DNA of 61,718 nucleotides, counting the filler. It is 7 parts of 7 records of this genome, joined end to end, with 100 filler letters (N's around TTAATTAATTAA, not from the genome) between each part and the next. Parts side by side here need not be neighbours in the genome. Positions count along the whole stretch, not along the records: positions 40,329 to 50,365 come from SRR31156797_5314; 6 more parts are not named here. One strand, written 5' to 3'. A program made the translations under genes and the position numbers. Below the pieces are notes generated by a model that was not told where the DNA came from, searched no databases, and saw nothing but the letters and a program-made list of their open reading frames with translations. This document shows, one piece after another, positions 1 to 61,718 of this stretch (within the stretch, counting starts at the first letter, position 1; the number at the start of each line of letters is the position of its first letter).

Positions 1-704
1 TCTTCCATCTTGGCCAGGGTGGCCTCAAAGCCCTCTTCCCTCTCGATAAACTTCAGGATCTTCTCAGCCGCAGCGGCATCGGACAGTTCGGTCAGGAGGC
101 GTATTACTTCATCCCTGCCGATCTTGGCCAGCTTATCCACGGTTCTCAGGACCTCTTCCGACTGTTCCCGGATGCCCAGGTTGTCCAGGAAGCGGTTGAA
201 GATGCCCCGGTGGTTGAGGTTGATCGTACAGTCCACATCTAATGCCTTCATGGAGCGGCGCATCATCATCAGGATCTCGAAGTCCGCAGAGGCGCAGTCG
301 GTACCCACGATATCGAAGTCGCACTGGGTGAACTCGCGGTAGCGGCCCCTCTGGGTGTTCTCGCCCCGCCATACCTTGTTGATATGGTAGCGCTTGAAGG
401 GAAGGTAGAGATCGTTCCTGTTTTTCGCGATATACCGGGCGAAGGGGATGGTCAGGTCGAAGCGCATGGCCACATCCCTCTTGCCGTTGTCCTGGAAACG
501 GTACATCTGCTTGTCCGTTTCGCCGCTGCCCTTGCCCAGAAGCACCTCGGTGTACTCCAGGACGGGGGTGTCGATGGGGACGAAGCCGTAGCCTTCGAAT
601 GTATCTTCCAGCAAACGGATCACCCGCTTGCGTTCTATCTCTGTCGCCGGGAGAAAGTCCCGGAATCCTTTCAGTATTTTCGGTTCTATAATCTTACTGC
701 TCAT
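1..704 (-). CDS. hisS: Histidyl-tRNA synthetase, N-terminal part (runs off window start; absent from the ORF track)
   Basis: Manual translation from ATG at 704: MSSKIIEPKILKGFRDFLP...GFVPIDTPVLEYTEVLLGKGSGETDKQMYRFQDNGKRDVAMRFDLTIPFARY...VWRGENTQRGRYREFTQCDFDIVG, which carries class II HisRS motifs 1 and 2. Confidence 0.95.
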   Translation of the reverse strand, partial: MSSKIIEPKILKGFRDFLPATEIERKRVIRLLEDTFEGYGFVPIDTPVLEYTEVLLGKGSGETDKQMYRFQDNGKRDVAMRFDLTIPFARYIAKNRNDLYLPFKRYHINKVWRGENTQRGRYREFTQCDFDIVGTDCASADFEILMMMRRSMKALDVDCTINLNHRGIFNRFLDNLGIREQSEEVLRTVDKLAKIGRDEVIRLLTELSDAAAAEKILKFIEREEGFEATLAKME

Positions 705-788
705 GGCCTTATATTGAACCCTTTGCCCCTTAATTTCAAGTAGACTCTTTCAGGCGCCCCAGGCCCTGTCCGGGCCGGCGCGGACGGC

Positions 789-2816
789 TCAGTCCAGTTT
801 GAAATCCCTGAACTGATCGGCCATTCCCTCGATGGCATCATGGTTCTGCTTCACAACCTCCTGGAGTTTATTGGTGAGCTGCATGATGTCCTGGGTTCCC
901 AGGGCCTGCTCCTTGGTCGCCTGAAGTATCTCCTGGAAGGCCCGGATCACCTGTTCGATAGAGTCCTGGACGTCCATGCTCTTGGCCGTTTCGGTTTTCG
1001 TGATGGCTTTTATGGTCTCGGTCGCCGACACCAGGGAGGATATGGCCTGGGATATCTCCTGGGCTCCCGATTTCTGTTCGAACATGGCATCGGCGATGCT
1101 GCCGATGAGCTGGGTTGTTTCGCTTGTGTCATTCTGAACTGATTCCAGTGCGTATCCCGCGTTCTCAGACAGCCTCACCCCCTTGTTGACAAGCTCCACC
1201 ATCTCCGAGATCCGCTCGTTGATCTGCTGGGCGCTTTCCGCCGAGTTCTCGGCCAGGTTTCTGACCTCTTCGGCTACGACGGCGAATCCCCGGCCCGCGT
1301 CCCCCGCATGGGCCGCCTCAATGGCCGCGTTCATGGCCAGCATATTGGTCTGGCTGGAGATCTTGGTGATCTGGGAGACCAGGTTGTTGACCTCGTCCGA
1401 CGAGTCCTCCACATCCCGTACCGCCGAGATGGAACTGTTGACAGCGTCTCCCCCCGCTTTGGCCACTTCGGTCAGCTGGGTCGACAGGCTCTTTGCCTCG
1501 TCGGTGCTCTCGTAAACCGTCTGTATGCTTTGGATAATCCTATCGATAGAGCTGGAGGTCTCTTCTACGAATCCGGCCTGGGTCTCCACGTTCTGTGAGA
1601 TCTGTTTCAGGGATTCGATCATGGTGATGATATCCTCTCCCGTGGCCTGGACGATGCGGTTGCGCGTCTCGGTGGTCCGGTTTATCTGCTCGATTGAGGC
1701 CACCATCTCTTCGGTGGCCGTGGCGGTGGTGTCTATCTGTTCGTTCAGGACGACTGAGTTGTTCTCCACCGTCTCCGCCGCTATGAACGCCAGCTTCATC
1801 TTCTGCCTGAGGTTTTCAATGAAGCGGTTCAGGTTGGTGATGATATAAGAGAACTCATCCAATTCGATCACGTCTATCTTCTTGGTCAGGTCTCCGTGTC
1901 CCTCCGCCAGCTCTCCCGTTTTGCGGACCAGGGCTTTCAGCTGGCGGCTCTGGAGGAGGTACTGGAGTCCGAAGACGATTCCCGCATAGCCGCCCATCAT
2001 TATCAGAAGCCAGAGGTAGCCCATCTCCAGCTCGCGCTGTTCCGATTTTCGCAGCTCAAGATCCGGAGGCGGCAGTTCAGAGCCCCTCTCTCCGGCGCTG
2101 CCCACGCGGTGGCGCATCAGCTCTATCCTGTCCTTTGATCCGCTCGTTGCCTTCAGGGAAGCGTCGGTGATGACGAAGATCATGCTCAGGGCGATGCACA
2201 GAGGAACGATGGTGTTGGTCATTATCCTCTTATTGAATCTGCGCAGTCTGTAGCGGCTCTCCTTGATCTTCAGCATCTCAAAGATACGGCGGCGCACGAA
2301 GAGGTTGACGCATATCCCCGTCAGAAAGGCTGTGTTCAGGGCGAGGCTCAGTTTGGCAAGGACTCCGAAAAGCAGGGGGATGGGGGACAGATGGGCGAAG
2401 TCCAGGGCCCACAAGCCGTGGATCAGAAAGAGGGCTATGGCCAAAAGGCTCCTGTTGAAGTTGCACCCCTCGAATCTCTTGATGGCGGCGTCAAGCTCTT
2501 CGGGGCTGACGCCGCTCCTGTCGTTATAGTATTTCAGGTAGGTCCTGTGCACAGGCCTGAGAGCGATATGGTTGAAAAGGCTGAGGATGAGAGCCGGAAT
2601 CATAAGAGAGAAGAGGGTAAGGAAAAGATAGAACTTTACGGCTCCCTCGCCTTTGGCTATGTTCAGTCCCGCTTCCAGACCGAAGGCGTCCAGGGTCGTA
2701 CTGAACAGGATCCCCCCTATCAGGATGATGCTGCTTATGACGCTGATCCTCGCTCTGAAATGGGGGAAGCCGCTTTTTTTTGCTGTCGATTTCATGGTTT
2801 TTCCTTTTCTGTCCAT
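789..2816 (-). CDS. Methyl-accepting chemotaxis protein (multi-TM N-terminus, HAMP, signalling domain)
   Basis: Signalling hairpin [53 protein letters not shown]; start may be 2795. Confidence 0.93.
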
Positions 2817-3075
2817 AGGGAAAGATCCTGCTTAACGCAGTATGCCCGTATTATATAAAGCATAATCTTTTGAGAAAGCATTGGGAAAGGAAATTCATGG
2901 ATTGTTTATGATTCGGAACTTGGATCATCTCTCCCGGGGGGGGCGAGTTGTCTCTCCGGACGGTCAGGCTCTTCTTTATCTGACATCCCTGATTTCTTCC
3001 GCCTCATTCCATCCTGAACTCCTTTTCCGGGGGCTTTATTGGGAAGAGGGGGGGAATTCCACTATAATTGGAGTG

Positions 3076-5391
3076 ATGAGAATACGTTTTACCGTATATA
3101 ACAAAATACTATTGCCCCTGTTGTTTTTGATCCTGCCTCTGGGGATGATCTATATCTTCAACGGAGACCGGGATGAGGTGGATCGTTATCTGTATGACAA
3201 AAGCGTCCATCTGAAGCAGATCCTCAGTAATGTGGATTACAGCTTCACCGCCTACGAACAGCTGATAAGCACGGCCGGCGTCATCGTGGAAGAACTGCCG
3301 CAACAGGTTTCCGCCCATGAGAACGCCCTCAGGCAGATCTTTCGTTCCTCCCGTTCAGAGCTTGTTTACGGTATCGGCATCTGGTACGAGCCCCGAGCCT
3401 TCAACTCCAGGGCCGAGCGATACGGACCCTATATAAGGCTCGTCACCCCTACGGCTGAAGAGGCCGAGATCACCTATTTCTGGAACACCCCTGAATACGA
3501 CTACCATAAACGGGACTGGTACCTTGACTCTCTGCATCAGGAGAAGGGGGGGATCGCCATCTCTCCGCCCTTCTTCGACAGCGACTATACCTATATCACC
3601 TTCGGGACGCCCTTTTTCAGGGACGGCGTGCCGATCGGAGTCGTCACGGTCGATATCATCCTGCCCCTCCTGCAAGAGTATTTCTCCGTATACGACTTCT
3701 CTGGGTTTTCCGGCGTTTATCTGACCACCGGCGACGGAAGCGTCGTTTTCTCCAGGACCGTGGCGGACGAGGATTCTCTGAAAAAACATGCCATGGAAGG
3801 GGCGCAGCCCGGTCTTTTCGAGGAGAGAACGGCGGTATTCGACAGGGGTGAGATCGAAGAGTTCTTCAGATCGCTCGGCGAGGAGCCCGTCGTTATCGAT
3901 CATGAGACCCGGAACGGGGTTTTCCGTATCCACGGTTTCATCAATGAAACGGCCGTGCTGCTGGAACATGTTTCCCGTCATATATCCCATTATCTGGTCT
4001 TTCTGTTCTTTTGGGGAACCGCCTTTGCCCTCGCCCTTTTCAGCAGCTCCTATATGAGAAAGAATCTCCAGAACAGGGTGCTCAATACGGAAAACGACCG
4101 TCTCAAGGATGAGATCCGCCGGCGGGAGGAAGCCGAGGCCCGACTGAGTTTCCAGGCCTATCATGATGAAGTCAGCGGCCTGAAAAACCTGCATGCTTTT
4201 GTCGCCGAAGAGGCCGATCCCCGGCGGAAGAGCGACGGACGCTCTATGATACAGATCTCTCTGGACAATATCCGGGAGCTCTCCATGATCCTGGACAGGG
4301 AGATCATCGATCAGGCCCTGAAGCTTTTTACCTCGAGGCTGAAGGGGATGTGTCCGCCCGGAGCCCGCCTCTACCGCTCCCGGGGCTTCTCTTTCCTTAT
4401 CGTCCGTGAGAAGGACGGAGCCAGTGAACACGCCGAGGTCCTGGCCAGGGAGTTCCGTCAGGCCCTGCGCCTGGGGACGCGCAACGTGAGACTGCGTGCC
4501 CGGACGGGTCTGGTGGATTTTTCCGAGGCCGCCGATCTGGAGCAGATCCTTTCCATGAGCCAGTCCACCCTGACGGATCAGAGCGAGCTGAATGCGGGAG
4601 GAGTTTCCCGTTACGACCGGAATGTTCAGGAACGGAAATCCCGTCAGGTGATACTGGACGCCGCCATGAGCCAGCCCGGATTTATCCATGAGCTGCTTGT
4701 GGTCTATCAACCCATCGTCAGGATCGACGATCGGAGCTACGTGGGCATGGAGGCGCTGGTTCGCTGGGAGAGCGCGACCCTGGGGAGGACGGTCTCTCCC
4801 GGTGAATTCATACCCCTGGCCGAGGAGAACGGAATCATAATCGAGCTGGGGTGGTACGTTCTCGAGTCGGTTCTGAAGATCCTCTCCGGCCCTCTCGCGG
4901 AGAGCAGCCTGTTCGTGACGGTCAATGTCAGTCCCCTGCAGTTGATCGAACTGGACTTCCCTGAAAAACTGGACGCCCTTCTGAAGGCCTATTCGGTGGA
5001 CAAGGGCCGACTGAAACTGGAGATCACCGAGTCCTCCGCCGCCCTGGCCATCGCATCGTTCTGGCAGATCGTGGAGGAGCTTATTCGACTGGATTACCGA
5101 CTGGCCATCGATGATTTCGGCACGGGAGAGTCATCCTTCCACCGTCTCTACAATATGGACTTCGATACATTGAAGATCGACAGGAGTTTTATAAAGAATC
5201 TGCATACGGACCAGAGGTCACTGGAGATCTGCCGTTCCCTGTTGGGCCTGGGGAGGACCATCGGCAGCTATGTGGTGACCGAAGGCGTGGAAACAGAGGA
5301 GGAACACAGGGCTCTGTCGGAGATCGGAGTGGAGTACGCCCAGGGCTACCTCTATTCACGTCCCCTACCTATCGATGATATTTTGGGTTGA
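3076..5391 (+). CDS. Membrane-bound Cache-domain / degenerate GGDEF / EAL c-di-GMP phosphodiesterase
   Basis: Cache motifs YDYHKRDWY..SPPFFD..GVVTVDI; EALVRW, EITES, IDDFGTG, LKIDRSF, EGVE, QGYLYSRP. Start placed at ATG 3076 after GGAG rather than 2881. Confidence 0.9.
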   Translation: MRIRFTVYNKILLPLLFLILPLGMIYIFNGDRDEVDRYLYDKSVHLKQILSNVDYSFTAYEQLISTAGVIVEELPQQVSAHENALRQIFRSSRSELVYGIGIWYEPRAFNSRAERYGPYIRLVTPTAEEAEITYFWNTPEYDYHKRDWYLDSLHQEKGGIAISPPFFDSDYTYITFGTPFFRDGVPIGVVTVDIILPLLQEYFSVYDFSGFSGVYLTTGDGSVVFSRTVADEDSLKKHAMEGAQPGLFEERTAVFDRGEIEEFFRSLGEEPVVIDHETRNGVFRIHGFINETAVLLEHVSRHISHYLVFLFFWGTAFALALFSSSYMRKNLQNRVLNTENDRLKDEIRRREEAEARLSFQAYHDEVSGLKNLHAFVAEEADPRRKSDGRSMIQISLDNIRELSMILDREIIDQALKLFTSRLKGMCPPGARLYRSRGFSFLIVREKDGASEHAEVLAREFRQALRLGTRNVRLRARTGLVDFSEAADLEQILSMSQSTLTDQSELNAGGVSRYDRNVQERKSRQVILDAAMSQPGFIHELLVVYQPIVRIDDRSYVGMEALVRWESATLGRTVSPGEFIPLAEENGIIIELGWYVLESVLKILSGPLAESSLFVTVNVSPLQLIELDFPEKLDALLKAYSVDKGRLKLEITESSAALAIASFWQIVEELIRLDYRLAIDDFGTGESSFHRLYNMDFDTLKIDRSFIKNLHTDQRSLEICRSLLGLGRTIGSYVVTEGVETEEEHRALSEIGVEYAQGYLYSRPLPIDDILG

Positions 5392-5440
5392 CCCATCGGC
5401 GTATCAGCCGGATATAATGAGATTATACCAGGAACGAATA

Positions 5441-7174
5441 ATGAAAGAGAATGCGGAGAGGATCATCGATCCTGAACAGCCCTATCAGATGGCCGAGGGC
5501 ATCTGGTGGGTAGGCCACTACCTCGAGGGCGATGAGTTTCAGTGTCACAGTTATCTTATCGAAAACGGAAGGGACTCCATCCTTCTGGATCCCGGGTCGG
5601 CCCTGACCTTTCCGAAGTCATTGGCCAAGATAGAGAGGATCGTAGCTTTCTCCGATATCCGGTACTTTGTCGTACATCATCAGGATCCGGATATCACGGG
5701 GGCCCTGGACCTGATCGACAGGATCGTATACAGGGAAGATGCCCGCATCCTGAGTCACTGGAGGGCCATTGCCCTTCTGAAGCATCTGAATCTCAAAATG
5801 CCGATGGAGTGCGTTGAGAAGATGGGCTGGTCTTTGCAGGCGGGATCGCGCAAGCTGGAGTTTATCTTTACCCCCTATCTTCATTTCCCCGGAGCCTTCT
5901 GCTCCTTCGACAGGAAGACGGGTTCCCTTTTTTCGAGCGATCTGGCCGGCGGCTTTACAGAGGACTTCTCTCTTTTCGCCCCCGACGAATCCTACATCGA
6001 ATCGATTCGGCTTTTCCATGAGCACTATATGCCCTCCCGGGAGATCCTGGCTTTTGCGGTTGATAAATTTGAGAAGCTTCCGTTGAACAGGATTCTTCCC
6101 CAGCACGGCTCGGTCATCGGGAAGGAGCTCGTCTCTCCGGTGTTGGAGGCGATGAAGAATATGGACTGCGGCCTGTATCTTATGACCCAGACCGATACGG
6201 ACGTTAAAAGGCTTTCCCTTTTGAACGAGTTCATGAAGGCGTTCATGAAAACCCTGGTCTTCCATAGGGACTTCAACAGCTCCGCCGGTGAGATCCTCAG
6301 ACACATCGGTCTGATCATTCCGGCGTCGGATCTGAGTTTTATCATCAGAGACAGGGAAGAAGACGCGTGGGTTATTCTGGAGGCTAAGAACCATTACCGG
6401 AGCGTTCCCTTCCATCCCGTGCACGAGTTGGAGCCCATTCTCAGAGCCCTGGATAAGCATTACATCCTTAAAGACGCGGCCGGTGATTCCATCCTGCTTC
6501 CTCTGGGAGAGGCCGGCGGCGAAAGCGGCGCCTGCGCGCTGATAACCCTGAAGGACGATGTGGACATCGACGGGGAAACCGAATCCGTATTGGAGCAGAT
6601 CCGCGTTCCCTTGAGCATCGCCGTTGAGAGAGAGCTTATCCAGCAGAAGCTGGATGCGGAAAAGAAGTCATTCTACGAGCTGTCCATCAAGGATAATCTC
6701 ACCGGCCTGTACAACAGAACCTATATGAATGAAACCGTCCCCAGGCTCCTGTCTCATCATGACCGGGGCGTACTGAAGGGCATCGCCCTCCTGATGTTGG
6801 ATCTTGATCACTTCAAACAGGTAAACGACCGCTACGGCCATGCCACGGGCGATCTGGTTCTGAAGGAAGCCGCCTCCGCCATACAGCGCATGCTGCGCAA
6901 AGGGGACCTTTCGGTCCGGGTGGGGGGCGAGGAGTTCGCCGTATTCCTGATCCTGGAAGAGGAGAGCGACATTCAGGGCATGGCCGAGAGGATCAGAAGG
7001 GAGATCAGGGATATCGATTTTTCAGACCTTATGATGGGGCGCAGGCAGACCATCAGCGGTGGGCTGGCCGTCAGGGAGAAGGGGGAGATCCTGGAGGATC
7101 TTTTTTCCCGCGCCGATTCCTATCTGTACACCGCCAAAAAAGAGGGGCGCGACAGGATCTGCAGCGCCGGCTAA
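5441..7174 (+). CDS. MBL-fold di-iron (ODP/FprA-like) sensor fused to GGDEF diguanylate cyclase
   Basis: N-terminal HHQDPD, HFPG, SSDL, PQHG metal motifs; C-terminal DNLTGLYNR, DLDHFKQVNDRYGH, RVGGEEF. Confidence 0.88.
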   Translation: MKENAERIIDPEQPYQMAEGIWWVGHYLEGDEFQCHSYLIENGRDSILLDPGSALTFPKSLAKIERIVAFSDIRYFVVHHQDPDITGALDLIDRIVYREDARILSHWRAIALLKHLNLKMPMECVEKMGWSLQAGSRKLEFIFTPYLHFPGAFCSFDRKTGSLFSSDLAGGFTEDFSLFAPDESYIESIRLFHEHYMPSREILAFAVDKFEKLPLNRILPQHGSVIGKELVSPVLEAMKNMDCGLYLMTQTDTDVKRLSLLNEFMKAFMKTLVFHRDFNSSAGEILRHIGLIIPASDLSFIIRDREEDAWVILEAKNHYRSVPFHPVHELEPILRALDKHYILKDAAGDSILLPLGEAGGESGACALITLKDDVDIDGETESVLEQIRVPLSIAVERELIQQKLDAEKKSFYELSIKDNLTGLYNRTYMNETVPRLLSHHDRGVLKGIALLMLDLDHFKQVNDRYGHATGDLVLKEAASAIQRMLRKGDLSVRVGGEEFAVFLILEEESDIQGMAERIRREIRDIDFSDLMMGRRQTISGGLAVREKGEILEDLFSRADSYLYTAKKEGRDRICSAG

Positions 7175-7181
7175 AAGAAAA

Positions 7182-7203
7182 GGGGCCGTCTCGTGACAAC
7201 CCC
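7182..7203 (-). terminator. Rho-independent terminator of the AGCS symporter gene
   Basis: GGGGTTGTC-ACGA-GACGGCCCC followed by TTTTCTTTT on the minus strand. Confidence 0.7.
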
Positions 7204-7230
7204 ATGGATACCGTTACCGATCGAAGTCCG

Positions 7231-8628
7231 TCAGCCTTCGCTTGCCTGCGCTGACGCGGCGCCCAGGGCTTTATCCTTCGCCTCTCCGGCGGTCTGGAAG
7301 ATGATGGCGCTCAGGGCGATCAGGGCTACCAGGTTGGGGATGGCCATCAGTCCGTTAAAGGTATCCGACAGATCCCATACTATGCCCAGCTTGAGGATCG
7401 TACCCACCAGAACCGCCGCCAGGAAGACGATCTTGTAAACCGTTATGGAGCGGGTGCCCGCGATATACTCCATGCACTTGGAGCCGTAGTAATACCATCC
7501 CAGGATGGTGGAGAAAGCGAAGAAGATCAGGCCCAGGGATACCAGGTACTTGCCGATGCCGGGAAGGGCGGCGTCGAAGGCCCTGGTGGTCAGGGCGGCG
7601 CCGTTCAGCCCGTCGGCCACGGCCATCATGCCGTCGGCGCCGAAGCTGATCAGTCCGGACACCAGGATTACCAGAGCGGTCATGGTACAGATGATCAGGG
7701 TGTCGATAAAGGAGCCCAGTGAGGCTATCAGGCCCTGGGTATAGGGATTGTCGTTGGCAGAGGCCGCGTGGGCGATGGGAGCGGAGCCTAGACCGGCTTC
7801 GTTGGAGAAGACCCCCCGGGCTACGCCGAGGCGGATGACCGTACCCACGAGACCGCCGGCTACGGCGCTGCTGTTAAAGGCGCTCCCGAAGATCATGCCG
7901 AAGGCGGCGGGGATCAGGCCGATTCTGCCGATCAGAACCGCCAGGGAGCCTATGACGAAAAACAGGGCCATAAAGGGAACGATCTTGGATGTCACCCGGG
8001 CGATGGACTTGATGCCGCCGATGATCACCAGGGCCGTCAGTACGGTCAGGATGACTCCCGTGGCCACGGGGGGGAGTCCGAATCCGGTGTGCAGGGCGTC
8101 GGCTACCGAGTTGGACTGCACCATGCTACCGATGCCGAAGGAGGCGAACATGCCGAAGAAGGCGAAGAGCCAGCCCAGCCAGGCCCAGTTGCCGCCGAAC
8201 CTGTCTTTCATTCCGTTTTTGATGTAGTACATGGGACCGCCCGACTGCTCTCCCTTGTCGTTGACCTCCCGGTAACGGATGGCCAGGACGGCCTCGCCGA
8301 ACTTGGTGGCCCCTCCGAAGGCGGCGGTCATCCACATCCAGAAAACGGCTCCCGGGCCGCCCACGGCTATGGCCGTCGCCACGCCGGCGATGTTGCCCGT
8401 TCCGATGGTAGCGGAGAGGGAGGTCATCAGGGCCTGGAAGGGGGTGATGTCACCCGCGCCCGTATGGTCCTTGCTGAACAAAAGGCGGAAGGCCAGGTTC
8501 AGCTTTCTGAACTGTATAAAACGGGTTCCCAGGGAGAGGAGGATCCCCGTGCCCACGAGAAGCACAATCATCACAGGACCCCAGGCGAAGCTGTTGACCC
8601 TGGATACGATATTAGTAAAAAATTCCAA
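7231..8628 (-). CDS. Sodium:alanine/glycine symporter (AGCS/AlsT family)
   Basis: ATIGTGNIAGVATAIAVGGPGAVFWMW and RGVFSNEAGLGSAPIAHA signatures. Confidence 0.95.
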   Translation of the reverse strand: MEFFTNIVSRVNSFAWGPVMIVLLVGTGILLSLGTRFIQFRKLNLAFRLLFSKDHTGAGDITPFQALMTSLSATIGTGNIAGVATAIAVGGPGAVFWMWMTAAFGGATKFGEAVLAIRYREVNDKGEQSGGPMYYIKNGMKDRFGGNWAWLGWLFAFFGMFASFGIGSMVQSNSVADALHTGFGLPPVATGVILTVLTALVIIGGIKSIARVTSKIVPFMALFFVIGSLAVLIGRIGLIPAAFGMIFGSAFNSSAVAGGLVGTVIRLGVARGVFSNEAGLGSAPIAHAASANDNPYTQGLIASLGSFIDTLIICTMTALVILVSGLISFGADGMMAVADGLNGAALTTRAFDAALPGIGKYLVSLGLIFFAFSTILGWYYYGSKCMEYIAGTRSITVYKIVFLAAVLVGTILKLGIVWDLSDTFNGLMAIPNLVALIALSAIIFQTAGEAKDKALGAASAQASEG

Positions 8629-8878
8629 ATCAGGACTCCTTTATTACGATAAATACAGATATTCTATTATATTATTTCGTTATCTGCGAAATATTTGAGA
8701 TATACTGTTTAGCTCAATCATGAGGGTTTGGCAAGTCCGAATTTCGAAGGCTTCGTTAGATGTACATCCCTTCAATTTAACGTTTTTGAATCCTTTTAGA
8801 TGTGATTTGATTAAATCTGAAATTATCAGGTTTTTTTTTGCGGAAAGCGGAACAACCGATGGGATATTACATTTTTGT

Positions 8879-8913
8879 AAAAAAACGGCCCTTGCGAGCC
8901 GTCTTTCCTTTTT
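8879..8913 (-). terminator. Probable terminator after the DUF4382 gene
   Basis: ACGGC-CCTTGCGA-GCCGT stem flanked by A and T tracts. Confidence 0.5.
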
Positions 8914-8923
8914 CGTCTACAGC

Positions 8924-9874
8924 CTATTCAGCAAGGGGCGGAGGTGTCAGGTCTATGTTCTGAGTGGTGGCGTTTCCTGCGCTTACGGCCACGTCCTCCT
9001 GTACCTTCGTATAGCTTCCGAATCCGTCTCCGGGCCAGTATTCGGCGACGATTACATCGTATGTCCCTTCGGCAAGGAAGGGGAGGACATAGCTTCCGTC
9101 GTCTCCCAGGGGGCAGGTATTCACAGCATTGACCATCACCATTCCGTCGGCGTCTGGAGTCTGCTCACCGGCTGAATAATCGTCCGCTTCATAGGCATAG
9201 ACGTACCAGTCGCTGTAATCGAAGTTATCACCGTTCATGGTGACCGTTCCTTTTATCCTTCCCGCCTCGTCGTCCACTATCAACCGGATCACCGGTTTCA
9301 GTTTATACACGCCGCCTCCCGAATCCACGAGGGACTTGCGGGCGTCGAAGTCGGCGGTGACCGTCACGCTGCCGTTGGCGGGGATATCGAAGGAACCCAC
9401 AGCCTTGAATCCGGAGCTGCTGCCGCTCGGTATATAGAGGGGATAGGTTTCGATCCCCCCTGCGGGGGTGTAATCGTACTCCAGATAGCAGCCGGGATTG
9501 CTGCCGTCGTCACCCTCTTCCGGGGCGTTCAGCTTAAAGCGGATCTGATTGACCTTTCCCGCAGGGAGTTCCACATCCTCGGCCAGGGCCAGAGAGAGGC
9601 CTCCCGTATAATCCAGAAGGTTAATATCCAGGCCGTCGGGATCGAAGGTCTTCAGCAGCTGCCAGCCGTCGTCTCCGGTACCGGAGATCTGGGCGCTGAT
9701 CTCGGTGACATTGATATTGACGACCGTAAGCTTGTTCGTGCTCACGGGCGCATCCGTGAGATTAACAGTCACAAAACCCGTTTCGGCATTGCTATCGCCG
9801 CTGCCGCTGCTGTCGCAGGAAGAGAATATAAGAAAGGCAGACAGCAGAATCATAATCATCTTTTTCATCGACAA
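8924..9874 (-). CDS. DUF4382-domain lipoprotein
   Basis: Spirochaete-like lipobox FSSC; VNLTDAP, INLLD, QIRF, DFDARKS and YKLKPVIR motifs. Confidence 0.75.
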   Translation of the reverse strand: MSMKKMIMILLSAFLIFSSCDSSGSGDSNAETGFVTVNLTDAPVSTNKLTVVNINVTEISAQISGTGDDGWQLLKTFDPDGLDINLLDYTGGLSLALAEDVELPAGKVNQIRFKLNAPEEGDDGSNPGCYLEYDYTPAGGIETYPLYIPSGSSSGFKAVGSFDIPANGSVTVTADFDARKSLVDSGGGVYKLKPVIRLIVDDEAGRIKGTVTMNGDNFDYSDWYVYAYEADDYSAGEQTPDADGMVMVNAVNTCPLGDDGSYVLPFLAEGTYDVIVAEYWPGDGFGSYTKVQEDVAVSAGNATTQNIDLTPPPLAE

Positions 9875-9917
9875 TCCTCCGCTTTCCCTTATATTATACA
9901 GTCAGGTCACGGGTATT

Positions 9918-10263
9918 TCATTCTTTATCGGCTCTTTGGACCGCATTCCTCAGCCAGGGCATATCCACAGCTCCGGTCCGGGAGGCCGCGAGCTCTCCCT
10001 CGCTGTTGAAGACCAGGGTGGTCGGCAGAGCGCTGACCTTGAACAGGGCCGCTCCCCGGCCCTCCGTATCCAGGTAAACGGGGAGGTCTCGGGCCTCCTC
10101 TTCGATAAAGGCGAGAAGCTTCTCCCGGGACCTTTCGCTGTCCGTCATATTGAGGGCGTAGAACTGGATATCGCTGTCTCCGTACTCCTCCCACCAACGC
10201 CTGAGCTCGGGCATCTCGGCCCGGCAGGGCGGACACCAGCTCGCCCAGAGATTGATCACCGTC
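9918..10263 (-). CDS. TlpA/ResA-family thiol-disulfide oxidoreductase (5' truncated by contig end)
   Basis: INLWASWCPPCRAEMPEL...ALPTT. Confidence 0.9.
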
Positions 10264-10363
10264 NNNNNNNNNNNNNNNNNNNNNNNNNNNNNNNNNNNNN
10301 NNNNNNNTTAATTAATTAANNNNNNNNNNNNNNNNNNNNNNNNNNNNNNNNNNNNNNNNNNNN
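10264..10363. other. Artificial contig spacer
   Basis: N44-TTAATTAATTAA-N44 (stops in all six frames); genes are cut on both sides. Confidence 0.99.
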
Positions 10364-11132
10364 GGTGGTGGTGGATGTTGAGCACGAAGAAAATGTTATT
10401 CGCCAATATTTTTACGAGTCCGAGTCGGATTTGAAGTCCGTTGTTGCGGCTCAGATTTTAGAGGCATATAAGCCTGCATCGGCACTGATTTTTTGCAACA
10501 CCAAGCTGCAGTGCAAATCTCTTTCAACCTTCCTTGGGTCAAAAGGGTTTTCATCCCTGGCCATTCACGGTGACCTTGAGCAGAAGGAGCGCACCGAAAT
10601 ACTGGTGCGGTTTTCAAACGGCAGCACCCCCATTCTGGTTGCCACAGACGTCGCAGCCAGGGGCCTTGATATTTCGGGGCTCAGCGCGGTGATCAATTTT
10701 GACCTCCCTTTTGAGCCGGAGGTGTACATCCATCGCATCGGCAGGACAGGGAGGGCTGGCAAAGAGGGGATGGCTTTTTCCCTGATGACGGCCCAAGAGC
10801 GCTTCAGGCTGGAAGAAATAAATACCCTGATGGGTACTTCTTTTGAGGTGTCAGATATCGAAGCGCTTGAGCCATCAGCAGAAGAGAGAACAACTCCTCC
10901 CATGGTGACCTTCTCTATCAACGGTGGACGAAAGACTAAGCTTCGGCCTGGAGATATCCTGGGCGCACTGACCAAGGATGCTGGAATCGCCGGGGGGTGC
11001 GTGGGTAAGATCAACTGCTTTGAGTTTTATTCTTATGTTGCCATCGAGCGCACCATGGCCGATAAAGCCGAAAAAGCGCTCTCCAAAAACAAGATCAAAG
11101 GGCGGCACTTTATTGTTCGCAGACATGAGTAG
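10364..11132 (+). CDS. dbpA: ATP-dependent RNA helicase DbpA, C-terminal part
   Basis: IFCNTK, HGDLEQ, LVATDVAARGLDI, YIHRIGRTGRAG and DbpA RNA-binding domain GGRKTKLRPGDILGALT. Confidence 0.92.
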
Positions 11133-11162
11133 TGGAGATTGATCATTACCCGAAATTGGTAG

Positions 11163-11370
11163 ATGCTGAGAACAGCGGTAAAATTGTTAGGTACTGAGTT
11201 AGAGTCTCACGGCCTCAGGTGCCATGCAGCTACATGCACCAAGGCCTGGGGCTCCCGTAAAATTTGTCAGCAAGGTCATACAGCGCCTACCGATTTTTCA
11301 AGGACTCAGCGATACCTCGCGAAGGTGAACGATACGGAAGCAATAAGATGGACAGAAACGTTGAACGGGG
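11163..11370 (+). pseudogene. Degenerate C-terminal fragment of a tyrosine recombinase/integrase
   Basis: SHGLRCHAAT (HxLRH-like), VSKVI in another frame, then TQRYLAKVNDTEAIRW (catalytic Tyr region); frameshifted and lacking the N-terminus. Confidence 0.65.
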
Positions 11371-11531
11371 AGGGTTTTCCCCTACTACTTCTGTACTATA
11401 TTCATTAAAAACCAAATGGTATTAATGTGAGAAGAAGGAACGAATATTTCCTCTCATAAGGTGATAGAGTGAAAACATGCCGCTTAATCACCCAATCAAG
11501 CTCCGTTAATAGCCGCCTTGGAGGTTCAAAG

Positions 11532-12041
11532 GTGTATTTATACTCTTTGCGTAAGCTCAAGGATTTAGAGGTAGCTCAGGGACTCTCACTTCTTCATGCA
11601 AATTTGCAATGGCTTGAAGAACGGGGGATTCATCAGTGGTCTGGTGACTTAATTAAGCGAGCTTATCCCGAGTATCAAATGATGGGGGAAAATTTTGCGT
11701 TCGAGCGTGATAATCAAATTGTTGCAGTACTGTCAATACATAAAAAAGCCCCTGCTTATTGGCAAGGAGTCTTGAGTTCATCTGATTATAGGTTCTTATC
11801 CAAACTTGCGGTTGATGTCAGGCTTCGTGGGCAGAGTCTCGGACGGCGAGCAGTACAAGCTGTACAGCAATTATTGCTAGATGAAAAAGTACAGGAATTG
11901 TTTCTAGAAGTTCCACATGAAGAGGGGTTCTTAGTTCAATATTACAAAAAGCTCGACTTTGTCGTAGTTGACCGAACTGACCTAGTACTTGAGAGTGGTA
12001 TTTACGATATGATCCTAATGAAATGTACTTTAGGACAGTGA
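11532..12041 (+). CDS. GNAT-family N-acetyltransferase
   Basis: LSKLAVDVRLRGQSLGR acetyl-CoA motif A, LVQYYKKLDF motif B; GTG start after GGAGG. Confidence 0.8.
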   Translation: MYLYSLRKLKDLEVAQGLSLLHANLQWLEERGIHQWSGDLIKRAYPEYQMMGENFAFERDNQIVAVLSIHKKAPAYWQGVLSSSDYRFLSKLAVDVRLRGQSLGRRAVQAVQQLLLDEKVQELFLEVPHEEGFLVQYYKKLDFVVVDRTDLVLESGIYDMILMKCTLGQ

Positions 12042-12304
12042 CAACGTTCCAATGCGTTAATACCGTCATGCCGAATGCCACAACTTACGGTTAACTCAGA
12101 CGGTTACAACACCGGTCATTTGTCGCCTATTTCGATAAAAAGATCGCTTTCCAACTTCTAATTTCTTTTCTCCCTAAAGAGCACAGGAAGGAAAAAACTC
12201 GAAGAGAAATTGAGAGAACACTGAGATGTTTTATAACTGTAAAAGTCCCTTGAGGAAAACAGTTGAAAAGTAGTGTTTAATTTTTCTCGACTGCTTCACA
12301 CCTG

Positions 12305-13084
12305 TTAGGATTTGTGACTTAAGACATGTTGCAGAAACTGACTAGTTCTGTCCCACCTGGGATTAGCGAGAACCTGTTCAGGTGGGCCGACTTCGACAAT
12401 CTCTCCTTCGGTCATGAATATCACCCGGTCGGCGACCTCCTGGGCGAACTGCATCTCATGGGTTACGCACAGCATAGTCATTCCTGAACCGGCCAGATCA
12501 ACCATTACATCCATAACTTCTTTGATCATCTCGGGATCAAGGGCCGATGTTGGTTCATCAAAGAGCATAATTTTGGGCTGCATCGCCAACGAACGTGCAA
12601 TGGCAACCCGCTGCTGCTGCCCGCCCGAAATCTGTCCCGGATACTTATGGGCCAAGTCGGCAATACCAATACGCTCCAGCAGTATCATAGACTCTTCAAC
12701 AGCCCTTGCTTCCGGTAAATTACGCAGCCATATAGGTCCCAGGGTACAGTTTTTTATAATGGTTAGATGGGGGAAAAGGTTAAAATTCTGAAACAGCATT
12801 CCAATATTATCCCGGATAATACCGGCAGCCGCCTTGCCATTCTCCAGCGACTCCCCAAAGATCGAGATGCTCCCCTCCTGATAACTTTCCAGATGATTGA
12901 TACATCTGATAAAGGTCGACTTGCCTGAACCGGATGGCCCACAGATGACGATGATCTCCTTTTCGGCTACACGCAAAGATATATCCTTAAGAACATGAAA
13001 CTCATCAAACCATTTGTTAAGCCCGGCAACCTCTACTGCAGGCACGCTGGGGCCACTATTTTCTGTTTGATTCGAATGTGTCAT
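12305..13084 (-). CDS. aapP: Polar amino-acid ABC transporter ATP-binding subunit (AapP-like)
   Basis: [34 protein letters not shown]; operon context. Confidence 0.9.
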
Positions 13085-14427
13085 CAGCGGCTTCTATTAA
13101 GCTTTTTTTCCAGGTGTTGGCTGTATTGGGACATCCCATAACAAAAGATAAAGAACAGAAAAGAAATGGCAACTAACGGCTCACTGTGCAACCCAAACCA
13201 GTTCTTGTCAATGGCGATATTTCTGGCCATGAGCATGATGTCAAACAGCCCGATAATCGAAACCAGGGTCGTGTCCTTAAACAGGCTGATAAAGGAGGTT
13301 ACAATATTGGGGATCATTGCCCGCAGAGCCTGGGGTAAAATTATTAAAAACATGGTGGGCCAGTATCCCATCCCTATTGATTTTGCGGCGTCAAACTGCC
13401 CTTTGGGTATAGACTGCAACCCACCTCGTACCGTTTCAGCCATATAGGCACCGGAAAAAATACAAACTGCGATGATAACCTGTGCCAGCTTATTGAGATC
13501 CATGGTATTGGGAAAAAACAGCGGCATCATCGTAACCGACATAAAGAGTACGGTTATCATCGGGACCGAACGAACGAGTTCAATGGTTGCAACGGAAAAC
13601 CATTTGACAACAGGCATATCCGAACGCCTCCCAAGCGCCAGGAAAATGCCGATTGGCAGAGCCATTACAATGGAAAAGCCCGAAATGATCAAGGTAAGAA
13701 ACAAGCCGCCCCATAACTCGATATCAACATGCTCTAATTCAAACCCCTTCAGATACAAAGCTGTCGGCAACATGACACCGGTTAGGATGAAAACAAAGGA
13801 GGCCGTGCCCGCTCTTTTGCCAAACAGCGGCTCAAACCACGACTCCATCAAATGCCACAGTTTTCTTTTCCCAAGATAGAGCATCAGGGTATCCATATAG
13901 ACCACTGCCAGGTAGGCCAATGCCGTACAGGTCAACAGGTAATGAATTACCCCTCGAGTGCCGCCAAGAAACAGGTAGGAGGCTGCAAAGGGATACAAAA
14001 CTATCCCCATGACACCTACAAGCAATTTCCCTTTGACCTTTTTTAGTGTTAATGGAAGAATCCACAGCAGGCCGATACCGAAACCGAGGTTGACCCGCCA
14101 CTGTAACGCATCTGGATAACGACCATAAATCAAGGTGTCGAACCAACGGATAACCCCGGCCCAGCAAGCACCGTCGGGGCTGATCGCCAAGCACTCCCTA
14201 CGATTTGCCGCCGTCCATACTGCGTTGATAACAGCCCAATCAACAAACGGTTTGATGAGGAGATAGAGCAGAGTAAAAACGGTGATGGTCAACAGGGTAT
14301 TCCAGAAGCCGTCGAAAAAATTTTTCTTCAGCCACCCGAACACACCATGACTTGTAACCACGGGTGGCCGACTCGGCCGTGGAATAAACTTGCGCAATTG
14401 GGTAGCCTGGGGAGTATACTCTTCCAA
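13084..14427 (-). CDS. aapM: General L-amino-acid ABC permease (AapM-like)
   Basis: GACW...[36 protein letters not shown]. Confidence 0.88.
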
Positions 14428-14428
14428 A

Positions 14429-15625
14429 TTAGCCTTCCTGCATCTGAATGCGTTTGTTGTATTGATTCAGAAAGAACGAAATGGCAAGGCTGGTGCACAT
14501 ATAAAACGCCATTACCATCATGACGATTTCGATGGCGCGCCCGGTCTGGTTTAGTGAAGTCTGCATAAACACCGAGACTAGTTCGGGGAAGCCAATGGCC
14601 ACAGCCAAGGATGATTCTTTTACAATAGTGAGCCACAGGTTGATCAAGGGAGGAAGAATGGCTCGCGCCGCCTGTGGTATAATGATAAGGCGCAGGGTTT
14701 TCATGGGGGGGAAACCGATGGCGGCTGCGGCCTCCATCTGTCCCTTGTTTATCGCTTGAATCCCAGCTCTGACGGTCTCCCCGATAGAGGCCGAACGATA
14801 AATAGTCATTGCTGTAAAGGCTGCGGCGAGTGCGGTGGGCACAAATCCACCGCCCTGGTAGTTAAACCCCTTCAACTCAGGGATCGCCCAGCTCAGCGGT
14901 CTCCCGCTTACGACGAATATTCCCGCCACAACCATTAGGACCGCACCAAGCAAGGGCAGGTAAAGGGGCCAGCGCTCCCCCGTCTTCTTACGACACGCTT
15001 CGGCCCTGCGTCTTAACAAAACAATGACCAGCAAGGCCAGCACAGCAGCTGCTGCAGTCCACACGAACCCCGATTCCAACACCGGAAAGGGAAAATAAAA
15101 ACCTCGATTATTCAAGAAAAAAAGATCGAAAAGATCGTACCCCTTTCTTGGTGCGGGAAGGGTTGAAAAGACCACAATGAACCAGAAGACAATCTGAACC
15201 AGCAAAGGGACGTTGCGAAAAAACTCCACATACCAACGGGAAAACTGAGCGACCAATAGGTTTTTCGACAACCGCATTACCCCGACCACAAAGCCGAGCA
15301 AGGTGGAAAAAATGATAATGAGTGTAGAAAGGATTAGCGTATTGACTATCCCCACCAAGTAGACACGCCCATAGGACATGGACGGATCATAGGGAATCAA
15401 CGACCAACTGACATCGAACCCTGCTGTGGAACCGACAAAAGAGAAACCAAAAGGAAGCTCCATCTGGCGCAGGTTCGTGGAGATATTTGAGAGCAGAAAC
15501 CAGGCCGCTCCCAGAGTAAAGGCCACAACACACACCTGGATAACCCAGGAGCGAAGCGATGAATCATAGAGGAGATCTTTAAGTGTACGGCTTGATGGGT
15601 TTTGCTCATCTTGCAAATCAACCAC
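14429..15625 (-). CDS. aapQ: General L-amino-acid ABC permease (AapQ-like)
   Basis: FGFSF..TAGFD, YVEFFRNVPLLVQ, ETVRAGIQAINKGQMEAA, NQTGRAIE. Confidence 0.88.
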   Translation of the reverse strand: MVDLQDEQNPSSRTLKDLLYDSSLRSWVIQVCVVAFTLGAAWFLLSNISTNLRQMELPFGFSFVGSTAGFDVSWSLIPYDPSMSYGRVYLVGIVNTLILSTLIIIFSTLLGFVVGVMRLSKNLLVAQFSRWYVEFFRNVPLLVQIVFWFIVVFSTLPAPRKGYDLFDLFFLNNRGFYFPFPVLESGFVWTAAAAVLALLVIVLLRRRAEACRKKTGERWPLYLPLLGAVLMVVAGIFVVSGRPLSWAIPELKGFNYQGGGFVPTALAAAFTAMTIYRSASIGETVRAGIQAINKGQMEAAAAIGFPPMKTLRLIIIPQAARAILPPLINLWLTIVKESSLAVAIGFPELVSVFMQTSLNQTGRAIEIVMMVMAFYMCTSLAISFFLNQYNKRIQMQEG

Positions 15626-15668
15626 TCCCTGACATCTCCTGTGAAAATGTAGTTAAAAGGACAAAATC

Positions 15669-15704
15669 AAACCGCAATAAAGGGAGCACCCTTTATTGCG
15701 GTTT
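15669..15704 (-). terminator. Perfect 16-bp hairpin after the substrate-binding protein gene (mRNA stabiliser or partial terminator)
   Basis: AAACCGCAATAAAGGG-AGCA-CCCTTTATTGCGGTTT between aapJ and aapQ. Confidence 0.7.
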
Positions 15705-15713
15705 AAGGAAAGA

Positions 15714-16760
15714 CTAGCGGAAAGATTTGGAGTAAAGCAGTCCGCCACGTGTCCACAGTTCGTTCAAGGTTCCTCTACGCTCAAGGTTAAGCGCTGTTCC
15801 AGGACCAAGGTTTCGGTTATAAAGTTCGGCATAGTTACCTACTTGCTTGATGACCTGATATGCCCAATCGGCATTCAGCCCCAGCCCTTTATGCAGATCA
15901 CCTTCGACTCCTAGAAATCGTTTCACAACCGGATTTTTGGTTGTCGCGCGAACCTTATCGACATTTTCAGAGGTGATGCCGTGCTCTTCAGCCTCCAGCA
16001 TTGCGGCAAAGGTCCACTTGACTACATTTGCCCACGAGCTGTCATTCTGACGAACGGCAAAGGAGAGAGCTTCCTTAGAGATTGTTTCTGGAAGAACCAC
16101 GTAATCTGCAGGGTTTTCAGCAGATGACCGGGCCGACGCAAGACCGGACTTGTCATTGGTAATAGCATCGCAGTTATCGTTAAAAAAAGCAGCATTGCGT
16201 ACTGCAGAATCATCAAAAACAACAGGCTTGATATCTAGCTTGTTGGTGCGACTGTAGTCGGTGAGATTAAGTTCGGAGGAGGTACCGGTCAACACACATA
16301 CCGTTGCCCCTTTCAGTTCTTTGGCTGAAGTTATACCAAGGTCTTTGCGCACCATGAATCCCTGACCATCATAAAAATAAGTATCCAGAAAATCAAGACC
16401 CTGCGCACTGTCCCGGGAAAGCGTCCAGGTCATACCCTTGGAGAGGAGATCCCCGGCTCCGCTTTTAATGGAGGTAAAACTCTGGGCCCACTGCACGGAG
16501 TTGAATTTAACCTTGCTCGGATCTCCAAATACGGCAGCGGCAACCCCACGGCAGATGTCGATGTCCATACCCGACCACTCACCCTTTTCATCCACGGTGT
16601 AGAATCCTGGAAAAGCATTACCGATGATACAGTTAACGTACCCTCGCTTTTTCACTGTATCCAACGTTGATTCAGAAGCGGTTGCCTGGATTGGCAAAAC
16701 CAGTATCCCACAGAGTACCATTACGGCGACCAAGAGATCTTGGGTCATCTTTTTCATCAT
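15714..16760 (-). CDS. aapJ: General L-amino-acid ABC substrate-binding protein (AapJ-like)
   Basis: STLDTVKKRG, DICRGVAAAVFGD, FYDGQGFMV, LPETISKE, QVGNYAE..RNLG, LWTRGGLLY. Confidence 0.9.
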   Translation of the reverse strand: MMKKMTQDLLVAVMVLCGILVLPIQATASESTLDTVKKRGYVNCIIGNAFPGFYTVDEKGEWSGMDIDICRGVAAAVFGDPSKVKFNSVQWAQSFTSIKSGAGDLLSKGMTWTLSRDSAQGLDFLDTYFYDGQGFMVRKDLGITSAKELKGATVCVLTGTSSELNLTDYSRTNKLDIKPVVFDDSAVRNAAFFNDNCDAITNDKSGLASARSSAENPADYVVLPETISKEALSFAVRQNDSSWANVVKWTFAAMLEAEEHGITSENVDKVRATTKNPVVKRFLGVEGDLHKGLGLNADWAYQVIKQVGNYAELYNRNLGPGTALNLERRGTLNELWTRGGLLYSKSFR

Positions 16761-17093
16761 TCATCTCCCAATGAGTTTGATTTAAAGGGCGGATGTCTAT
16801 ATCCGCACAGGGTAACAATCAACGGGCATACAGCCCGGAAAGCTTCCAGACCACGCTTACAGAGTCGAGCTTCCCTGGCCTGTATGCAATAACTGCACAC
16901 CATAGATGAACTCCAGTCGACAGGGAATCCTATATCTTTGTAACAAAGTTCCTGATAAAAGAAAAGTTTCCACACTCTTCACGTGATTTTGACGACTACC
17001 CCGAACAGGGTCAGACTCATCAATATGCGCACCGGAAAATTTCTGATTTCCGGTCTGGAAACTGCGAACCCCGACAAAGGGTCAACGTCTGTT

Positions 17094-17109
17094 TGCAAAC
17101 CAAGTGCCA
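17094..17109 (-). promoter_or_regulatory. Sigma54 (-24/-12) promoter for the aap operon
   Basis: Minus strand TGGCAC-TTGGT-TTGCA is an exact match to TGGCAC-N5-TTGCW, oriented toward aapJ. Confidence 0.75.
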
Positions 17110-17235
17110 CTCTGTGCTAACTCCGGTTAAATTCGGGGTGGAATTATTTCTGTGCACAGAGTATTCGGTGTCAATCCGTGCATAACAGCCCGTCCCGTTC
17201 CTTCTTAACGAATAAGGATAGATTGTGAGAGCGCA

Positions 17236-17335
17236 NNNNNNNNNNNNNNNNNNNNNNNNNNNNNNNNNNNNNNNNNNNNTTAATTAATTAANNNNNNNNN
17301 NNNNNNNNNNNNNNNNNNNNNNNNNNNNNNNNNNN
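17236..17335. other. Artificial contig spacer
   Basis: N44-TTAATTAATTAA-N44. Confidence 0.99.
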
Positions 17336-17479
17336 TTCAACAAAACCAAAACCTTTTGAGTTTCCTGTTTCCCTGTCAAAAATAACTTTGGCAGAGGTTA
17401 CTTCTCCATATTGAGAGAAGATTTCCTGTAAGTCGTCACCAGTTGTAGATGAGCTTAACTTTGCAACAAATAAATTCAT
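17336..17479 (-). CDS. RRM (RNP-1) RNA-binding protein, 3' truncated
   Basis: MNLFVAKL (RNP2) ... DRETGNSKGFGFVE (RNP1). Confidence 0.9.
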
Positions 17480-17728
17480 AAAAAATAGAACAAATAATAA
17501 AATATAAATTAAAAATTAATTAACGAGAAGTTGTTTTCTCTATTAGAATAACCAAGTATCGAACATTTTTGTTTTCAAGGAAATTTTCGCTTCGTAAAAA
17601 ACAACATGCAGTAACTTACTTGCTTAAATAGTTTAAACATTTATGAACTTCCTAATACAAATTAACATACAATTTGGCAGAAATTCTAATTTATTTCTTC
17701 TGATTTCTTTTTAATTCGAAAGCGGCAT

Positions 17729-17755
17729 AAAAAAACCTTCCCGAAGGAAGGTTTT
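17729..17755 (-). terminator. Rho-independent terminator with UUCG loop
   Basis: AAAACCTTCC-TTCG-GGAAGGTTTTTTT on the minus strand downstream of the 17818-18537 gene. Confidence 0.8.
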
Positions 17756-17817
17756 GTAAGGTGAGAATTAGTTATAAATTTCATTTAAATAGTGTTGCAA
17801 AAATAGAAATTTAAATG

Positions 17818-18537
17818 TTATATATTAACCGGAGCTATAATTTTTTTACTTTTTAAAATATTAACTACCGATTCAACAATTTGATCGTCTTCAAGTGAAG
17901 CATAATTAAAAATAATGTCGAAATCGTTATTTTCTGCTTTTCTCCCAATTATCTTTTCAATAAATGAATCGCGTTTTACATCCATTTTGTTAATGTGTTC
18001 TGCCGCTTCAGCCTGACTGAAATCTTTAATTTGCATTATGCGATTAATACGCCATTCGGCTGGTGCTTCGAGCCTGATATTTAGTTTGTTGGGTACATTT
18101 TTTAGGATTACTCCTGCCGACCGGCCAACAATTATTTTTCGCCCTGTGGTAGCCAGTTTACACACTACTCCTTTAAAAAAATCGATTAATTTCTGATCTG
18201 AAATATCGTAAATTGTTTCATCGGAAAATGCGCGTGCTACTTCATGTAGCATGTCGAAGGCTTCTTGTTTATCAACATAATTACCGCTGTTAATTTCATC
18301 AATCATATTTTCGACAACCAATGCAAAAACCGATTTGTCAACCCAATTCCATTCTGCTTCGGTTTTGGTTTCCGACATGTAACTGTATCCGGTTAATATT
18401 TTTGAAAGTTTTATTGCAATTCGTTGTGCAGAACATCCTGCTTGTCGTGAAATGGTTACAACCGGCCCGGGAAAATCACCGGTTTCGAGATTACAACATG
18501 TAATGGTATGAAGATAATTGTTTAGAAACCTTTCCAT
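17818..18537 (-). CDS. Cytidylate kinase-like family protein
   Basis: VVTISRQAGC, IIVGRSA, IRLEAPAEWRI, D..RDSF, FDIIFN. Confidence 0.8.
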   Translation of the reverse strand: MERFLNNYLHTITCCNLETGDFPGPVVTISRQAGCSAQRIAIKLSKILTGYSYMSETKTEAEWNWVDKSVFALVVENMIDEINSGNYVDKQEAFDMLHEVARAFSDETIYDISDQKLIDFFKGVVCKLATTGRKIIVGRSAGVILKNVPNKLNIRLEAPAEWRINRIMQIKDFSQAEAAEHINKMDVKRDSFIEKIIGRKAENNDFDIIFNYASLEDDQIVESVVNILKSKKIIAPVNI

Positions 18538-18747
18538 TTTGTGGTTTTTATAGATGCACGTTTAGTTTTATTAATTTCGAAGTTACAATCAAATATCCTT
18601 TAAATGAACATTATGTGTTATACAATAGCTGTTTTTTTTAATGTTTTTGAACAACTTTTTTTAACCCGGTTTAAATTGATTATTTTTATAAAATTCTAAA
18701 GTTACCGGTTTGACGGTATCTTTAATTGTACCACTGAAACTAAAAAA

Positions 18748-19794
18748 ATGAACCGATCGATAAAAACGGCTTTGGCCTCTTTTGGATTATCTGGGCAGGC
18801 ATTTCATGGCCCCTTGTTAAAAGTAAATCCCGGATTTGAAGTAATAAAAGTATTGGAGCGTTCCAAAAATCTTTCAGCAAAAATTTTCCCTGATGCAGCA
18901 ATTGTTCGCAATTACGATGAAATTCTTAATAACACGGAAGTGGAATTGGTAGTAGTAAATACACCCGATGAACTGCATTTTGAAATGGCTAAACAGGCCA
19001 TAAAAGCCGGGAAACATGTTGTGGTTGAAAAACCAGTTGCTCAAAAAAGCAAACAGGCAGAAGAATTGCTGGAACTTGCGAAAACAAATGACGTAGTTTT
19101 TACTGTTTATCAAAACAGGAGGCTGGATAATGATTTTCTTACTGTTCAGAAAATTCTGAATGAAGGAAAATTAGGACGATTGGTTGAGTTTGAATCTCAT
19201 TTCGACAGGTACCGGACGTATATTGCACAAAATACATGGAAAGAAAAAGGCGATGAATATACCGGTGTTCTGTATAATTTGGGTTCGCATATGGTCGACC
19301 AGGCCTATGTTTTATTTGGAAAACCAAAAGCGGTAACTGCACATTTGAAAATTGTCAGAACCGGTGGGATAGTTTCCGATTATTACGATATTCGGTTGGA
19401 TTACGAAAATATGTCGGCTCTCTTAAAATGCTCATACCTGGTAATGAATCAGGGGCCACGTTATATTTTGCATGGCGAATATGGCTCGTTTTTGAAATGG
19501 GGAATCGATTCTCAGGAAGCTGCATTAAGAGCAGGAAAATTGCCGGGAACCAAGGACTGGGGGAAAGACCCGGAAAAAGATTGGGGAGTGTTATCGTATG
19601 AAAAAGAGGGTGAACAATTTAAAGAGAAAGTAGAAACGGTGGCCGGTAGTTACAGTAGTTTCTATGAAAATGTTTTTGATGCGATAAGAGATAAAAAAGA
19701 ATTGCTGGTTAAACCTGAAGAAACCATTGAGGTTTTGAAGATTCTGGAGGCCTGTCTGGAAAGTAACCGGGAAAAGAAAACAGTTTTTTTATAG
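18748..19794 (+). CDS. Gfo/Idh/MocA-family oxidoreductase (YdgJ/IolW-like)
   Basis: FGLSGQAFHGP, HVVVEKP, VYQNRRLD, FESHFDRYR, GVLYNLGSH. Confidence 0.9.
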   Translation: MNRSIKTALASFGLSGQAFHGPLLKVNPGFEVIKVLERSKNLSAKIFPDAAIVRNYDEILNNTEVELVVVNTPDELHFEMAKQAIKAGKHVVVEKPVAQKSKQAEELLELAKTNDVVFTVYQNRRLDNDFLTVQKILNEGKLGRLVEFESHFDRYRTYIAQNTWKEKGDEYTGVLYNLGSHMVDQAYVLFGKPKAVTAHLKIVRTGGIVSDYYDIRLDYENMSALLKCSYLVMNQGPRYILHGEYGSFLKWGIDSQEAALRAGKLPGTKDWGKDPEKDWGVLSYEKEGEQFKEKVETVAGSYSSFYENVFDAIRDKKELLVKPEETIEVLKILEACLESNREKKTVFL

Positions 19795-19809
19795 CTAATT
19801 TTGAAAGAA

Positions 19810-22482
19810 TCAGAATCGGAAATTTATAAAGAAATTCAGGGTTAAATCTTGTGCTTTTACCAGGTTCGTTTCGGTAAACTGATTGTTATTTACATCGAAA
19901 ACACGTGTATAAATATCGAGGTAATTTTCAGTATTAAAGGCGTTTAGTATTGAAAAGCCGGGTTTTAAATTCACATTTTTAATGTTAAAATTATAATTCA
20001 ACGAAAAATCGGCCCTGAAATAATCGGGCAGGCGGTAATAAATCCGGGTAGAATTAAATTCTTCATCTTTCTCCGACGATGCTATGTAAGGTTTGCCGGT
20101 GGTGAAAATGGTAAGTGTAGAGAAATTCCATTTACGGTAATTATAAATGTTTGTCCATTTAAACTCATGCGTTTGATCGAAATTAGAAGGAATACTATTT
20201 CCGTTATTTATTTCTGCAAAGCTTCGGGTCGATTTACTTAACGAGTATGCAACCCAACTGGTAAAATTATTGCTTTCGTATTTGGCAAGAAAATCGATAC
20301 CAAGCGATTTACCACTTCCCGATATAAACTGACTTAAATCATTTTTATCAAAACTTGATGGCGGAATACTTTGGCGATTTTCCGGATTAAAAACAAATAA
20401 ATACTCCTGTAACCCTTTCACCGATTTATAGTAACCCTCTATATCAAAAAAGAAATTGTTTTTTTCGAAACTTACGCCGGCAATAAAATGGTTCGATGAG
20501 ATTATTGGATTTGTATCACCATCGGCAAGTACCCAAAAATCACGGTTGTATCCATATTTTTGTTCTGTTCCCGATTTGTTCATGTATTGAAAGTATTTAC
20601 CGGTCGCCACCTTAAAAGTTAATCCAAGGTTGGTTTTATAATTTCCGGTAAAACGGGGTTCAAAATAAATTTTTTGAGAATTACTGTAATAGTTTGCACG
20701 AAATCCGGGTTTTATGGACAGTTTATTATTCAGGTTTATTTTATCCTGAGCAAAAAAAGCGACTAATGTAGATGAACTTTTTAGATTGCTGTAAATAAAA
20801 TCGCGGGTAGCGTCTTTATAAAATGTAAACTGGTTGTATTTAGCAGAAAACCCGAATTCTAATTTGTTTTGCGAATTTATTGAATATTCATTTTTAATTG
20901 CTACAAAATAATCGGTTAAATCGTTCGTTTCGTTTGTGATATCAGTTATTTCATCCTCCTGAAAATCTGAATCGGGTTGATTATCGGAATTGAAAATTAG
21001 TGTAGTATTGTTATAATAATCGTTGAAATAGCCTGAATGGCCTAATTGCAGACTGGAAAAATATTTACTGTTCCATTGTTTATTCCAAGAAATACCCAAA
21101 CCGTAGTTTCCCCATTTGTTTATGTCGTCGGAATCTATTTCACCAAATTCGTTTGAGTTGTTATTGGAACTGTTTAAATTATCTTTTGAACCATATGAAC
21201 TAAATGACATGTTTTCTTTCTGGTTGATTTTATAGGTAAGTTTTAAATTGTAGTCGCTAAAATAAAACTCAGGGGTTATTACATTTGAATTGGGTTCAGG
21301 AGCACGTCGGATTTGTCCCAGCCTGTCGTTTAAAAGTGCATCTGAAAGCCAGGTTGAATAAATATCGGAATAAGCACGTCGTCCGGCTGCAACCAACGTT
21401 AGTTTTTTTGATATTGGAATTTCTGCAGTTAAGTTTCCACTAATAAGATTTATTCCACCGTAAAACTCCGGTTTTGTTTGATTACCCGTTTTTCCGACAA
21501 TATCGACTATTGCCGAAACACGTTCGCCATATCTGGAATCGAAACCACCGCGGTACACTTGAATGTTTTTAATTACATTCGGGTTTAATGCAGAAAAAAC
21601 GCCAAAGAAATGGTCGAGATTATATAATGTAAATCCATCGAGTAAAACCAGGTTTTGATCGGCAGAACTGCCCCGTACATTTAGTTGCGATGAATTTTCA
21701 AAAGAACTGATTCCGGGTAAAAGTTGAAGTGCTCTGAAAACATCGGTTTCGCCATAATTCGGAAGATCGACAAATTTAGTTGGATTAAATGTTACATGAC
21801 CGGCATCGTTGCTAAAATCAACCATCTCAAGTTTGTCACCTGTAACATCCACTGTTTGAATAGTTTGTGTTTTTTTTAACAGTCCCATGCTTAAAAAACG
21901 CGTGGCCTGATTAGAATTTATTACAGTATCGAGTGTTTGATAACCGAGGTATTTTATTCTAAAAAACGATGATGCTGAATCTTGCAGATGAACGCTAAAA
22001 GTACCTTCTACCGTTGAAGATATTGTGAGGTTCTTTTGCCACGAATAAATGGTTGCATAAGGAAGATGTTCTCCTGTTTCACGGTCGTAAACAATTCCCG
22101 AAAAAAGAATTTCTTTTGCCTTTTTTGCTTTTCCTTGTTGTGCAGCTTTAGCATAAATCAGGTACGTATCGTACTTTAATTCAAAGGTGAAATTGGTCTC
22201 CTCCAGTAACGAAACAAGCACATCGTTTGTGTTCTTCTCTGAAATTGTTTTAGTGATTGTAATTGTTTTTAACTTTTCAGAATCAAACGAAATGCGAATG
22301 TTCATTTCTTGCGATACATCAATCAACGCTTTAGAAAGTGGAGTACTGTTAAATGAAAATTTTATGTTTTGCGAATAACTGGAAAAAGGGATAAACGTAA
22401 AAATTATAATAGTCAAAAAAAATTGTAGTAGATTAATTTCTTTTCTCTGAAATGATAACTTTTTTGTCTTCCTTAATTTCAT
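19810..22482 (-). CDS. TonB-dependent receptor with N-terminal signalling/CarboxypepD-like and plug domains
   Basis: GETDVFRALQLLPGI, NVRGSSADQNLVLLDG plug; C-terminal Phe; follows FecR; exact start uncertain. Confidence 0.88.
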   Translation of the reverse strand: MKLRKTKKLSFQRKEINLLQFFLTIIIFTFIPFSSYSQNIKFSFNSTPLSKALIDVSQEMNIRISFDSEKLKTITITKTISEKNTNDVLVSLLEETNFTFELKYDTYLIYAKAAQQGKAKKAKEILFSGIVYDRETGEHLPYATIYSWQKNLTISSTVEGTFSVHLQDSASSFFRIKYLGYQTLDTVINSNQATRFLSMGLLKKTQTIQTVDVTGDKLEMVDFSNDAGHVTFNPTKFVDLPNYGETDVFRALQLLPGISSFENSSQLNVRGSSADQNLVLLDGFTLYNLDHFFGVFSALNPNVIKNIQVYRGGFDSRYGERVSAIVDIVGKTGNQTKPEFYGGINLISGNLTAEIPISKKLTLVAAGRRAYSDIYSTWLSDALLNDRLGQIRRAPEPNSNVITPEFYFSDYNLKLTYKINQKENMSFSSYGSKDNLNSSNNNSNEFGEIDSDDINKWGNYGLGISWNKQWNSKYFSSLQLGHSGYFNDYYNNTTLIFNSDNQPDSDFQEDEITDITNETNDLTDYFVAIKNEYSINSQNKLEFGFSAKYNQFTFYKDATRDFIYSNLKSSSTLVAFFAQDKINLNNKLSIKPGFRANYYSNSQKIYFEPRFTGNYKTNLGLTFKVATGKYFQYMNKSGTEQKYGYNRDFWVLADGDTNPIISSNHFIAGVSFEKNNFFFDIEGYYKSVKGLQEYLFVFNPENRQSIPPSSFDKNDLSQFISGSGKSLGIDFLAKYESNNFTSWVAYSLSKSTRSFAEINNGNSIPSNFDQTHEFKWTNIYNYRKWNFSTLTIFTTGKPYIASSEKDEEFNSTRIYYRLPDYFRADFSLNYNFNIKNVNLKPGFSILNAFNTENYLDIYTRVFDVNNNQFTETNLVKAQDLTLNFFINFRF

Positions 22483-23314
22483 AGTTTAACTCCATGGGAA
22501 TGCAGATAATATCTAACGCTTCCTGCAAATTTTTGGTGGAAAAAGCAACGGTTATTTCTCGTTGTTTATTGCTGTTAAATTGTACAGAAACATCAAATTG
22601 CCTTTCCAATTCGTCAAAAATAGAAACAAGCGGTTTATCTTCAAAATAAAAGAGTCCTTGTTGCCACGAAATTGTTTTTTTTATATCATTTTTTGGCATT
22701 TTTAACAATCTGCCGGATGTTAGTTTTACTAAATCGCCAGGTGTTAAAATTTGCTCTTCTGAATTTGCGGTTACCTTAACTTTTCCAGTAATGCAACTCA
22801 CCCAAAATTCGTTGTCTCTTGAAAATACATTCAGTTGAGTTCCTAAAATTTCAACATTCCCATTTTTTGTTTCAATAAGAAACGAATCTCCTTTTTTTAC
22901 TTCAAAATATGCTTCTCCCGTAAGTTTTAATTTTCTTGAATCGTTAAATTTTTTGTTATTCCAGGTAATTTTTGAATCTGAATTTAGTGTTACGTTTGTT
23001 CCGTCGGGTAATATAAATTCAGTATGTTCGGCAACTTTAGTTGCAATGTTTTTTTTCGATAAAACGGTGGAAAAAGTGTAAACACCAAGCATTACAACAA
23101 TTATTGCTGCTGCCTGCAAATAAGGCTTCATTTTGAACACTTTAACCGGGGTTGAATCATCAATTTTCGAGAATAAAACATCCAATGCTTCGTTATCGTT
23201 CATTCCTGCCGGAGGTTCCAGTCCTTCAGCCATCTGTAAGATTTTTTCCTCTGAACTCATTTCCCTGAATTCATTAGAATATATGCTGTATTTTTCGGAA
23301 TCGTTCCTGTGCAT
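22433..23314 (-). CDS. FecR-family anti-sigma factor
   Basis: LPDGTNVTLNSDS, LTGEAYFEV, VEILGTQLNV, SWQQGLFYFED. Confidence 0.92.
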   Translation of the reverse strand: MHRNDSEKYSIYSNEFREMSSEEKILQMAEGLEPPAGMNDNEALDVLFSKIDDSTPVKVFKMKPYLQAAAIIVVMLGVYTFSTVLSKKNIATKVAEHTEFILPDGTNVTLNSDSKITWNNKKFNDSRKLKLTGEAYFEVKKGDSFLIETKNGNVEILGTQLNVFSRDNEFWVSCITGKVKVTANSEEQILTPGDLVKLTSGRLLKMPKNDIKKTISWQQGLFYFEDKPLVSIFDELERQFDVSVQFNSNKQREITVAFSTKNLQEALDIICIPMELNYEIKEDKKVIISEKRN

Positions 23315-23327
23315 GGTACTTTCCCTT

Positions 23328-23843
23328 TTAAATTTTATACTGTATTGTTTTTTTTAACTCATCCAGGGCATTCTTCATTCTTTTTTCAATGGCTTTTACA
23401 CTTAATCCAAGGTTTTCAGCAATCTCATTATATGTGTATCCATCTATTCTGTTCATTAAAAAGACAACCCTGTTTTTTTCTTTTAAAGAACTTATTGCAT
23501 GTTGTAGTTTGTCGTTGAATTCTTTAAATTCCAATTCAAATTCGGGCGATTCTGATAACCCAGCTGGTTTGTATTTACTGGCAAAATCGTAAACCACCTG
23601 TTGGTGTTCAAAACGATTTTTTGTTAAATTTCCGGCAATGGTATATAAAAGCGGTTTAACCGTTTCTACCCTAATTGTATCTTTTTTTTCCCAGACTTTT
23701 ACAAATGTATCCTGTACAATATCTTCAGCTACTTCCATGTCACCCGTTTTGAAATATATATAATTCCTTACAGGTTTGTACATCTGTTGAAACAGTTCTA
23801 TAAATTTGGTTTTGTCAATCCCCGACATTGAATTAATTTTCAA
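23328..23843 (-). CDS. ECF RNA polymerase sigma-70 factor
   Basis: AEDIVQDTFVKVWE region 2; GYTYNEIAENLGLSVKAIEKRM region 4. Confidence 0.93.
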   Translation of the reverse strand: MKINSMSGIDKTKFIELFQQMYKPVRNYIYFKTGDMEVAEDIVQDTFVKVWEKKDTIRVETVKPLLYTIAGNLTKNRFEHQQVVYDFASKYKPAGLSESPEFELEFKEFNDKLQHAISSLKEKNRVVFLMNRIDGYTYNEIAENLGLSVKAIEKRMKNALDELKKTIQYKI

Positions 23844-24061
23844 AAAATTACTTTCAATTTGTTCTACTCTGCTTACTATACAGGAGCAAAATATTTTACC
23901 CTAAAATAGCGATTTAAATTTATTCAATTTTGAAGAATTACGATTTTCTGCATTTCAAATAAAACCAAAAGGAAAACAAGGTTGTTCTTTGTTTATGAAA
24001 TGCCTGTTACTTTTTTATTCTGATCTTTTTTGGATTATGTAACCGTTAAAATTCGAATACT

Positions 24062-26083
24062 ATGAAATATAAATATTCCAATCAGTTAAAACATTCTTCA
24101 TCGCCATATTTGCTGCAACATGCACACAATCCGGTAAACTGGCAGCCCTGGAGCGACAACGTAATTTCAATGGCAAAAAAAGAGAATAAGTTGATTTTGG
24201 TAAGTATTGGTTATGCAGCCTGCCACTGGTGCCATGTAATGGAACACGAAAGTTTTGAAGATGAAGAGGTAGCTGCAGTTATGAACGGGAATTTTATTTG
24301 TGTAAAAGTAGATCGCGAAGAACGACCCGATGTGGATCATTATTACATGACCGCGGTTCAGTTAATGCAAATGCAGGGCGGATGGCCATTAAATGTAATA
24401 ACACTTCCTGATGGAAAGCCAATTTGGGGGGGCACTTATTTTCCAAAGGAAACCTGGGTAAAAACAATTTCATCTATTGCAAAATATTACAGTGAAAACC
24501 AGGAGAAAACTGTTGAATACGGAGAGAATTTGCAAAAGGGAATTGAACAGGTTTCGTTAACCGGAGAAGCAAAGGAAGTAATTCCTGCAACTTCGCAATT
24601 ACTGGACCATGGAGTGTCGGAATGGAAATTAAAATTTGACATGGAAAATGGGGGCAGAGTGGGGCATCCCAAATTTCCGATGCCGGTGAATCTCGACTTT
24701 TTATTGTATTACAGTTATATAAAAAACGATGAAAAAACACTCGGTTTTGTTCAGGTCACGCTGGAAAAGATGGCACGAGGCGGAATTTACGATCAGATTG
24801 GTGGTGGTTTTGCCCGTTATTCTGTCGATGATAAATGGAAAGTTCCGCATTTCGAAAAAATGCTTTACGATAATGGTCAGTTGTTAAGTATTTATTCCAA
24901 AGGATTTCAACTTTTTAAAAGCAATGAATTTAAGGCTGTTGTTTATGAAACGGCAGATTTTATTGAACGGGAATTAATGGATGAATCTGGAGCTTTTTAT
25001 TCGTCGCTCGATGCCGATAGTGAAGGCGAAGAAGGGAAGTTTTATGTGTGGAATAAAGATGAACTGAAGTTGATCTTAAAAGAAGATTTTGAATTGTTTT
25101 CGAAGTATTATAATTTAAATTCAAGAGGATTTTGGGAAAATGGAAATTATATTCTGTTGCGCCATAAATCGGATAAAACGTTTGCAAAAGAGCAAAACAT
25201 GGAAATGGGTGAACTGCAGGAAAAAGTAAAAACATGGAAAAGTTTATTACTGAAAGAACGTTCAAAAAGAATCAGACCTGGTTTAGATGATAAAACTATA
25301 ACATCGTGGAATGCACTGGTAATTCAGGGTTTAACCGATGCTTATAAAACTTTTTATGATGAGAGGTTTTTACAAATGGCATTGAGGAATGCAAATTTTC
25401 TTCTGGTAAACCTGATTCATTCTTCCGGTAAATTATTTCACACCTGGAAAAATGGAGTCGGTTCGGTTGATGGTTTTTTAGAAGATTATGTTGCTGTAAT
25501 TCAGGCTTATATTTCGTTGTTTGAAATTACCGGCGACAAAAAATGGCTGTTTATATCCATTCAGTTAAACGAGTATGTAATCCGAAATTTTTATGATGAA
25601 GAAAGTGGATTGTTTTATTTTTCAGAAAAAGGCCGGAAAAATATTGTTACCAATCATTTTCAAAAAGAGGATAATGTAATTGCAGCATCGAATTCAATTA
25701 TGGCAAATAATCTGTATAAATTATATTTGATTAAAGGTAAACCGGAGTACCTTACTATTGTGAAAAGGATGTTGCATCATATTACCCCACAGTTTTCAAA
25801 TTATCCGATGGCATACGCCAATTGGGGAACGGTAATGTTAAAACTAAATGAACCCTATTTTGAAGTAGCAATTACAGGAAAAGGTTCAGGTAAATTACTT
25901 AAGGATTTGCAAGCCGGATTTCAGCCTAATATTTTATGGGTGTTTTCTGAAACTGAATCGGAAATTCCATTATTATCGGGGAGGTTTGTAAGTGGAGAAT
26001 CGCTTATTTATGTATGCAGGGAAGGTGTTTGTCAGCTGCCGGTAAGATCTGTAAAAGAAGCACTACAACTGCTTGAAAACTAA
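24062..26083 (+). CDS. YyaL/SSP411-type thioredoxin-domain protein
   Basis: [51 protein letters not shown]. Confidence 0.92.
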
Positions 26084-26161
26084 ATATTTACGTTAGATTG
26101 GAAATGGTTTTGCAGAAATCTTTCTTATTAAGTCGATTTTATTCTTGAAACAAAAGCGCAT

Positions 26162-26197
26162 AAAAAAAGTAATTCCGGCGTCCATTCCGGAATTACT
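26162..26197 (-). terminator. Terminator hairpin, probably of a convergent off-contig gene
   Basis: AGTAATTCCGG...CCGGAATTACT 11-bp stem with A7 on its left (U-tract on the minus strand). Confidence 0.6.
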
Positions 26198-26257
26198 CTA
26201 TTAGCTTTTCTTTTTTTTAATCCGTTATGTAATAAAAAAGATAGGGTTTGTATTTTT

Positions 26258-26357
26258 NNNNNNNNNNNNNNNNNNNNNNNNNNNNNNNNNNNNNNNNNNN
26301 NTTAATTAATTAANNNNNNNNNNNNNNNNNNNNNNNNNNNNNNNNNNNNNNNNNNNN
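26258..26357. other. Artificial contig spacer
   Basis: N44-TTAATTAATTAA-N44. Confidence 0.99.
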
Positions 26358-26622
26358 TATTAAGAGAAATCCAGTCATTATTTACATGATCAATACAGTT
26401 TTCATATCCTTCATCCCAAAATGTATACTCTTCAAGTATTTCCTGCTGAATACCTGCCTCGACCTCTAACGCAACCATCACTCTTTGGCGCATATTTTCT
26501 GCAGCTAAATCATCCAAGGATTTAAAATAAAAATAAAAAACCACTAGGACGCCTACAAAGCTAAAAGCAAGAACCGAGAGAATCGCTTTCCGCACTAATT
26601 TACCTTCATAGAACTTACGCAT
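26358..26622 (-). CDS. Membrane sensor protein, CHASE4-like N-terminus (3' truncated)
   Basis: TM helix followed by EYTFWDEGYE, resembling the CHASE4 W-D-x-x-Y motif. Confidence 0.55.
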
Positions 26623-26755
26623 ATTTTACCTATATATTATGAATTTCATCCTCTAATTAAACACACAAACACCAGTTACACATTGAAATAATATCACTTT
26701 CAAACCTCTGTGGCAAAAAAAACTGATTAAAAATGTAAAACTGTTTGAGACTCAA

Positions 26756-26798
26756 TAAAAAAAACACCATTTCATTTCTAATAAAATGAAATGGTGTT
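26756..26798 (-). terminator. Terminator of the repressor-fmdE transcript
   Basis: AACACCATTTCATTT/AAATGAAATGGTGTT stem followed by a long T tract on the minus strand. Confidence 0.75.
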
Positions 26799-26847
26799 CC
26801 CGATTGGCAGTAAAAAACATTACAAAAATTTTTCTACAACTCTCCAC

Positions 26848-28485
26848 CTACTTCCCAAACGGACATTTAGGAAAAGTGCAAGACCGACAACTGAGGCAAA
26901 GCCCACCTTCTGCTATGCGTGCAACGTCTTTACGGGTTATATTTTGCCCTGCAAGTATGCGCGGAAGCAACAGGTCGAAACTGGTGGTCTTGTAAAACAA
27001 GGCACAGGCCGGAACGCCTAGAACATCCGCCGTGCCGATCTTGCCGATAAGAAGCATGGTTCCGGGCAATGCAGGCACTCCGAATAAAGCATCTTTCAGT
27101 CCGGCATCAACCAGTCCGGCCCGAGTTGCATCATCCGGGTCAACAGATAGTCCGGCGGTTGTTACTATTAGGTCAGCACCCTGATTCAGAAGTTCTTGCA
27201 CACCATTTGAAATTGCATCCCGGTCATCAGGAACAATCGCGCTGGCGACCACTTCACACCCCAAACGCTCTACCTTACCGCTAATTATAGGGATAAATTT
27301 ATCTTCGATGAGTCCCTGAAATACTTCCGTTCCAGTAACCAGAATTCCCACTTTACCCTTTCTGATCGGGGTGACAGAAAAAAGCGGTGCTTCATCCAAC
27401 ACATTGAGCGCATTGCGGAAGACCATCTCAGAAATATACAGAGGAATTGCCCTTGTGCCGGCAACAGGTTTACCTTCATCAACTAAGATATCGCCCTGAC
27501 GGGAAGTACACATCACATCGGGCAGCATGTTGAACCGCTCAAGAATGTCGCGATTGATAATGAAAAGACCTTTGTGCGCAGCACAGAAACTAATTTTACC
27601 TTCTTCCGGAGGAGTCTTAAACACAATTCCTTCCCCGGACATTCGTTCAGCAAAAGCTTGTGCTGCTTCATTTTCATGAACCATGCCGTCGGTAATCTTT
27701 TCATCCTGAACATAAACCCGGTTACGCCCCATCTGCTGTAATCGGCAGACATCTCCGGCTGTGATTTCCTGCCCGGCCTTAAACTCCGGTCCTTTTGAGA
27801 CTCCAGCCTCAATACGGGTCATGTCGTGCAGCGCAGTTTTACCAACAGCAGCTTCTACGTCCACAGCAACAACACAATCCTCACGAACAACCTCCCGCGA
27901 GCCACCCACATATGGCATTTCACCCTGACAGCCACGGCATATGGCACCATCACTGAGGGGATATGCTTCGTTACAGGACGGACAGATGGCGATATCACGC
28001 ATATGCTTATGGCCCATGAAATCAGCTGTGATCTGCACCGGAGTCACTGTACAGATTGAAGCCCCGGCCTTGGATATTTCAGCAAAAAGCTTATCAGTAT
28101 CCTGTTCTTTTTTAGGCTTGAGCTTCAAAAACCACGACTTGATCTCCGGCCACTCTTCAAGTTTTTCAGTATCGATATGGATGCGAACCCCTTTCCCTGT
28201 ATATTTATCGTACAGGGAAAGAGCGTAACGTCCCAGTTTAATGACTTTCATCCAGCCGTTACCGTATGAACAAAGAGAGAGAATTTGAACCGCATCAGGC
28301 AAGCATTTACCTGTTTCTACCACCGCATCAAAAAGCGTGTCTGCGGGCAGATGTTTTTTGGCTTCCTCCACCATGTAACCGCCGATGAGCAGTCCCGGTG
28401 CTGGGTATCCGTGAAATTTGCGAGCAACTTCCTTGAACTCTTCAAAAGTATACGGTCCAATGTTCATAGATCTAGATGTAGGCAT
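26848..28485 (-). CDS. FmdE-family domain + zinc finger + molybdopterin-binding (MoeA/MogA-like) fusion
   Basis: FHGYPAPG, CLPDAVQ (FmdE); CPSC..CRGC; LHDMTRI, TGTEV..G.IED, GLSVDPDD, PGTML, CLSCRSCTFPKCPFGK. Confidence 0.85.
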   Translation of the reverse strand: MPTSRSMNIGPYTFEEFKEVARKFHGYPAPGLLIGGYMVEEAKKHLPADTLFDAVVETGKCLPDAVQILSLCSYGNGWMKVIKLGRYALSLYDKYTGKGVRIHIDTEKLEEWPEIKSWFLKLKPKKEQDTDKLFAEISKAGASICTVTPVQITADFMGHKHMRDIAICPSCNEAYPLSDGAICRGCQGEMPYVGGSREVVREDCVVAVDVEAAVGKTALHDMTRIEAGVSKGPEFKAGQEITAGDVCRLQQMGRNRVYVQDEKITDGMVHENEAAQAFAERMSGEGIVFKTPPEEGKISFCAAHKGLFIINRDILERFNMLPDVMCTSRQGDILVDEGKPVAGTRAIPLYISEMVFRNALNVLDEAPLFSVTPIRKGKVGILVTGTEVFQGLIEDKFIPIISGKVERLGCEVVASAIVPDDRDAISNGVQELLNQGADLIVTTAGLSVDPDDATRAGLVDAGLKDALFGVPALPGTMLLIGKIGTADVLGVPACALFYKTTSFDLLLPRILAGQNITRKDVARIAEGGLCLSCRSCTFPKCPFGK

Positions 28486-28509
28486 ATCTCTCCTGGGAAC
28501 TTTTTAATA

Positions 28510-28797
28510 TCAATCCATATAGTTCGTCATGACGGTTACGAACTTGTCCATTGCTTCTACCGGGTCCTCACCGCTCTCAAGGGCCTCAGCATAACATTTA
28601 AGCATATAACGTTTCATAATGAGTTTGCTGGATGATTTCAGGGCAGAACGGGCAGCTTTAACCTGAGTAAGAATATCGCTGCATTCCTTACCGTCCTCAA
28701 TCATTCCCTGAATTCCTCTTATCTGTCCTTCAATGCGCTTCATACGTTTGAGGACATCATTTTTTATTTTTTCCTGTTCTGCTTCGGATTCGGGCAT
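28510..28797 (-). CDS. CsoR/RcnR-family repressor with x-C-x-C (CstR-like) fingerprint
   Basis: RMKRIEGQIRGIQGMIEDGKECSDILTQ; second site RYMLKC has Tyr where Cu-sensing CsoR has His. Confidence 0.88.
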   Translation of the reverse strand: MPESEAEQEKIKNDVLKRMKRIEGQIRGIQGMIEDGKECSDILTQVKAARSALKSSSKLIMKRYMLKCYAEALESGEDPVEAMDKFVTVMTNYMD

Positions 28798-28845
28798 AAC
28801 GTACTCCTTGATCTTGTATGTGTATGAGAGATTAAGTAGGGTCCC

Positions 28846-29499
28846 ATGATGACTGATAAATACACCAACACCCCAACGTCAGAAGAAGAAAACCTTGATC
28901 AGGTCTGCCTGCTCAACTGCATTGAACTTTGCGCCATAATCTTCCGGGGGATAAACCCCGAAGAATGTGCCGCACTTTTGGACGAAGGGCTGCCCGCACT
29001 GGCTACACTTTCAGCGGAATCGCTGCAATCCCTTTCAGGGCCACTGAAAAACCTTAAAACATCCTACCCGGATGTCACCGACGCTTTTTGCGCCGAACTT
29101 GAATCCGAGTACGTGCGATTGTTTATCAACAGCCGGGACGGGATTGTCGCCCCGCTTTATGAATCCTGCTACGAGCCCGGTTCCGGAAAAGTCATGGGCG
29201 AACCGCACCTTGTCATGCGCAAACGCCTTGAAGAGGCCGGCCTCACCCCTACCGGAGAACAGGCTTCCGAACCAATGGACCACCTGTGCATAGAGCTGGA
29301 ATATCTGTACGTACAGTTGGCTAACGGCTGGGGCGGAGGAGATGAGAAGGCCCTCAACAATGCCCGCTCCTTTGCCGCCGAAAAACTAATCTGGATTCGC
29401 AAATTCAACGAAAAGCTATCTTCCGGCGGAGCTATAAAATTCTACGTTGCTGCATCAGCGCTGCTTATCGCCATGCTGGAAGAGGTTACTTCCTCCTGA
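28846..29499 (+). CDS. TorD/DmsD-family molybdoenzyme chaperone
   Basis: EYVRLF, APLYESCY, EPMDHLCIELEYL. Confidence 0.92.
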   Translation: MMTDKYTNTPTSEEENLDQVCLLNCIELCAIIFRGINPEECAALLDEGLPALATLSAESLQSLSGPLKNLKTSYPDVTDAFCAELESEYVRLFINSRDGIVAPLYESCYEPGSGKVMGEPHLVMRKRLEEAGLTPTGEQASEPMDHLCIELEYLYVQLANGWGGGDEKALNNARSFAAEKLIWIRKFNEKLSSGGAIKFYVAASALLIAMLEEVTSS

Positions 29500-30487
29500 C
29501 ACATTTTCGTCCCGGCTTTCCACTCAAGGCATCGTTGATCCGCTTGACCAACGGTGCCGATCCGGAGACAAGATCATTACAGGAAAACATCTCTGTAAAA
29601 CCCTGAGCTTCTTTTTGAAGCATAAACACGGCAGGAAGATCCAATCCTTCACGCATGTCCCCGCTTTGCTCCAGAGGATCAGCCAGCATGGGAAATCCGG
29701 CCTTGTTAATTTTATGAAAACGCACGGCTTCGCGCCGATTCATTCCCAAGCCTACAGTGATAAAAAACATATCCGGGGTGCAGCACTCCAATTCCTTGCG
29801 GGCAGCATCAACACTCAAGACCGCCTGTGAATTTTCAGGATGCCCTTCCTCGACCAACAGAAGCAGAAAATACTTCGCTTCAAGTGACACAAGATCCAGT
29901 TTGCTTTGAGCTACCTGCAATCCCAGATAATTCCGCTCTTCAGCATTGCCGCTGAAGGTAAAACTCATGTCCGGGTAACTTCTCTGATCCGCGACTTTTT
30001 TTGGCGGTGGATGACTCTCCACCCAACCAAACCAGCCGTGGGGATAGCGGTAAACTGATTTGTATCCAAGACGCGCAGCACGGCGCGCCGCAATGGCACT
30101 GCGCAGTCACCTGAAACTGCGGCAATAAATGATTACCGTTCTGTCTAAATCAGGCCCAAGCAGCTTCCGGAATTTCTTTTCCTTGTTTTCAGAAATATAC
30201 TGCTCTTCACTCAGGTCGAATTCCATATTCAGGGCACCGGAGATATGCCCGTCCTCGTATTCATATCCAGCCCGAACATCCAGCAGCAGTGCTCCCGGGT
30301 CACTTTTCAGCTTGTCAGTCAGTCCTTTTTCATCCACCAGCTCATAGCCGAAACGATACGCCTCGTTTTGCGCATCAGGCCACCAGCTGGGCAAATTATT
30401 TACCGCCTGTGCTGACCCGCAGAGGAAAATCAGACACAGGGAAAATAGGACGATTAACGTTGTCAGCAAAATTCTGGTTCCGGCCAT
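29486..30487 (-). CDS. Putative selenoprotein: exported rhodanese (Sec at codon 127) fused to a thioredoxin-like domain; split into two ORFs in the track
   Basis: In-frame TGA at 30107-30109 in YCRSFR-U-LRSAIAARRAARLGYKSVYRYPHGWFGW aligns with YCQGLK-C-KLSHKSAKKAVKLGYKNVKVYPYGYPGW of the neighbouring rhodanese; frame stays open to TAA 29486; ATG 30487 after GGAG. Confidence 0.85.
30072..30106 (-). promoter_or_regulatory. Candidate bacterial SECIS element
   Basis: Directly 3' of the UGA: lower stem GCGCAG/CUGCGC, upper stem GCGG/CCGU, loop CGCG starting 19 nt after the UGA (folded by eye). Confidence 0.6.
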
Positions 30488-30504
30488 GACTGCTCCGGTA
30501 AATT

Positions 30505-30534
30505 CAGGGGCCGGAATCAAAATTCCGGCCCCTG
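30505..30534 (-). other. 13-bp GC-rich intergenic hairpin without U-tract
   Basis: CAGGGGCCGGAAT-CAAA-ATTCCGGCCCCTG between the two rhodanese genes. Confidence 0.7.
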
Positions 30535-30546
30535 CCTAAGATTCAA

Positions 30547-31659
30547 TTACTTCTTGGGAGAATGGATGGTGTAGCTGCCGTCCTTATGGAAGTCCGTTTC
30601 AGCTTCAAGGTAATAAACTTCCTTGATATCAGGACGCATATCCAAGGTCATGTAGTAAGCTTCACCACTGCGAGCACCGGTGGTGCAGACAAACACGATG
30701 GGCTTATCAGCCGGAAGCTTCTTGATATTCTTCTCAAGCATGTCCACTGACATGTTCACTGCACTGGGGATATGCCCCTGTGCGTATTCATCAGCATCAC
30801 GAACGTCGATCAGCATGATGGAATTGGGGCTCTCGGCAACAATCTTCTTGAACTGCTCGATATCGATGCTGCCTTCTTCACCGCCGGACTTAACTTCAAC
30901 AGCACCGGATGCGCCGTATAGTTTTTTCCAACCGGGGTATCCGGCTTCTGCAACGTGAACGTTTTTGTAACCGATACCCATGGCGCGGATAGCGGACTTA
31001 TGGCTCAGCTTACACTTGTAGCCACCGCAAAAGTAGATAAGCTTAATGTTTCTCTTATCTGCGGGCAGCAGGCCGGTGCGCTTAGCCCACTTGGAATCTG
31101 GAATTGAGATTGCGGAAGGAATGGAACCAGCAAGAAACTTCTTGGTAGGACGGGCATCGATAAGCATGTAGGGTTCGCCCTTAGCCATCATATCGGCAAC
31201 GGTTTCGAGTCCGATACCACCGTAACGACCGGATTTCATCCAACCGGGGTACCCATAGGGGTATACCTTTACGTTCTTGTAGCCCAGCTTGACCGCCTTT
31301 TTGGCGGACTTGTGACTAAGCTTGCACTTGAGGCCCTGACAATAAAAAATGAGCAGGGTATTTTTGTCCTTAGGCAACTTGTCGGCCATCTTGTCGAACT
31401 TAGAATCCGGGATGGAAACCGCGGTGGGAATATAACCAAGAATGTACTTGCCCTTGTATGGACGGGAATCAATAATCATCACGCCTTCAGGTTTGGGCAT
31501 TTTGGCGTACTTGGCAACAAAGTCGGTGCCGACCATATCCATGTACATCCAATCCTGAATCTTATTCTTGGGTACAACGTCTTTAGCCATGGCCGGCGCG
31601 GCAACAAACGCCAGACACAGAGCCATCAGCAATGCAGTAGTAAACAGCTTTTTCCTCAT
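30547..31659 (-). CDS. Periplasmic triple-rhodanese-domain sulfurtransferase
   Basis: Signal peptide (..APAMA); three repeats IDSR/IDAR/IDVR...G.IP.A; active loops FYCQGLKC, YFCGGYKC, FVCTTGARS. Confidence 0.92.
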   Translation of the reverse strand: MRKKLFTTALLMALCLAFVAAPAMAKDVVPKNKIQDWMYMDMVGTDFVAKYAKMPKPEGVMIIDSRPYKGKYILGYIPTAVSIPDSKFDKMADKLPKDKNTLLIFYCQGLKCKLSHKSAKKAVKLGYKNVKVYPYGYPGWMKSGRYGGIGLETVADMMAKGEPYMLIDARPTKKFLAGSIPSAISIPDSKWAKRTGLLPADKRNIKLIYFCGGYKCKLSHKSAIRAMGIGYKNVHVAEAGYPGWKKLYGASGAVEVKSGGEEGSIDIEQFKKIVAESPNSIMLIDVRDADEYAQGHIPSAVNMSVDMLEKNIKKLPADKPIVFVCTTGARSGEAYYMTLDMRPDIKEVYYLEAETDFHKDGSYTIHSPKK

Positions 31660-31705
31660 TTAACTCTCCCTTTCCTCAATGGTTAATATTTCATGCGCTG
31701 TGCGC

Positions 31706-32431
31706 TTATTTCTGAACTTCAGATGAAGGATCATCTTTCACACGATCATACCAGAGCTTGTGGTGATGCTTGGCGTAATCCTCCGGCACGTGTCCGGTGA
31801 ACATGGAACGGAAACCCGGACGCTCTTCCGGTGAGATAGCCGCCATATAAATATGGACCAGCAGCCCTGCGAAGACCAAACCCACGGCAAGGTAATGCAG
31901 AGTGATGGACCAGCTCACCAAAGCGACATGTTCCGGGCCAAGGGTGCGGTCAGACAGAAACATGATTATTCCGGTCACCACGATCACGATTCCGCCCACA
32001 ACTGATGCCTGAGCAAAGGCCTTCTGGCCCATGTTGTAGTAACCTTGGTCAGGAAGCTCACTATTCTTTCCAAGCATCTTCGGTCCGGCGGTCATCAGGA
32101 TCATCTTGCGGATCATCCAAGCAATGTCGCGGGCCGGATCGACCATGAATACTTCTTTCAAAAAAAACATAGCTCCCTTGAAATTGATCAGCATGTAGAG
32201 GAGCAACCCGCCAGCCCAGAGGAATCCAAGGGTGACGTGAATAGTCAGCAGATTTCCGCCCCCGCCCACAAGTGAGCGCATGAAAGCCGGATAGCCTGAT
32301 CCCAACGGATCAATTTCAGGATTACCGAAAAGCCCCAGTCCGGTGACCAGCAACAGGAACCAGCAGACAGCGTTGAACCAGTGAATGAAAATGTCCGAGC
32401 GGTCATGCCGCTTGTATTGTCTCTGAGTCAT
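31706..32431 (-). CDS. Cytochrome b membrane anchor (FdnI/PhsC-like)
   Basis: Four TM helices with His ligands (IHW, IHV, LHY, VHIY); QGYYNMGQK; RSMFTGHVPEDYAKHHH. Confidence 0.9.
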   Translation of the reverse strand: MTQRQYKRHDRSDIFIHWFNAVCWFLLLVTGLGLFGNPEIDPLGSGYPAFMRSLVGGGGNLLTIHVTLGFLWAGGLLLYMLINFKGAMFFLKEVFMVDPARDIAWMIRKMILMTAGPKMLGKNSELPDQGYYNMGQKAFAQASVVGGIVIVVTGIIMFLSDRTLGPEHVALVSWSITLHYLAVGLVFAGLLVHIYMAAISPEERPGFRSMFTGHVPEDYAKHHHKLWYDRVKDDPSSEVQK

Positions 32432-33198
32432 TACGCATCACCTCCCTTATTTGGGGAGTCTTTATAGGAATCGTCATGCTCTTCTGAACCGACCAGAAGC
32501 TGACGTCCCAGCATCACTGCCACTCCCAGACCGGAAAGGCCTACCACGGTTTTGACCAGCGGGTTAACCATAGTGGTAAGCACGTCCATGGATGATGGCA
32601 TTCGCGCCTCCACAGGCCATTCCAACGGTGCGGTTTCACCGAGATAAATCATGTTCGGTTTGGTGTCGGACTTGGCATTGATCACCCGGACCAGCTTGCC
32701 CTTATTTTCCTGAAGCAGCCGTGCGGCCTCAGAATTGGGATCGTTTATGTCACCAAAGACCCGAGCCTTGGTAGGACAAGTGTCCACACAAGCCGGGAGC
32801 AAGCCCTGTGCACGGCGATCAGCACAGAAGTCGCACTTATCGGCCTTGCGGGTTATTTCATTGCGGAAACGAGCATCGTACGGACAGGCCGGTATACAGT
32901 TACCGCAACCGATACACAGAGTATTATCGATGCGCACGGTTCCGTCTTTCTTATCCTTATAGGTAGCCCCGGTGGGACAAGCCTGAACGCAGGTGGGATT
33001 ATCGCAATGCATACAGCCACCGGGCTGAAAATGGGTTCGCGGCCTTCTGGAAGCAAAGTCCGGCACAGATGCCTTGATCCAGTTACGCCACTGCCCTTCC
33101 GGCACATCGTTGGCGACCTTGCAGGAAGCCATACAGCCCTTGCAGTCTATGCACTTTGACGAATCGATGACCATTGCGAGTTGTACTGTTTTACTCAT
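32431..33198 (-). CDS. 4x[4Fe-4S] electron-transfer subunit (PsrB/PhsB/NrfC-like) with C-terminal TM helix
   Basis: CIDCKGCMASC, CMHCDNPTCVQACP, CIGCGNCIPACP, CDFC..PACVDTCP. Confidence 0.93.
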   Translation of the reverse strand: MSKTVQLAMVIDSSKCIDCKGCMASCKVANDVPEGQWRNWIKASVPDFASRRPRTHFQPGGCMHCDNPTCVQACPTGATYKDKKDGTVRIDNTLCIGCGNCIPACPYDARFRNEITRKADKCDFCADRRAQGLLPACVDTCPTKARVFGDINDPNSEAARLLQENKGKLVRVINAKSDTKPNMIYLGETAPLEWPVEARMPSSMDVLTTMVNPLVKTVVGLSGLGVAVMLGRQLLVGSEEHDDSYKDSPNKGGDA

Positions 33199-35393
33199 GA
33201 GGCCACCTTCCTTGTTACGGATACAAATGTTTCATGCATCGCAGCATTACCGCAGATTTCATCGTAACCCTCCTGAAGCACCGCAGCCATGCTGCCCCCT
33301 TCGCCAAAGATAAGGCTGAGTTGCGGGGACAAGGTTCCAAAACCGGAGAGCATATAAACTGTATTTTCAAGAATACCGTCGGTAATCTCTACTTTAAGTT
33401 CACCCTTGCCCACGGAACTTGAAACTTCCACGGTATCACCAGGCTTGATGCCAAGCCTTTCAGCAGCCTTGGTATTCAGCCAGAGAGTATTGGGTCCGGT
33501 TATCTGGTGCAGCACGGAGTTGTTCTGCGAAGAAGTCTGAGTGACTGAAGCACTGCGTCCGATAACCATGCGGAACCTGTTTTTAGGAGGCTTGGCCGGA
33601 GGTGCGTAGATCGGCAGAGGGTCCACGCCCATCTTTTCGTAACGCTGGTTGTAAAGCTCCACTTTCTTGCTGAGCGTCTTGTATACACGATCTTCGTAAA
33701 TGCCATAAACCTTACTGGGATTGTAGTAGACGCCATCCTTTTTAAAGGCTTCGGCTGCTCCGGGCAGTTCGCGCAATTGCTTCTTACGATATTCCTCAAT
33801 GGTAAAATCGAAGTATTCGCCAAGCTCCAGCTTTCCTGCCACATCCTTAAGCACATCGAAAACCGGACGGGATTCATAAAGAGCCGGAACAACCGGATCA
33901 CGCTGCACAACACAGGCACAGGCAACCGATCCCTGAAGACCGGAAGCAGGGTCCTGCCGTTCCAGATAACTGGGGGCAGGCAACACGAGATCGGCCATCC
34001 AAGCGGTATCGCTCATGGCGATATCCACCACGGTCATAAATTCCATGGAATTACACATCTCGATTGTCTTGGCCCGGTTAGGTGCGGTCCCCATAGGGTT
34101 GGTTTTGTAAACGAACCAGCCTTTGATGGGATACGGCTTACCTTCAAGTATCGCGTCGCGGGTAATTACAAACGAACCGTCATGCTCGAACAACATGGGC
34201 ACCTTGTGGGCATCGATACGGTCATCAGGATTCTCATCATACCACGGAGCATCATAAGGAACGCCCTTGAGTCCCACTTCGCGTGCCGCGAGCAATCCAC
34301 CTGGCTGATCCCAGTTACCGAGTAGACCGTTCACAATGGCAAAGCTGCGGCGAATCTGGGTGGAGTTCTTATAGTCGGAAGTACGGCGACCGGGATAGAT
34401 CATGGAAGCCGGTGCGGCAGCAGCCAGCTCGCGGGCTATGCGGGCGATGTCCTGGGCGGGAATGCCACATTCTTCAGCGGCATAGCGGGGATCATACTTC
34501 TGCACATGTTCACGAAGCTGATCAATGCCGTAAGTTTTATCGGCGATCCACTTTTTGTCGTAAAGTTCTTCATTAATAATGACATTCGCCAGCGCGAGCA
34601 TGAAGACCATGTCCGTACCGGGCTGGATGGGATACCATTCGTCCGCCAATGCTGCGGTCTTGGTATAACGAGGATCAAGCACCACAAGTTTGGAGCCCTT
34701 CTGCATGGCAGTCATCAGGTCGATGGAGTCGGGGGTAACCAGAGCTTCAAAGCGGTTGGCCCCGGCCATGATGATATATTTACTGTTGAGGACATCAGCA
34801 AACGGAACTTCGCCGAAGGTATCAAGAAAGGCACGGCTTCCGCTAAGCAGACAAAGGGATTCGTGGGAAGTCACGTTGTAAGAACCGTAGACTTCGGCAA
34901 AACGGCCCACGAACTTGGATTGCAGGTCGGCTCCGGCAGTAAAGAGATGCCCACAGGGGGTATACTTCTTACGGATGTCCTGCATCTTTTCCGCCATCAA
35001 ATCGATGGCCTCATCCCACGGAATGCGCTGCCATTTCCCCTCACCACGCTCGCCCTTTCTAAGCAAGGGATGCTTGAGTCGGTCAGGGTCGTACATCTGT
35101 GCCACCCCGGCATTACCACGGGCGCAGAGCATACCTCTGGACTTAAGAAATTTAGGGTTGGGATCAAGCTTCTTGACCACACCGTCCTGAATTCGGGCGA
35201 TGCAGCCGCACTTGTTGAAGCACATATCACAGGCCGAGAAGGCCGATTCCCATTTACCGGATGATTTAATTACCTGTGCGGACGCCGCTTCGAGTCCGCC
35301 CAGAACGGGGACACTCCCGGCTGCGGCAGCGGCCAGCATCCCGGAGGCCTTGAAAAAGTCGCGGCGGGAAAGCCTGGTCTTGTCTTTAGCCAC
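33195..35393 (-). CDS. Tat-exported Mo/W-bisPGD oxidoreductase, PsrA/PhsA/SrrA clade
   Basis: Tat motif SRRDFFK; CDMCFNKC...LCARG [4Fe-4S]; SHESLC candidate Mo-ligand Cys; GTG start at 35393 after GGAGG. Confidence 0.9.
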   Translation of the reverse strand: MAKDKTRLSRRDFFKASGMLAAAAAGSVPVLGGLEAASAQVIKSSGKWESAFSACDMCFNKCGCIARIQDGVVKKLDPNPKFLKSRGMLCARGNAGVAQMYDPDRLKHPLLRKGERGEGKWQRIPWDEAIDLMAEKMQDIRKKYTPCGHLFTAGADLQSKFVGRFAEVYGSYNVTSHESLCLLSGSRAFLDTFGEVPFADVLNSKYIIMAGANRFEALVTPDSIDLMTAMQKGSKLVVLDPRYTKTAALADEWYPIQPGTDMVFMLALANVIINEELYDKKWIADKTYGIDQLREHVQKYDPRYAAEECGIPAQDIARIARELAAAAPASMIYPGRRTSDYKNSTQIRRSFAIVNGLLGNWDQPGGLLAAREVGLKGVPYDAPWYDENPDDRIDAHKVPMLFEHDGSFVITRDAILEGKPYPIKGWFVYKTNPMGTAPNRAKTIEMCNSMEFMTVVDIAMSDTAWMADLVLPAPSYLERQDPASGLQGSVACACVVQRDPVVPALYESRPVFDVLKDVAGKLELGEYFDFTIEEYRKKQLRELPGAAEAFKKDGVYYNPSKVYGIYEDRVYKTLSKKVELYNQRYEKMGVDPLPIYAPPAKPPKNRFRMVIGRSASVTQTSSQNNSVLHQITGPNTLWLNTKAAERLGIKPGDTVEVSSSVGKGELKVEITDGILENTVYMLSGFGTLSPQLSLIFGEGGSMAAVLQEGYDEICGNAAMHETFVSVTRKVAS

Positions 35394-35436
35394 TTCCACC
35401 TCCATGTTGATCAAGTGGAAAGGAGTTTAGATTAAA

Positions 35437-35461
35437 GCGGCGGAACCAAACATTCCGCCGC
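35437..35461 (-). other. Intergenic hairpin after the cytochrome c gene
   Basis: GCGGCGGAA-CCAAACA-TTCCGCCGC. Confidence 0.6.
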
Positions 35462-35485
35462 ACGCAAAACGCTGCTGATTAAACT

Positions 35486-35809
35486 CTAGCTACACTTAGC
35501 CGGAGAAGGAGAATCCTTGGCATAGTCATGTAGGTAGGTGAAAATATCGTTGATATCCTTTTCCTTTACCTTCTTCCAATCAGCGAAACACGGGATCTTG
35601 GAAGTGTCGGAGAACATAGCAGTCCACTCAGCCTGAGTCTTGGTGCTGGGACTTAAATCGGATGCGGATTGGCCGTGACAGGAACGGCAATGCTTACGAT
35701 ACAGAAATTTACCTTTACGGGCATTACCACCGCCAAAAGCAGTAGCCATGCTGGCCATGGACAGAATAAAGAGGGCACAAACCAAAATACCTATTACCTT
35801 GCGATTCAT
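35486..35809 (-). CDS. Small periplasmic monoheme cytochrome c
   Basis: Signal peptide, GNARKGKFLYRKHCRSCH (single CxxCH). Confidence 0.9.
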   Translation of the reverse strand: MNRKVIGILVCALFILSMASMATAFGGGNARKGKFLYRKHCRSCHGQSASDLSPSTKTQAEWTAMFSDTSKIPCFADWKKVKEKDINDIFTYLHDYAKDSPSPAKCS

Positions 35810-35900
35810 TAGAAACCTCCAAAATTATTTTTCCTAACCCATAACATCCCCTCACCTTTTTTGGAAGCAAAGAGACGCTTTTATCCAACTCTTCGACTTC

Positions 35901-35929
35901 AATATACCCATACGGGGTATAGGTGTCAA
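35901..35929 (-). promoter_or_regulatory. Sigma70 promoter with an embedded CsoR/CstR-type operator
   Basis: TTGACA-17nt-TATATT on the minus strand; palindrome TATACCC-ATACG-GGGTATA at 35903-35921 overlaps the spacer and -10. Confidence 0.85.
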
Positions 35930-35963
35930 CAATAACTCGCACGAAAACGCATAGGCTCATTCG

Positions 35964-36529
35964 GCAATCCCCCCGAAAATTAATTGTTCTGAAAAGTAGA
36001 ATTTTCTCGTGAAGAAGACCGAGGAGATTCGAATGAAAAAATCACATTACAGCGACAGTCAAATTTTGAGTATTTTGAAGCAAGCCGAAAATGGTGTTCC
36101 CGTTGCCGAGCTTTGCCGAGAACACGGAATGAGCAGCGCCACGTTTTACAAATGGCGTTCAAAATATGGCGGGATGGACGCATCCTTGATGGCCCGCATG
36201 AAAGATCTGGAACGCGAGAATCGCCAATTAAAGAAAAGGCTAACATCGGTCAGGCGTGCAAAGCCGTCGGGATCAGTCAAACGTGCTACAGATACGAACC
36301 GAAACTGTCCGCTGAGAACAATATTATGGTCCGATTGACGCACAATCAGCATAACTGGGGTTTTGGCCTGTGCTTCCTGCACCTGCGCAACATACAGGGT
36401 TTTTCATGGAACCATAAACGTGTTTACCGGATCTACCGTGAGTTTGAGCTAAACATGCGCATCAAGCCTAAAAAACGAATTGTGCGAGACAAGCCGGAAG
36501 TGAAACGTCTACTGGAAAACTTTTCCTAA
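35964..36529 (+). mobile_element. IS3-family remnant (orfA plus internally deleted, truncated orfB)
   Basis: OrfA from 36033: MKKSHYSDSQILSILKQAENGVPVAELCREHGMSSATFYKWRSKYGG; OrfB WGFGLCFLHLRN..WNHKRVYRIYRE; no DDE domain; left end approximate. Confidence 0.88.
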
Positions 36530-36898
36530 TAAATTTAATTCCACCAAGCATATCCCGAATATATAGTCTCTTCAGAAGTAAACTTTTAGCCTATATGATA
36601 TTTTACTTCAGAAATAAAAAAATCGACAAATAAGTAGACAAAACAACCCAAGAATATTATCAGCAAAATAATTGTAAAGCTAAAAAACTAAAAATAAGCC
36701 TTTAAGACTAGCATCATTAAGAAATTTTGATTTGGTATTTTGTATTTGGACACTAATCTCTCTATCAGGTGAGTTTAGCTTTTTTGTGACGGATGGATGC
36801 ATTATAAAAAAACGAGCCCATATGTCAGATTTGATATTGTGTCGAATTGGCGAACAGCTCAGATCAGATGCACATTGAAATTGAAAAGGAAGAACGCG

Positions 36899-37987
36899 AT
36901 GAACACTATGACGAATTCTCTGAATAAGGAATGTGGTATCGAAAAAACACCAATTAAAAAACTGGTGCGGACCTCACCGATTTCAAATGTAGAAATTCTG
37001 GTTAAATTAGAATTTTATAATCTAAGCGGGAGTGTAAAGGACAGGCCTGCAAGGTATCTGATAAACATGGCTGAGCAGAGTGGACAATTAACGACTGGCG
37101 GTACCATCATTGAATCGTCTTCTGGAAATTTTGGTATTTCATTGGCTATGATAGGCGCTCAACGGGGTTATCGTGTGATCATTTTAATAGACCCCAAAAC
37201 GACTATGACAAATAAAAGAATTATTGAGGCTTATGGAGCAGAGACAATCATTGTTACTGAGAAGGATGATTGTGGCTCATACCATAAAACACGGATAGCT
37301 TTAGCAAATCAGCTTGCAAAGGAAATCCCAGGAAGTTTTAGGCCTGACCAATGTTTTAATCCCAGTAATGCCGTAGCGCATTATAATATAACTGGCCCAG
37401 AAATCGTAAACCAACTACAAGAAGCTCCAGATATAATTGTAGCTGCAGTAAGCACTGGGGGGCAGATCGGTGGGCTGTCTCGATATTTTAAAAAAAATAA
37501 CTTGGCGTGTCGAATTATTGCAGTTGATGCCGTGGGGTCTGCGGTGTTTGGTGGAGAAAGTCATTCCTACTTGTTGCCAGGGATGGGACTTGGCTGGACA
37601 TCACCAAATATTTCAGACCTCTCAGCAATTGACCGTGTCTACAAGGTTCCAGATGCTTTGGCGTTCCAATGTTGCCACATTATGGCAAGGTATGAAGGTT
37701 TTATGTTAGGTGGATCTTCAGGTGCTGCGATTGCAGCAGCCTTTCGTGAAGCCAAAGAAGCGAAACCAGGTTCAAAAATTTTAGTCATCGCGGGGGACAA
37801 CGGTGGACGATACGTAGACACTATATTCAATCAGGACTGGCTGGAAAATAATGGTGTTATGCGGTCGTACAAACTGGAAAACTTCCATCAAGATCTGACC
37901 GAATTAAATCCATACTCCTGCCATCCGTCAGAATGCGAAAATTATAACCTTGATCTGGCTCAAGAGCTCGGCAGTAATTACTTATAA
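36899..37987 (+). CDS. PLP-dependent cysteine-synthase-family enzyme, SbnA-like
   Basis: SGSVKDR (PLP Lys), ESSSGNFG; IDPKTT..N, E.DD.GSY..TRI, AVSTGG and AVDAVGS..FG resemble SbnA more than CysK/CysM. Confidence 0.85.
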   Translation: MNTMTNSLNKECGIEKTPIKKLVRTSPISNVEILVKLEFYNLSGSVKDRPARYLINMAEQSGQLTTGGTIIESSSGNFGISLAMIGAQRGYRVIILIDPKTTMTNKRIIEAYGAETIIVTEKDDCGSYHKTRIALANQLAKEIPGSFRPDQCFNPSNAVAHYNITGPEIVNQLQEAPDIIVAAVSTGGQIGGLSRYFKKNNLACRIIAVDAVGSAVFGGESHSYLLPGMGLGWTSPNISDLSAIDRVYKVPDALAFQCCHIMARYEGFMLGGSSGAAIAAAFREAKEAKPGSKILVIAGDNGGRYVDTIFNQDWLENNGVMRSYKLENFHQDLTELNPYSCHPSECENYNLDLAQELGSNYL

Positions 37988-38008
37988 ATAGGTTTAGGGT
38001 TATTATTT

Positions 38009-39220
38009 ATGGAATATAGCTTTGTAGTAAGACGTGCAAAATTTATTCTTGGCGAGAATATTATCCTCCTTCCTCTTTTTCTCTTTGCCGTTTTGTCACA
38101 GACGACGGCAGTTCTCATGCCATTTCTCGTCTCAGACATGGGGTATGGCTATACAGAAATGGGGTGGCCTGTAGCAGTAGGTTTTGCAGCAGCAATGCTG
38201 CTTAGACCTTTTGTAGGAGATTTGTTAGATATCTTTGGTGTAAAAAAGGTATTTCTCGCAAGTATCATTGCACTTGTTGTAGGTAGTTTTGGCTTAGGAA
38301 TGGCATCATCATTATTTGCGATTGTCACACTACGTATGCTTATAGCGGTTGGAGCTGCAGTCTTTTACACTGCTGGTGGAATCTTGTATTTAAAAAATGC
38401 TGAGGATGCAGAGGTAGGCACTAGATCCTCCCTATTCAGCTTGGTAGTTGTTGCACCTAGACTCTTTACTCCAATAGCAGCACTAGTTGCCAGAGACTAT
38501 GTGCCATATAGTGACATCTTTTTTACTGTTTCTGTATTGTCTTTAATTATGTTGTTTTTTTCTGGGGGTCAATTTAACAATACAGCTAATATAGCAAAGG
38601 ACAGCAAAGGCGAATGTTCAAAACAGGACTTAGCGGGCAGACTACTGCCTAGTCACAGAAAAATAATTACGATGTTCTGCTATATAGGAATTGTTGCAGG
38701 AAATGTCATGGTCTACACAGCGACTATATTCCTACCTGTTTTCTTAGACAAACAAGATCCTCATTTCGCTAAACTTTTTTTTGTTGTGCAAGCTCCTTTG
38801 GTTGTTGTTGCCAGGTATGTGCTTCGCAATCATATGCCTAAAAACTTACAACTCCCCCAAAAAATATTAATATTGGCGGCTTTTATCAGCTCATTAGGAG
38901 TTCTTAGTGCTGGATTCTTTCCAAACGGGTTCACTGTTCTTGCTTCAGCAGTTGTCTCTGGTGGAATACTTGCTTTGCTGTATCCAGGTTTCATGGCTCT
39001 CTTAACACTAGCAACACCACGGGCTGAACGCGCACGCACGTTCGGAATTTACAACATGGCTGCAGATTTCGGTGCTGTAAGCGGATTACTGGTGATTGGC
39101 TGGTTGTCCGACATTTTTGATTATGTCTTTATTCTGTCCTTCACGACAGCAATTTTTATGATCTTTATGGTCGCCACAGCAGCGGCATTTCAATTTACTC
39201 ATAGACAGAGAGGAAACTAA
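38009..39220 (+). CDS. MFS transporter (probable exporter)
   Basis: About 12 TM helices; GDLLDIFGVKK motif A; PRAERARTFGIY. Confidence 0.88.
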   Translation: MEYSFVVRRAKFILGENIILLPLFLFAVLSQTTAVLMPFLVSDMGYGYTEMGWPVAVGFAAAMLLRPFVGDLLDIFGVKKVFLASIIALVVGSFGLGMASSLFAIVTLRMLIAVGAAVFYTAGGILYLKNAEDAEVGTRSSLFSLVVVAPRLFTPIAALVARDYVPYSDIFFTVSVLSLIMLFFSGGQFNNTANIAKDSKGECSKQDLAGRLLPSHRKIITMFCYIGIVAGNVMVYTATIFLPVFLDKQDPHFAKLFFVVQAPLVVVARYVLRNHMPKNLQLPQKILILAAFISSLGVLSAGFFPNGFTVLASAVVSGGILALLYPGFMALLTLATPRAERARTFGIYNMAADFGAVSGLLVIGWLSDIFDYVFILSFTTAIFMIFMVATAAAFQFTHRQRGN

Positions 39221-40128
39221 TGATGACAAAGTCAGACCGCTCTGACGCACAGGTTTTGTTTATAGGGAATGAACTAGATCGTGAAGATATAGATTCGGTT
39301 TTTGAATCTCTTAATGATCTCGGAGTGCAGGGAGCATTGGCACACCCTGATGAACTCATTTTATCCATCAATGGTGAAACAACCGAACTTTATTGGCGAG
39401 GATCTCAAATATATCCAAAATTAATTATTGGTTGGGTCTTTGAGGAAGTTCTACTCCCGGGAATGACACTCCTAACAGCTCTCGAAGCCTCAGGATTCCA
39501 AGTAATAAACGGTGCGCAAATCCTATTCGAAGGTCAGAATAAATTCATAAATTCAGCACGTCTCGCCGCAGCAAAAGTCCCCCACCTTCCGGTACTATGC
39601 GGTCACGGGAGCAATGAGTTAACAGAGTTAGCCTATGAAAAAATCGGTTATCCGGCAGTGGGCAAGCCGGTTGTTGGTGCAGGAGGACAGTCAGTGGTCC
39701 GTCACGAAGATCGCAACAGTCTACTAGCAAGTTCAACCGTATTAGATGGGTTAGGAGAATATACGTACGTTCAAAGTTGGCTTTCGAAAGAAAAAAATCA
39801 AGATATTCGTATTGTATGTGTAGATTATAAACCGATTTATGCATATTCTCGCACAGCCCCCCCCAACACATGGATAACAAATATCATGGCAGGCGGGCTT
39901 GGTATAGAAGTTGAGATTACACCAGAACTGGAAGAAATTGCAACTAGGTCTGCACACGCATTGTCCGCACGTATTGCTGGCGTTGATGTGGTGCAAGATG
40001 AAGCTACAGGTCGTTTTTATGTTTTTGAAGTAAACACATGCCCAACATTAAAAATTTCAAGGTCTGTTCAAGACGGTGGCAGGGCTGTCGAGGAAGCTGT
40101 AGCTGCTTTTTTTACCAGCCTAATTTGA
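39220..40128 (+). CDS. RimK/LysX-family ATP-grasp amide ligase
   Basis: VING...QNKF, GYPAVGKPVVGAGG, YVQSWL..DIRI, WITNIMAGG, AGVDV, EVNTCP. Confidence 0.88.
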   Translation: MMTKSDRSDAQVLFIGNELDREDIDSVFESLNDLGVQGALAHPDELILSINGETTELYWRGSQIYPKLIIGWVFEEVLLPGMTLLTALEASGFQVINGAQILFEGQNKFINSARLAAAKVPHLPVLCGHGSNELTELAYEKIGYPAVGKPVVGAGGQSVVRHEDRNSLLASSTVLDGLGEYTYVQSWLSKEKNQDIRIVCVDYKPIYAYSRTAPPNTWITNIMAGGLGIEVEITPELEEIATRSAHALSARIAGVDVVQDEATGRFYVFEVNTCPTLKISRSVQDGGRAVEEAVAAFFTSLI

Positions 40129-40189
40129 CATAGACTAGTCGTATTTGATTTTACCATTCCTCTTGAAAAATAGTAGTGGTATTTTGCAG

Positions 40190-40228
40190 AAAAAGAATAA
40201 GCCTCACAAAGAAAAATCTTCGTAAGGC
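40190..40228 (-). terminator. Terminator of an off-contig minus-strand transcript
   Basis: GCCTTACGAAGA-TTTT-TCTTTGTGAGGC (12 bp with G-U pairs) followed by TTATTCTTTTT. Confidence 0.65.
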
Positions 40229-40328
40229 NNNNNNNNNNNNNNNNNNNNNNNNNNNNNNNNNNNNNNNNNNNNTTAATTAATTAANNNNNNNNNNNNNNNN
40301 NNNNNNNNNNNNNNNNNNNNNNNNNNNN
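40229..40328. other. Artificial contig spacer
   Basis: N44-TTAATTAATTAA-N44. Confidence 0.99.
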
Positions 40329-43151
40329 AAACTTTTCCATCTCTGCAACATCTTTTTCTTTCCAGATTCCGGCCGATTCGTAACCATAAATAACTCCCTG
40401 GGGCTGATTGATAAACCATTCATTATTTATATCATCCTCGAAACCATTGGCAAGTTTAATAATTTTATCGTCCGACCAGGAACCATTTAAATTGGTTGAC
40501 CATCTAAACTTATTGGAGGCAATATTAATGGTATTCAATGTTAAATCAATGCCTTTATTTTTGGTTTCGCCAATGTTGTCGAAAGTTGTTGAATAGCCAG
40601 ATACAGAGGGGATTGACATTTTCATCAGTAAATCGGTTGTTCTGGATTTATACACATCTACAACTCCGTTAATACGTCCGTTAAATACAGAAAAGTCTAA
40701 ACCAACATTGTATTGGGTTGTTTTTTCCCAACCTAATTCCTGATTTGCCAGGACAGTGGAGGTTTTGGAGCCTGATACAGAGCCTGAACCTTGAGCATAA
40801 AATAAAGATGTTATACCTCCCTTAGTTGAATATGGATTAATGGCAGAGTTGCCGGTAATACCTACACCGGCACGCATTTTTAACTGATCTATCCATTTTA
40901 TTTCTTTTATAAAATTCTCATCTCCCATGCGCCACCCCAATGCTGCACTCGGGAAAAAAGTCCACTTATGCCCCTCTGTTAACTGACTTGCCCCGTCGTA
41001 TCTCCCGGTAACCGTTAACAGGTATTTCTGGTTGAGATTATAATTTATGCGAGCCATAAACGACATCAACTGTTTCTCGGCTACATTTGAACTCCAGTCT
41101 GAGAGGCTCACATTTTTTTGTGAAATTGCATTCCACTTTTGACTGGAGAAAGGAATGTTACTGGCAGACATATAGCTGTCTTCGTAATTAGACGCTGTCT
41201 GACTTTGAAGGATAGTTACTCCAATAGTATGTTTTTCAAAACTTTTATCGTAGTAAAGCAGGTTGTCTAAAGTATAGCTAAAAGTTTGGCTCTTTAATAA
41301 TGAAGCGAAATTTGAACCAGTCCTAATGACTGACATTCCATCCAGGTATATGCCATCGCGATAAGTTGAAAAATCGGGGCCAAAATTTATCCGATACCTC
41401 AGCCCATCCAGTTTGGAAAAAATTGTTCCCAAATCTATTGTACCGTAAAAGCTCATCATTATTCGATATGTAGTTCTTTGGTCCTGAGAATATTTCCATT
41501 CATCAACCACTGTTTTCACAGCATTGTCACCACCTGGATATTCAACCCGGTTACCATCAGAATCATAAGGAAGTGTGTACCTGAAAATCATTCGGGCGGT
41601 TTGGTATAATCCTGATTTTTTGACCAGACTGTTTCGTCCAACCGTTGACTGCCCGAATTCATTTACACTATTGCTTCCATTTATATGGCCTCCTAAAGAA
41701 AACCAATTATTTGGTGTAATATCAAAACTGGTGTTAAAAACATAACGCTTAAGACTCTGACCTTTTACTGTGCCAATGTTGTCAATATAGCTAAAGGAAA
41801 CATATCTGTTCATCTTATTATTTCCGCCACTTACACTTAAAGTATGTTCATGTGTCAGGCCAGTACGCGTTACGATGGATGTCCAATCGGTTGTTGTTAA
41901 TTTTGAGGGATCCCATATTCCGGAACTCCAACCTTTCTTTATATTCGACCATGCAGTAGGATCTGATGATCCCAGAAATATCAAATAGTCATTTTCAATA
42001 GTTGGCTCATCGGCACGGGGGTATAGTGTCGGATTTGAATAATATTTTGCCCATCGGCGCCATTCAATATAATCACCAGCATTCATTATTTTGCTGTCAT
42101 CCTGCAAAGTCTCAATGGTCATCCTTCCATTATAGCTCAGCTTCATTTTTCCTTTTTTCCCCTTTTTAGTTGTAATAAGAATTACACCATTGGCACCACG
42201 CGAACCATAAATGGCGGTTGCAGAAGCATCCTTCAAAATATCAATCGTCTCAATATCGTTAGTACTCAGGTTGTCAATACCTCCCAGTATTACGTTTTGG
42301 TCTTCATCTACCAGGTTGGTTACCAGTGGGATGCCGTCGACAACATACAGGGGGGCATTGGATGCAGTTAAAGAACGAACACCACGGATATAGATATTTC
42401 CAATTTGCCCAGGGCGTTCGCTTGATGTGACATCAATGCCGGCAGCTTTTCCTTGCATTGCCTGAATAACATTGGTAACAAGCCGCGATGTAATCTCGTT
42501 GGCATCTACACTTACCAAAGCTCCGGTAACGTCTGACTTTCGTTGGACTCCATAACCAATTGCCACTACTTCTTCTAATCCAATATCTTCAATAAACATG
42601 GTAACATTGATTAGGATTTTCGAACCTATCTTTATTTCCTGTGGTTTCATTCCGACAAATGAAAATTGAAGAAGGTCATCAGTTGAAACATTGGTAATAT
42701 TGTAATTCCCGTTAATGTCGGTAATTGTGCCCCTTGTAGTATTTTTTATCAATACCGTAACCCCAGGTAGCGGCTCCCCATTGTAGGCTGTTACTCTACC
42801 ACTTACACGTGTCTGCTTTTTAATCAGAAAATAATCTCCTGAGTCTTTATCAGGAATTGTTAATAATATAAAGCGGTCTTTTACTTTGTAGGTGACGTTT
42901 GTTCCCTTAAATATTTCGTCGAGTACATCAGCTATTTTTTTATTATTAGCTGTGATGGTTATTGTTCTATTTACGTCTATAATTTTTTCACTGTACATGA
43001 AGTAGAATTCGCTTTGCGCTTCAATATCCAGCAATACTTCTTTAACAGTTGCATTCGTTAAATTGATATTTAACAATTTTGATTGCGAATAGGATTTTAC
43101 TGCAAATTGACTTGCAACAATGAAAAGCACGAAAAAGACAGTACGTTCCAT
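40329..43151 (-). CDS. SusC/RagA-family TonB-linked outer-membrane transporter with N-terminal STN domain (3' truncated)
   Basis: EEVVAIGYG, PLYVVDGIP, ILKDASATAIYGSRGANGVILITTKKG, LGWEKTTQYNVGLDF. Confidence 0.95.
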
Positions 43152-43452
43152 AAGTTTAATTAATTTTCACAACCTTAAGATTGTTCCAATCCCAGCGTTA
43201 ATAATAGTTAGGCGCATGTTCTATTACACAATGATAAAAAAAAAGAATAATAAAAATCGCATATTTGTAGCATAATTTAAAGCGCAGTTGGGAGATAAAT
43301 TCTAGAAATAGAACTACTAATTCGGATTTTAAAAATGCTTTTATTCGCAGGAATGAATATTTTCGACAGCAACTTTCTAAAATTATTTTTTACTAAAACT
43401 TCCCGAAACACTGCGCAACGAAATCTTGTATTGTTTGTAAAATAAACCGTTT

Positions 43453-43493
43453 AAAAACACAAATGGGAACCATTCTTGACGAATAGTTCCCAT
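43453..43493 (-). terminator. Rho-independent terminator ending the candidate ncRNA
   Basis: ATGGGAACTATTC-GTCAA-GAATGGTTCCCAT followed by TTGTGTTTTT. Confidence 0.8.
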
Positions 43494-43980
43494 CCACGTT
43501 CAAGTAACCGAGGTTACTCTTTCGCGCCAGGCTACGGTTATTGCGACCGGCTTTTGCTTTTTCTTTCGAATCTGCTTTTGCCCCTGACTTTCCGGTTCGA
43601 CTTACTATGGCCAAACCTTAGAGCCGTTCTTTTGGTATACGCGCTTACCTTCCTGAACGAAGTGTTACTCAGTGTATTCGGTTTGTCCCGAGGGATGTCT
43701 CCTTTCCAACCAATGTTTTCGAGTTGCCTCTTATGCATTGTGCAGTTTTACAGCTGAAACCTTGGTCTCTGTGCTTCCTGCCTGATAACCCAATCTTGAA
43801 AGAACTTCTGGATTTTCTTTCAGATGATTGCCTGAATCTTTACATTCCAGATTGTAGGATTCAAACTTCGGCTTTTTCGTTACGCCTTCCCGGGGGAAGG
43901 GGTGAATTGGTTTTTGTTTCAGCTAAGAAACATTTCCCTTTTCCATAATTTCAAAGCAGCCTTTTATCGCTCACCTGATG
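43453..43980 (-). ncRNA. Candidate large (~525 nt) structured non-coding RNA
   Basis: Own Bacteroidota promoter and terminator, no credible ORF, long-range helices, many hairpins and GNRA loops; family not identified. Confidence 0.7.
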
Positions 43981-43983
43981 ATT

Positions 43984-44014
43984 CAAATGTACAACGAAAA
44001 ATGAAATATGCAAG
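43984..44014 (-). promoter_or_regulatory. Bacteroidota primary-sigma promoter (-33/-7)
   Basis: CTTG-19nt-TACATTTG matches TTTG-(19-21)-TAnnTTTG. Confidence 0.75.
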
Positions 44015-44099
44015 TGATATTCAATGCTTTGTATTCACTATGAATTAACTATGGTTATCAACAATTGTTAATAAGATCGTTTAGTCTTTTATCAAAGGC

Positions 44100-45236
44100 T
44101 TATGATAAGCGGTTTTTGTAATCCTCGTAAGTAAACCTTCTTACTATCTCAAGTTTGTTGTCTTGGTTCCAAATTCCAATTGCCGGGTGGTTTACGCCGT
44201 TAAACATGGTTGTTTTAACCATGGTGTAATGAATCATGTCCAGAAAAACAATACGTTCACCAATTTTTAATTCCCGCCCAAAATCATAGGTTTCCATAAA
44301 ATCGCCGGCCAAACAACTTCCACCTCCCAAGCGGTAAAGGTGCATACTTTCGGGTTTAGGATCAAGGGCTCCAATTATTTTTGGGCGGTAAGGCATTTCA
44401 AGTGTGTCGGGCATGTGAGCAGTAAAGGATACATCAAGAATTGCTGTTTTTACTCCTTTGTGTTCAACAATATCTTGAATTGTGGATACCAATACGCCTG
44501 TTTTCCATGCAAAAGCACTTCCTGGCTCCAGTATAATTTCAAGCTTGTATTTATTTTTAAAACTCTTAAGTAGTTTAATAAGGTGGTTGTGGTTGTAGCC
44601 TTTACGTGTCATTAAATGGCCTCCACCCATATTAATCCAATTTGCTTGATGGAGGTATTTTTCAAACTTTTCTTCCAGTTTTTTCAGTACGTTTTCAAGG
44701 CTGTAAGAATCAGATTCGCACAGTACATGAAAATGTAATCCTTCTATGCCCTCTGGTAATTCTGATGGCATTACATTAATGTCAACTCCCAACCTCGATC
44801 CTGGGGCACTGGGGTTGTACAAATCCGTTTCAACATCTGAAAATTCGGGATTAATTCTTATTCCACAAGAAACAGGGTGATTTGCTTTTTTTACTTTTCC
44901 GTAATATTTCTCGAATTGAGCAAAGGAGTTAAATGTAACGTGGCTGGAATACCTCAAAATCTCATCGATTTCATTTTCGTTGTAAACAGGGGCATAAACA
45001 TGAGCTTTTGTTTTCATTTCTTCGAAACATAAGCGTGCTTCGAATAAGGAGCTGGCTGTGGCACCATGAATGTATTCCCTGACAATGGGGAAAGCACTCC
45101 ACATGGCAAAACCTTTAAAGGCAAGAAGAATTTGAATTCCTGCCTCATTCTGAATACGCCGAATGAGTTCCAGGTTATTCCGAAGTAATTTTTCGTCGAG
45201 TACGTAGGCCGGGGAAGGAATTTCTGAATAGTTCAT
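44100..45236 (-). CDS. nspC: Carboxynorspermidine/carboxyspermidine decarboxylase
   Basis: PSPAYVLDE, LAFKGFA, TASSLFEARL, YNPSAPGSRLG, NMGGGHL, HMPDTLEMPYRP, HYTMVKTTMFNG. Confidence 0.95.
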   Translation of the reverse strand: MNYSEIPSPAYVLDEKLLRNNLELIRRIQNEAGIQILLAFKGFAMWSAFPIVREYIHGATASSLFEARLCFEEMKTKAHVYAPVYNENEIDEILRYSSHVTFNSFAQFEKYYGKVKKANHPVSCGIRINPEFSDVETDLYNPSAPGSRLGVDINVMPSELPEGIEGLHFHVLCESDSYSLENVLKKLEEKFEKYLHQANWINMGGGHLMTRKGYNHNHLIKLLKSFKNKYKLEIILEPGSAFAWKTGVLVSTIQDIVEHKGVKTAILDVSFTAHMPDTLEMPYRPKIIGALDPKPESMHLYRLGGGSCLAGDFMETYDFGRELKIGERIVFLDMIHYTMVKTTMFNGVNHPAIGIWNQDNKLEIVRRFTYEDYKNRLS

Positions 45237-45304
45237 GTTGCAATGAAAATAAAGCAGAGAGTAAGTAAAGTAATACTTTACTCTCTGTTTTTAATATCTG
45301 GTAT

Positions 45305-46498
45305 TTACATTTCCAGGTTGCCATTTATTTCTTCGTTCCAGGGGAGGCCAAACTCGCCAATGCGTTCCATGAATGGATCCGGATCAAACTCTTCTACATT
45401 AAATACTCCTTTGCCTTGCCATTTATTGGTTAAAACCAACATGGCACCTAGCATGGCCGGAACTCCGGTTGTGTATGAAACACCTTGTGTTCCGGTTTCT
45501 TCAAATGCTTTTTGGTGGCTGCAATTGTTCCAAACGTAATAGGTTTTCTCTTTCCCGTCCTTAATGCCTTTTATTCGGCAACCAATTGATGTTTCGCCAG
45601 TGTAATTATCGCCCAAATCGCCAGGGTTAGGAAGTACTTCTTTTAAAAACTCCAATGGAATTATGTCAACACCTTTATAATTTACAGGGTCAATTCGACT
45701 CATACCAATATTCTGGATAACACGAAGGTGGGTAAGGTATTCTTGTCCGAAGGTCATCCAAAAACGCGCTTGTTTTAGACTGGGGAAGTTTTTTGTGAGT
45801 GATTCCAGTTCTTCGTGGTACAATACGTACGAGTCGCGCTGACCAATATTGGGATAGCTAAGCTCCTTTTTTATTTCGAAAGGCTTGGTTTCAACCCATT
45901 TGCCATCTTGCCAATAGCGGCCATTCTGAGTAATCTCGCGAATATTGATTTCAGGATTGAAATTGGTAGCAAAGGCTTTACCATGGTCGCCCCCGTTGCA
46001 ATCAACAATGTCGAGGTAATGCATTTCATCAAATTGATGTTTAGCAGCGTGTGCTGTATAGATACTTGTTACTCCGGGATCGAATCCACATCCAAGAACT
46101 GCCATAATTCCTTTTTCCTTAAACCGATCGTGGTAAGCCCATTGCCAACTGTACTCAAACCTGGCTTCGTCCTTTGGTTCGTAGTTGGCCGTATCCAGAT
46201 AATGAACTCCGGTTTCAAGGCAGGCATCCATTATTGGTAAATCCTGGTAGGGAAGAGCCACATTAATTACCAGCTTGGGTTGAAACTTTTTGATTAAGGC
46301 AACAGTTTCGCTTACATTGTCGGCATCCAGTTGGGCTGTTTTAATTCTGCCTTGTCCCACTTCTTTTGCAATAACTTCGCATTTCGATACAGTACGACTA
46401 GCCAGCATTATTTCTGAAAAAACTTCAGGATTATTGGCACATTTGCTGGCAACAACACGTCCAACTCCACCGGCCCCAATAATTAATACTTTACTCAT
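45305..46498 (-). CDS. Carboxynorspermidine synthase/dehydrogenase (saccharopine dehydrogenase family)
   Basis: IIGAGGVG, NVALPYQDL, YLDTANYEP, GCGFDPGVT, ATNFNPEINIRE; adjacent to nspC. Confidence 0.93.
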   Translation of the reverse strand: MSKVLIIGAGGVGRVVASKCANNPEVFSEIMLASRTVSKCEVIAKEVGQGRIKTAQLDADNVSETVALIKKFQPKLVINVALPYQDLPIMDACLETGVHYLDTANYEPKDEARFEYSWQWAYHDRFKEKGIMAVLGCGFDPGVTSIYTAHAAKHQFDEMHYLDIVDCNGGDHGKAFATNFNPEINIREITQNGRYWQDGKWVETKPFEIKKELSYPNIGQRDSYVLYHEELESLTKNFPSLKQARFWMTFGQEYLTHLRVIQNIGMSRIDPVNYKGVDIIPLEFLKEVLPNPGDLGDNYTGETSIGCRIKGIKDGKEKTYYVWNNCSHQKAFEETGTQGVSYTTGVPAMLGAMLVLTNKWQGKGVFNVEEFDPDPFMERIGEFGLPWNEEINGNLEM

Positions 46499-46608
46499 TT
46501 TTAATCAGATTATTAAACGATAACATCAATAAATATTAGTCCTATTTGTTGTATTTTCGCAGAAATTATAGTCTGCAAAAAAGCAAGACAAATTAAGCAT
46601 TTTTTTCA

Positions 46609-47637
46609 ATGAAAAATACTTCTGTAAATAAAGATTTTGATCCCAATGCTGTTGGTGTAAAAAATGGAAATTTTATTGGACTTCCTTTTTCGCAAGAAAC
46701 GGCCGAGGTGGTTTTATTGCCTGTTCCCTGGGATGTTACTGTTTCGTACCGCGAAGGAACAGCCTTGGCTCCAAAGGCTATCCTTGAGGCGTCATCGCAG
46801 CTAGATCTTTTTGATTTAGATGTAAAAGATGCCTGGAAGCGTGGAATTTTCTTTATGCAAATAAACGAGGAGGTGTTAGAAATAAGGAATAAAATGCGGC
46901 CTCTGGCATCGGCTTATATTTCATTTTTGGAACATGGCGGAAACCTGTCGGACAATAAGGAAATGAAAGCTGCTCTGGAAGAATGTAATTTACAATGTGA
47001 GGCCTTAAATTATTTCGTTTACCGGGAAACAATGGAGTTGATTAAGACAGATAAGGTTGTAGGCTTGGTTGGTGGCGATCATAGTGTTCCTCTTGGTTAT
47101 TTAAAGGCGCTGTCAGAGAAATATGAGCGTTTTGGTGTATTGCATATCGATGCACATATGGATTTAAGGAATGCTTACGAAGGGTTTACTTATTCGCATG
47201 CTTCTGTATTTTATAATGCTATGCAATTGCCCGAAATAAAAAAACTTAAGCAAGTTGGGATTAGAGACTTTTGTGATGAAGAATTCGAATTTGTACAAAA
47301 GGATGACCGGGTAGATGTTTTTTTTAATCAGGAGTTAAAAAGTGATCAGTTTAAAGGTGTTGTTTGGAATGATCAGTGCGAGGAAATAATCGCGGATTTG
47401 CCCGGAAATGTATATGTTAGCTTAGATGTGGATGGACTGGATCCGAAACTTTGTCCGAATACCGGAACACCTGTGCCCGGAGGACTGGAATTTGATCAGT
47501 TAACTTTTCTTTTAAAGAAGATAGTTGAAAGTGGCCGGAGAATTATTGGATTTGATGTTTGCGAAACAGCAAATAACGAATGGGATGCAAGTGTTGCCGC
47601 AAGGCTTATTTATAAACTTTGTAGTTTGGCCGGTTAA
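46609..47637 (+). CDS. speB: Agmatinase (ureohydrolase family)
   Basis: GGDHS, DAHMD, SLDVDGLDP, TGTPVPGG; lies between arginine decarboxylase and the CANS genes. Confidence 0.85.
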   Translation: MKNTSVNKDFDPNAVGVKNGNFIGLPFSQETAEVVLLPVPWDVTVSYREGTALAPKAILEASSQLDLFDLDVKDAWKRGIFFMQINEEVLEIRNKMRPLASAYISFLEHGGNLSDNKEMKAALEECNLQCEALNYFVYRETMELIKTDKVVGLVGGDHSVPLGYLKALSEKYERFGVLHIDAHMDLRNAYEGFTYSHASVFYNAMQLPEIKKLKQVGIRDFCDEEFEFVQKDDRVDVFFNQELKSDQFKGVVWNDQCEEIIADLPGNVYVSLDVDGLDPKLCPNTGTPVPGGLEFDQLTFLLKKIVESGRRIIGFDVCETANNEWDASVAARLIYKLCSLAG

Positions 47638-47872
47638 GGTGCTAATTTCAATCTAAGCACCGGTTTAAAGTACCAGCAAGTTCTTTTCGATTACTTTTTT
47701 GACGTGAAAAACCGATGTAACAAATAGCTTTTATCTTTTTTATCTCAATCGAATTATTATTCAGAAAAAATGTTTTTATTTGCGAAATGACAAAAACACT
47801 GTAGGCTGGCTTTTAGAGTGACTGTAAATCAGTGTTGTAGTTGAAATAAATAACACTTTTATGGTTGAATAA

Positions 47873-49288
47873 ATGAAAAATAGCTATTTTGATTTGATTG
47901 AGCAAAGCTACTACTTTCCTCAAGAGGGCTTTGATTTAAGGGATAATTCACTAACCTTTCATGGTATCTCCTTAAAGTATCTGATTAAAAAATATGGGAC
48001 TCCGTTCAGGTTTATCTATTTGCCAAAAATTGGAGAACAAATCAAAAAATCGCGCAACCTTTTTAATAAGGCCATAAAAAAGAACAACTACAAAGGCAAG
48101 TATTTCTACTGCTACTGTACCAAGTGTAACCACTTTTCGCATGTAATCAACGAGGCATTAAAACACAATGTAAATCTCGAAACTTCTTCTTCGTACGATA
48201 TCGACCTTATCTTATATTTGTTTAAAGATGGAAAAATAGACAAGGATCGGAAGATTATCCATAACGGGTACAAGACCCAGGAGTATATGACAAAAATAAT
48301 CGAGTTGCAACGGCTGGGCTTTGATAACAATATTATTGTGCTCGATAGTATAAACGAATTGGCGAGGCTGGAAGAGTTGGCAAACGGCGATTCTTTAAAA
48401 ATTGGTATCCGAATGGCCATTAACGAAGAGTCGCAGTCTGCTTATCATACCTCTCGCCTGGGCATCAGGCATACAAAGATTCTCGAATTCTTTAACGAAA
48501 AAATTAAGGGAAAAGAGAATATCCAATTAAAAATGCTTCATTTTTTTGTTGATACCGGCATTAAAGACAGCCTGTATTTCTGGGGCGAATTTCAAAAAGC
48601 ACTAAAACTTTATATCGACCTTAAAAAACAAAGCAAGAACCTTGATTCGTTTAATCTTGGTGGAGGCTTTCCTATTCGTAATCACCTGGGCTTTGAGTAC
48701 AATTACGAATATATGATTAAAGAAATTATTTCGAATATAAAGGATGCCTGCACCGCCGAAAATATTCCGGATCCTGATATTTATACCGAATTTGGGAAAT
48801 ACACGGTGGGCGAAAGCGGCGCAATAATTTTTGAAGTACTGGAGCAAAAGCAACAAAACGATACCGAAAGCTGGTACATTGTAAACAACAGTTTAATGAA
48901 TACTATTCCTGATGCCTGGTCAATTTTCGAAAAGTTTATTTTACTTCCTATAAACAAATGGGATAATGAATATAAACGAGTAAACATTGGGGGGATTAGT
49001 TGCGATCATTCTGATTATTACAACTCGGAAGATTTTAACCAGGAGGTACTTTTGCCTGCTTATTTGGAAGAGGATAAAGAATCCCTTTACCTGGGCTTTT
49101 TTCATACCGGTGCATACCAGGATGCAATTAGCGGATATGGCGGAATTAAGCACTGCCTGATACCATCGCCCAAACATGTTATTATCGATCGCGATGAAAA
49201 GGGTAATTTTATCGACTATGTTTATCGTAATGAACAATCGGCAGAAGAAATGTTTAAAATTTTAGGGTATAGTAAAGAAGAAGAATAG
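47873..49288 (+). CDS. speA: Arginine decarboxylase (short Bacteroidota type)
   Basis: Alanine-racemase-fold PLP decarboxylase motifs YCTK, SRLG, HFF, NLGGG, TEFGKY, SCD, TGAYQ; polyamine context. Confidence 0.88.
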   Translation: MKNSYFDLIEQSYYFPQEGFDLRDNSLTFHGISLKYLIKKYGTPFRFIYLPKIGEQIKKSRNLFNKAIKKNNYKGKYFYCYCTKCNHFSHVINEALKHNVNLETSSSYDIDLILYLFKDGKIDKDRKIIHNGYKTQEYMTKIIELQRLGFDNNIIVLDSINELARLEELANGDSLKIGIRMAINEESQSAYHTSRLGIRHTKILEFFNEKIKGKENIQLKMLHFFVDTGIKDSLYFWGEFQKALKLYIDLKKQSKNLDSFNLGGGFPIRNHLGFEYNYEYMIKEIISNIKDACTAENIPDPDIYTEFGKYTVGESGAIIFEVLEQKQQNDTESWYIVNNSLMNTIPDAWSIFEKFILLPINKWDNEYKRVNIGGISCDHSDYYNSEDFNQEVLLPAYLEEDKESLYLGFFHTGAYQDAISGYGGIKHCLIPSPKHVIIDRDEKGNFIDYVYRNEQSAEEMFKILGYSKEEE

Positions 49289-49379
49289 GTAAAGCTTTAT
49301 TTTCTGGTTAATGGTTAAAATCCTGCGGCCAATATACATCGGGATTATTGCAGCTGCATTTTCTATAGATCTCTTTTTT

Positions 49380-49443
49380 AGTCCGGAGACCGAAGTTTTG
49401 AAATATACATTGGATATTTTTCTTCCGTCTTCTGACTTCCGGT
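49380..49443. repeat. Imperfect inverted repeat built from ~7-nt units
   Basis: AGTCCGGAGACCGAAG (49380-49395) vs CTTCCGTCTTCTGACT (49422-49437), 13/16 complementary. Confidence 0.45.
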
Positions 49444-49604
49444 CAAATCATAATTGTTTAGTCGAATTTCATTCGAAATTTCAGCCTGTCTATCTCCAAT
49501 GCATAGAGGTTTAGTTTATTAGCTGAACTAAACTTTATTTCAGAATACTCAACATTTTTTCCGATTCTCTGTTTTTCTTTTCAACTAATCTTTAAAAGAA
49601 GAGC

Positions 49605-50171
49605 ATGTTGCTTAGCGAAATTATTAAAAACAGAAGAGCTGTACCGCCGCGTTTATTTGCCAGGAGTGAAGTTAAGAAAGAAATCATAGCAGAATTGCTT
49701 GAACTTGCTAACTGGGCACCGAATCATAAGAAAACAGAACCCTGGAGGTTTAAGGTTTATACCGGCAATGCAAAGGTTCAGCTAGCCATGAAGGCTAAAA
49801 ATATTCTAAAGCAAAAAATGGAAGAGGGCTACCCGGTGGCTCCTGATAAACTTGAGAAATTTTCATCGACATTAGAAAGAGTTCCGGTGGTAATTGCTAT
49901 AATTTTGCAACGCGATGCAGCTGAACGTTTACCCGAATGGGAAGAGGTTGCTGCCGTGTCGATGGGGGTACAAAACATGTGGCTGAGAGCTACCGAATTA
50001 GATCTGGCTGCATTTTGGGCAACACCCTTTTTTATTGAGCTTTTTAACGAGTTGTTGGAAATTGAAGAAGGGCAAAAATCACTTGGGTTCTTTTATGTTG
50101 GGCAAGTAATGATGGATTACCCTTCGCCAGGAAGGGGCGATGTAAATGACAAGGTTGAGTGGAAGAGTTAG
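49605..50171 (+). CDS. Nitroreductase family protein (YdjA-like)
   Basis: IKNRRAV, ANWAPNHKKTEPWRF, VQNMWLRATEL. Confidence 0.9.
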   Translation: MLLSEIIKNRRAVPPRLFARSEVKKEIIAELLELANWAPNHKKTEPWRFKVYTGNAKVQLAMKAKNILKQKMEEGYPVAPDKLEKFSSTLERVPVVIAIILQRDAAERLPEWEEVAAVSMGVQNMWLRATELDLAAFWATPFFIELFNELLEIEEGQKSLGFFYVGQVMMDYPSPGRGDVNDKVEWKS

Positions 50172-50259
50172 TTTAAAGTTCAGATATTAAACAAAAAAGA
50201 GACCGAAGTTTTATGTAATCATATCGCTCCGGTCTTATTTATAAGGTTTTTTCCCGCAC

Positions 50260-50365
50260 CTATTTTATATGCTCTAGCACATCCACTAAGTGCTTCCAGA
50301 ATTTCTCTGTAGTTTCAATATCCAGTCGTTCGTCAGGTGAATGTGCTCCGCGAATGGTTGGTCCA
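50260..50365 (-). CDS. pepD: Aminoacyl-histidine dipeptidase (M20C), extreme C-terminus
   Basis: Manual translation GPTIRGAHSPDERLDIETTEKFWKHLVDVLEHIK*. Confidence 0.8.
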
Positions 50366-50465
50366 NNNNNNNNNNNNNNNNNNNNNNNNNNNNNNNNNNN
50401 NNNNNNNNNTTAATTAATTAANNNNNNNNNNNNNNNNNNNNNNNNNNNNNNNNNNNNNNNNNNNN
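50366..50465. other. Artificial contig spacer
   Basis: N44-TTAATTAATTAA-N44. Confidence 0.99.
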
Positions 50466-50520
50466 AAACTCCTATGTTTGCCCAGTCTTTAAAATACTTA
50501 AGTTTACAAGTATAATTCAT
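50466..50520 (-). CDS. Start of an unidentified CDS cut by the contig end
   Basis: GAGG-N6-ATG, MNYTCKLKYFKDWANIGV, directly downstream of the dehydrogenase. Confidence 0.4.
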
Positions 50521-50550
50521 AAATTGCCTCTACATATTTGAGGTATGATT

Positions 50551-51561
50551 TTAAAATTTATATAAAACTTTAACTGCATCTCCACCATTTAATAATACAT
50601 CAAATCCTTCTTGTGCTTGCTCTGGTTCAAGTACATGAGTTAAGATTTTAGCGAAATCGAAGTCTTTGTTAAGAAGTTCAATTGCTACATCAAAATCATT
50701 TGGTACATATACTCTCACACCTATAACTTTTATCTCTTTGAACATTACAGCTAACAGATCAATCGGCGCTGGTTTCTTATACGCAGCAACGATTACTACT
50801 TTTCCCTTTACTTTTGTAACTTTTGATAATTGTTCAGATACAAGCGGGTGTCCTGCACAATCGAAAGTTATGTCAGCTCCTCTGCCATCTGTAAAATCTA
50901 ATATTTTTTGAGCTACATCGTCATTAATTGCATCAACTGTTGTAAAGCCTAATTCTTTTGCAATATTTAATCTAAACGGGTTAGCTTCAACCACCATAAC
51001 GTTATCTGTTTTAAGCAGTTTAAGAGCTGCTGCTGTTGCAAGTCCTATTGTTCCGGCTCCATATACAACAGCCTTTGCATCATTCGCAGTTCCTGCTTCC
51101 TCTACAGCATGTACACCTACTGCCATTGGCTCTGCAAATGCTGCTAATTTCAGATCAATATCATCAGGCATTACATGAATTTTATCTTTTGATACTTTTA
51201 TATACTCCGCAAATGCTCCCTCTGTATCAATTCCATATAATCTAAGGGACTTACACACATGACTATTTCCTGTTTTGCAAGGTTCACACTCTCCGCAAAA
51301 TATAAGTGGTCTAACTGTTACTTTAGTACCATCTTTCAGCTCTCCAAAATTTCCTTCTATAGTTCCTGATAATTCATGACCTATAATCAGTGGAGCTGCC
51401 GCTCTAGGGTGAGCACCCTGATAAATATTGAGATCTGTTCCACAAATTCCAGCATATGCAACTTTTACAAGAACTTCTCCTTCTGCAGGAACCGGTTTTG
51501 CTTTTTGTTCTACATTAATTGTATCTTTACCGTTATAAACGATAGCTTTCATCATTTCCAT
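50551..51561 (-). CDS. Zinc-dependent (MDR) sugar/polyol dehydrogenase
   Basis: GICGTD, GHELSG, CGECEPCKTGNSHVC, GAGTIG; start after GGAGG. Confidence 0.9.
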   Translation of the reverse strand: MEMMKAIVYNGKDTINVEQKAKPVPAEGEVLVKVAYAGICGTDLNIYQGAHPRAAAPLIIGHELSGTIEGNFGELKDGTKVTVRPLIFCGECEPCKTGNSHVCKSLRLYGIDTEGAFAEYIKVSKDKIHVMPDDIDLKLAAFAEPMAVGVHAVEEAGTANDAKAVVYGAGTIGLATAAALKLLKTDNVMVVEANPFRLNIAKELGFTTVDAINDDVAQKILDFTDGRGADITFDCAGHPLVSEQLSKVTKVKGKVVIVAAYKKPAPIDLLAVMFKEIKVIGVRVYVPNDFDVAIELLNKDFDFAKILTHVLEPEQAQEGFDVLLNGGDAVKVLYKF

Positions 51562-51598
51562 TGCTCTATTTCCTCCGATTTTTTTAGAATAATCGCTT

Positions 51599-51671
51599 CC
51601 CCCTCCCAACCTCCCCCTGATAAGGGGAGGAGTTTTTTAAGTCTCCCCTTATCAGGGAGATTTAGAGGGGG
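51599..51671. repeat. GC-rich REP/REPIN-like nested palindromic element
   Basis: Outer CCCCCTC/GAGGGGG; two internal self-palindromic units sharing an exact 15-nt inverted repeat CCCTGATAAGGGGAG/CTCCCCTTATCAGGG. Confidence 0.7.
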
Positions 51672-51677
51672 TCATCT

Positions 51678-52646
51678 CTAATACTCTCTATCATTAACTG
51701 GGTTTTTAGCCTCTTCGCCTCTTAAAACTCTAGCTACTTCTTCCGCTGCTTTTGTTTGTAAATCAACTTTTGCTTCCTCTGAGTACCAAGCAATATGCGG
51801 AGTTATATCAACGTTACTAAATGTTTTTAATTTATTATTCATCTGAATAGGTTCTGCTTCACATACATCTAATCCTGCTCCGCCCACAGTTCCATTTTCA
51901 AGCGCTTCGATTAATGCTTCTTCATCTATTAAGCCGCCTCTTGCAGTATTAACTATATAAGCACCTTTTTTCATTTTAGAAAATGCTTCTTTATTAAACA
52001 TATGTTGTGTTTTGTGATAAAGTGGTGCATGAATACTTATCGCATCAGAATTAGCTAACAGAGTATCAAAATTTACCATTTCACAACAAGTTTCTGTTGA
52101 TGTCTCAGGATCGATATTTGGATCAAATACTAATATTTTAAACCCAAAAGCTCTTGCTTTTTTTATAAACTCTCTACCTATTCTCCCTAAACCAACTACT
52201 CCTAATGTCATCTCACTTAATCTAGTAATTGAACCTGCTACTTTAAAGTCCCAACCATCATTTCTCACATCATTTGCAAGAAGAGTTGTTTTTCTGATTG
52301 CATTTAGAAGTAAAGTAATAGCGTGATCAGATACTTCAGCAACACCATAGTCAGGTACATTTACAACTGTTACTCCATGTTTCGTTGCCGCAGGAATATC
52401 TACACAATCAACACCTACTCCATATCTTGAAACAATCTTAAGGTTTTTAAGATTTTCAAATACCTTCTCAGTTATTGGTGCATATTGAACTAATAATCCA
52501 TCTGCATCTTTTGCTTTCTCTATGACTTCATCCTCTGTTTTACAATGAAGAGGAATAAACTCTGCATCTAATTGCGAAATTACCGCTTCTTCATATTTTA
52601 ATGTTGCATATTCATAATCTGTTACATATACTTTGAATTTACTCAT
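51678..52646 (-). CDS. D-isomer-specific 2-hydroxyacid dehydrogenase (CtBP/SerA-like)
   Basis: RYGVGVD, NVPDY..EVSDH, GLGRIG, VNTARGGLIDE, TPHIAWYSE. Confidence 0.9.
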   Translation of the reverse strand: MSKFKVYVTDYEYATLKYEEAVISQLDAEFIPLHCKTEDEVIEKAKDADGLLVQYAPITEKVFENLKNLKIVSRYGVGVDCVDIPAATKHGVTVVNVPDYGVAEVSDHAITLLLNAIRKTTLLANDVRNDGWDFKVAGSITRLSEMTLGVVGLGRIGREFIKKARAFGFKILVFDPNIDPETSTETCCEMVNFDTLLANSDAISIHAPLYHKTQHMFNKEAFSKMKKGAYIVNTARGGLIDEEALIEALENGTVGGAGLDVCEAEPIQMNNKLKTFSNVDITPHIAWYSEEAKVDLQTKAAEEVARVLRGEEAKNPVNDREY

Positions 52647-52942
52647 TTTACCTCCTATAATTATTTTCAATTTCAATTCAGATTAAAGCTGAAATAATTT
52701 GAAAATAATTCTGATCTCTTCCTACTATTCTTTTAATCTTTACTTCTATTATTTAGTCCCTTGAGACTTTAAAATCTCAATTCAATTACTTTGTCTTAGT
52801 AAAACTCTAGTTAATTGTAAGTTGTTAACAATAATTTTTTCTAGAAATTTTGGAAGTGATTTCAGCTTATCTTCCGGACAAGCTAAAACACTCCCAAAAC
52901 TCTATGTTCTATTTATTCTAAGTTTAGTATCCTCTTTAACTT

Positions 52943-54493
52943 TTATTGGTTTTGCTTTTTCCAAGCTTCATTAATTACTTTACCTATTTTATCGCTTCCT
53001 TTTCTTTTACATTCAGTTACAAATGCATCCCATTCCGAGAAAGGAACTTTTCCATAAATGAAACTTTCAACCATTGAGTTTTTGTAATCATTTACAGGTG
53101 GTACATATAATTTAAGTGCATCAATATCATCTTCCGAATATCTTACTTTTGGATCTATTGGTTTAACTGCATTAGCTTCAGCAATTTTATCAAATAATCC
53201 GGCAATCTCATCACCATTAAACGCTGCAAAGAAATCAGGATGTCTTCTTAAGTTTAATGAATTGTTTTGTAATCCCCATTCTTTAGAGAAATCAATAGAT
53301 AAATCTTTATATCTATATTTCCCATCTTCTTTTACATATGAAACTCCCTCTTTACCAAATGTCGTAATTACAGCAGCTTCTTCTGAATAGAACCAATCAA
53401 TGAATGCTAATACTTCATCGAATCTTTTATGATTTTTAAGCGATGCCGGTAAAATCATAAATTGTTCGTATAAACTTCCTCTTTCCACTGCATAATCTCC
53501 ACTAGGCCCAGTTACAGGAAATATTGGTTGTACATTGAAATCAGGATCACTCTTTTTACCTTCAAGATTATATCTAACTTGGTTTCCAACCCAATCAGCC
53601 ATAATAAACTGGTTCCCCTGAATAATTTTTTGCTCATACGCAGTACTGTCTAATGATGTAAACTCTTGATCAAGTACACCTTTTTCAATTAATTTATTAA
53701 TGTACATTAATAACTCTTTATATTCATCTGTAATAGGAGCATATTCCCAAGTATCACTTGCTTTATCATAGATATGTCCATTTGTTGATAATGACCATCC
53801 TGCTAAAGTACCGAATCCAGAACCAAGCATCCCCATAATGTTTCCTGAACCAAATCTATTTGTGATTGGTGTAGAATCAGGATAAATTTCTTTTAATTTT
53901 TTCCCTGCTTCAAATACATCATCTAAAGTTTTAGGTAGTGGAATATTATGTTTTTCAAAGATATCTACTCTAACTAACCATTGATGGATTCTCATTCTTT
54001 TAGTATCCGCTTTAGCCGGTAAAGTATAGAACTTCCCATCAGCTTCTCTTAAATTATTAATATCATCCTTATAATCATTTTCAGCTAGAAAATTCTTTAA
54101 GTTAGGCATTTTATCTAAGTAATCGTCAATTGGAAGAAGTAAGCCGTTTATTACATCTTCTGATGCTGCTTGCTGTTTTGAATAAACCATTTCAGGTATT
54201 TTTCCTGAATTAAATACTATCTGTCTTTTTGCTTCATAATCATTTGCTGCATCAGGTACAGCTTGAAGTTGAAGTTTAACTCCTGTAGCTTTTTCAATCT
54301 CTTGTAGTACTAACCACTCCTCTCTATAAGGATAAGATGAGTTGTCAGGATATAGCATTTTTATAACTAATTGTTCTTTTGCTTTTGCTGAATCAGAAGA
54401 TTTTGTCGTTGAGTTTTCCTCTTTTTTTCCACCACATGCTACTATTAATGTAATAAGTAATAGACACGACATTAACTGAATAAATCTTTTCAT
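52943..54493 (-). CDS. Carbohydrate ABC solute-binding lipoprotein (LplA-like)
   Basis: Lipobox IVAC; LLPIDDYLDKMPNL, DGKFYTLP, PKTLDD, FIDWFYSEE..FGKEG. Confidence 0.88.
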   Translation of the reverse strand: MKRFIQLMSCLLLITLIVACGGKKEENSTTKSSDSAKAKEQLVIKMLYPDNSSYPYREEWLVLQEIEKATGVKLQLQAVPDAANDYEAKRQIVFNSGKIPEMVYSKQQAASEDVINGLLLPIDDYLDKMPNLKNFLAENDYKDDINNLREADGKFYTLPAKADTKRMRIHQWLVRVDIFEKHNIPLPKTLDDVFEAGKKLKEIYPDSTPITNRFGSGNIMGMLGSGFGTLAGWSLSTNGHIYDKASDTWEYAPITDEYKELLMYINKLIEKGVLDQEFTSLDSTAYEQKIIQGNQFIMADWVGNQVRYNLEGKKSDPDFNVQPIFPVTGPSGDYAVERGSLYEQFMILPASLKNHKRFDEVLAFIDWFYSEEAAVITTFGKEGVSYVKEDGKYRYKDLSIDFSKEWGLQNNSLNLRRHPDFFAAFNGDEIAGLFDKIAEANAVKPIDPKVRYSEDDIDALKLYVPPVNDYKNSMVESFIYGKVPFSEWDAFVTECKRKGSDKIGKVINEAWKKQNQ

Positions 54494-54657
54494 TTGTTAC
54501 CACCCTTCATTTCGAATAAAATAATAATAATTGTATGTTCCCCAAACTTTAAACATAAGATGTATGATGTATTTTGTGTAAAATACACTTTCATTCATAC
54601 AATTATTGCATAAATAAATTTATGTAATAATTTGTTCTCTGTTTGAGATTAAAAAGA

Positions 54658-55533
54658 CTAACCTTTTACTGACCCTATCATAACTCCTTTTACAAAATAT
54701 TTTTGTACAAAAGGATAAATACATAACATTGGTAGTATCACCAGCATCGTAGAAGCTGCCTGTAGTGTTTGTGAAATTGATTTTGCTGACGTTGCATCGA
54801 TTGATTGGTTTGATGTAGACATCATTTGCCCCAGCATAATGTTTCTCAGATACATCGTAACCGGGTATAGTTTATCATCATTTAAAAATATCAACGCTTG
54901 AAACCAGTCATTCCAATACCATACAGCATTAAATAGAGCAATTGTTGCGATAATTGGTTTAGATAATGGTAATACTATATGAAGTAATACTCCTACTTGC
55001 CCCAGTCCGTCAATTTCTCCGGCTTCTTCCAAACTTTGCGGTATTCCATGAAAGAATGTTTTCATAATAAGTACATTATATGCATTAATTGCACCAGGGA
55101 TAATTATTGCCCAAACTGTATTTACCATTCCTAAAGATTTAATTACTAAGAAAAACGGAATTAAACCTCCCTCGAAAAACATAGTAAATACTATAAATTT
55201 TAATATAAATTGGTTTCCGTATAAATTTTTCTTTGATAATGGATAAGCAGTCATTATTGTTAAAATAACACTAAGTGATGTACCCATCGCCGTATAAAAT
55301 ATCGTATTTCTATAACCTATCCAAAATTTTGACTGTTCCAAAATCTCTCTATAAGAAAGAAAATTAAGTTCTACTGGAAAGATTGAAACCCTCCCTGAAA
55401 GTACTGCATTCGAACTACTAAGAGATACTGCAAACATGTATAAAAATGGATATAAAGTTAAGAATGCTATAAATGTTAAAAACATTATATTAAAGACTTT
55501 AAAAACTTTATAACCTTTAGTTTCGTATACCAT
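54658..55533 (-). CDS. Carbohydrate ABC permease (LplC-like)
   Basis: AYPLSK, FEGGLIP, SLEEAGEIDG, WNDWF, YPFVQKYFVKGVMIGSVKG. Confidence 0.92.
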   Translation of the reverse strand: MVYETKGYKVFKVFNIMFLTFIAFLTLYPFLYMFAVSLSSSNAVLSGRVSIFPVELNFLSYREILEQSKFWIGYRNTIFYTAMGTSLSVILTIMTAYPLSKKNLYGNQFILKFIVFTMFFEGGLIPFFLVIKSLGMVNTVWAIIIPGAINAYNVLIMKTFFHGIPQSLEEAGEIDGLGQVGVLLHIVLPLSKPIIATIALFNAVWYWNDWFQALIFLNDDKLYPVTMYLRNIMLGQMMSTSNQSIDATSAKSISQTLQAASTMLVILPMLCIYPFVQKYFVKGVMIGSVKG

Positions 55534-55545
55534 GACTACTCCTTT

Positions 55546-56511
55546 CTACCATAAACTATAGTCTGAGTATTTACTAGCAAGATAGTTTGTTGTCCATAAT
55601 AACATTAAACTAATCAGCGCTTGAAATAAACCAACTGCTGTAGCGTAACTGAAGTTATTACCCTCTAGACCAATTCTAAATACATATGTTTGAATAACAT
55701 CTGCAACATCGTATGTCCCTGGTTTGTAAAGTAACAGGATCTTCTCAAATCCACTCTTTAGTAACTGTCCTACTGCTAAAATAAATGTGATAACTATAGT
55801 TGGCATGATACCCGGTATAGTTACGTATATCGTCTGTTGCCATCTTGTTGCTCCGTCAAGAATAGCTGCTTCATACAACTGTTCATCAACACCTGCTAAT
55901 GCTGCTATATAAAGAATTGCATTCCATCCCATAAACTGCCATACATCCGAAATGATATAAATCGGTCTAAACCAAGCTGATTCATTAACGAAAAATATCG
56001 GATCAATTCCAAATGATTTAAGTAGACCATTAATAATTCCAGTAGATGGTGATAACAAACTGTTAATCATCAATACTACAATTACAATTGATAGGAATTT
56101 TGGTAAATATGATACTGTTTGTACAATTTTTTTGAATTTCTCACTTCTTAATTCATTTAGTAATAGAGCAAAGATAATCGGTAATGGAAATCCAATCACC
56201 AGCGCCATAACACTTAATACTATTGTATTTTTAAAAACGTTCCAAAATGTAGGATCAGATAAAAATAACTTAAAATATTTTAACCCTACCCATTTAACAC
56301 CAAAAGGCGCACCAGGAACAAATTTCCTAAATCCAAGAATAATACCATACATTGGTAGATATCTAAAAAGAATGAAATAAACTATCGGAATTATCAATAA
56401 CAGATACATTTGATAATTACGTTTCCAAGATTTCTTAAAAAGATTCATTTTAGACTTATCATCAGTCTCAGCTTTAGGAATTAAATCATCACTACTCGCT
56501 TTTTTTATCAT
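55546..56511 (-). CDS. Carbohydrate ABC permease (LplB-like)
   Basis: YLPMYG, QTVSYLP, GWNAILYIAAL, LYEAAILDGA, YATAVGLF. Confidence 0.92.
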   Translation of the reverse strand: MIKKASSDDLIPKAETDDKSKMNLFKKSWKRNYQMYLLLIIPIVYFILFRYLPMYGIILGFRKFVPGAPFGVKWVGLKYFKLFLSDPTFWNVFKNTIVLSVMALVIGFPLPIIFALLLNELRSEKFKKIVQTVSYLPKFLSIVIVVLMINSLLSPSTGIINGLLKSFGIDPIFFVNESAWFRPIYIISDVWQFMGWNAILYIAALAGVDEQLYEAAILDGATRWQQTIYVTIPGIMPTIVITFILAVGQLLKSGFEKILLLYKPGTYDVADVIQTYVFRIGLEGNNFSYATAVGLFQALISLMLLWTTNYLASKYSDYSLW

Positions 56512-56577
56512 CGTTAACTCCTTATATATTTTTTAAAGTCAAATCGATTCTTTTTGACTTTGGTCTAAAAAATATTC

Positions 56578-56677
56578 NNNNNNNNNNNNNNNNNNNNNNN
56601 NNNNNNNNNNNNNNNNNNNNNTTAATTAATTAANNNNNNNNNNNNNNNNNNNNNNNNNNNNNNNNNNNNNNNNNNNN
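56578..56677. other. Artificial contig spacer
   Basis: N44-TTAATTAATTAA-N44. Confidence 0.99.
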
Positions 56678-57922
56678 GATCTGGACCAGGTCGCGCCGGA
56701 CCATCCTGTTTGCCTGACCCATTATTCCGGGCACCTTGTCGCGGTCAACAGCAAGGCCCTGGAATTGGCCTGCATCGATAAAAACACGCCGGATCCGGGC
56801 GGCGGTAAGATTTTTCGCGACCAGTCAACCGGCGAGCCTACGGGCGTTCTGGCTGAAATGGCCGGCTTTGCGATTATCAAACTCATGACTCCCAAGTCCG
56901 TGGACGATCTGGTTGATGGGCTGAAACTGGCTAATCGCGAGTATGTTGAAAACGGCGTCACCTCCATTCACGACGCCCTTGTCGGATTCCAGAATCCAAA
57001 CGAAATTACGGCTTATTTTAAAGCTGTCGAAGACAAGGCCATATCCGTTCGGGTGCAGGCCTTCCTTAGTCACGATTTATTAACCGGCTGCCTGATGGAA
57101 GGCGAGCAGTTAAATAACCTGGGCATTGCCCGGGGGTGCGGTGATGAGAGATTTAAAATTGGCGCCGTAAAAATCGTTCAGGACGGCTCGCTGCCGGGTA
57201 TGACCGGGGCGGTGATCGATCCTTATCTGTGCAACCCGGCGGAAAGAGGAATACTGCTTTATTCCCAGGAAGAACTGACCGAAACTGTCATCAATTTCCA
57301 CAAGGCCGGCTGGCAGATAGCCATCCATGGCAATGCGGACCGTGGCATTGAATCCGCGCTCCAGGCCCTGGAATCGGCCCTTAATGTTCTACCGAGGGAT
57401 AATCACAGGCATCGTATAGAACACTGCCAACTCGCCCATGAAGACCAGCTTCAAAGAATGGCCAAAGCCGGAATCGGAGCTTCATTTCATATCACCCATG
57501 TCAACTTTTGGGGAGATCATCACCGGGATATGTTTTTCGGTCCGGCCAGGGCGAGCCGCATCGATCCTCTTAAGTCCGCCCTTGACCACGGAGTAATTTT
57601 CGGACTCCACACCGACTGCCCGGTGTTGCCCATAGCGCCGATCAAGGGATGTCTTTACCCGGCCGTGGCCAGGGAAACCATGAGCGGAAAAATACTGGGC
57701 CCCGAACAGGCAATCAGCGTTGATGAAGCATTAAAGGCCCTGACCATCAATGCCGCCTATCTCGGATTTGAGGAAAATATCAAGGGCTCCATCGAAGTCG
57801 GAAAACTGGCCGACTTTGTGTCTCTATCCGAAGACCCGTATCTTGTTGCGCCTGCAGATCTGAAAGATGTTCGAGTGGAAATGACCATGATCGGAGGAGA
57901 GGTGGTTTATCAACAGGGCTGA
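56678..57922 (+). CDS. Amidohydrolase_3 (YtcJ-like) metal-dependent hydrolase, 5' truncated
   Basis: GEPTGVL.E, KIVQDGS, AIHGNAD, RHRIEHCQ, HTDCP, KGSIEVGKLADF; frame open from the contig edge. Confidence 0.9.
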   Translation, partial: DLDQVAPDHPVCLTHYSGHLVAVNSKALELACIDKNTPDPGGGKIFRDQSTGEPTGVLAEMAGFAIIKLMTPKSVDDLVDGLKLANREYVENGVTSIHDALVGFQNPNEITAYFKAVEDKAISVRVQAFLSHDLLTGCLMEGEQLNNLGIARGCGDERFKIGAVKIVQDGSLPGMTGAVIDPYLCNPAERGILLYSQEELTETVINFHKAGWQIAIHGNADRGIESALQALESALNVLPRDNHRHRIEHCQLAHEDQLQRMAKAGIGASFHITHVNFWGDHHRDMFFGPARASRIDPLKSALDHGVIFGLHTDCPVLPIAPIKGCLYPAVARETMSGKILGPEQAISVDEALKALTINAAYLGFEENIKGSIEVGKLADFVSLSEDPYLVAPADLKDVRVEMTMIGGEVVYQQG

Positions 57923-58087
57923 CCGCGGCGCTTCGAATACCGGGCATTCGCCGGATAATTTTTCCGTGGAAACGCCCGGAAGCCGAAAAGGTTATTGTCC
58001 TGCACCGCTCCACAAGAGACCCGGATTGGATGAAGGTAACAGGAAACATAGTTTCAAAAAACCATATCCTTAAAGGAGGGATTAATT

Positions 58088-59503
58088 ATGAATCTTGAAC
58101 AAACTTTCATGCCGTACCTTATTTCATTCGGCTGGGTGGCGGCCCTGCTTCTGCTGGGTACTTTTCTAAGGGCCAAAATCAGTTTTTTTCAGAAATTTCT
58201 GGTGCCAAGCTCCCTGATTGGCGGGTTGATCGGTTTTGTTCTTATGAGCCTGGACTGGGTCGGCATCCCTAGCATGGAAAAAGGCTGGATTCCAGTCGAC
58301 TCCAAGGTTTTCAGCCTGATCGCATTTCATCTTTTCAGTTTCAGTTTCATCGCCATTGGATTAATCAGCGGCGGCGGTTCAGCCGGCGCCAATAAGAAAC
58401 AGCTTTTTTGGGGCTCTCTATGGCAGTGGGGCCTTTTTATCACCATGCTTTGCACCCAGTCTTTAATCGGCTATTTCATCTTTGTCGGGTACAACAGCGT
58501 CTCAGGCGCGGATTTTTACGCGCCCCTGGGCATGTTGGCCGGCCATGGATTCGCCCAGGGACCGGGGCAGGCTCTGGCGATTTCAGGCGTGTGGCAGTCG
58601 GGCTTTAAAATCGAGGACGCCCTGACAGTCGGGCTCGCCTTTGCCGCTGTCGGATTTTTCATCGCCGCTTTTGTCGGCGTCCCCCTGGCCTACTGGGGCA
58701 TTCGTAAGGGAATGGCCACATATTCCCCAAAGGAAATGCCGCCCGAATTCAAGGTCGGCCTCATGCCTCCGGAGAGTGAGCAGCCCATAGGCCGGCATAC
58801 CACCCATCCCGGAAATATCGATTCCGTGGCTTTTCACCTGGCCATTATGGGTATGACTTACCTGTTGGGGTACTACTTCGTGTATGCTCTGAAAAATTAT
58901 ATCCTGCCGGGGCCGCTGGGCGTCCTTAGCTTCGGCTTTATCTTCTTTTGGGGAATGATAGTGGCCATCTTCGTCCGGTTTGTTTTCAACAAGATCGGCG
59001 CGGGAAAATATATCGACGATAACCAGGTCCGGCGGCTTACCGGAACCTGCGTCGATTTCCTGGTTGTCTCGGTGCTCATGGCCATCCAAATAGGCATTGT
59101 CTGGAAATACATCGTCCCATTGGGCTTGACCATGTTGACCGCGGCCACGGTAACCGTGCTTGTGGTGGTATTTTTCGGCAAACGGCTGGTCAAGTTCGGG
59201 TTCGAAAGAATTGTCATGCTGGCCGGTCAGCTCACGGGGACCACTCCCAGCGGGCTGATGCTGCTTCGTATTGTGGACCCCGAGTTCAAAACTCCTGTGG
59301 CCGTGGAAGCCGGATTGATGAACATGTTCGGGCTGGTTCTGGCCCTTCATCTTATGTTTTTCATTACCCTAGTGCCCGGTCCCAAGTTCCCCAACGCTTT
59401 CCAGATGGTCCTGGTTTACGTGATCACCGGCGCTGTTCATTTCGGACTGCTCCTGTTAGCCAAGTCCATGCTGAACAAATCGGTCCAGACAAACGACGCT
59501 TAA
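58088..59503 (+). CDS. Sodium:glutamate symporter (GltS/ESS family)
   Basis: FQKFLVPSSLIGG, GFAQGPGQA, GQLTGTTPSGLMLLRIVDPEFKTP. Confidence 0.85.
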   Translation: MNLEQTFMPYLISFGWVAALLLLGTFLRAKISFFQKFLVPSSLIGGLIGFVLMSLDWVGIPSMEKGWIPVDSKVFSLIAFHLFSFSFIAIGLISGGGSAGANKKQLFWGSLWQWGLFITMLCTQSLIGYFIFVGYNSVSGADFYAPLGMLAGHGFAQGPGQALAISGVWQSGFKIEDALTVGLAFAAVGFFIAAFVGVPLAYWGIRKGMATYSPKEMPPEFKVGLMPPESEQPIGRHTTHPGNIDSVAFHLAIMGMTYLLGYYFVYALKNYILPGPLGVLSFGFIFFWGMIVAIFVRFVFNKIGAGKYIDDNQVRRLTGTCVDFLVVSVLMAIQIGIVWKYIVPLGLTMLTAATVTVLVVVFFGKRLVKFGFERIVMLAGQLTGTTPSGLMLLRIVDPEFKTPVAVEAGLMNMFGLVLALHLMFFITLVPGPKFPNAFQMVLVYVITGAVHFGLLLLAKSMLNKSVQTNDA

Positions 59504-59523
59504 TAACAATTAAATAAGCTATA

Positions 59524-59563
59524 CGGTTTCGGAGGCCCTAAAAGTAATAGGCCTCCGAAACCG
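59524..59563. terminator. Hairpin between convergent genes (probable terminator)
   Basis: CGGTTTCGGAGGCC...GGCCTCCGAAACCG 14-bp stem. Confidence 0.7.
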
Positions 59564-59622
59564 GAAATTCTTTAATCAAGGCATTATTTTATTTTAATTC
59601 TTATTTTGGTCGGCCTTTTTCA

Positions 59623-60285
59623 TTAAGAAGTCCTGAAAAATTGAAACCGGCAAGCGTCGCTGCCCTCGGAAAGCATGGTGGGCCTCTCCATTCTGATGCC
59701 GTATTTTTCCAGTGCATCGGCCCATACGTAATCCGCGCCGCAGATGATGTACAGGACGTCCCGGCCGTCGTGAGAAAGTAAAAAATCCGAAAACCCGCAT
59801 TTGCGGACGTTCACCATATGCCTTTTGTGATCCGTGAACACAGGCTCATATATCCAGCCCTGGCCGAACTGTTCTTCACCCTTTCTCGTAAAATTAGTAC
59901 AAACCTGGTCCCAGGCTTTTTCCGGCGCATCTGCGGAAATTTCAAAACGCTTAAGCAGGTATGCATCCAGACCGCCTGCGAAAAAGGCTGAATACAGGGA
60001 TTCCCTTATCGCGTCAAGTATATCTTGCTTTTCTTTTACATCCGCCAATAGGGCCTTGAAAGCAGCCAATACAGCCGCTGAAAGTTTCAGAAAAATCGCG
60101 CCTTGCAAGTCAACAGCCCGCCACGAGTCGGACTTCTCAAGAGATTCGATTAAACGATTAATATCAGTCGACGCTTCGTCCCACGATCTGTCTATCAGAG
60201 GCTCAATTCTTTTTCGGACATCATCCAAAAAAACACTACGTATTTCTACGACCAAAGGTTCGACCTGCGTTAATAACTCGGACAT
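59623..60285 (-). CDS. L-2-amino-thiazoline-4-carboxylic acid (ATC) hydrolase family protein
   Basis: Three-Cys pattern VRKC..., IICGAD, R..ML.EGSDACRF; ATG 60285 after AGGAGG. Confidence 0.7.
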   Translation of the reverse strand: MSELLTQVEPLVVEIRSVFLDDVRKRIEPLIDRSWDEASTDINRLIESLEKSDSWRAVDLQGAIFLKLSAAVLAAFKALLADVKEKQDILDAIRESLYSAFFAGGLDAYLLKRFEISADAPEKAWDQVCTNFTRKGEEQFGQGWIYEPVFTDHKRHMVNVRKCGFSDFLLSHDGRDVLYIICGADYVWADALEKYGIRMERPTMLSEGSDACRFQFFRTS

Positions 60286-60313
60286 GCGATCCTCCTTTAT
60301 AACTTTATATGGG

Positions 60314-61666
60314 CTAAGCGGCCAAGCCTGTTTGCTCTGAAACAACGGCTTCGATTTCCTTGACCTTATTTATTAGGGGATTTTTAATGACATTTCCGAA
60401 ACAAACCACCATTGACGGCCTGGAAAGGACAGTCAAGTCTTCCAATGGATTGCCGTCAAGGACGCAAAGATCAGCGCTTTTCCCGGCTTCAATTGTTCCT
60501 GTTTCATTTACAATTCCCAGGATTTCGGCCGAGCACTTTGTGGCGTGATATAGGGCCTGCCGGGGAGTCATATTTCCATATTCGACGAAATAAACCAATT
60601 CTTTCCACACATCATAGTGAGGGGTTAAAACAACTCCGGCGTCAGTCCCCACGCCTGTTTTAATCCCGTTTTTCACTCCTGCCTGAAAGCCGCTGATCAT
60701 TCTATCCCTTACAATAAGGGCGTTGTCATATTGAACCTGGCTGAACCTGGTGTGAGCGATGCTGTAATCCGTAACGTTAATAATGACAGACAGCGTGGGC
60801 ACAAGGGCGGTATACCCCAGTAGTGTGTTCGGATTGTTTTTGAACAGGCTTATGGATTCTTCATCAAGATGCGCGCCGTGTTCAATCGTGTCCACGCCGC
60901 CCAGAAGCGCTTCTTTGATCCCAAGGGGACTATGAACATGGCTGGCCACTTTCAACCCGAAACGGTGTGCTTCATCACAAGCGGCCGATATCTCTTCCAG
61001 GGTCATGGCCGGGCGCCCGGCTTCTCCGACCCTGGTAGAATCCGACACCCCTCCCGTGCTGGTTATCTTTATAAAATCCGCACCGTCATGAATGGCCAGC
61101 CTGACCGCTTTTCTGACTTCCCATGGAGAGTCCGCGGCGCGTCCCATCACTGCTCCATGGCCGCCGGATGAAGAAATCAGTTTGCCGGCGGCGTGAATTC
61201 TGGGCCCGATCAGTTTTCCATCCTGCACTTCCTGGCGTATTACCAAATCATATGCATGAGGATCGCCTACGGCCCTGATTGTCGTCACCCCTGAATTAAG
61301 GGCGTTGGTTACATTCTGTCTTATTTTTTTCAGGGCGATCTTCCTGCCCGCCCAGGACCCCAGGAACCTGACCATTCTTTTTTGTGCTTTGGGAGACGAG
61401 ATGTTACGGGGCTTTCCGTCGCCGGTCAGGTGTGCATGGGCATTGATCAAGCCCGGAATGACGTATTTGCCTTTCAGGTCAATTTTTTCATAGCCCTGTG
61501 GAATTTCAATCTCGCTATTTTTACCTGCTCCCGTTATTCGCCCCTTCTTTTCTCCTTGACTCACATTGTTGGCAACCAGGATGACCCCGTCTTCAATGAT
61601 TTCATTTTCCAGATGACCGTCGAAAATCTTACCGTTTATAAATGCAATATTTCGCTTGTCATCCAT
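60314..61666 (-). CDS. Amidohydrolase_1 family (Xaa-Pro dipeptidase-like) metal-dependent hydrolase
   Basis: PGLINAHAH, GVTTIR, GADFIKI, SHVH, TIEHG, GTDAG, GTIEAGKSADL. Confidence 0.9.
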   Translation of the reverse strand: MDDKRNIAFINGKIFDGHLENEIIEDGVILVANNVSQGEKKGRITGAGKNSEIEIPQGYEKIDLKGKYVIPGLINAHAHLTGDGKPRNISSPKAQKRMVRFLGSWAGRKIALKKIRQNVTNALNSGVTTIRAVGDPHAYDLVIRQEVQDGKLIGPRIHAAGKLISSSGGHGAVMGRAADSPWEVRKAVRLAIHDGADFIKITSTGGVSDSTRVGEAGRPAMTLEEISAACDEAHRFGLKVASHVHSPLGIKEALLGGVDTIEHGAHLDEESISLFKNNPNTLLGYTALVPTLSVIINVTDYSIAHTRFSQVQYDNALIVRDRMISGFQAGVKNGIKTGVGTDAGVVLTPHYDVWKELVYFVEYGNMTPRQALYHATKCSAEILGIVNETGTIEAGKSADLCVLDGNPLEDLTVLSRPSMVVCFGNVIKNPLINKVKEIEAVVSEQTGLAA

Positions 61667-61718
61667 GATTAATTACCCCCAATTCAGAATTTTATTCGGG
61701 TCATTTTCGGCGGAGCCG

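Follow-up and report, generated by a model that had tools for sequence, protein, structure and literature searches.

A predicted selenocysteine-containing rhodanese with a thioredoxin-fold domain, encoded in a molybdoenzyme operon of sulfate-reducing bacteria

Introduction

The locus described here raises the question of whether a TGA that falls within the active loop of a rhodanese separates two genes or is read as selenocysteine (Sec) in a single longer protein and, if so, what that protein would do beside the molybdoenzyme operon to which its gene is linked. The window, i.e., the whole stretch of DNA that was analysed (61,718 nucleotides, filler included), consists of seven unrelated contigs of 32-56% GC joined by N spacers (10264-10363, 17236-17335, 26258-26357, 40229-40328, 50366-50465, and 56578-56677), and the gene of interest lies in the part spanning 26358-40228. 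Bacteroidetes-like genes upstream were considered as context of this gene and were rejected, being on a separate contig of the concatenated stretch; the genes at 19810-26083 (a TonB-type receptor, a FecR-like protein, and an ECF sigma factor, all named by eye) belong to another organism. Neither a tRNA nor an Rfam match was found anywhere in the window.

A public contig matches a 1.2-kb stretch without a differing letter at a word depth of 243, and this contig may be the source of the DNA. The sequencing runs listed for the stretch include no RNA run and one DNA run, which may likewise be the source. In this DNA run, two more contigs match, in each case solely at the TGA and its surroundings (30061-30127); they possibly represent further members of the family in the sample.

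One Reading Frame Across an In-Frame TGA

Under translation table 11 the gene appears as two open reading frames in the same frame of the minus strand, one at 30107-30520 (137 amino acids, TTG start) and the other at 29486-30022 (178 amino acids, GTG start). When TGA is read as Sec, these become one coding sequence of 333 amino acids at 29486..30487, which begins with ATG at 30487, ends with a TAA whose last position is 29486, and contains a single in-frame TGA at 30109-30107, i.e., codon 127, within the motif YCRSFR-U-LRS. The ATG at 30487 is the likelier start and is preferred to the TTG at 30520, because a GGAG sequence lies upstream of it and the TTG falls inside a 13-bp inverted repeat (30505..30534, minus strand). 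This repeat, located between the Sec gene and an adjoining triple rhodanese gene, has no U-run and is not among the terminators listed.

The first-pass annotation of this DNA had proposed that the shorter upstream frame stops exactly where both N-terminal domains of the triple rhodanese have the second Cys of a C-x4-C motif, and that homology resumes beyond the stop. Alignment agrees on both points: the TGA occupies the column of that second Cys in each domain, and similarity to the two domains runs on past it (E 2e-14 and 3e-7). A plain stop at this codon is disfavoured because it would cut the rhodanese domain at its active loop.

The Codon at the TGA Column in Relatives

The codon at this column was tallied in 51 sequences, made up of the window, the 30 best family loci, four weaker loci, five loci from a phylum sample, and 11 loci from a second class within that phylum. 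TGA is present in 35 and TGC or TGT in 16, while TAA, TAG, and TGG are absent. The tally leaves out TsoB-type sequences, single-domain CGFxKC rhodaneses, C-terminal-only matches, weaker unfetched rows, and duplicates (L001/L041/L042), and it draws on samples of larger groups, namely 301 genomes for the family and 401 for the phylum. A six-frame search of the 301 family genomes gave matches in 53 at E 1e-15, and the best 30 loci comprise 25 with TGA and five with TGC or TGT; 16 of 95 genomes matched in the second class. A gene of Maridesulfovibrio sp. L001 is 77% identical over residues 1-333 and carries TGA at the same position, and the lineages bearing TGA include sequences with identity as low as about 30%. 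When 67 domains were placed on a quick tree (132 columns, root not tested), the U/C label switched about 10 times, with at least three of the switches forced by strong branches.

The frame beyond the TGA is also retained. It stays open for 197-214 codons in 23 of the 25 TGA loci among the best family loci; in the remaining two the stop comes 46-50 codons on, past the rhodanese domain, as it also does in two Cys loci. The six closest loci conserve the 28 codons that come after the TGA and differ there by 5-10 synonymous changes. The Cys/TGA pairs that the first-pass annotation had proposed seeking are therefore present in relatives, and the signs it had named as contrary, i.e., TAA or TAG in place of TGA and decay of the downstream frame, were not encountered among the 51 sequences. 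On this comparative evidence, the TGA is very probably read as selenocysteine, which would yield one protein of 333 amino acids, predicted to carry Sec at position 127.

Protein databases give a fragmentary picture of the same genes. The first search for relative loci with the window protein returned one true relative among four loci, and the first protein search gave only two proteins of near length, P0002 and P0003, which are homologous over the full length and have Cys at the TGA column. As many as 59 of the 150 best HMMER matches end exactly at the active loop, although these are protein records in which codons are not visible, and in M. salexigens the gene is recorded as two proteins, ACS78442.1 (123 amino acids) and Desal_0376 (178 amino acids). 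No fetched homologous protein contains U, and Sec-bearing records may escape the protein searches that were used; a plasmid search gave just two weak partial rhodanese matches. Annotation has hidden this very probably Sec-containing protein in dozens of sulfate-reducer genomes.

The separate annotation of the two halves, a Trp at the second loop position of homologue P0013 (a protein record whose codon is not visible), and the nondiagnostic hairpin discussed below could favour a sequencing error, recoding to Trp, or genuine termination at the TGA, with either two proteins or a pseudogene as the result, but such readings are highly improbable given the absence of TAA and TAG alongside 35 TGA codons in divergent lineages, the invariable use of Cys as the alternative in the 51 DNA sequences, the conservation past the TGA, and the use of TGA as the ordinary stop of the neighbouring torD, phsA, and csoR genes.

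Selenocysteine Genes and the Hairpin Downstream of the UGA

Genes for Sec biosynthesis and insertion, whose absence would have spoken against the proposal, are found in the relatives. The five closest genomes all contain selB, a TGA-containing selD, and tRNA-Sec besides selA, and selA is present in each of the 34 TGA-carrying genomes (28 + 6). Its co-occurrence is weak evidence, however, because selA is general in the family (267 of 301 genomes) and nearly all Cys forms come from selA-positive genomes (15 of 16 sequences). The idea that Sec use tracks selA was set aside as uninformative.

A bacterial SECIS element is modelled as a hairpin with a G in its apical loop just downstream of the UGA (the bSECIS model). 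Folding places a hairpin with a 7-bp stem and a 6-nt loop at 30070..30089 (minus strand), +18 to +37 after the UGA, with a predicted energy of -11.0 kcal/mol, a loop beginning at +25, and G as the second loop nucleotide. The selD hairpins of the closest genomes are comparable, being located at +21 with energies of -12.6 to -14.8. The stem-loop proposed in the first-pass annotation thus exists, but alone it is not unusual. The hairpin region differs little from shuffled sequences (z 0.6), and the window hairpin alone gives p 0.135 against synonymous resampling. A hairpin filter was passed by 28 of 32 TGA forms, where about 50% were expected from synonymous resampling, and six of eight Cys forms passed it as well (Fisher p 0.34). 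Conservation of fourfold degenerate sites is higher in codons +1 to +12 than in the other codons (0.72 vs. 0.49, p 0.008); covariation was not significant (28 of 500 shuffles; 68 of 500 for pairing), and RNAalifold prefers a register other than that of this hairpin. Codon-bias p values that were also computed take no account of relatedness among the sequences. A post hoc contrast in register (25 of 32 TGA forms vs. one of eight Cys forms, p 0.001) failed in new loci, in which a +23 hairpin was found in five of eight further Cys forms. The hairpin was accordingly rejected as independent proof of Sec, given its occurrence in Cys orthologues and the lack of significant covariation; it is compatible with a SECIS element and is not diagnostic of one.

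Domain Architecture of the Protein

An AlphaFold2 model based on 52 rows (mean pLDDT 92, pTM 0.67) contains an N-terminal helix, a rhodanese domain, and a second alpha/beta domain, with pLDDT blocks of 95-98 across residues 111-150. Residues 1-28 (30404..30487, minus strand) form a putative Sec-pathway signal peptide, a hydrophobic helix (residues 3-23 in the model) that ends in A-Q-A. No conserved lipoprotein Cys was found in the family sequences. These features suggest that the protein would be exported.

The rhodanese domain comprises residues 59-157 (30017..30313, minus strand) and spans the TGA. It matches Pfam PF00581 with E 1.1e-17 and 64.7 bits, well above the gathering cut-off of 22.2. 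Alignment to the 6mxv loop, YCGS--GFRS, identifies Cys122 (30122..30124) as the canonical active-loop cysteine and places U127 five residues beyond it, within a two-residue insertion relative to 6mxv. Because Sec is thus removed from the canonical catalytic Cys, the name Sec-sulfurtransferase given in the first-pass annotation describes an inferred activity. The family loop was compared in 15 homologues that read through the site. Five of them (P0006, P0009, P0010, P0012, and P0018) have Asp in place of the first loop Cys and retain the second site, four of these five being full-length proteins with CxxC; in one homologue the second site is Trp. The retention of the second site in the Asp forms points to the Sec position as the more constant chalcogen of the loop.

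The C-terminal half has a different fold, which the first-pass annotation overlooked. It gave no Pfam match when searched alone; its best Foldseek matches are to ResA (E 2.7e-7, target TM 0.74-0.79), and profile matches to ResA/TlpA agree, indicating a ResA/TlpA-like thioredoxin fold at about residues 170-325 (29513..29980, minus strand, with approximate bounds). Of the 48 rows that have this domain, 39 contain CxxC; those that do not are the window protein, the six relatives closest to it, and two more. The window protein has the thioredoxin-like fold of the ResA/TlpA oxidoreductases without their CxxC active site, since the residues at the CxxC column of the family are H216-P-E-N219 (29831..29842). 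What its clade has conserved instead is a Cys pair, C235-C236, together with a C-terminal Cys. Four loci (L018, L031, L032, and L033), of both Sec and Cys types and within the same operon, encode single-domain forms without the thioredoxin half.

Operon and Neighbouring Genes

The Sec gene is linked to an operon on the minus strand. The first gene encodes a small c-type cytochrome (35486..35809) and is followed by genes for a Tat-exported molybdoenzyme of the PsrA/PhsA/SrrA lineage (33195..35414), a 4Fe-4S subunit (32431..33198), an FdnI-like cytochrome b membrane subunit of 241 amino acids (31706..32431), and the triple rhodanese with two C-x4-C loops (30547..31659); the cytochromes and the 4Fe-4S subunit are assigned from profile matches and wide loci. 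This order, ending with the Sec gene, is kept in all 19 wide family loci, and in all 30 loci compared the gene immediately upstream encodes the triple rhodanese; among 11 later loci, one (L103) has no triple rhodanese nearby. A sigma-70-like promoter match (11 of 12 positions) upstream of the cytochrome c gene, at 35901..35929 (minus strand), is a consensus match only, as a looser threshold gave six sites vs. 8.7 by chance. A terminator-like hairpin was observed at 35437-35461 (minus strand), between the cytochrome c and molybdoenzyme genes; this hairpin or the inverted repeat at 30505-30534 may tune expression within the operon.

Downstream, a convergent gene for a TorD-family chaperone (28846..29499, plus strand) overlaps the 3' end of the Sec gene by 14 nt. 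All but one of 30 loci have this chaperone gene at a distance of no more than 1.5 kb, and it was seen in 16 of the 19 wide loci. Beyond it lies a gene for a CsoR-family repressor (28510..28797, minus strand), in which Tyr replaces the copper-binding His between C39 and C68. Of the 30 loci that were scored, 28 have Cys39/Tyr64/Cys68, and in alignments to CsoR and to 7mq1/7mq2 the latter likewise do not have the His of copper CsoRs. As 7mq1 and 7mq2 are named CstR, a persulfide sensor, in PMC9774590, the repressor by its residue pattern would resemble CstR and not copper CsoR.

Two further features of the surroundings were noted. An FmdE/zinc finger/molybdopterin-binding fusion (26848-28485, minus strand) adjoins the operon in the closest genomes and in some distant ones. 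On the other side, past the operon, an island of lower GC (36009-40128, plus strand) contains transposase fragments and genes for a PLP-dependent cysteine-synthase-like protein, an MFS transporter, and a RimK-like ATP-grasp protein; Maridesulfovibrio sp. L001 has iron-uptake-like genes (named by eye) at this position.

Proposed Role and Alternatives

The conserved linkage suggests that the product of the Sec gene is a physical partner of the reductase. Its role is probably that of a periplasmic sulfane-sulfur or polysulfide accessory of a PsrA/PhsA/SrrA-type enzyme. The family profile matches PDB 1qxn (E 5.5e-7), which we take to be Sud of Wolinella succinogenes, the polysulfide carrier for Psr. 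Sud is a single-Cys, single-domain protein. In the proposed mechanism, the C122-x4-U127 loop would pick up sulfane sulfur from polysulfide or elemental sulfur, Sec127, as the reactive partner, would form a selenylsulfide or perselenide with C122, and the sulfur would be handed on to the triple rhodanese or the molybdoenzyme, in the manner of Sud. That the loop takes and passes sulfur in this way, with Sec127 as reactive partner, is somewhat favoured. In most relatives, the CxxC of the thioredoxin domain would re-reduce the loop; in the clade of the window, because CxxC has been lost, the domain might instead serve as a scaffold or use other cysteines. The CstR-like pattern of the repressor beside the operon is counted in favour of a role in polysulfide or persulfide metabolism.

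The strongest competitor, which is nevertheless rather unlikely, holds that the selenoprotein is not a sulfur carrier but a periplasmic thiol/disulfide redox or maturation factor, which would keep Cys residues reduced in the reductase, in the triple rhodanese, or in apo-cytochrome c. The ResA/TlpA-like domain with its frequent CxxC, the position of Sec away from the canonical sulfurtransferase site, the five Asp-containing homologues, and the cytochrome c gene within the operon all accord with such a function. The clade of the window has no CxxC, however, and the single-domain forms dispense with the entire thioredoxin half, while the rhodanese loop is always kept.

Less probable still is an Srr-like function, in which selenite or some other chalcogen oxyanion would be the substrate of the operon and the rhodaneses would handle selenium intermediates. 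As described in PMC12481199, srrABCDEF of Bacillus selenitireducens has the same gene inventory, i.e., a molybdoenzyme, an Fe-S protein, an anchor, a chaperone, and two rhodanese proteins, and SrrA is placed in one lineage with PsrA and PhsA in PMC7331816. SrrE and SrrF are rhodaneses tied to a reductase of this lineage, as is the Sec protein, but neither they nor Sud are described as selenoproteins in the literature consulted. The likeness is one of gene inventory by description, the anchor of the present operon is a cytochrome b of 241 amino acids vs. the 43-kDa SrrC, and the residue pattern of the CstR-like repressor is more in keeping with the sensing of persulfides.

Service to a thiosulfate (or tetrathionate) reductase is improbable. 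Among NCBIfam models the molybdoenzyme scores highest with PhsA, at 518 bits, and its best PDB match (2vpw, E 8.8e-110) is labelled thiosulfate reductase, but the PhsA score is below the cut-off of 694. Desulfovibrio alaskensis G20 has genes annotated in the same order, Dde_0683-0677, their orthology being supported by gene order and annotation only, and the available data list fitness values of -0.11 to +0.13 for them on lactate/thiosulfate (one pooled experiment, columns counted by hand) vs. -0.79 for Dde_1076, a separate PhsA of G20 (PMC4215793). Dde_1076 was rejected as the G20 counterpart of the molybdoenzyme, as it has different neighbours. The lack of a thiosulfate phenotype in the same-order genes, unlike the separate PhsA, is counted for the polysulfide role.

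A wider form of the polysulfide accessory proposal is tentative: the operon may represent an overlooked selenium-dependent module for respiration of elemental sulfur or polysulfide (or selenium) in many Desulfovibrionaceae and a second class, with Sec127 as nucleophile and the thioredoxin domain recycling it. If so, Sec127, and not the canonical rhodanese cysteine, would mobilise periplasmic chalcogen chains and feed a Psr-type molybdoenzyme. The fixed operon context, unlike that of most predicted rhodanese selenoproteins, makes the function testable; D. alaskensis G20 is genetically tractable and mutants of its cluster with the same gene order already exist, and the natural C-x4-U, C-x4-C, and D-x4-C variants, which bear on the role of the second loop chalcogen, offer a ready test series.

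Relationship to Known Rhodanese Selenoproteins

Five rhodanese selenoprotein forms are listed among 119 families in the accessible part of Table 1 of a 2026 review (PMC13188914), which contains no row for a rhodanese joined to a thioredoxin fold. The closest in its loop is form 1 (PF00581, UxxS; Geobacter), an exported rhodanese with a C-x4-U-x-x-S loop and Sec in the same column as in the window protein. The deep-Sep supplement (PMC12013277) gives FYCGGVTUVLS as the loop of its representative, WP_010941598.1, so that CGGVT-U-VLS corresponds to CRSFR-U-LRS of the window protein, and further C-x4-U rhodaneses, e.g., YCMGFRUVYA, occur in the same supplement. The C-x4-U loop of the first-pass annotation is therefore present but already known, and it constitutes neither a new recoding event nor a new Sec motif. 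The architectures differ, in that the form 1 representative is a multi-rhodanese protein (by eye) and the window protein has one rhodanese domain and a thioredoxin fold. The strings CRSFR, ULRS, UVRS, and FRULR are absent from the deep-Sep files searched, in which long sequences extend to about 400 letters.

TsoB (NF045694, UxxxxU), a rhodanese/DsbD fusion-like protein, shares this column, which is occupied by the second of its Sec residues with xRS after it. For 43 of 52 rows, its model is the best NCBIfam match, the matched region being the N-terminal 160 amino acids; the window protein, however, scores 105.6 bits against a cut-off of 805 and so falls outside TsoB. The first loop residue of TsoB is Sec and its length is about 570 amino acids, whereas the window protein has Cys there and 333 amino acids. 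TsoB-type rows form a clade of their own in the quick tree (support 99), and the two TsoB loci fetched are without the operon. A dedicated NCBIfam model was not found among the best matches of the 52 rows, all of which are far below the TsoB cut-off. Form 3 (NF041203, LYCAU) resembles the window protein in being a single rhodanese with Sec in its loop, but its spacing is C-x-U, and the window protein reaches 29.9 bits vs. a cut-off of 115. ResA and TlpA share the fold of the C-terminal half, and CxxC with most orthologues of the Sec protein, at 13-16% identity; the window protein differs from them in having no CxxC and in the fusion of the domain behind a rhodanese.

The literature searched contained no description of this rhodanese and thioredoxin-fold family, although homology-based databases such as BSepDB may already list the genes under form 1. 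What is apparently new in this rhodanese selenoprotein subfamily is the combination of loop, domain fusion, and operon. The subfamily appears to have gone unlisted in well-studied sulfate reducers, for which databases give a truncated rhodanese and a hypothetical protein.

In the course of these searches, two other loci, L057 and L062 (G663:C26 and G351:C23), were found to encode TsoB-type U-x4-U rhodanese domains in short frames of about 165 amino acids, which are possibly stand-alone TsoB-like selenoproteins. A second TGA-containing rhodanese match lies about 1.5 kb away in G663:C26.

Follow-up and report, generated by a model that had tools for sequence, protein, structure and literature searches.

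A conserved, free-standing structured RNA gene of about 527 nt in Bacteroidota

The RNA gene and its transcription signals

The window, which is the whole stretch of DNA that was analyzed (61,718 nucleotides, filler included), carries at positions 43453-43979 of the minus strand an independent gene for a non-coding RNA of about 527 nt with its own promoter and terminator. The features of the locus are as follows, the two flanking protein genes being given for context only.

40281..43151, minus strand: SusC/RagA-type TonB-linked receptor with an STN domain, downstream neighbor
43453..43979, minus strand: gene for the RNA; the predicted transcript of 527 nt has the conserved AUCAGGUGAGCGAUAAAAGG at its 5' end and runs to the U-tract
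43453..43495, minus strand: intrinsic terminator, a 15-bp stem (43495-43481/43475-43461, AUGGGAACUAUUCGU/GAAUGGUUCCCAU; 96.8% paired) plus U-tract
43984..44014, minus strand: Bacteroidota-type promoter, CTTG at 44014-44011 (-33 TTG at 44013-44011), 19 nt, and the -7 box TACATTTG at 43991-43984
44100..45236, minus strand: nspC (carboxynorspermidine decarboxylase), upstream neighbor, scoring 523.8 bits with TIGR01047 (cut-off 409)

The ends of the transcript are predicted from the promoter and the terminator, and the homologues retrieved with nhmmer and BLAST cover exactly the stretch 43453-43979. An unannotated, free-standing and highly structured RNA gene of ~525 nt had been proposed here in the first-pass annotation, a proposal now supported by homologues, by covariation and by the lack of a coding signal. 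The promoter has the sequence described there, with CTTG 19 nt from the -7 box, and both it and the terminator are kept across 97 homologues of the RNA. Numbered from the conserved A of AUCAGG, the -7 box is T in 67/97 at -12, A in 74/97 at -11 and T in 96/97 at both -8 and -7; the -33 TTG and an A-rich block upstream are also conserved. The terminator with its U-tract likewise stands, with a stem of 15 bp where 13 bp had been claimed. The stem is followed by UUUGUGUUUUU, and its base, GGGAAC/GUUCCC, shows unusually strong sequence conservation, with BLAST identities across the terminator of 90-96% even in distant genomes and a single occurrence of the stem-base motif in the window. A generic sigma-70 and terminator scan called neither the promoter nor the terminator of the RNA gene, as expected from the rules of that scan. 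An extension of the terminator stem proposed by RNAalifold (GUG/UGUG and GCAC wobble pairs) was left out, as only G-U/A-U exchanges occur in it.

As anticipated, the gene holds no credible open reading frame: the longest open frames of 57 homologues vary in strand, frame and place, and none is conserved. The region thus combines its own promoter, its own terminator and a covarying structure with the absence of a conserved ORF, as is characteristic of a free-standing non-coding RNA gene. Folding of the minus strand gave a z-score of -4.30, with 0/100 shuffled sequences folding equally well, compared with -2.05 and 4/100 for the plus strand of the same region. A covariance model of the 5' domain of the RNA only (CM R1) matched the window at 43864-43979 (122.9 bits, E 7.8e-31), and the RNA gene is single copy in the window by this model; ARAGORN found no tRNA or tmRNA in the window.

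A branched fold with compensatory changes

The RNA family folds into about 25 helices in three domains (5', central and 3'), of which the central one is variable. The consensus structure of 108 pairs is 91.1% paired compared with 27-45% in slid controls, both partners vary in 80 pairs compared with 42-51 when slid, and the covariation score of 0.342 compares with at most 0.106 in slid controls and was reached by 0/500 shuffles. The covariation that the first-pass annotation had named as a check is thus strong, and it also holds in an independent set of 47 metagenome members outside the derivation set, on which the structure is 89.3% paired against 29-45% in the controls. The top MIp pairs mostly coincide with predicted pairs, and the compensatory changes include G-U pairs that are valid on the minus strand only. 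When the consensus is placed on the sequence of the window, 117 pairs map, 4 of them non-canonical here. A helix finder using the fraction of canonical pairs alone yielded many spurious G-U helices, and MIp and slid controls were used instead. The elements of the fold, all on the minus strand, are listed below.

43973..43977 with 43528-43532: closing helix P1, 5' strand CAGGU and 3' strand GCCUG, all but 1 of 285 cells paired
43962..43972: GAGCGAUAAAA, 5' side of the P1/P2 internal loop, near-invariant (columns invariant or at least 90% conserved)
43959-61 with 43545-47: helix P2, GGC/GCC
43528..43547: 3' strands of P2 and P1, which flank the near-invariant AAUAACCGUA
43871..43957: 5' domain, closed by GCUUU (43957-53)/AAAGC (43875-71), all of its helices with compensatory changes
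43931-43916: 5'-domain hairpin GUUUC-UUAGCU-GAAAC with an invariant loop, covarying
43900-43885: 5'-domain hairpin CCUUCC-CCCG-GGAAGG, with compensatory changes
43865..43869 with 43659-43663: long-range helix GAAGU/ACUUC, enclosing the middle of the molecule, 95.8% paired
43790..43863: a pair of conserved arms, formed by hairpin 43863-59/43837-33 and by helix 43831-26/43795-90 (CAAUC/GAUUG)
43667..43786: variable central domain, closed by GUU (43789-87)/AAC (43666-64), with hairpin GAG-GCAA-CUC (43730-21)
43549..43658: 3' domain, helices 43658-54/43630-26, 43649-47/43636-34 and 43624-22/43589-87, with many compensatory changes
43617-10/43601-594, 43582-80/43551-49 and hairpin UUC-GAAA-GAA (43570-61): further helices of the 3' domain
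43503..43518: hairpin AGUAAC-CUCG-GUUACU, 6/6 pairs changed on both sides

P1 is among the top MIp pairs and shows a G:C to A:U exchange in 6/57 sequences and in 17/97 of the larger set, and the same exchange is seen in P2 in 5/57 and 7/57. These two helices flank the near-invariant internal loop, in which GAGCGAUAAAA lies opposite AAUAACCGUA and whose 5' side may serve as a contact site for a protein or for a tertiary interaction. The long-range GAAGU/ACUUC helix has 3/5 pairs changed on both sides, and one pair of the helix occurs as U-A 64 times and as C-G 17 times. The pairs that RNAalifold proposed within invariant loops never vary in the alignment.

Helices had previously been assigned by eye from the window sequence, and the local ones are backed by compensatory changes (43885-900, 43831-65, 43791-830, 43721-30, 43561-70 and 43503-18), whereas two longer-range assignments did not hold. 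In the proposed closing helix of AGGCUGC (43956-62) with GUAGCCU (43529-35), the middle pair is unpaired in 39/57 and a neighboring pair in 21/57 homologues; its 3' strand pairs instead with CAGGU (43977-43973), and GGC (43961-59) pairs with GCC (43547-45). The helix of UAGCUGAAAC (43916-25) with GUUUCAGCUG (43751-60), for its part, is only ~67% paired, with one pair unpaired in 35/57, and the GAAAC assigned to it belongs to the local hairpin at 43931-43916.

Distribution, gene neighborhoods and abundance

Homologues exist, as the first-pass annotation had suggested checking, and they are concentrated in the Maribellus (Prolixibacteraceae-type) family, in which CM R1 finds carriers in 124/151 sampled genomes and BLAST in 115/151; relatives were reached by way of their nspC loci. 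An order-level sample contained homologues in 11/151 genomes, and 150 other genomes from the rest of the class gave no supported match, a weak CM match at class level (L196, E 8e-4) not being backed by the family profile. Two to four matches are present in 33 of the 124 CM R1 carriers, some of them in tandem, each tandem copy with its own promoter and terminator. Paralogues diverge most in the central domain, and short variants of 305-420 nt in other lineages consist of the 5' and 3' parts only, the central domain being absent. In a scan with one pattern, 0/28 matches in viral contigs were confirmed by the family profile, compared with 64/120 in metagenomes; all 28 are chance matches, and an association with phages was rejected.

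Synteny around the RNA is stable within clades. In the clade of the window, nspC or a GH29 fucosidase gene lies upstream of the RNA (30/104 copies), a second clade has the order rpoA-rplQ-eno-RNA-ubiD, and in a third, two copies of the RNA flank a 5'-nucleotidase gene. A ubiD-like gene closely follows the RNA in 18/64 metagenome loci and in 7 genome loci of the eno clade, where it starts on the same strand only some tens of bases past the terminator. The downstream gene varies: the window has susC, 9 loci have a hypothetical gene on the opposite strand, and ubiD is found elsewhere. No conserved protein partner near the RNA is shared with the loci outside the family, and the metagenome loci have another set of neighbors. 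A functional link to nspC or polyamines was considered and rejected, since the adjacency is restricted to those 30/104 copies and to closer relatives, often with the fucosidase gene in between, and another clade has eno and ubiD in its place. The neighbors thus differ between clades while the RNA stays, and the RNA therefore most likely acts in trans.

RNA libraries had also been named as a check, and relatives of the RNA occur at high depth in metatranscriptome contigs: four studies contain 75, 69, 198 and 289 contigs that are at least 80% alike on the RNA. Word depth on the RNA is up to 10,891 for single contigs and up to 582,568 when summed, these being assembled contigs of relatives, which carry no information on ends, strand or rank. 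Contig depth is zero outside 43474-43985; since the relatives behind these contigs have differing flanks, this is uninformative on where the transcript starts and stops. The RNA family would account for a highly abundant, so far unassigned part of sediment metatranscriptomes.

Relation to known RNAs and proposed role

None of the 4227 models of Rfam 15, a set that includes OLE, ROOL, GOLLD, HEARO, raiA, 6S, Bacteroidales-1, Bacteroides-1 and Bacteroides-2, matched the window at gathering score. At E ≤ 10, the region 43200-44150 gave only four chance-level matches, to three eukaryotic miRNA/lncRNA models and to Listeria rliE, with 11.7-18.3 bits against cut-offs of 70-90, and seven loci with short and long relatives gave no relevant Rfam match at E ≤ 0.1. 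This agrees with the earlier view that the RNA is not tmRNA, RNase P, 6S or SRP RNA, which have no Rfam 15 match in the region at E ≤ 10; no support was found for membership in a catalogued motif such as "Bacteroidales-2", which the same annotation had raised. The RNA family is thus without detectable relative in Rfam 15, though its mechanism may be of a known kind. No description of this RNA was found in the literature texts searched, which included passages of PMC11109978 and PMC8632094.

Few bacterial RNAs are both large and complexly folded, and several of them resemble the present RNA in part. OLE RNA of Firmicutes is of similar size (about 600 nt), with many covarying helices, non-coding, of unclear function, confined to one lineage of largely anaerobic bacteria and very highly expressed, its expression being described as exceptionally high in the abstract of PMC3413148. 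It differs from the present RNA in its phylum, in giving no match at E ≤ 10 and in lying beside genes for OLE-associated proteins, none of which neighbors the present RNA (nspC, GH29 fucosidase, SusC, enolase, UbiD and 5'-nucleotidase genes being found instead). ROOL and GOLLD RNAs are large, ornate, free-standing transcripts as well and are often phage-borne near tRNAs, whereas the present RNA has no Rfam match to them, none of its 28 viral-contig matches is real, and its chromosomal contexts are stable. raiA RNA, which is ~200 nt long and found in Firmicutes and Actinobacteria, is abundant, free-standing, structured and named after a neighboring gene without known functional link, and the nspC neighborhood here is of the same kind; again, the present RNA has no Rfam match to it. 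In Bacteroidales-1 and 6S, which belong to the abundant housekeeping-type RNAs of Bacteroidales, the 5' and 3' ends pair with each other as they do here, but the present RNA (527 nt) is three times longer than Bacteroidales-1 (179 positions) and is branched, not a rod-like hairpin of ~180 nt. To our knowledge, every such large RNA characterized so far has given unexpected biology, including ribozymes, IscB guide RNAs, membrane ribonucleoproteins and RNA cages.

We consider it probable that this conserved non-Rfam RNA acts in trans, most likely as the core of a ribonucleoprotein or as an RNA-only assembly. The RNA would be a stable, very abundant structural RNA rather than an mRNA, a regulator in cis or a simple antisense regulator, and would work in the manner of OLE, ROOL and GOLLD RNAs. 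Its contacts would then be made through the invariant internal loop and junction nucleotides, and its central domain would be a dispensable expansion. The formation of a ribonucleoprotein is argued from analogy, because no gene neighbors the RNA across clades. ROOL and GOLLD form RNA-only homo-oligomers, according to the abstract of PMC12286853, and this is one way in which the RNA could work. Dimerization by kissing of the palindromic CUUAG/CUUAAG loop was considered and set aside, as the commonest loop, UUAGUU, is by eye not self-complementary. A bolder version, which we regard as possible but unlikely, is that the RNA represents a new class of large ornate bacterial RNA without kinship to any catalogued family, near-universal in one sediment Bacteroidota family, among its most abundant non-ribosomal transcripts and with a mechanism of its own, which would be that of a ribozyme or an RNA-only multimer built around the P1/P2 loop and not of a scaffold for a known protein.

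Other explanations fare less well. A trans-acting regulatory RNA, acting by base-pairing through conserved loops or as a CsrB-like sponge through GGAA/GAAA-rich loops, would suit a free-standing, abundant transcript with several invariant unpaired stretches (the CUUAG loop and AAUAAC), and Bacteroidota, which are not known to possess Hfq or ProQ, rely on RNA-binding proteins of other kinds. The reading is nevertheless rather doubtful, since so elaborate a structure, with ~25 covarying helices, closure at long range and invariant junctions, far exceeds the needs of base-pairing or of a repeat-type sponge, there is no repeated unit, and paralogues differ across the whole central domain and not in one guide-like segment. 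That the conserved junction nucleotides form the active site of a ribozyme seems improbable: large ribozymes are generally known to share such a size, a fold of several domains and invariant unpaired nucleotides at junctions, but neither flanking exons nor any indication of a substrate is seen, the read joints carry no self-cleavage signature and fit differences between relatives, and other large ornate RNAs turned out to be non-catalytic, as the abstract of PMC12286853 reports.

More improbable still is a cis-acting element, whether a very long leader or riboswitch for the gene that follows, ubiD in one clade, or the 3' UTR of an nspC operon. The same-strand ubiD-like gene within tens of bases in the eno clade would fit a leader and makes a cis role conceivable there. 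In the clade of the window, the RNA comes after nspC or the fucosidase gene in the same orientation, without a visible terminator in the interval, as would fit a 3' UTR. Against both, the RNA keeps a promoter of its own and a strong terminator, each of them conserved, tandem copies follow each other, and the RNA persists without adjacent nspC or ubiD; in the clade of the window, too, the gene that follows is not constant and in some loci runs on the other strand. A divergent or expanded member of a known family (6S-like, OLE, ROOL, GOLLD, raiA, RNase P or tmRNA) that covariance models miss is very unlikely. The pairing of the 5' and 3' ends beside a large conserved internal loop loosely recalls 6S RNA, and 6S (RF00013) gives no match in 5/5 carrier genomes, but the fold is branched and multi-domain and not a rod with a central bubble, and the Rfam search at E ≤ 10 argues against any of these families. 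Moreover, RNase P RNA, tmRNA and small SRP RNA (RF00010, RF00023 and RF00169) score above cut-off at other loci in 5/5 carrier genomes, and Bacteroidales-1 (RF01693) occupies a separate locus in 5/5 (E 1e-9 to 7e-6, above cut-off in 1/5). The least credible explanation, that the locus is a repeat, the remnant of a mobile element or a gene for a small protein, could draw on the 2-4 copies in some genomes, some in tandem, and is strongly disfavored by the compensatory changes, the G-U pairs valid on the minus strand only, the stable synteny within clades, the 0/28 real viral matches and the absence of a conserved ORF.

From an experimental point of view, the family supplies more than 140 natural sequences, a fold of ~110 pairs backed by covariation, minimal variants of ~300 nt and paralogues, and the cultured carrier genera Maribellus, Draconibacterium and Prolixibacter make genetics, pull-downs and cryo-EM feasible at once.

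A non-coding gene with its own promoter and terminator

The region between nspC and a SusC/RagA receptor gene (window 43453-43979, minus strand) is a free-standing, conserved gene whose product is not a protein but a structured RNA of several domains; this RNA is not in Rfam 15, and its relatives are abundant in RNA libraries. The first-pass annotation had proposed such a gene, with these two neighbours; the finding is real, its interpretation holds and both flanking genes were found, but the fold read by eye had to be corrected.

44100-45236: nspC (TIGR01047, 523.8 bits against a cut-off of 409)
upstream of nspC: carboxynorspermidine-synthase-like gene (NF043000, score under the cut-off)
44014-44011, minus: promoter upstream box CTTG, read in the sequence
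43991-43984, minus: promoter -7 box TACATTTG, 19 nt after CTTG
43495-43481 with 43475-43461, minus: 15-bp terminator hairpin, then UUUGUGUUUUU, at the 3' end of the RNA
40281-43151: SusC/RagA receptor with STN domain, flanking the RNA gene

Directly after the TACATTTG box, the minus strand reads AAUC and then AUCAGGUGAGCGAUAAAAGG. In an AUCAGG-anchored alignment, the -7 box is kept in the homologues, with T in 67/97 at -12, A in 74/97 at -11 and near-fixed T's at -8 and -7 (96/97 each). Conservation across the 97 homologues extends to TTG near -36 to -34 and to A-rich blocks at -42 to -39 and -52 to -50; the UP-like A-rich block would be compatible with a strong promoter. The terminator was missed by a generic sigma-70/terminator scan, outside the scope of which Bacteroidota promoters lie. 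Its stem, AUGGGAAC...GUUCCCAU (window 43461-43495), is 90-96% identical in distant genomes, and short RNA variants retain GGGRA/UYCCC at the stem base. Judged by sequence, this conservation goes far beyond the need of termination alone, and the stem may have a second role as a recognition site. The carboxynorspermidine synthase-like gene and nspC form a two-gene operon (window 44100-46498) directly upstream of the RNA; with no visible terminator separating nspC from the RNA promoter, transcription may read through into the RNA. There is no conserved ORF: the longest frames vary in strand, frame and position among 57 homologues, and in some members RNA-strand frames never exceed 42-62 codons.

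Consensus structure and covariation

The minus-strand RNA folds at -155.5 kcal/mol (z = -4.30, with 0/100 shuffles as good), as against z = -2.05 and 4/100 for the plus strand. RNAalifold applied to A1, an alignment of 57 homologues, gave 72 pairs, 54 of them with compensatory changes; a fuller consensus, derived from a 97-sequence alignment, mapped onto A1 and then scored, has 108 pairs in 25 helices.

43977-73 with 43532-28, minus: P1, CAGGU with GCCUG, long-range helix
between P1 and P2, minus: near-invariant internal loop, GAGCGAUAAAA opposite AAUAACCGUA
43961-59 with 43547-45, minus: P2, GGC with GCC, long-range helix
43957-43871, minus: 5' domain, containing an invariant CUUAG-type hairpin loop
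43869-65 with 43663-59, minus: long-range helix, GAAGU with ACUUC
43863-43790, minus: two conserved arms
43786-43667, minus: variable central domain, closing pairs 43789-87 with 43666-64
43658-43549, minus: 3' domain
43518-03, minus: hairpin, terminator after it

On A1, standard pairs fill 91.1% of cells, compared with 26.9-44.7% after sliding the 3' partners 1-3 columns; 80 pairs show changes on both sides (42-51 slid), the covariation score is 0.342 (at most 0.106 slid), and 0/500 shuffles reach any of the structure measures. The top pairs by APC-corrected mutual information are mostly predicted pairs. The sequences behind the structure overlap with those scored, so independent ones were tested: in 47 metagenome members outside the derivation set 89.3% of cells pair (29-45% slid), and among these the 35 with under 80% identity to every training sequence give 88.6%. 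The alternation of G-U with A-U or G-C pairs (for example, the terminal pair of P1 is U:G in 34 sequences and U:A in 23) fits the minus strand only.

Measured on A1, the closing helix AGGCUGC/GUAGCCU drawn by eye breaks down, one pair being unpaired in 39/57 sequences and another in 21/57; GUAGCCU belongs to P1 and AGGCUGC partly to P2. Likewise, the enclosing helix UAGCUGAAAC/GUUUCAGCUG is only about 67% paired, with one pair unpaired in 35/57, and is replaced by a local hairpin at 43931-16. In the hairpins GAG-GCAA-CUC, UUC-GAAA-GAA and AGUAAC/GUUACU, all pairs show changes on both sides, and the hairpins at 43885-900, 43831-65 and 43791-830 correspond to consensus helices 8, 10 and 12. CGUA/GAG beside P1 may resemble a bulged-G (loop E / sarcin-ricin) motif. 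In the 97-sequence alignment, strong mutual information also lies outside the nested structure, at trimmed columns 95/102/115 and 205/344 (window about 43906/43899/43886 and 43795/43664), and G:C/U:A covariation connects two neighbouring helices at their ends. One base pair of the CCUUCC hairpin covaries with an unpaired column, possibly a base triple or a lineage effect.

Members, distribution and expression

Full-length members measure 510-710 nt. Short variants of about 305-420 nt, from other lineages of the order, comprise only the 5' end plus the 3' part (L193:1248-1552, L188:1311-1647, L191:1485-1828, L189:1196-1613 and L136:1499-1853); they would mark out a minimal core and make good targets for cryo-EM or probing. 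Several genomes carry copies in tandem, three at L131 (G101:C38:34000-38000) and two each at L132, L134 and L154; L133 has three, the last cut by the contig end. Every copy has a promoter and a terminator to itself, and within these arrays of 2-3 the copies are about 950-1100 nt apart. Paralogues are 59-99% identical, the central domain being the most divergent.

The closest nspC relatives (75% identity) are from Maribellus, Draconibacterium and a Prolixibacteraceae MAG. Within the family of the Maribellus genome, a BLAST search with the RNA found homologues in 115/151 genomes, the top two matches having 81% identity across the full length, and CM R1, a covariance model of the 5' domain (116 positions), was positive in 124/151, of which 33 have 2-4 matches, these not being strictly copy numbers. 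In wider samples, CM R1 was positive in 11/151 genomes of the order sample (BLAST, 7/301) and in 2/151 of the class sample, namely the Maribellus genome itself and L196, a match to which the family profile gives no support. CM R1 was also positive in 5/6 MAGs titled 'uncultured Rikenellaceae'; it had no match in Carboxylicivirga linearis, Plebeiibacterium marinum or Phocaeicola paurosaccharolyticus, nor in single MAGs titled Marinilabiliaceae, Salinivirgaceae, Paludibacter, Breznakibacter, Enterocola and Acetofilamentum. When an 18-letter pattern from the RNA 5' end was scanned over metagenome and viral contig collections, at least 120 metagenome contigs carried it, and 64 among the 120 matches listed are family members by nhmmer, as against 0/28 viral contigs with the pattern.

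Family members are present at very high depth in the RNA libraries of four studies. A run search found the likely source DNA along with eight RNA runs with small shares, and at a likeness of at least 80%, 75, 69, 198 and 289 contigs from four metatranscriptome studies (sediment, salt marsh, freshwater sediment and marine) align to the RNA, all inside 43474-43985, the empty flanks being uninformative because relatives' flanks differ. Single contigs reach a depth of 10,891 and the summed word depth 582,568; the contigs are those of relatives, from which ends, strand and rank of the window organism's transcript cannot be inferred.

Mode of action and alternative explanations

We infer a stable structural RNA with a trans mode of action; the analogy with OLE, ROOL and GOLLD makes it most probable that it forms the core of an RNP or an RNA-only assembly. 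Its functional surface would be made up of the junctions and the invariant P1/P2 internal loop, and the central domain would be a dispensable expansion. A base-pairing RNA or protein sponge would be the first alternative to such an assembly core, followed by a ribozyme.

A cis leader, controlling what lies downstream, draws some support from the ubiD clade only. There the order is rpoA-rplQ-eno-RNA-ubiD (metagenome/MAG loci L268, L317, L307, L285, L197 and L346-L349), and the clade comprises metagenome loci, 'Rikenellaceae'-titled MAGs and genomes G277 and G396; among the metagenome loci listed, enolase is upstream in 23/64 and UbiD downstream in 18/64. The ubiD-like gene begins some tens of bases past the RNA terminator on the same strand. 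In the window's clade, the RNA lies directly downstream, on the same strand, of one of two genes, nspC in 12 copies or a GH29 fucosidase gene in 18, together 30/104 copies; the fucosidase gene in turn comes after nspC wherever the flank is of sufficient length. Prolixibacter-type genomes have a 5'-nucleotidase/metallophosphoesterase gene between two RNA copies (L156:912-2351, L084:2226-3050), metagenome loci show yet another neighbour set, and out-of-family loci have no neighbour in common with the family or among themselves. Because neighbours differ among clades, the RNA gene is old and stable while its surroundings change, which argues for action in trans and against a functional tie to polyamine synthesis.

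A divergent member of a known RNA family is an unlikely alternative. Across the 61.7-kb window, cmscan with the 4227 families of Rfam 15 gave no gathering-score match and ARAGORN no tRNA or tmRNA; at E<=10 the RNA region had only four chance-level matches (three eukaryotic miRNA/lncRNA models and Listeria rliE), and the short variants likewise have no Rfam match. In five carrier genomes, the models of RNase P RNA, tmRNA and small SRP RNA all score above cut-off at other loci (5/5), Bacteroidales-1 occurs at other loci in 5/5 (1/5 above cut-off), and the 6S model RF00013 has no match. Full-text searching of the literature found no account of such an RNA; in the main text of two Breaker-lab discovery papers 'Bacteroid' and 'nspC' are absent, as are 'Prolixibacter' (first paper) and 'Marinilabil' (second). 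Judged by Rfam 15 and the searchable literature, this large ornate bacterial RNA represents a new family. A non-RNA artefact is the least likely reading.

In 9/27 loci of the window's clade, a conserved protein of about 270 aa with no Pfam match is encoded downstream on the opposite strand (e.g. L102:2381-3196, L110:2230-3036). In one out-of-family genome, a 657-nt RNA variant has a tRNA gene (L192:1068-1139) about 340 nt upstream.
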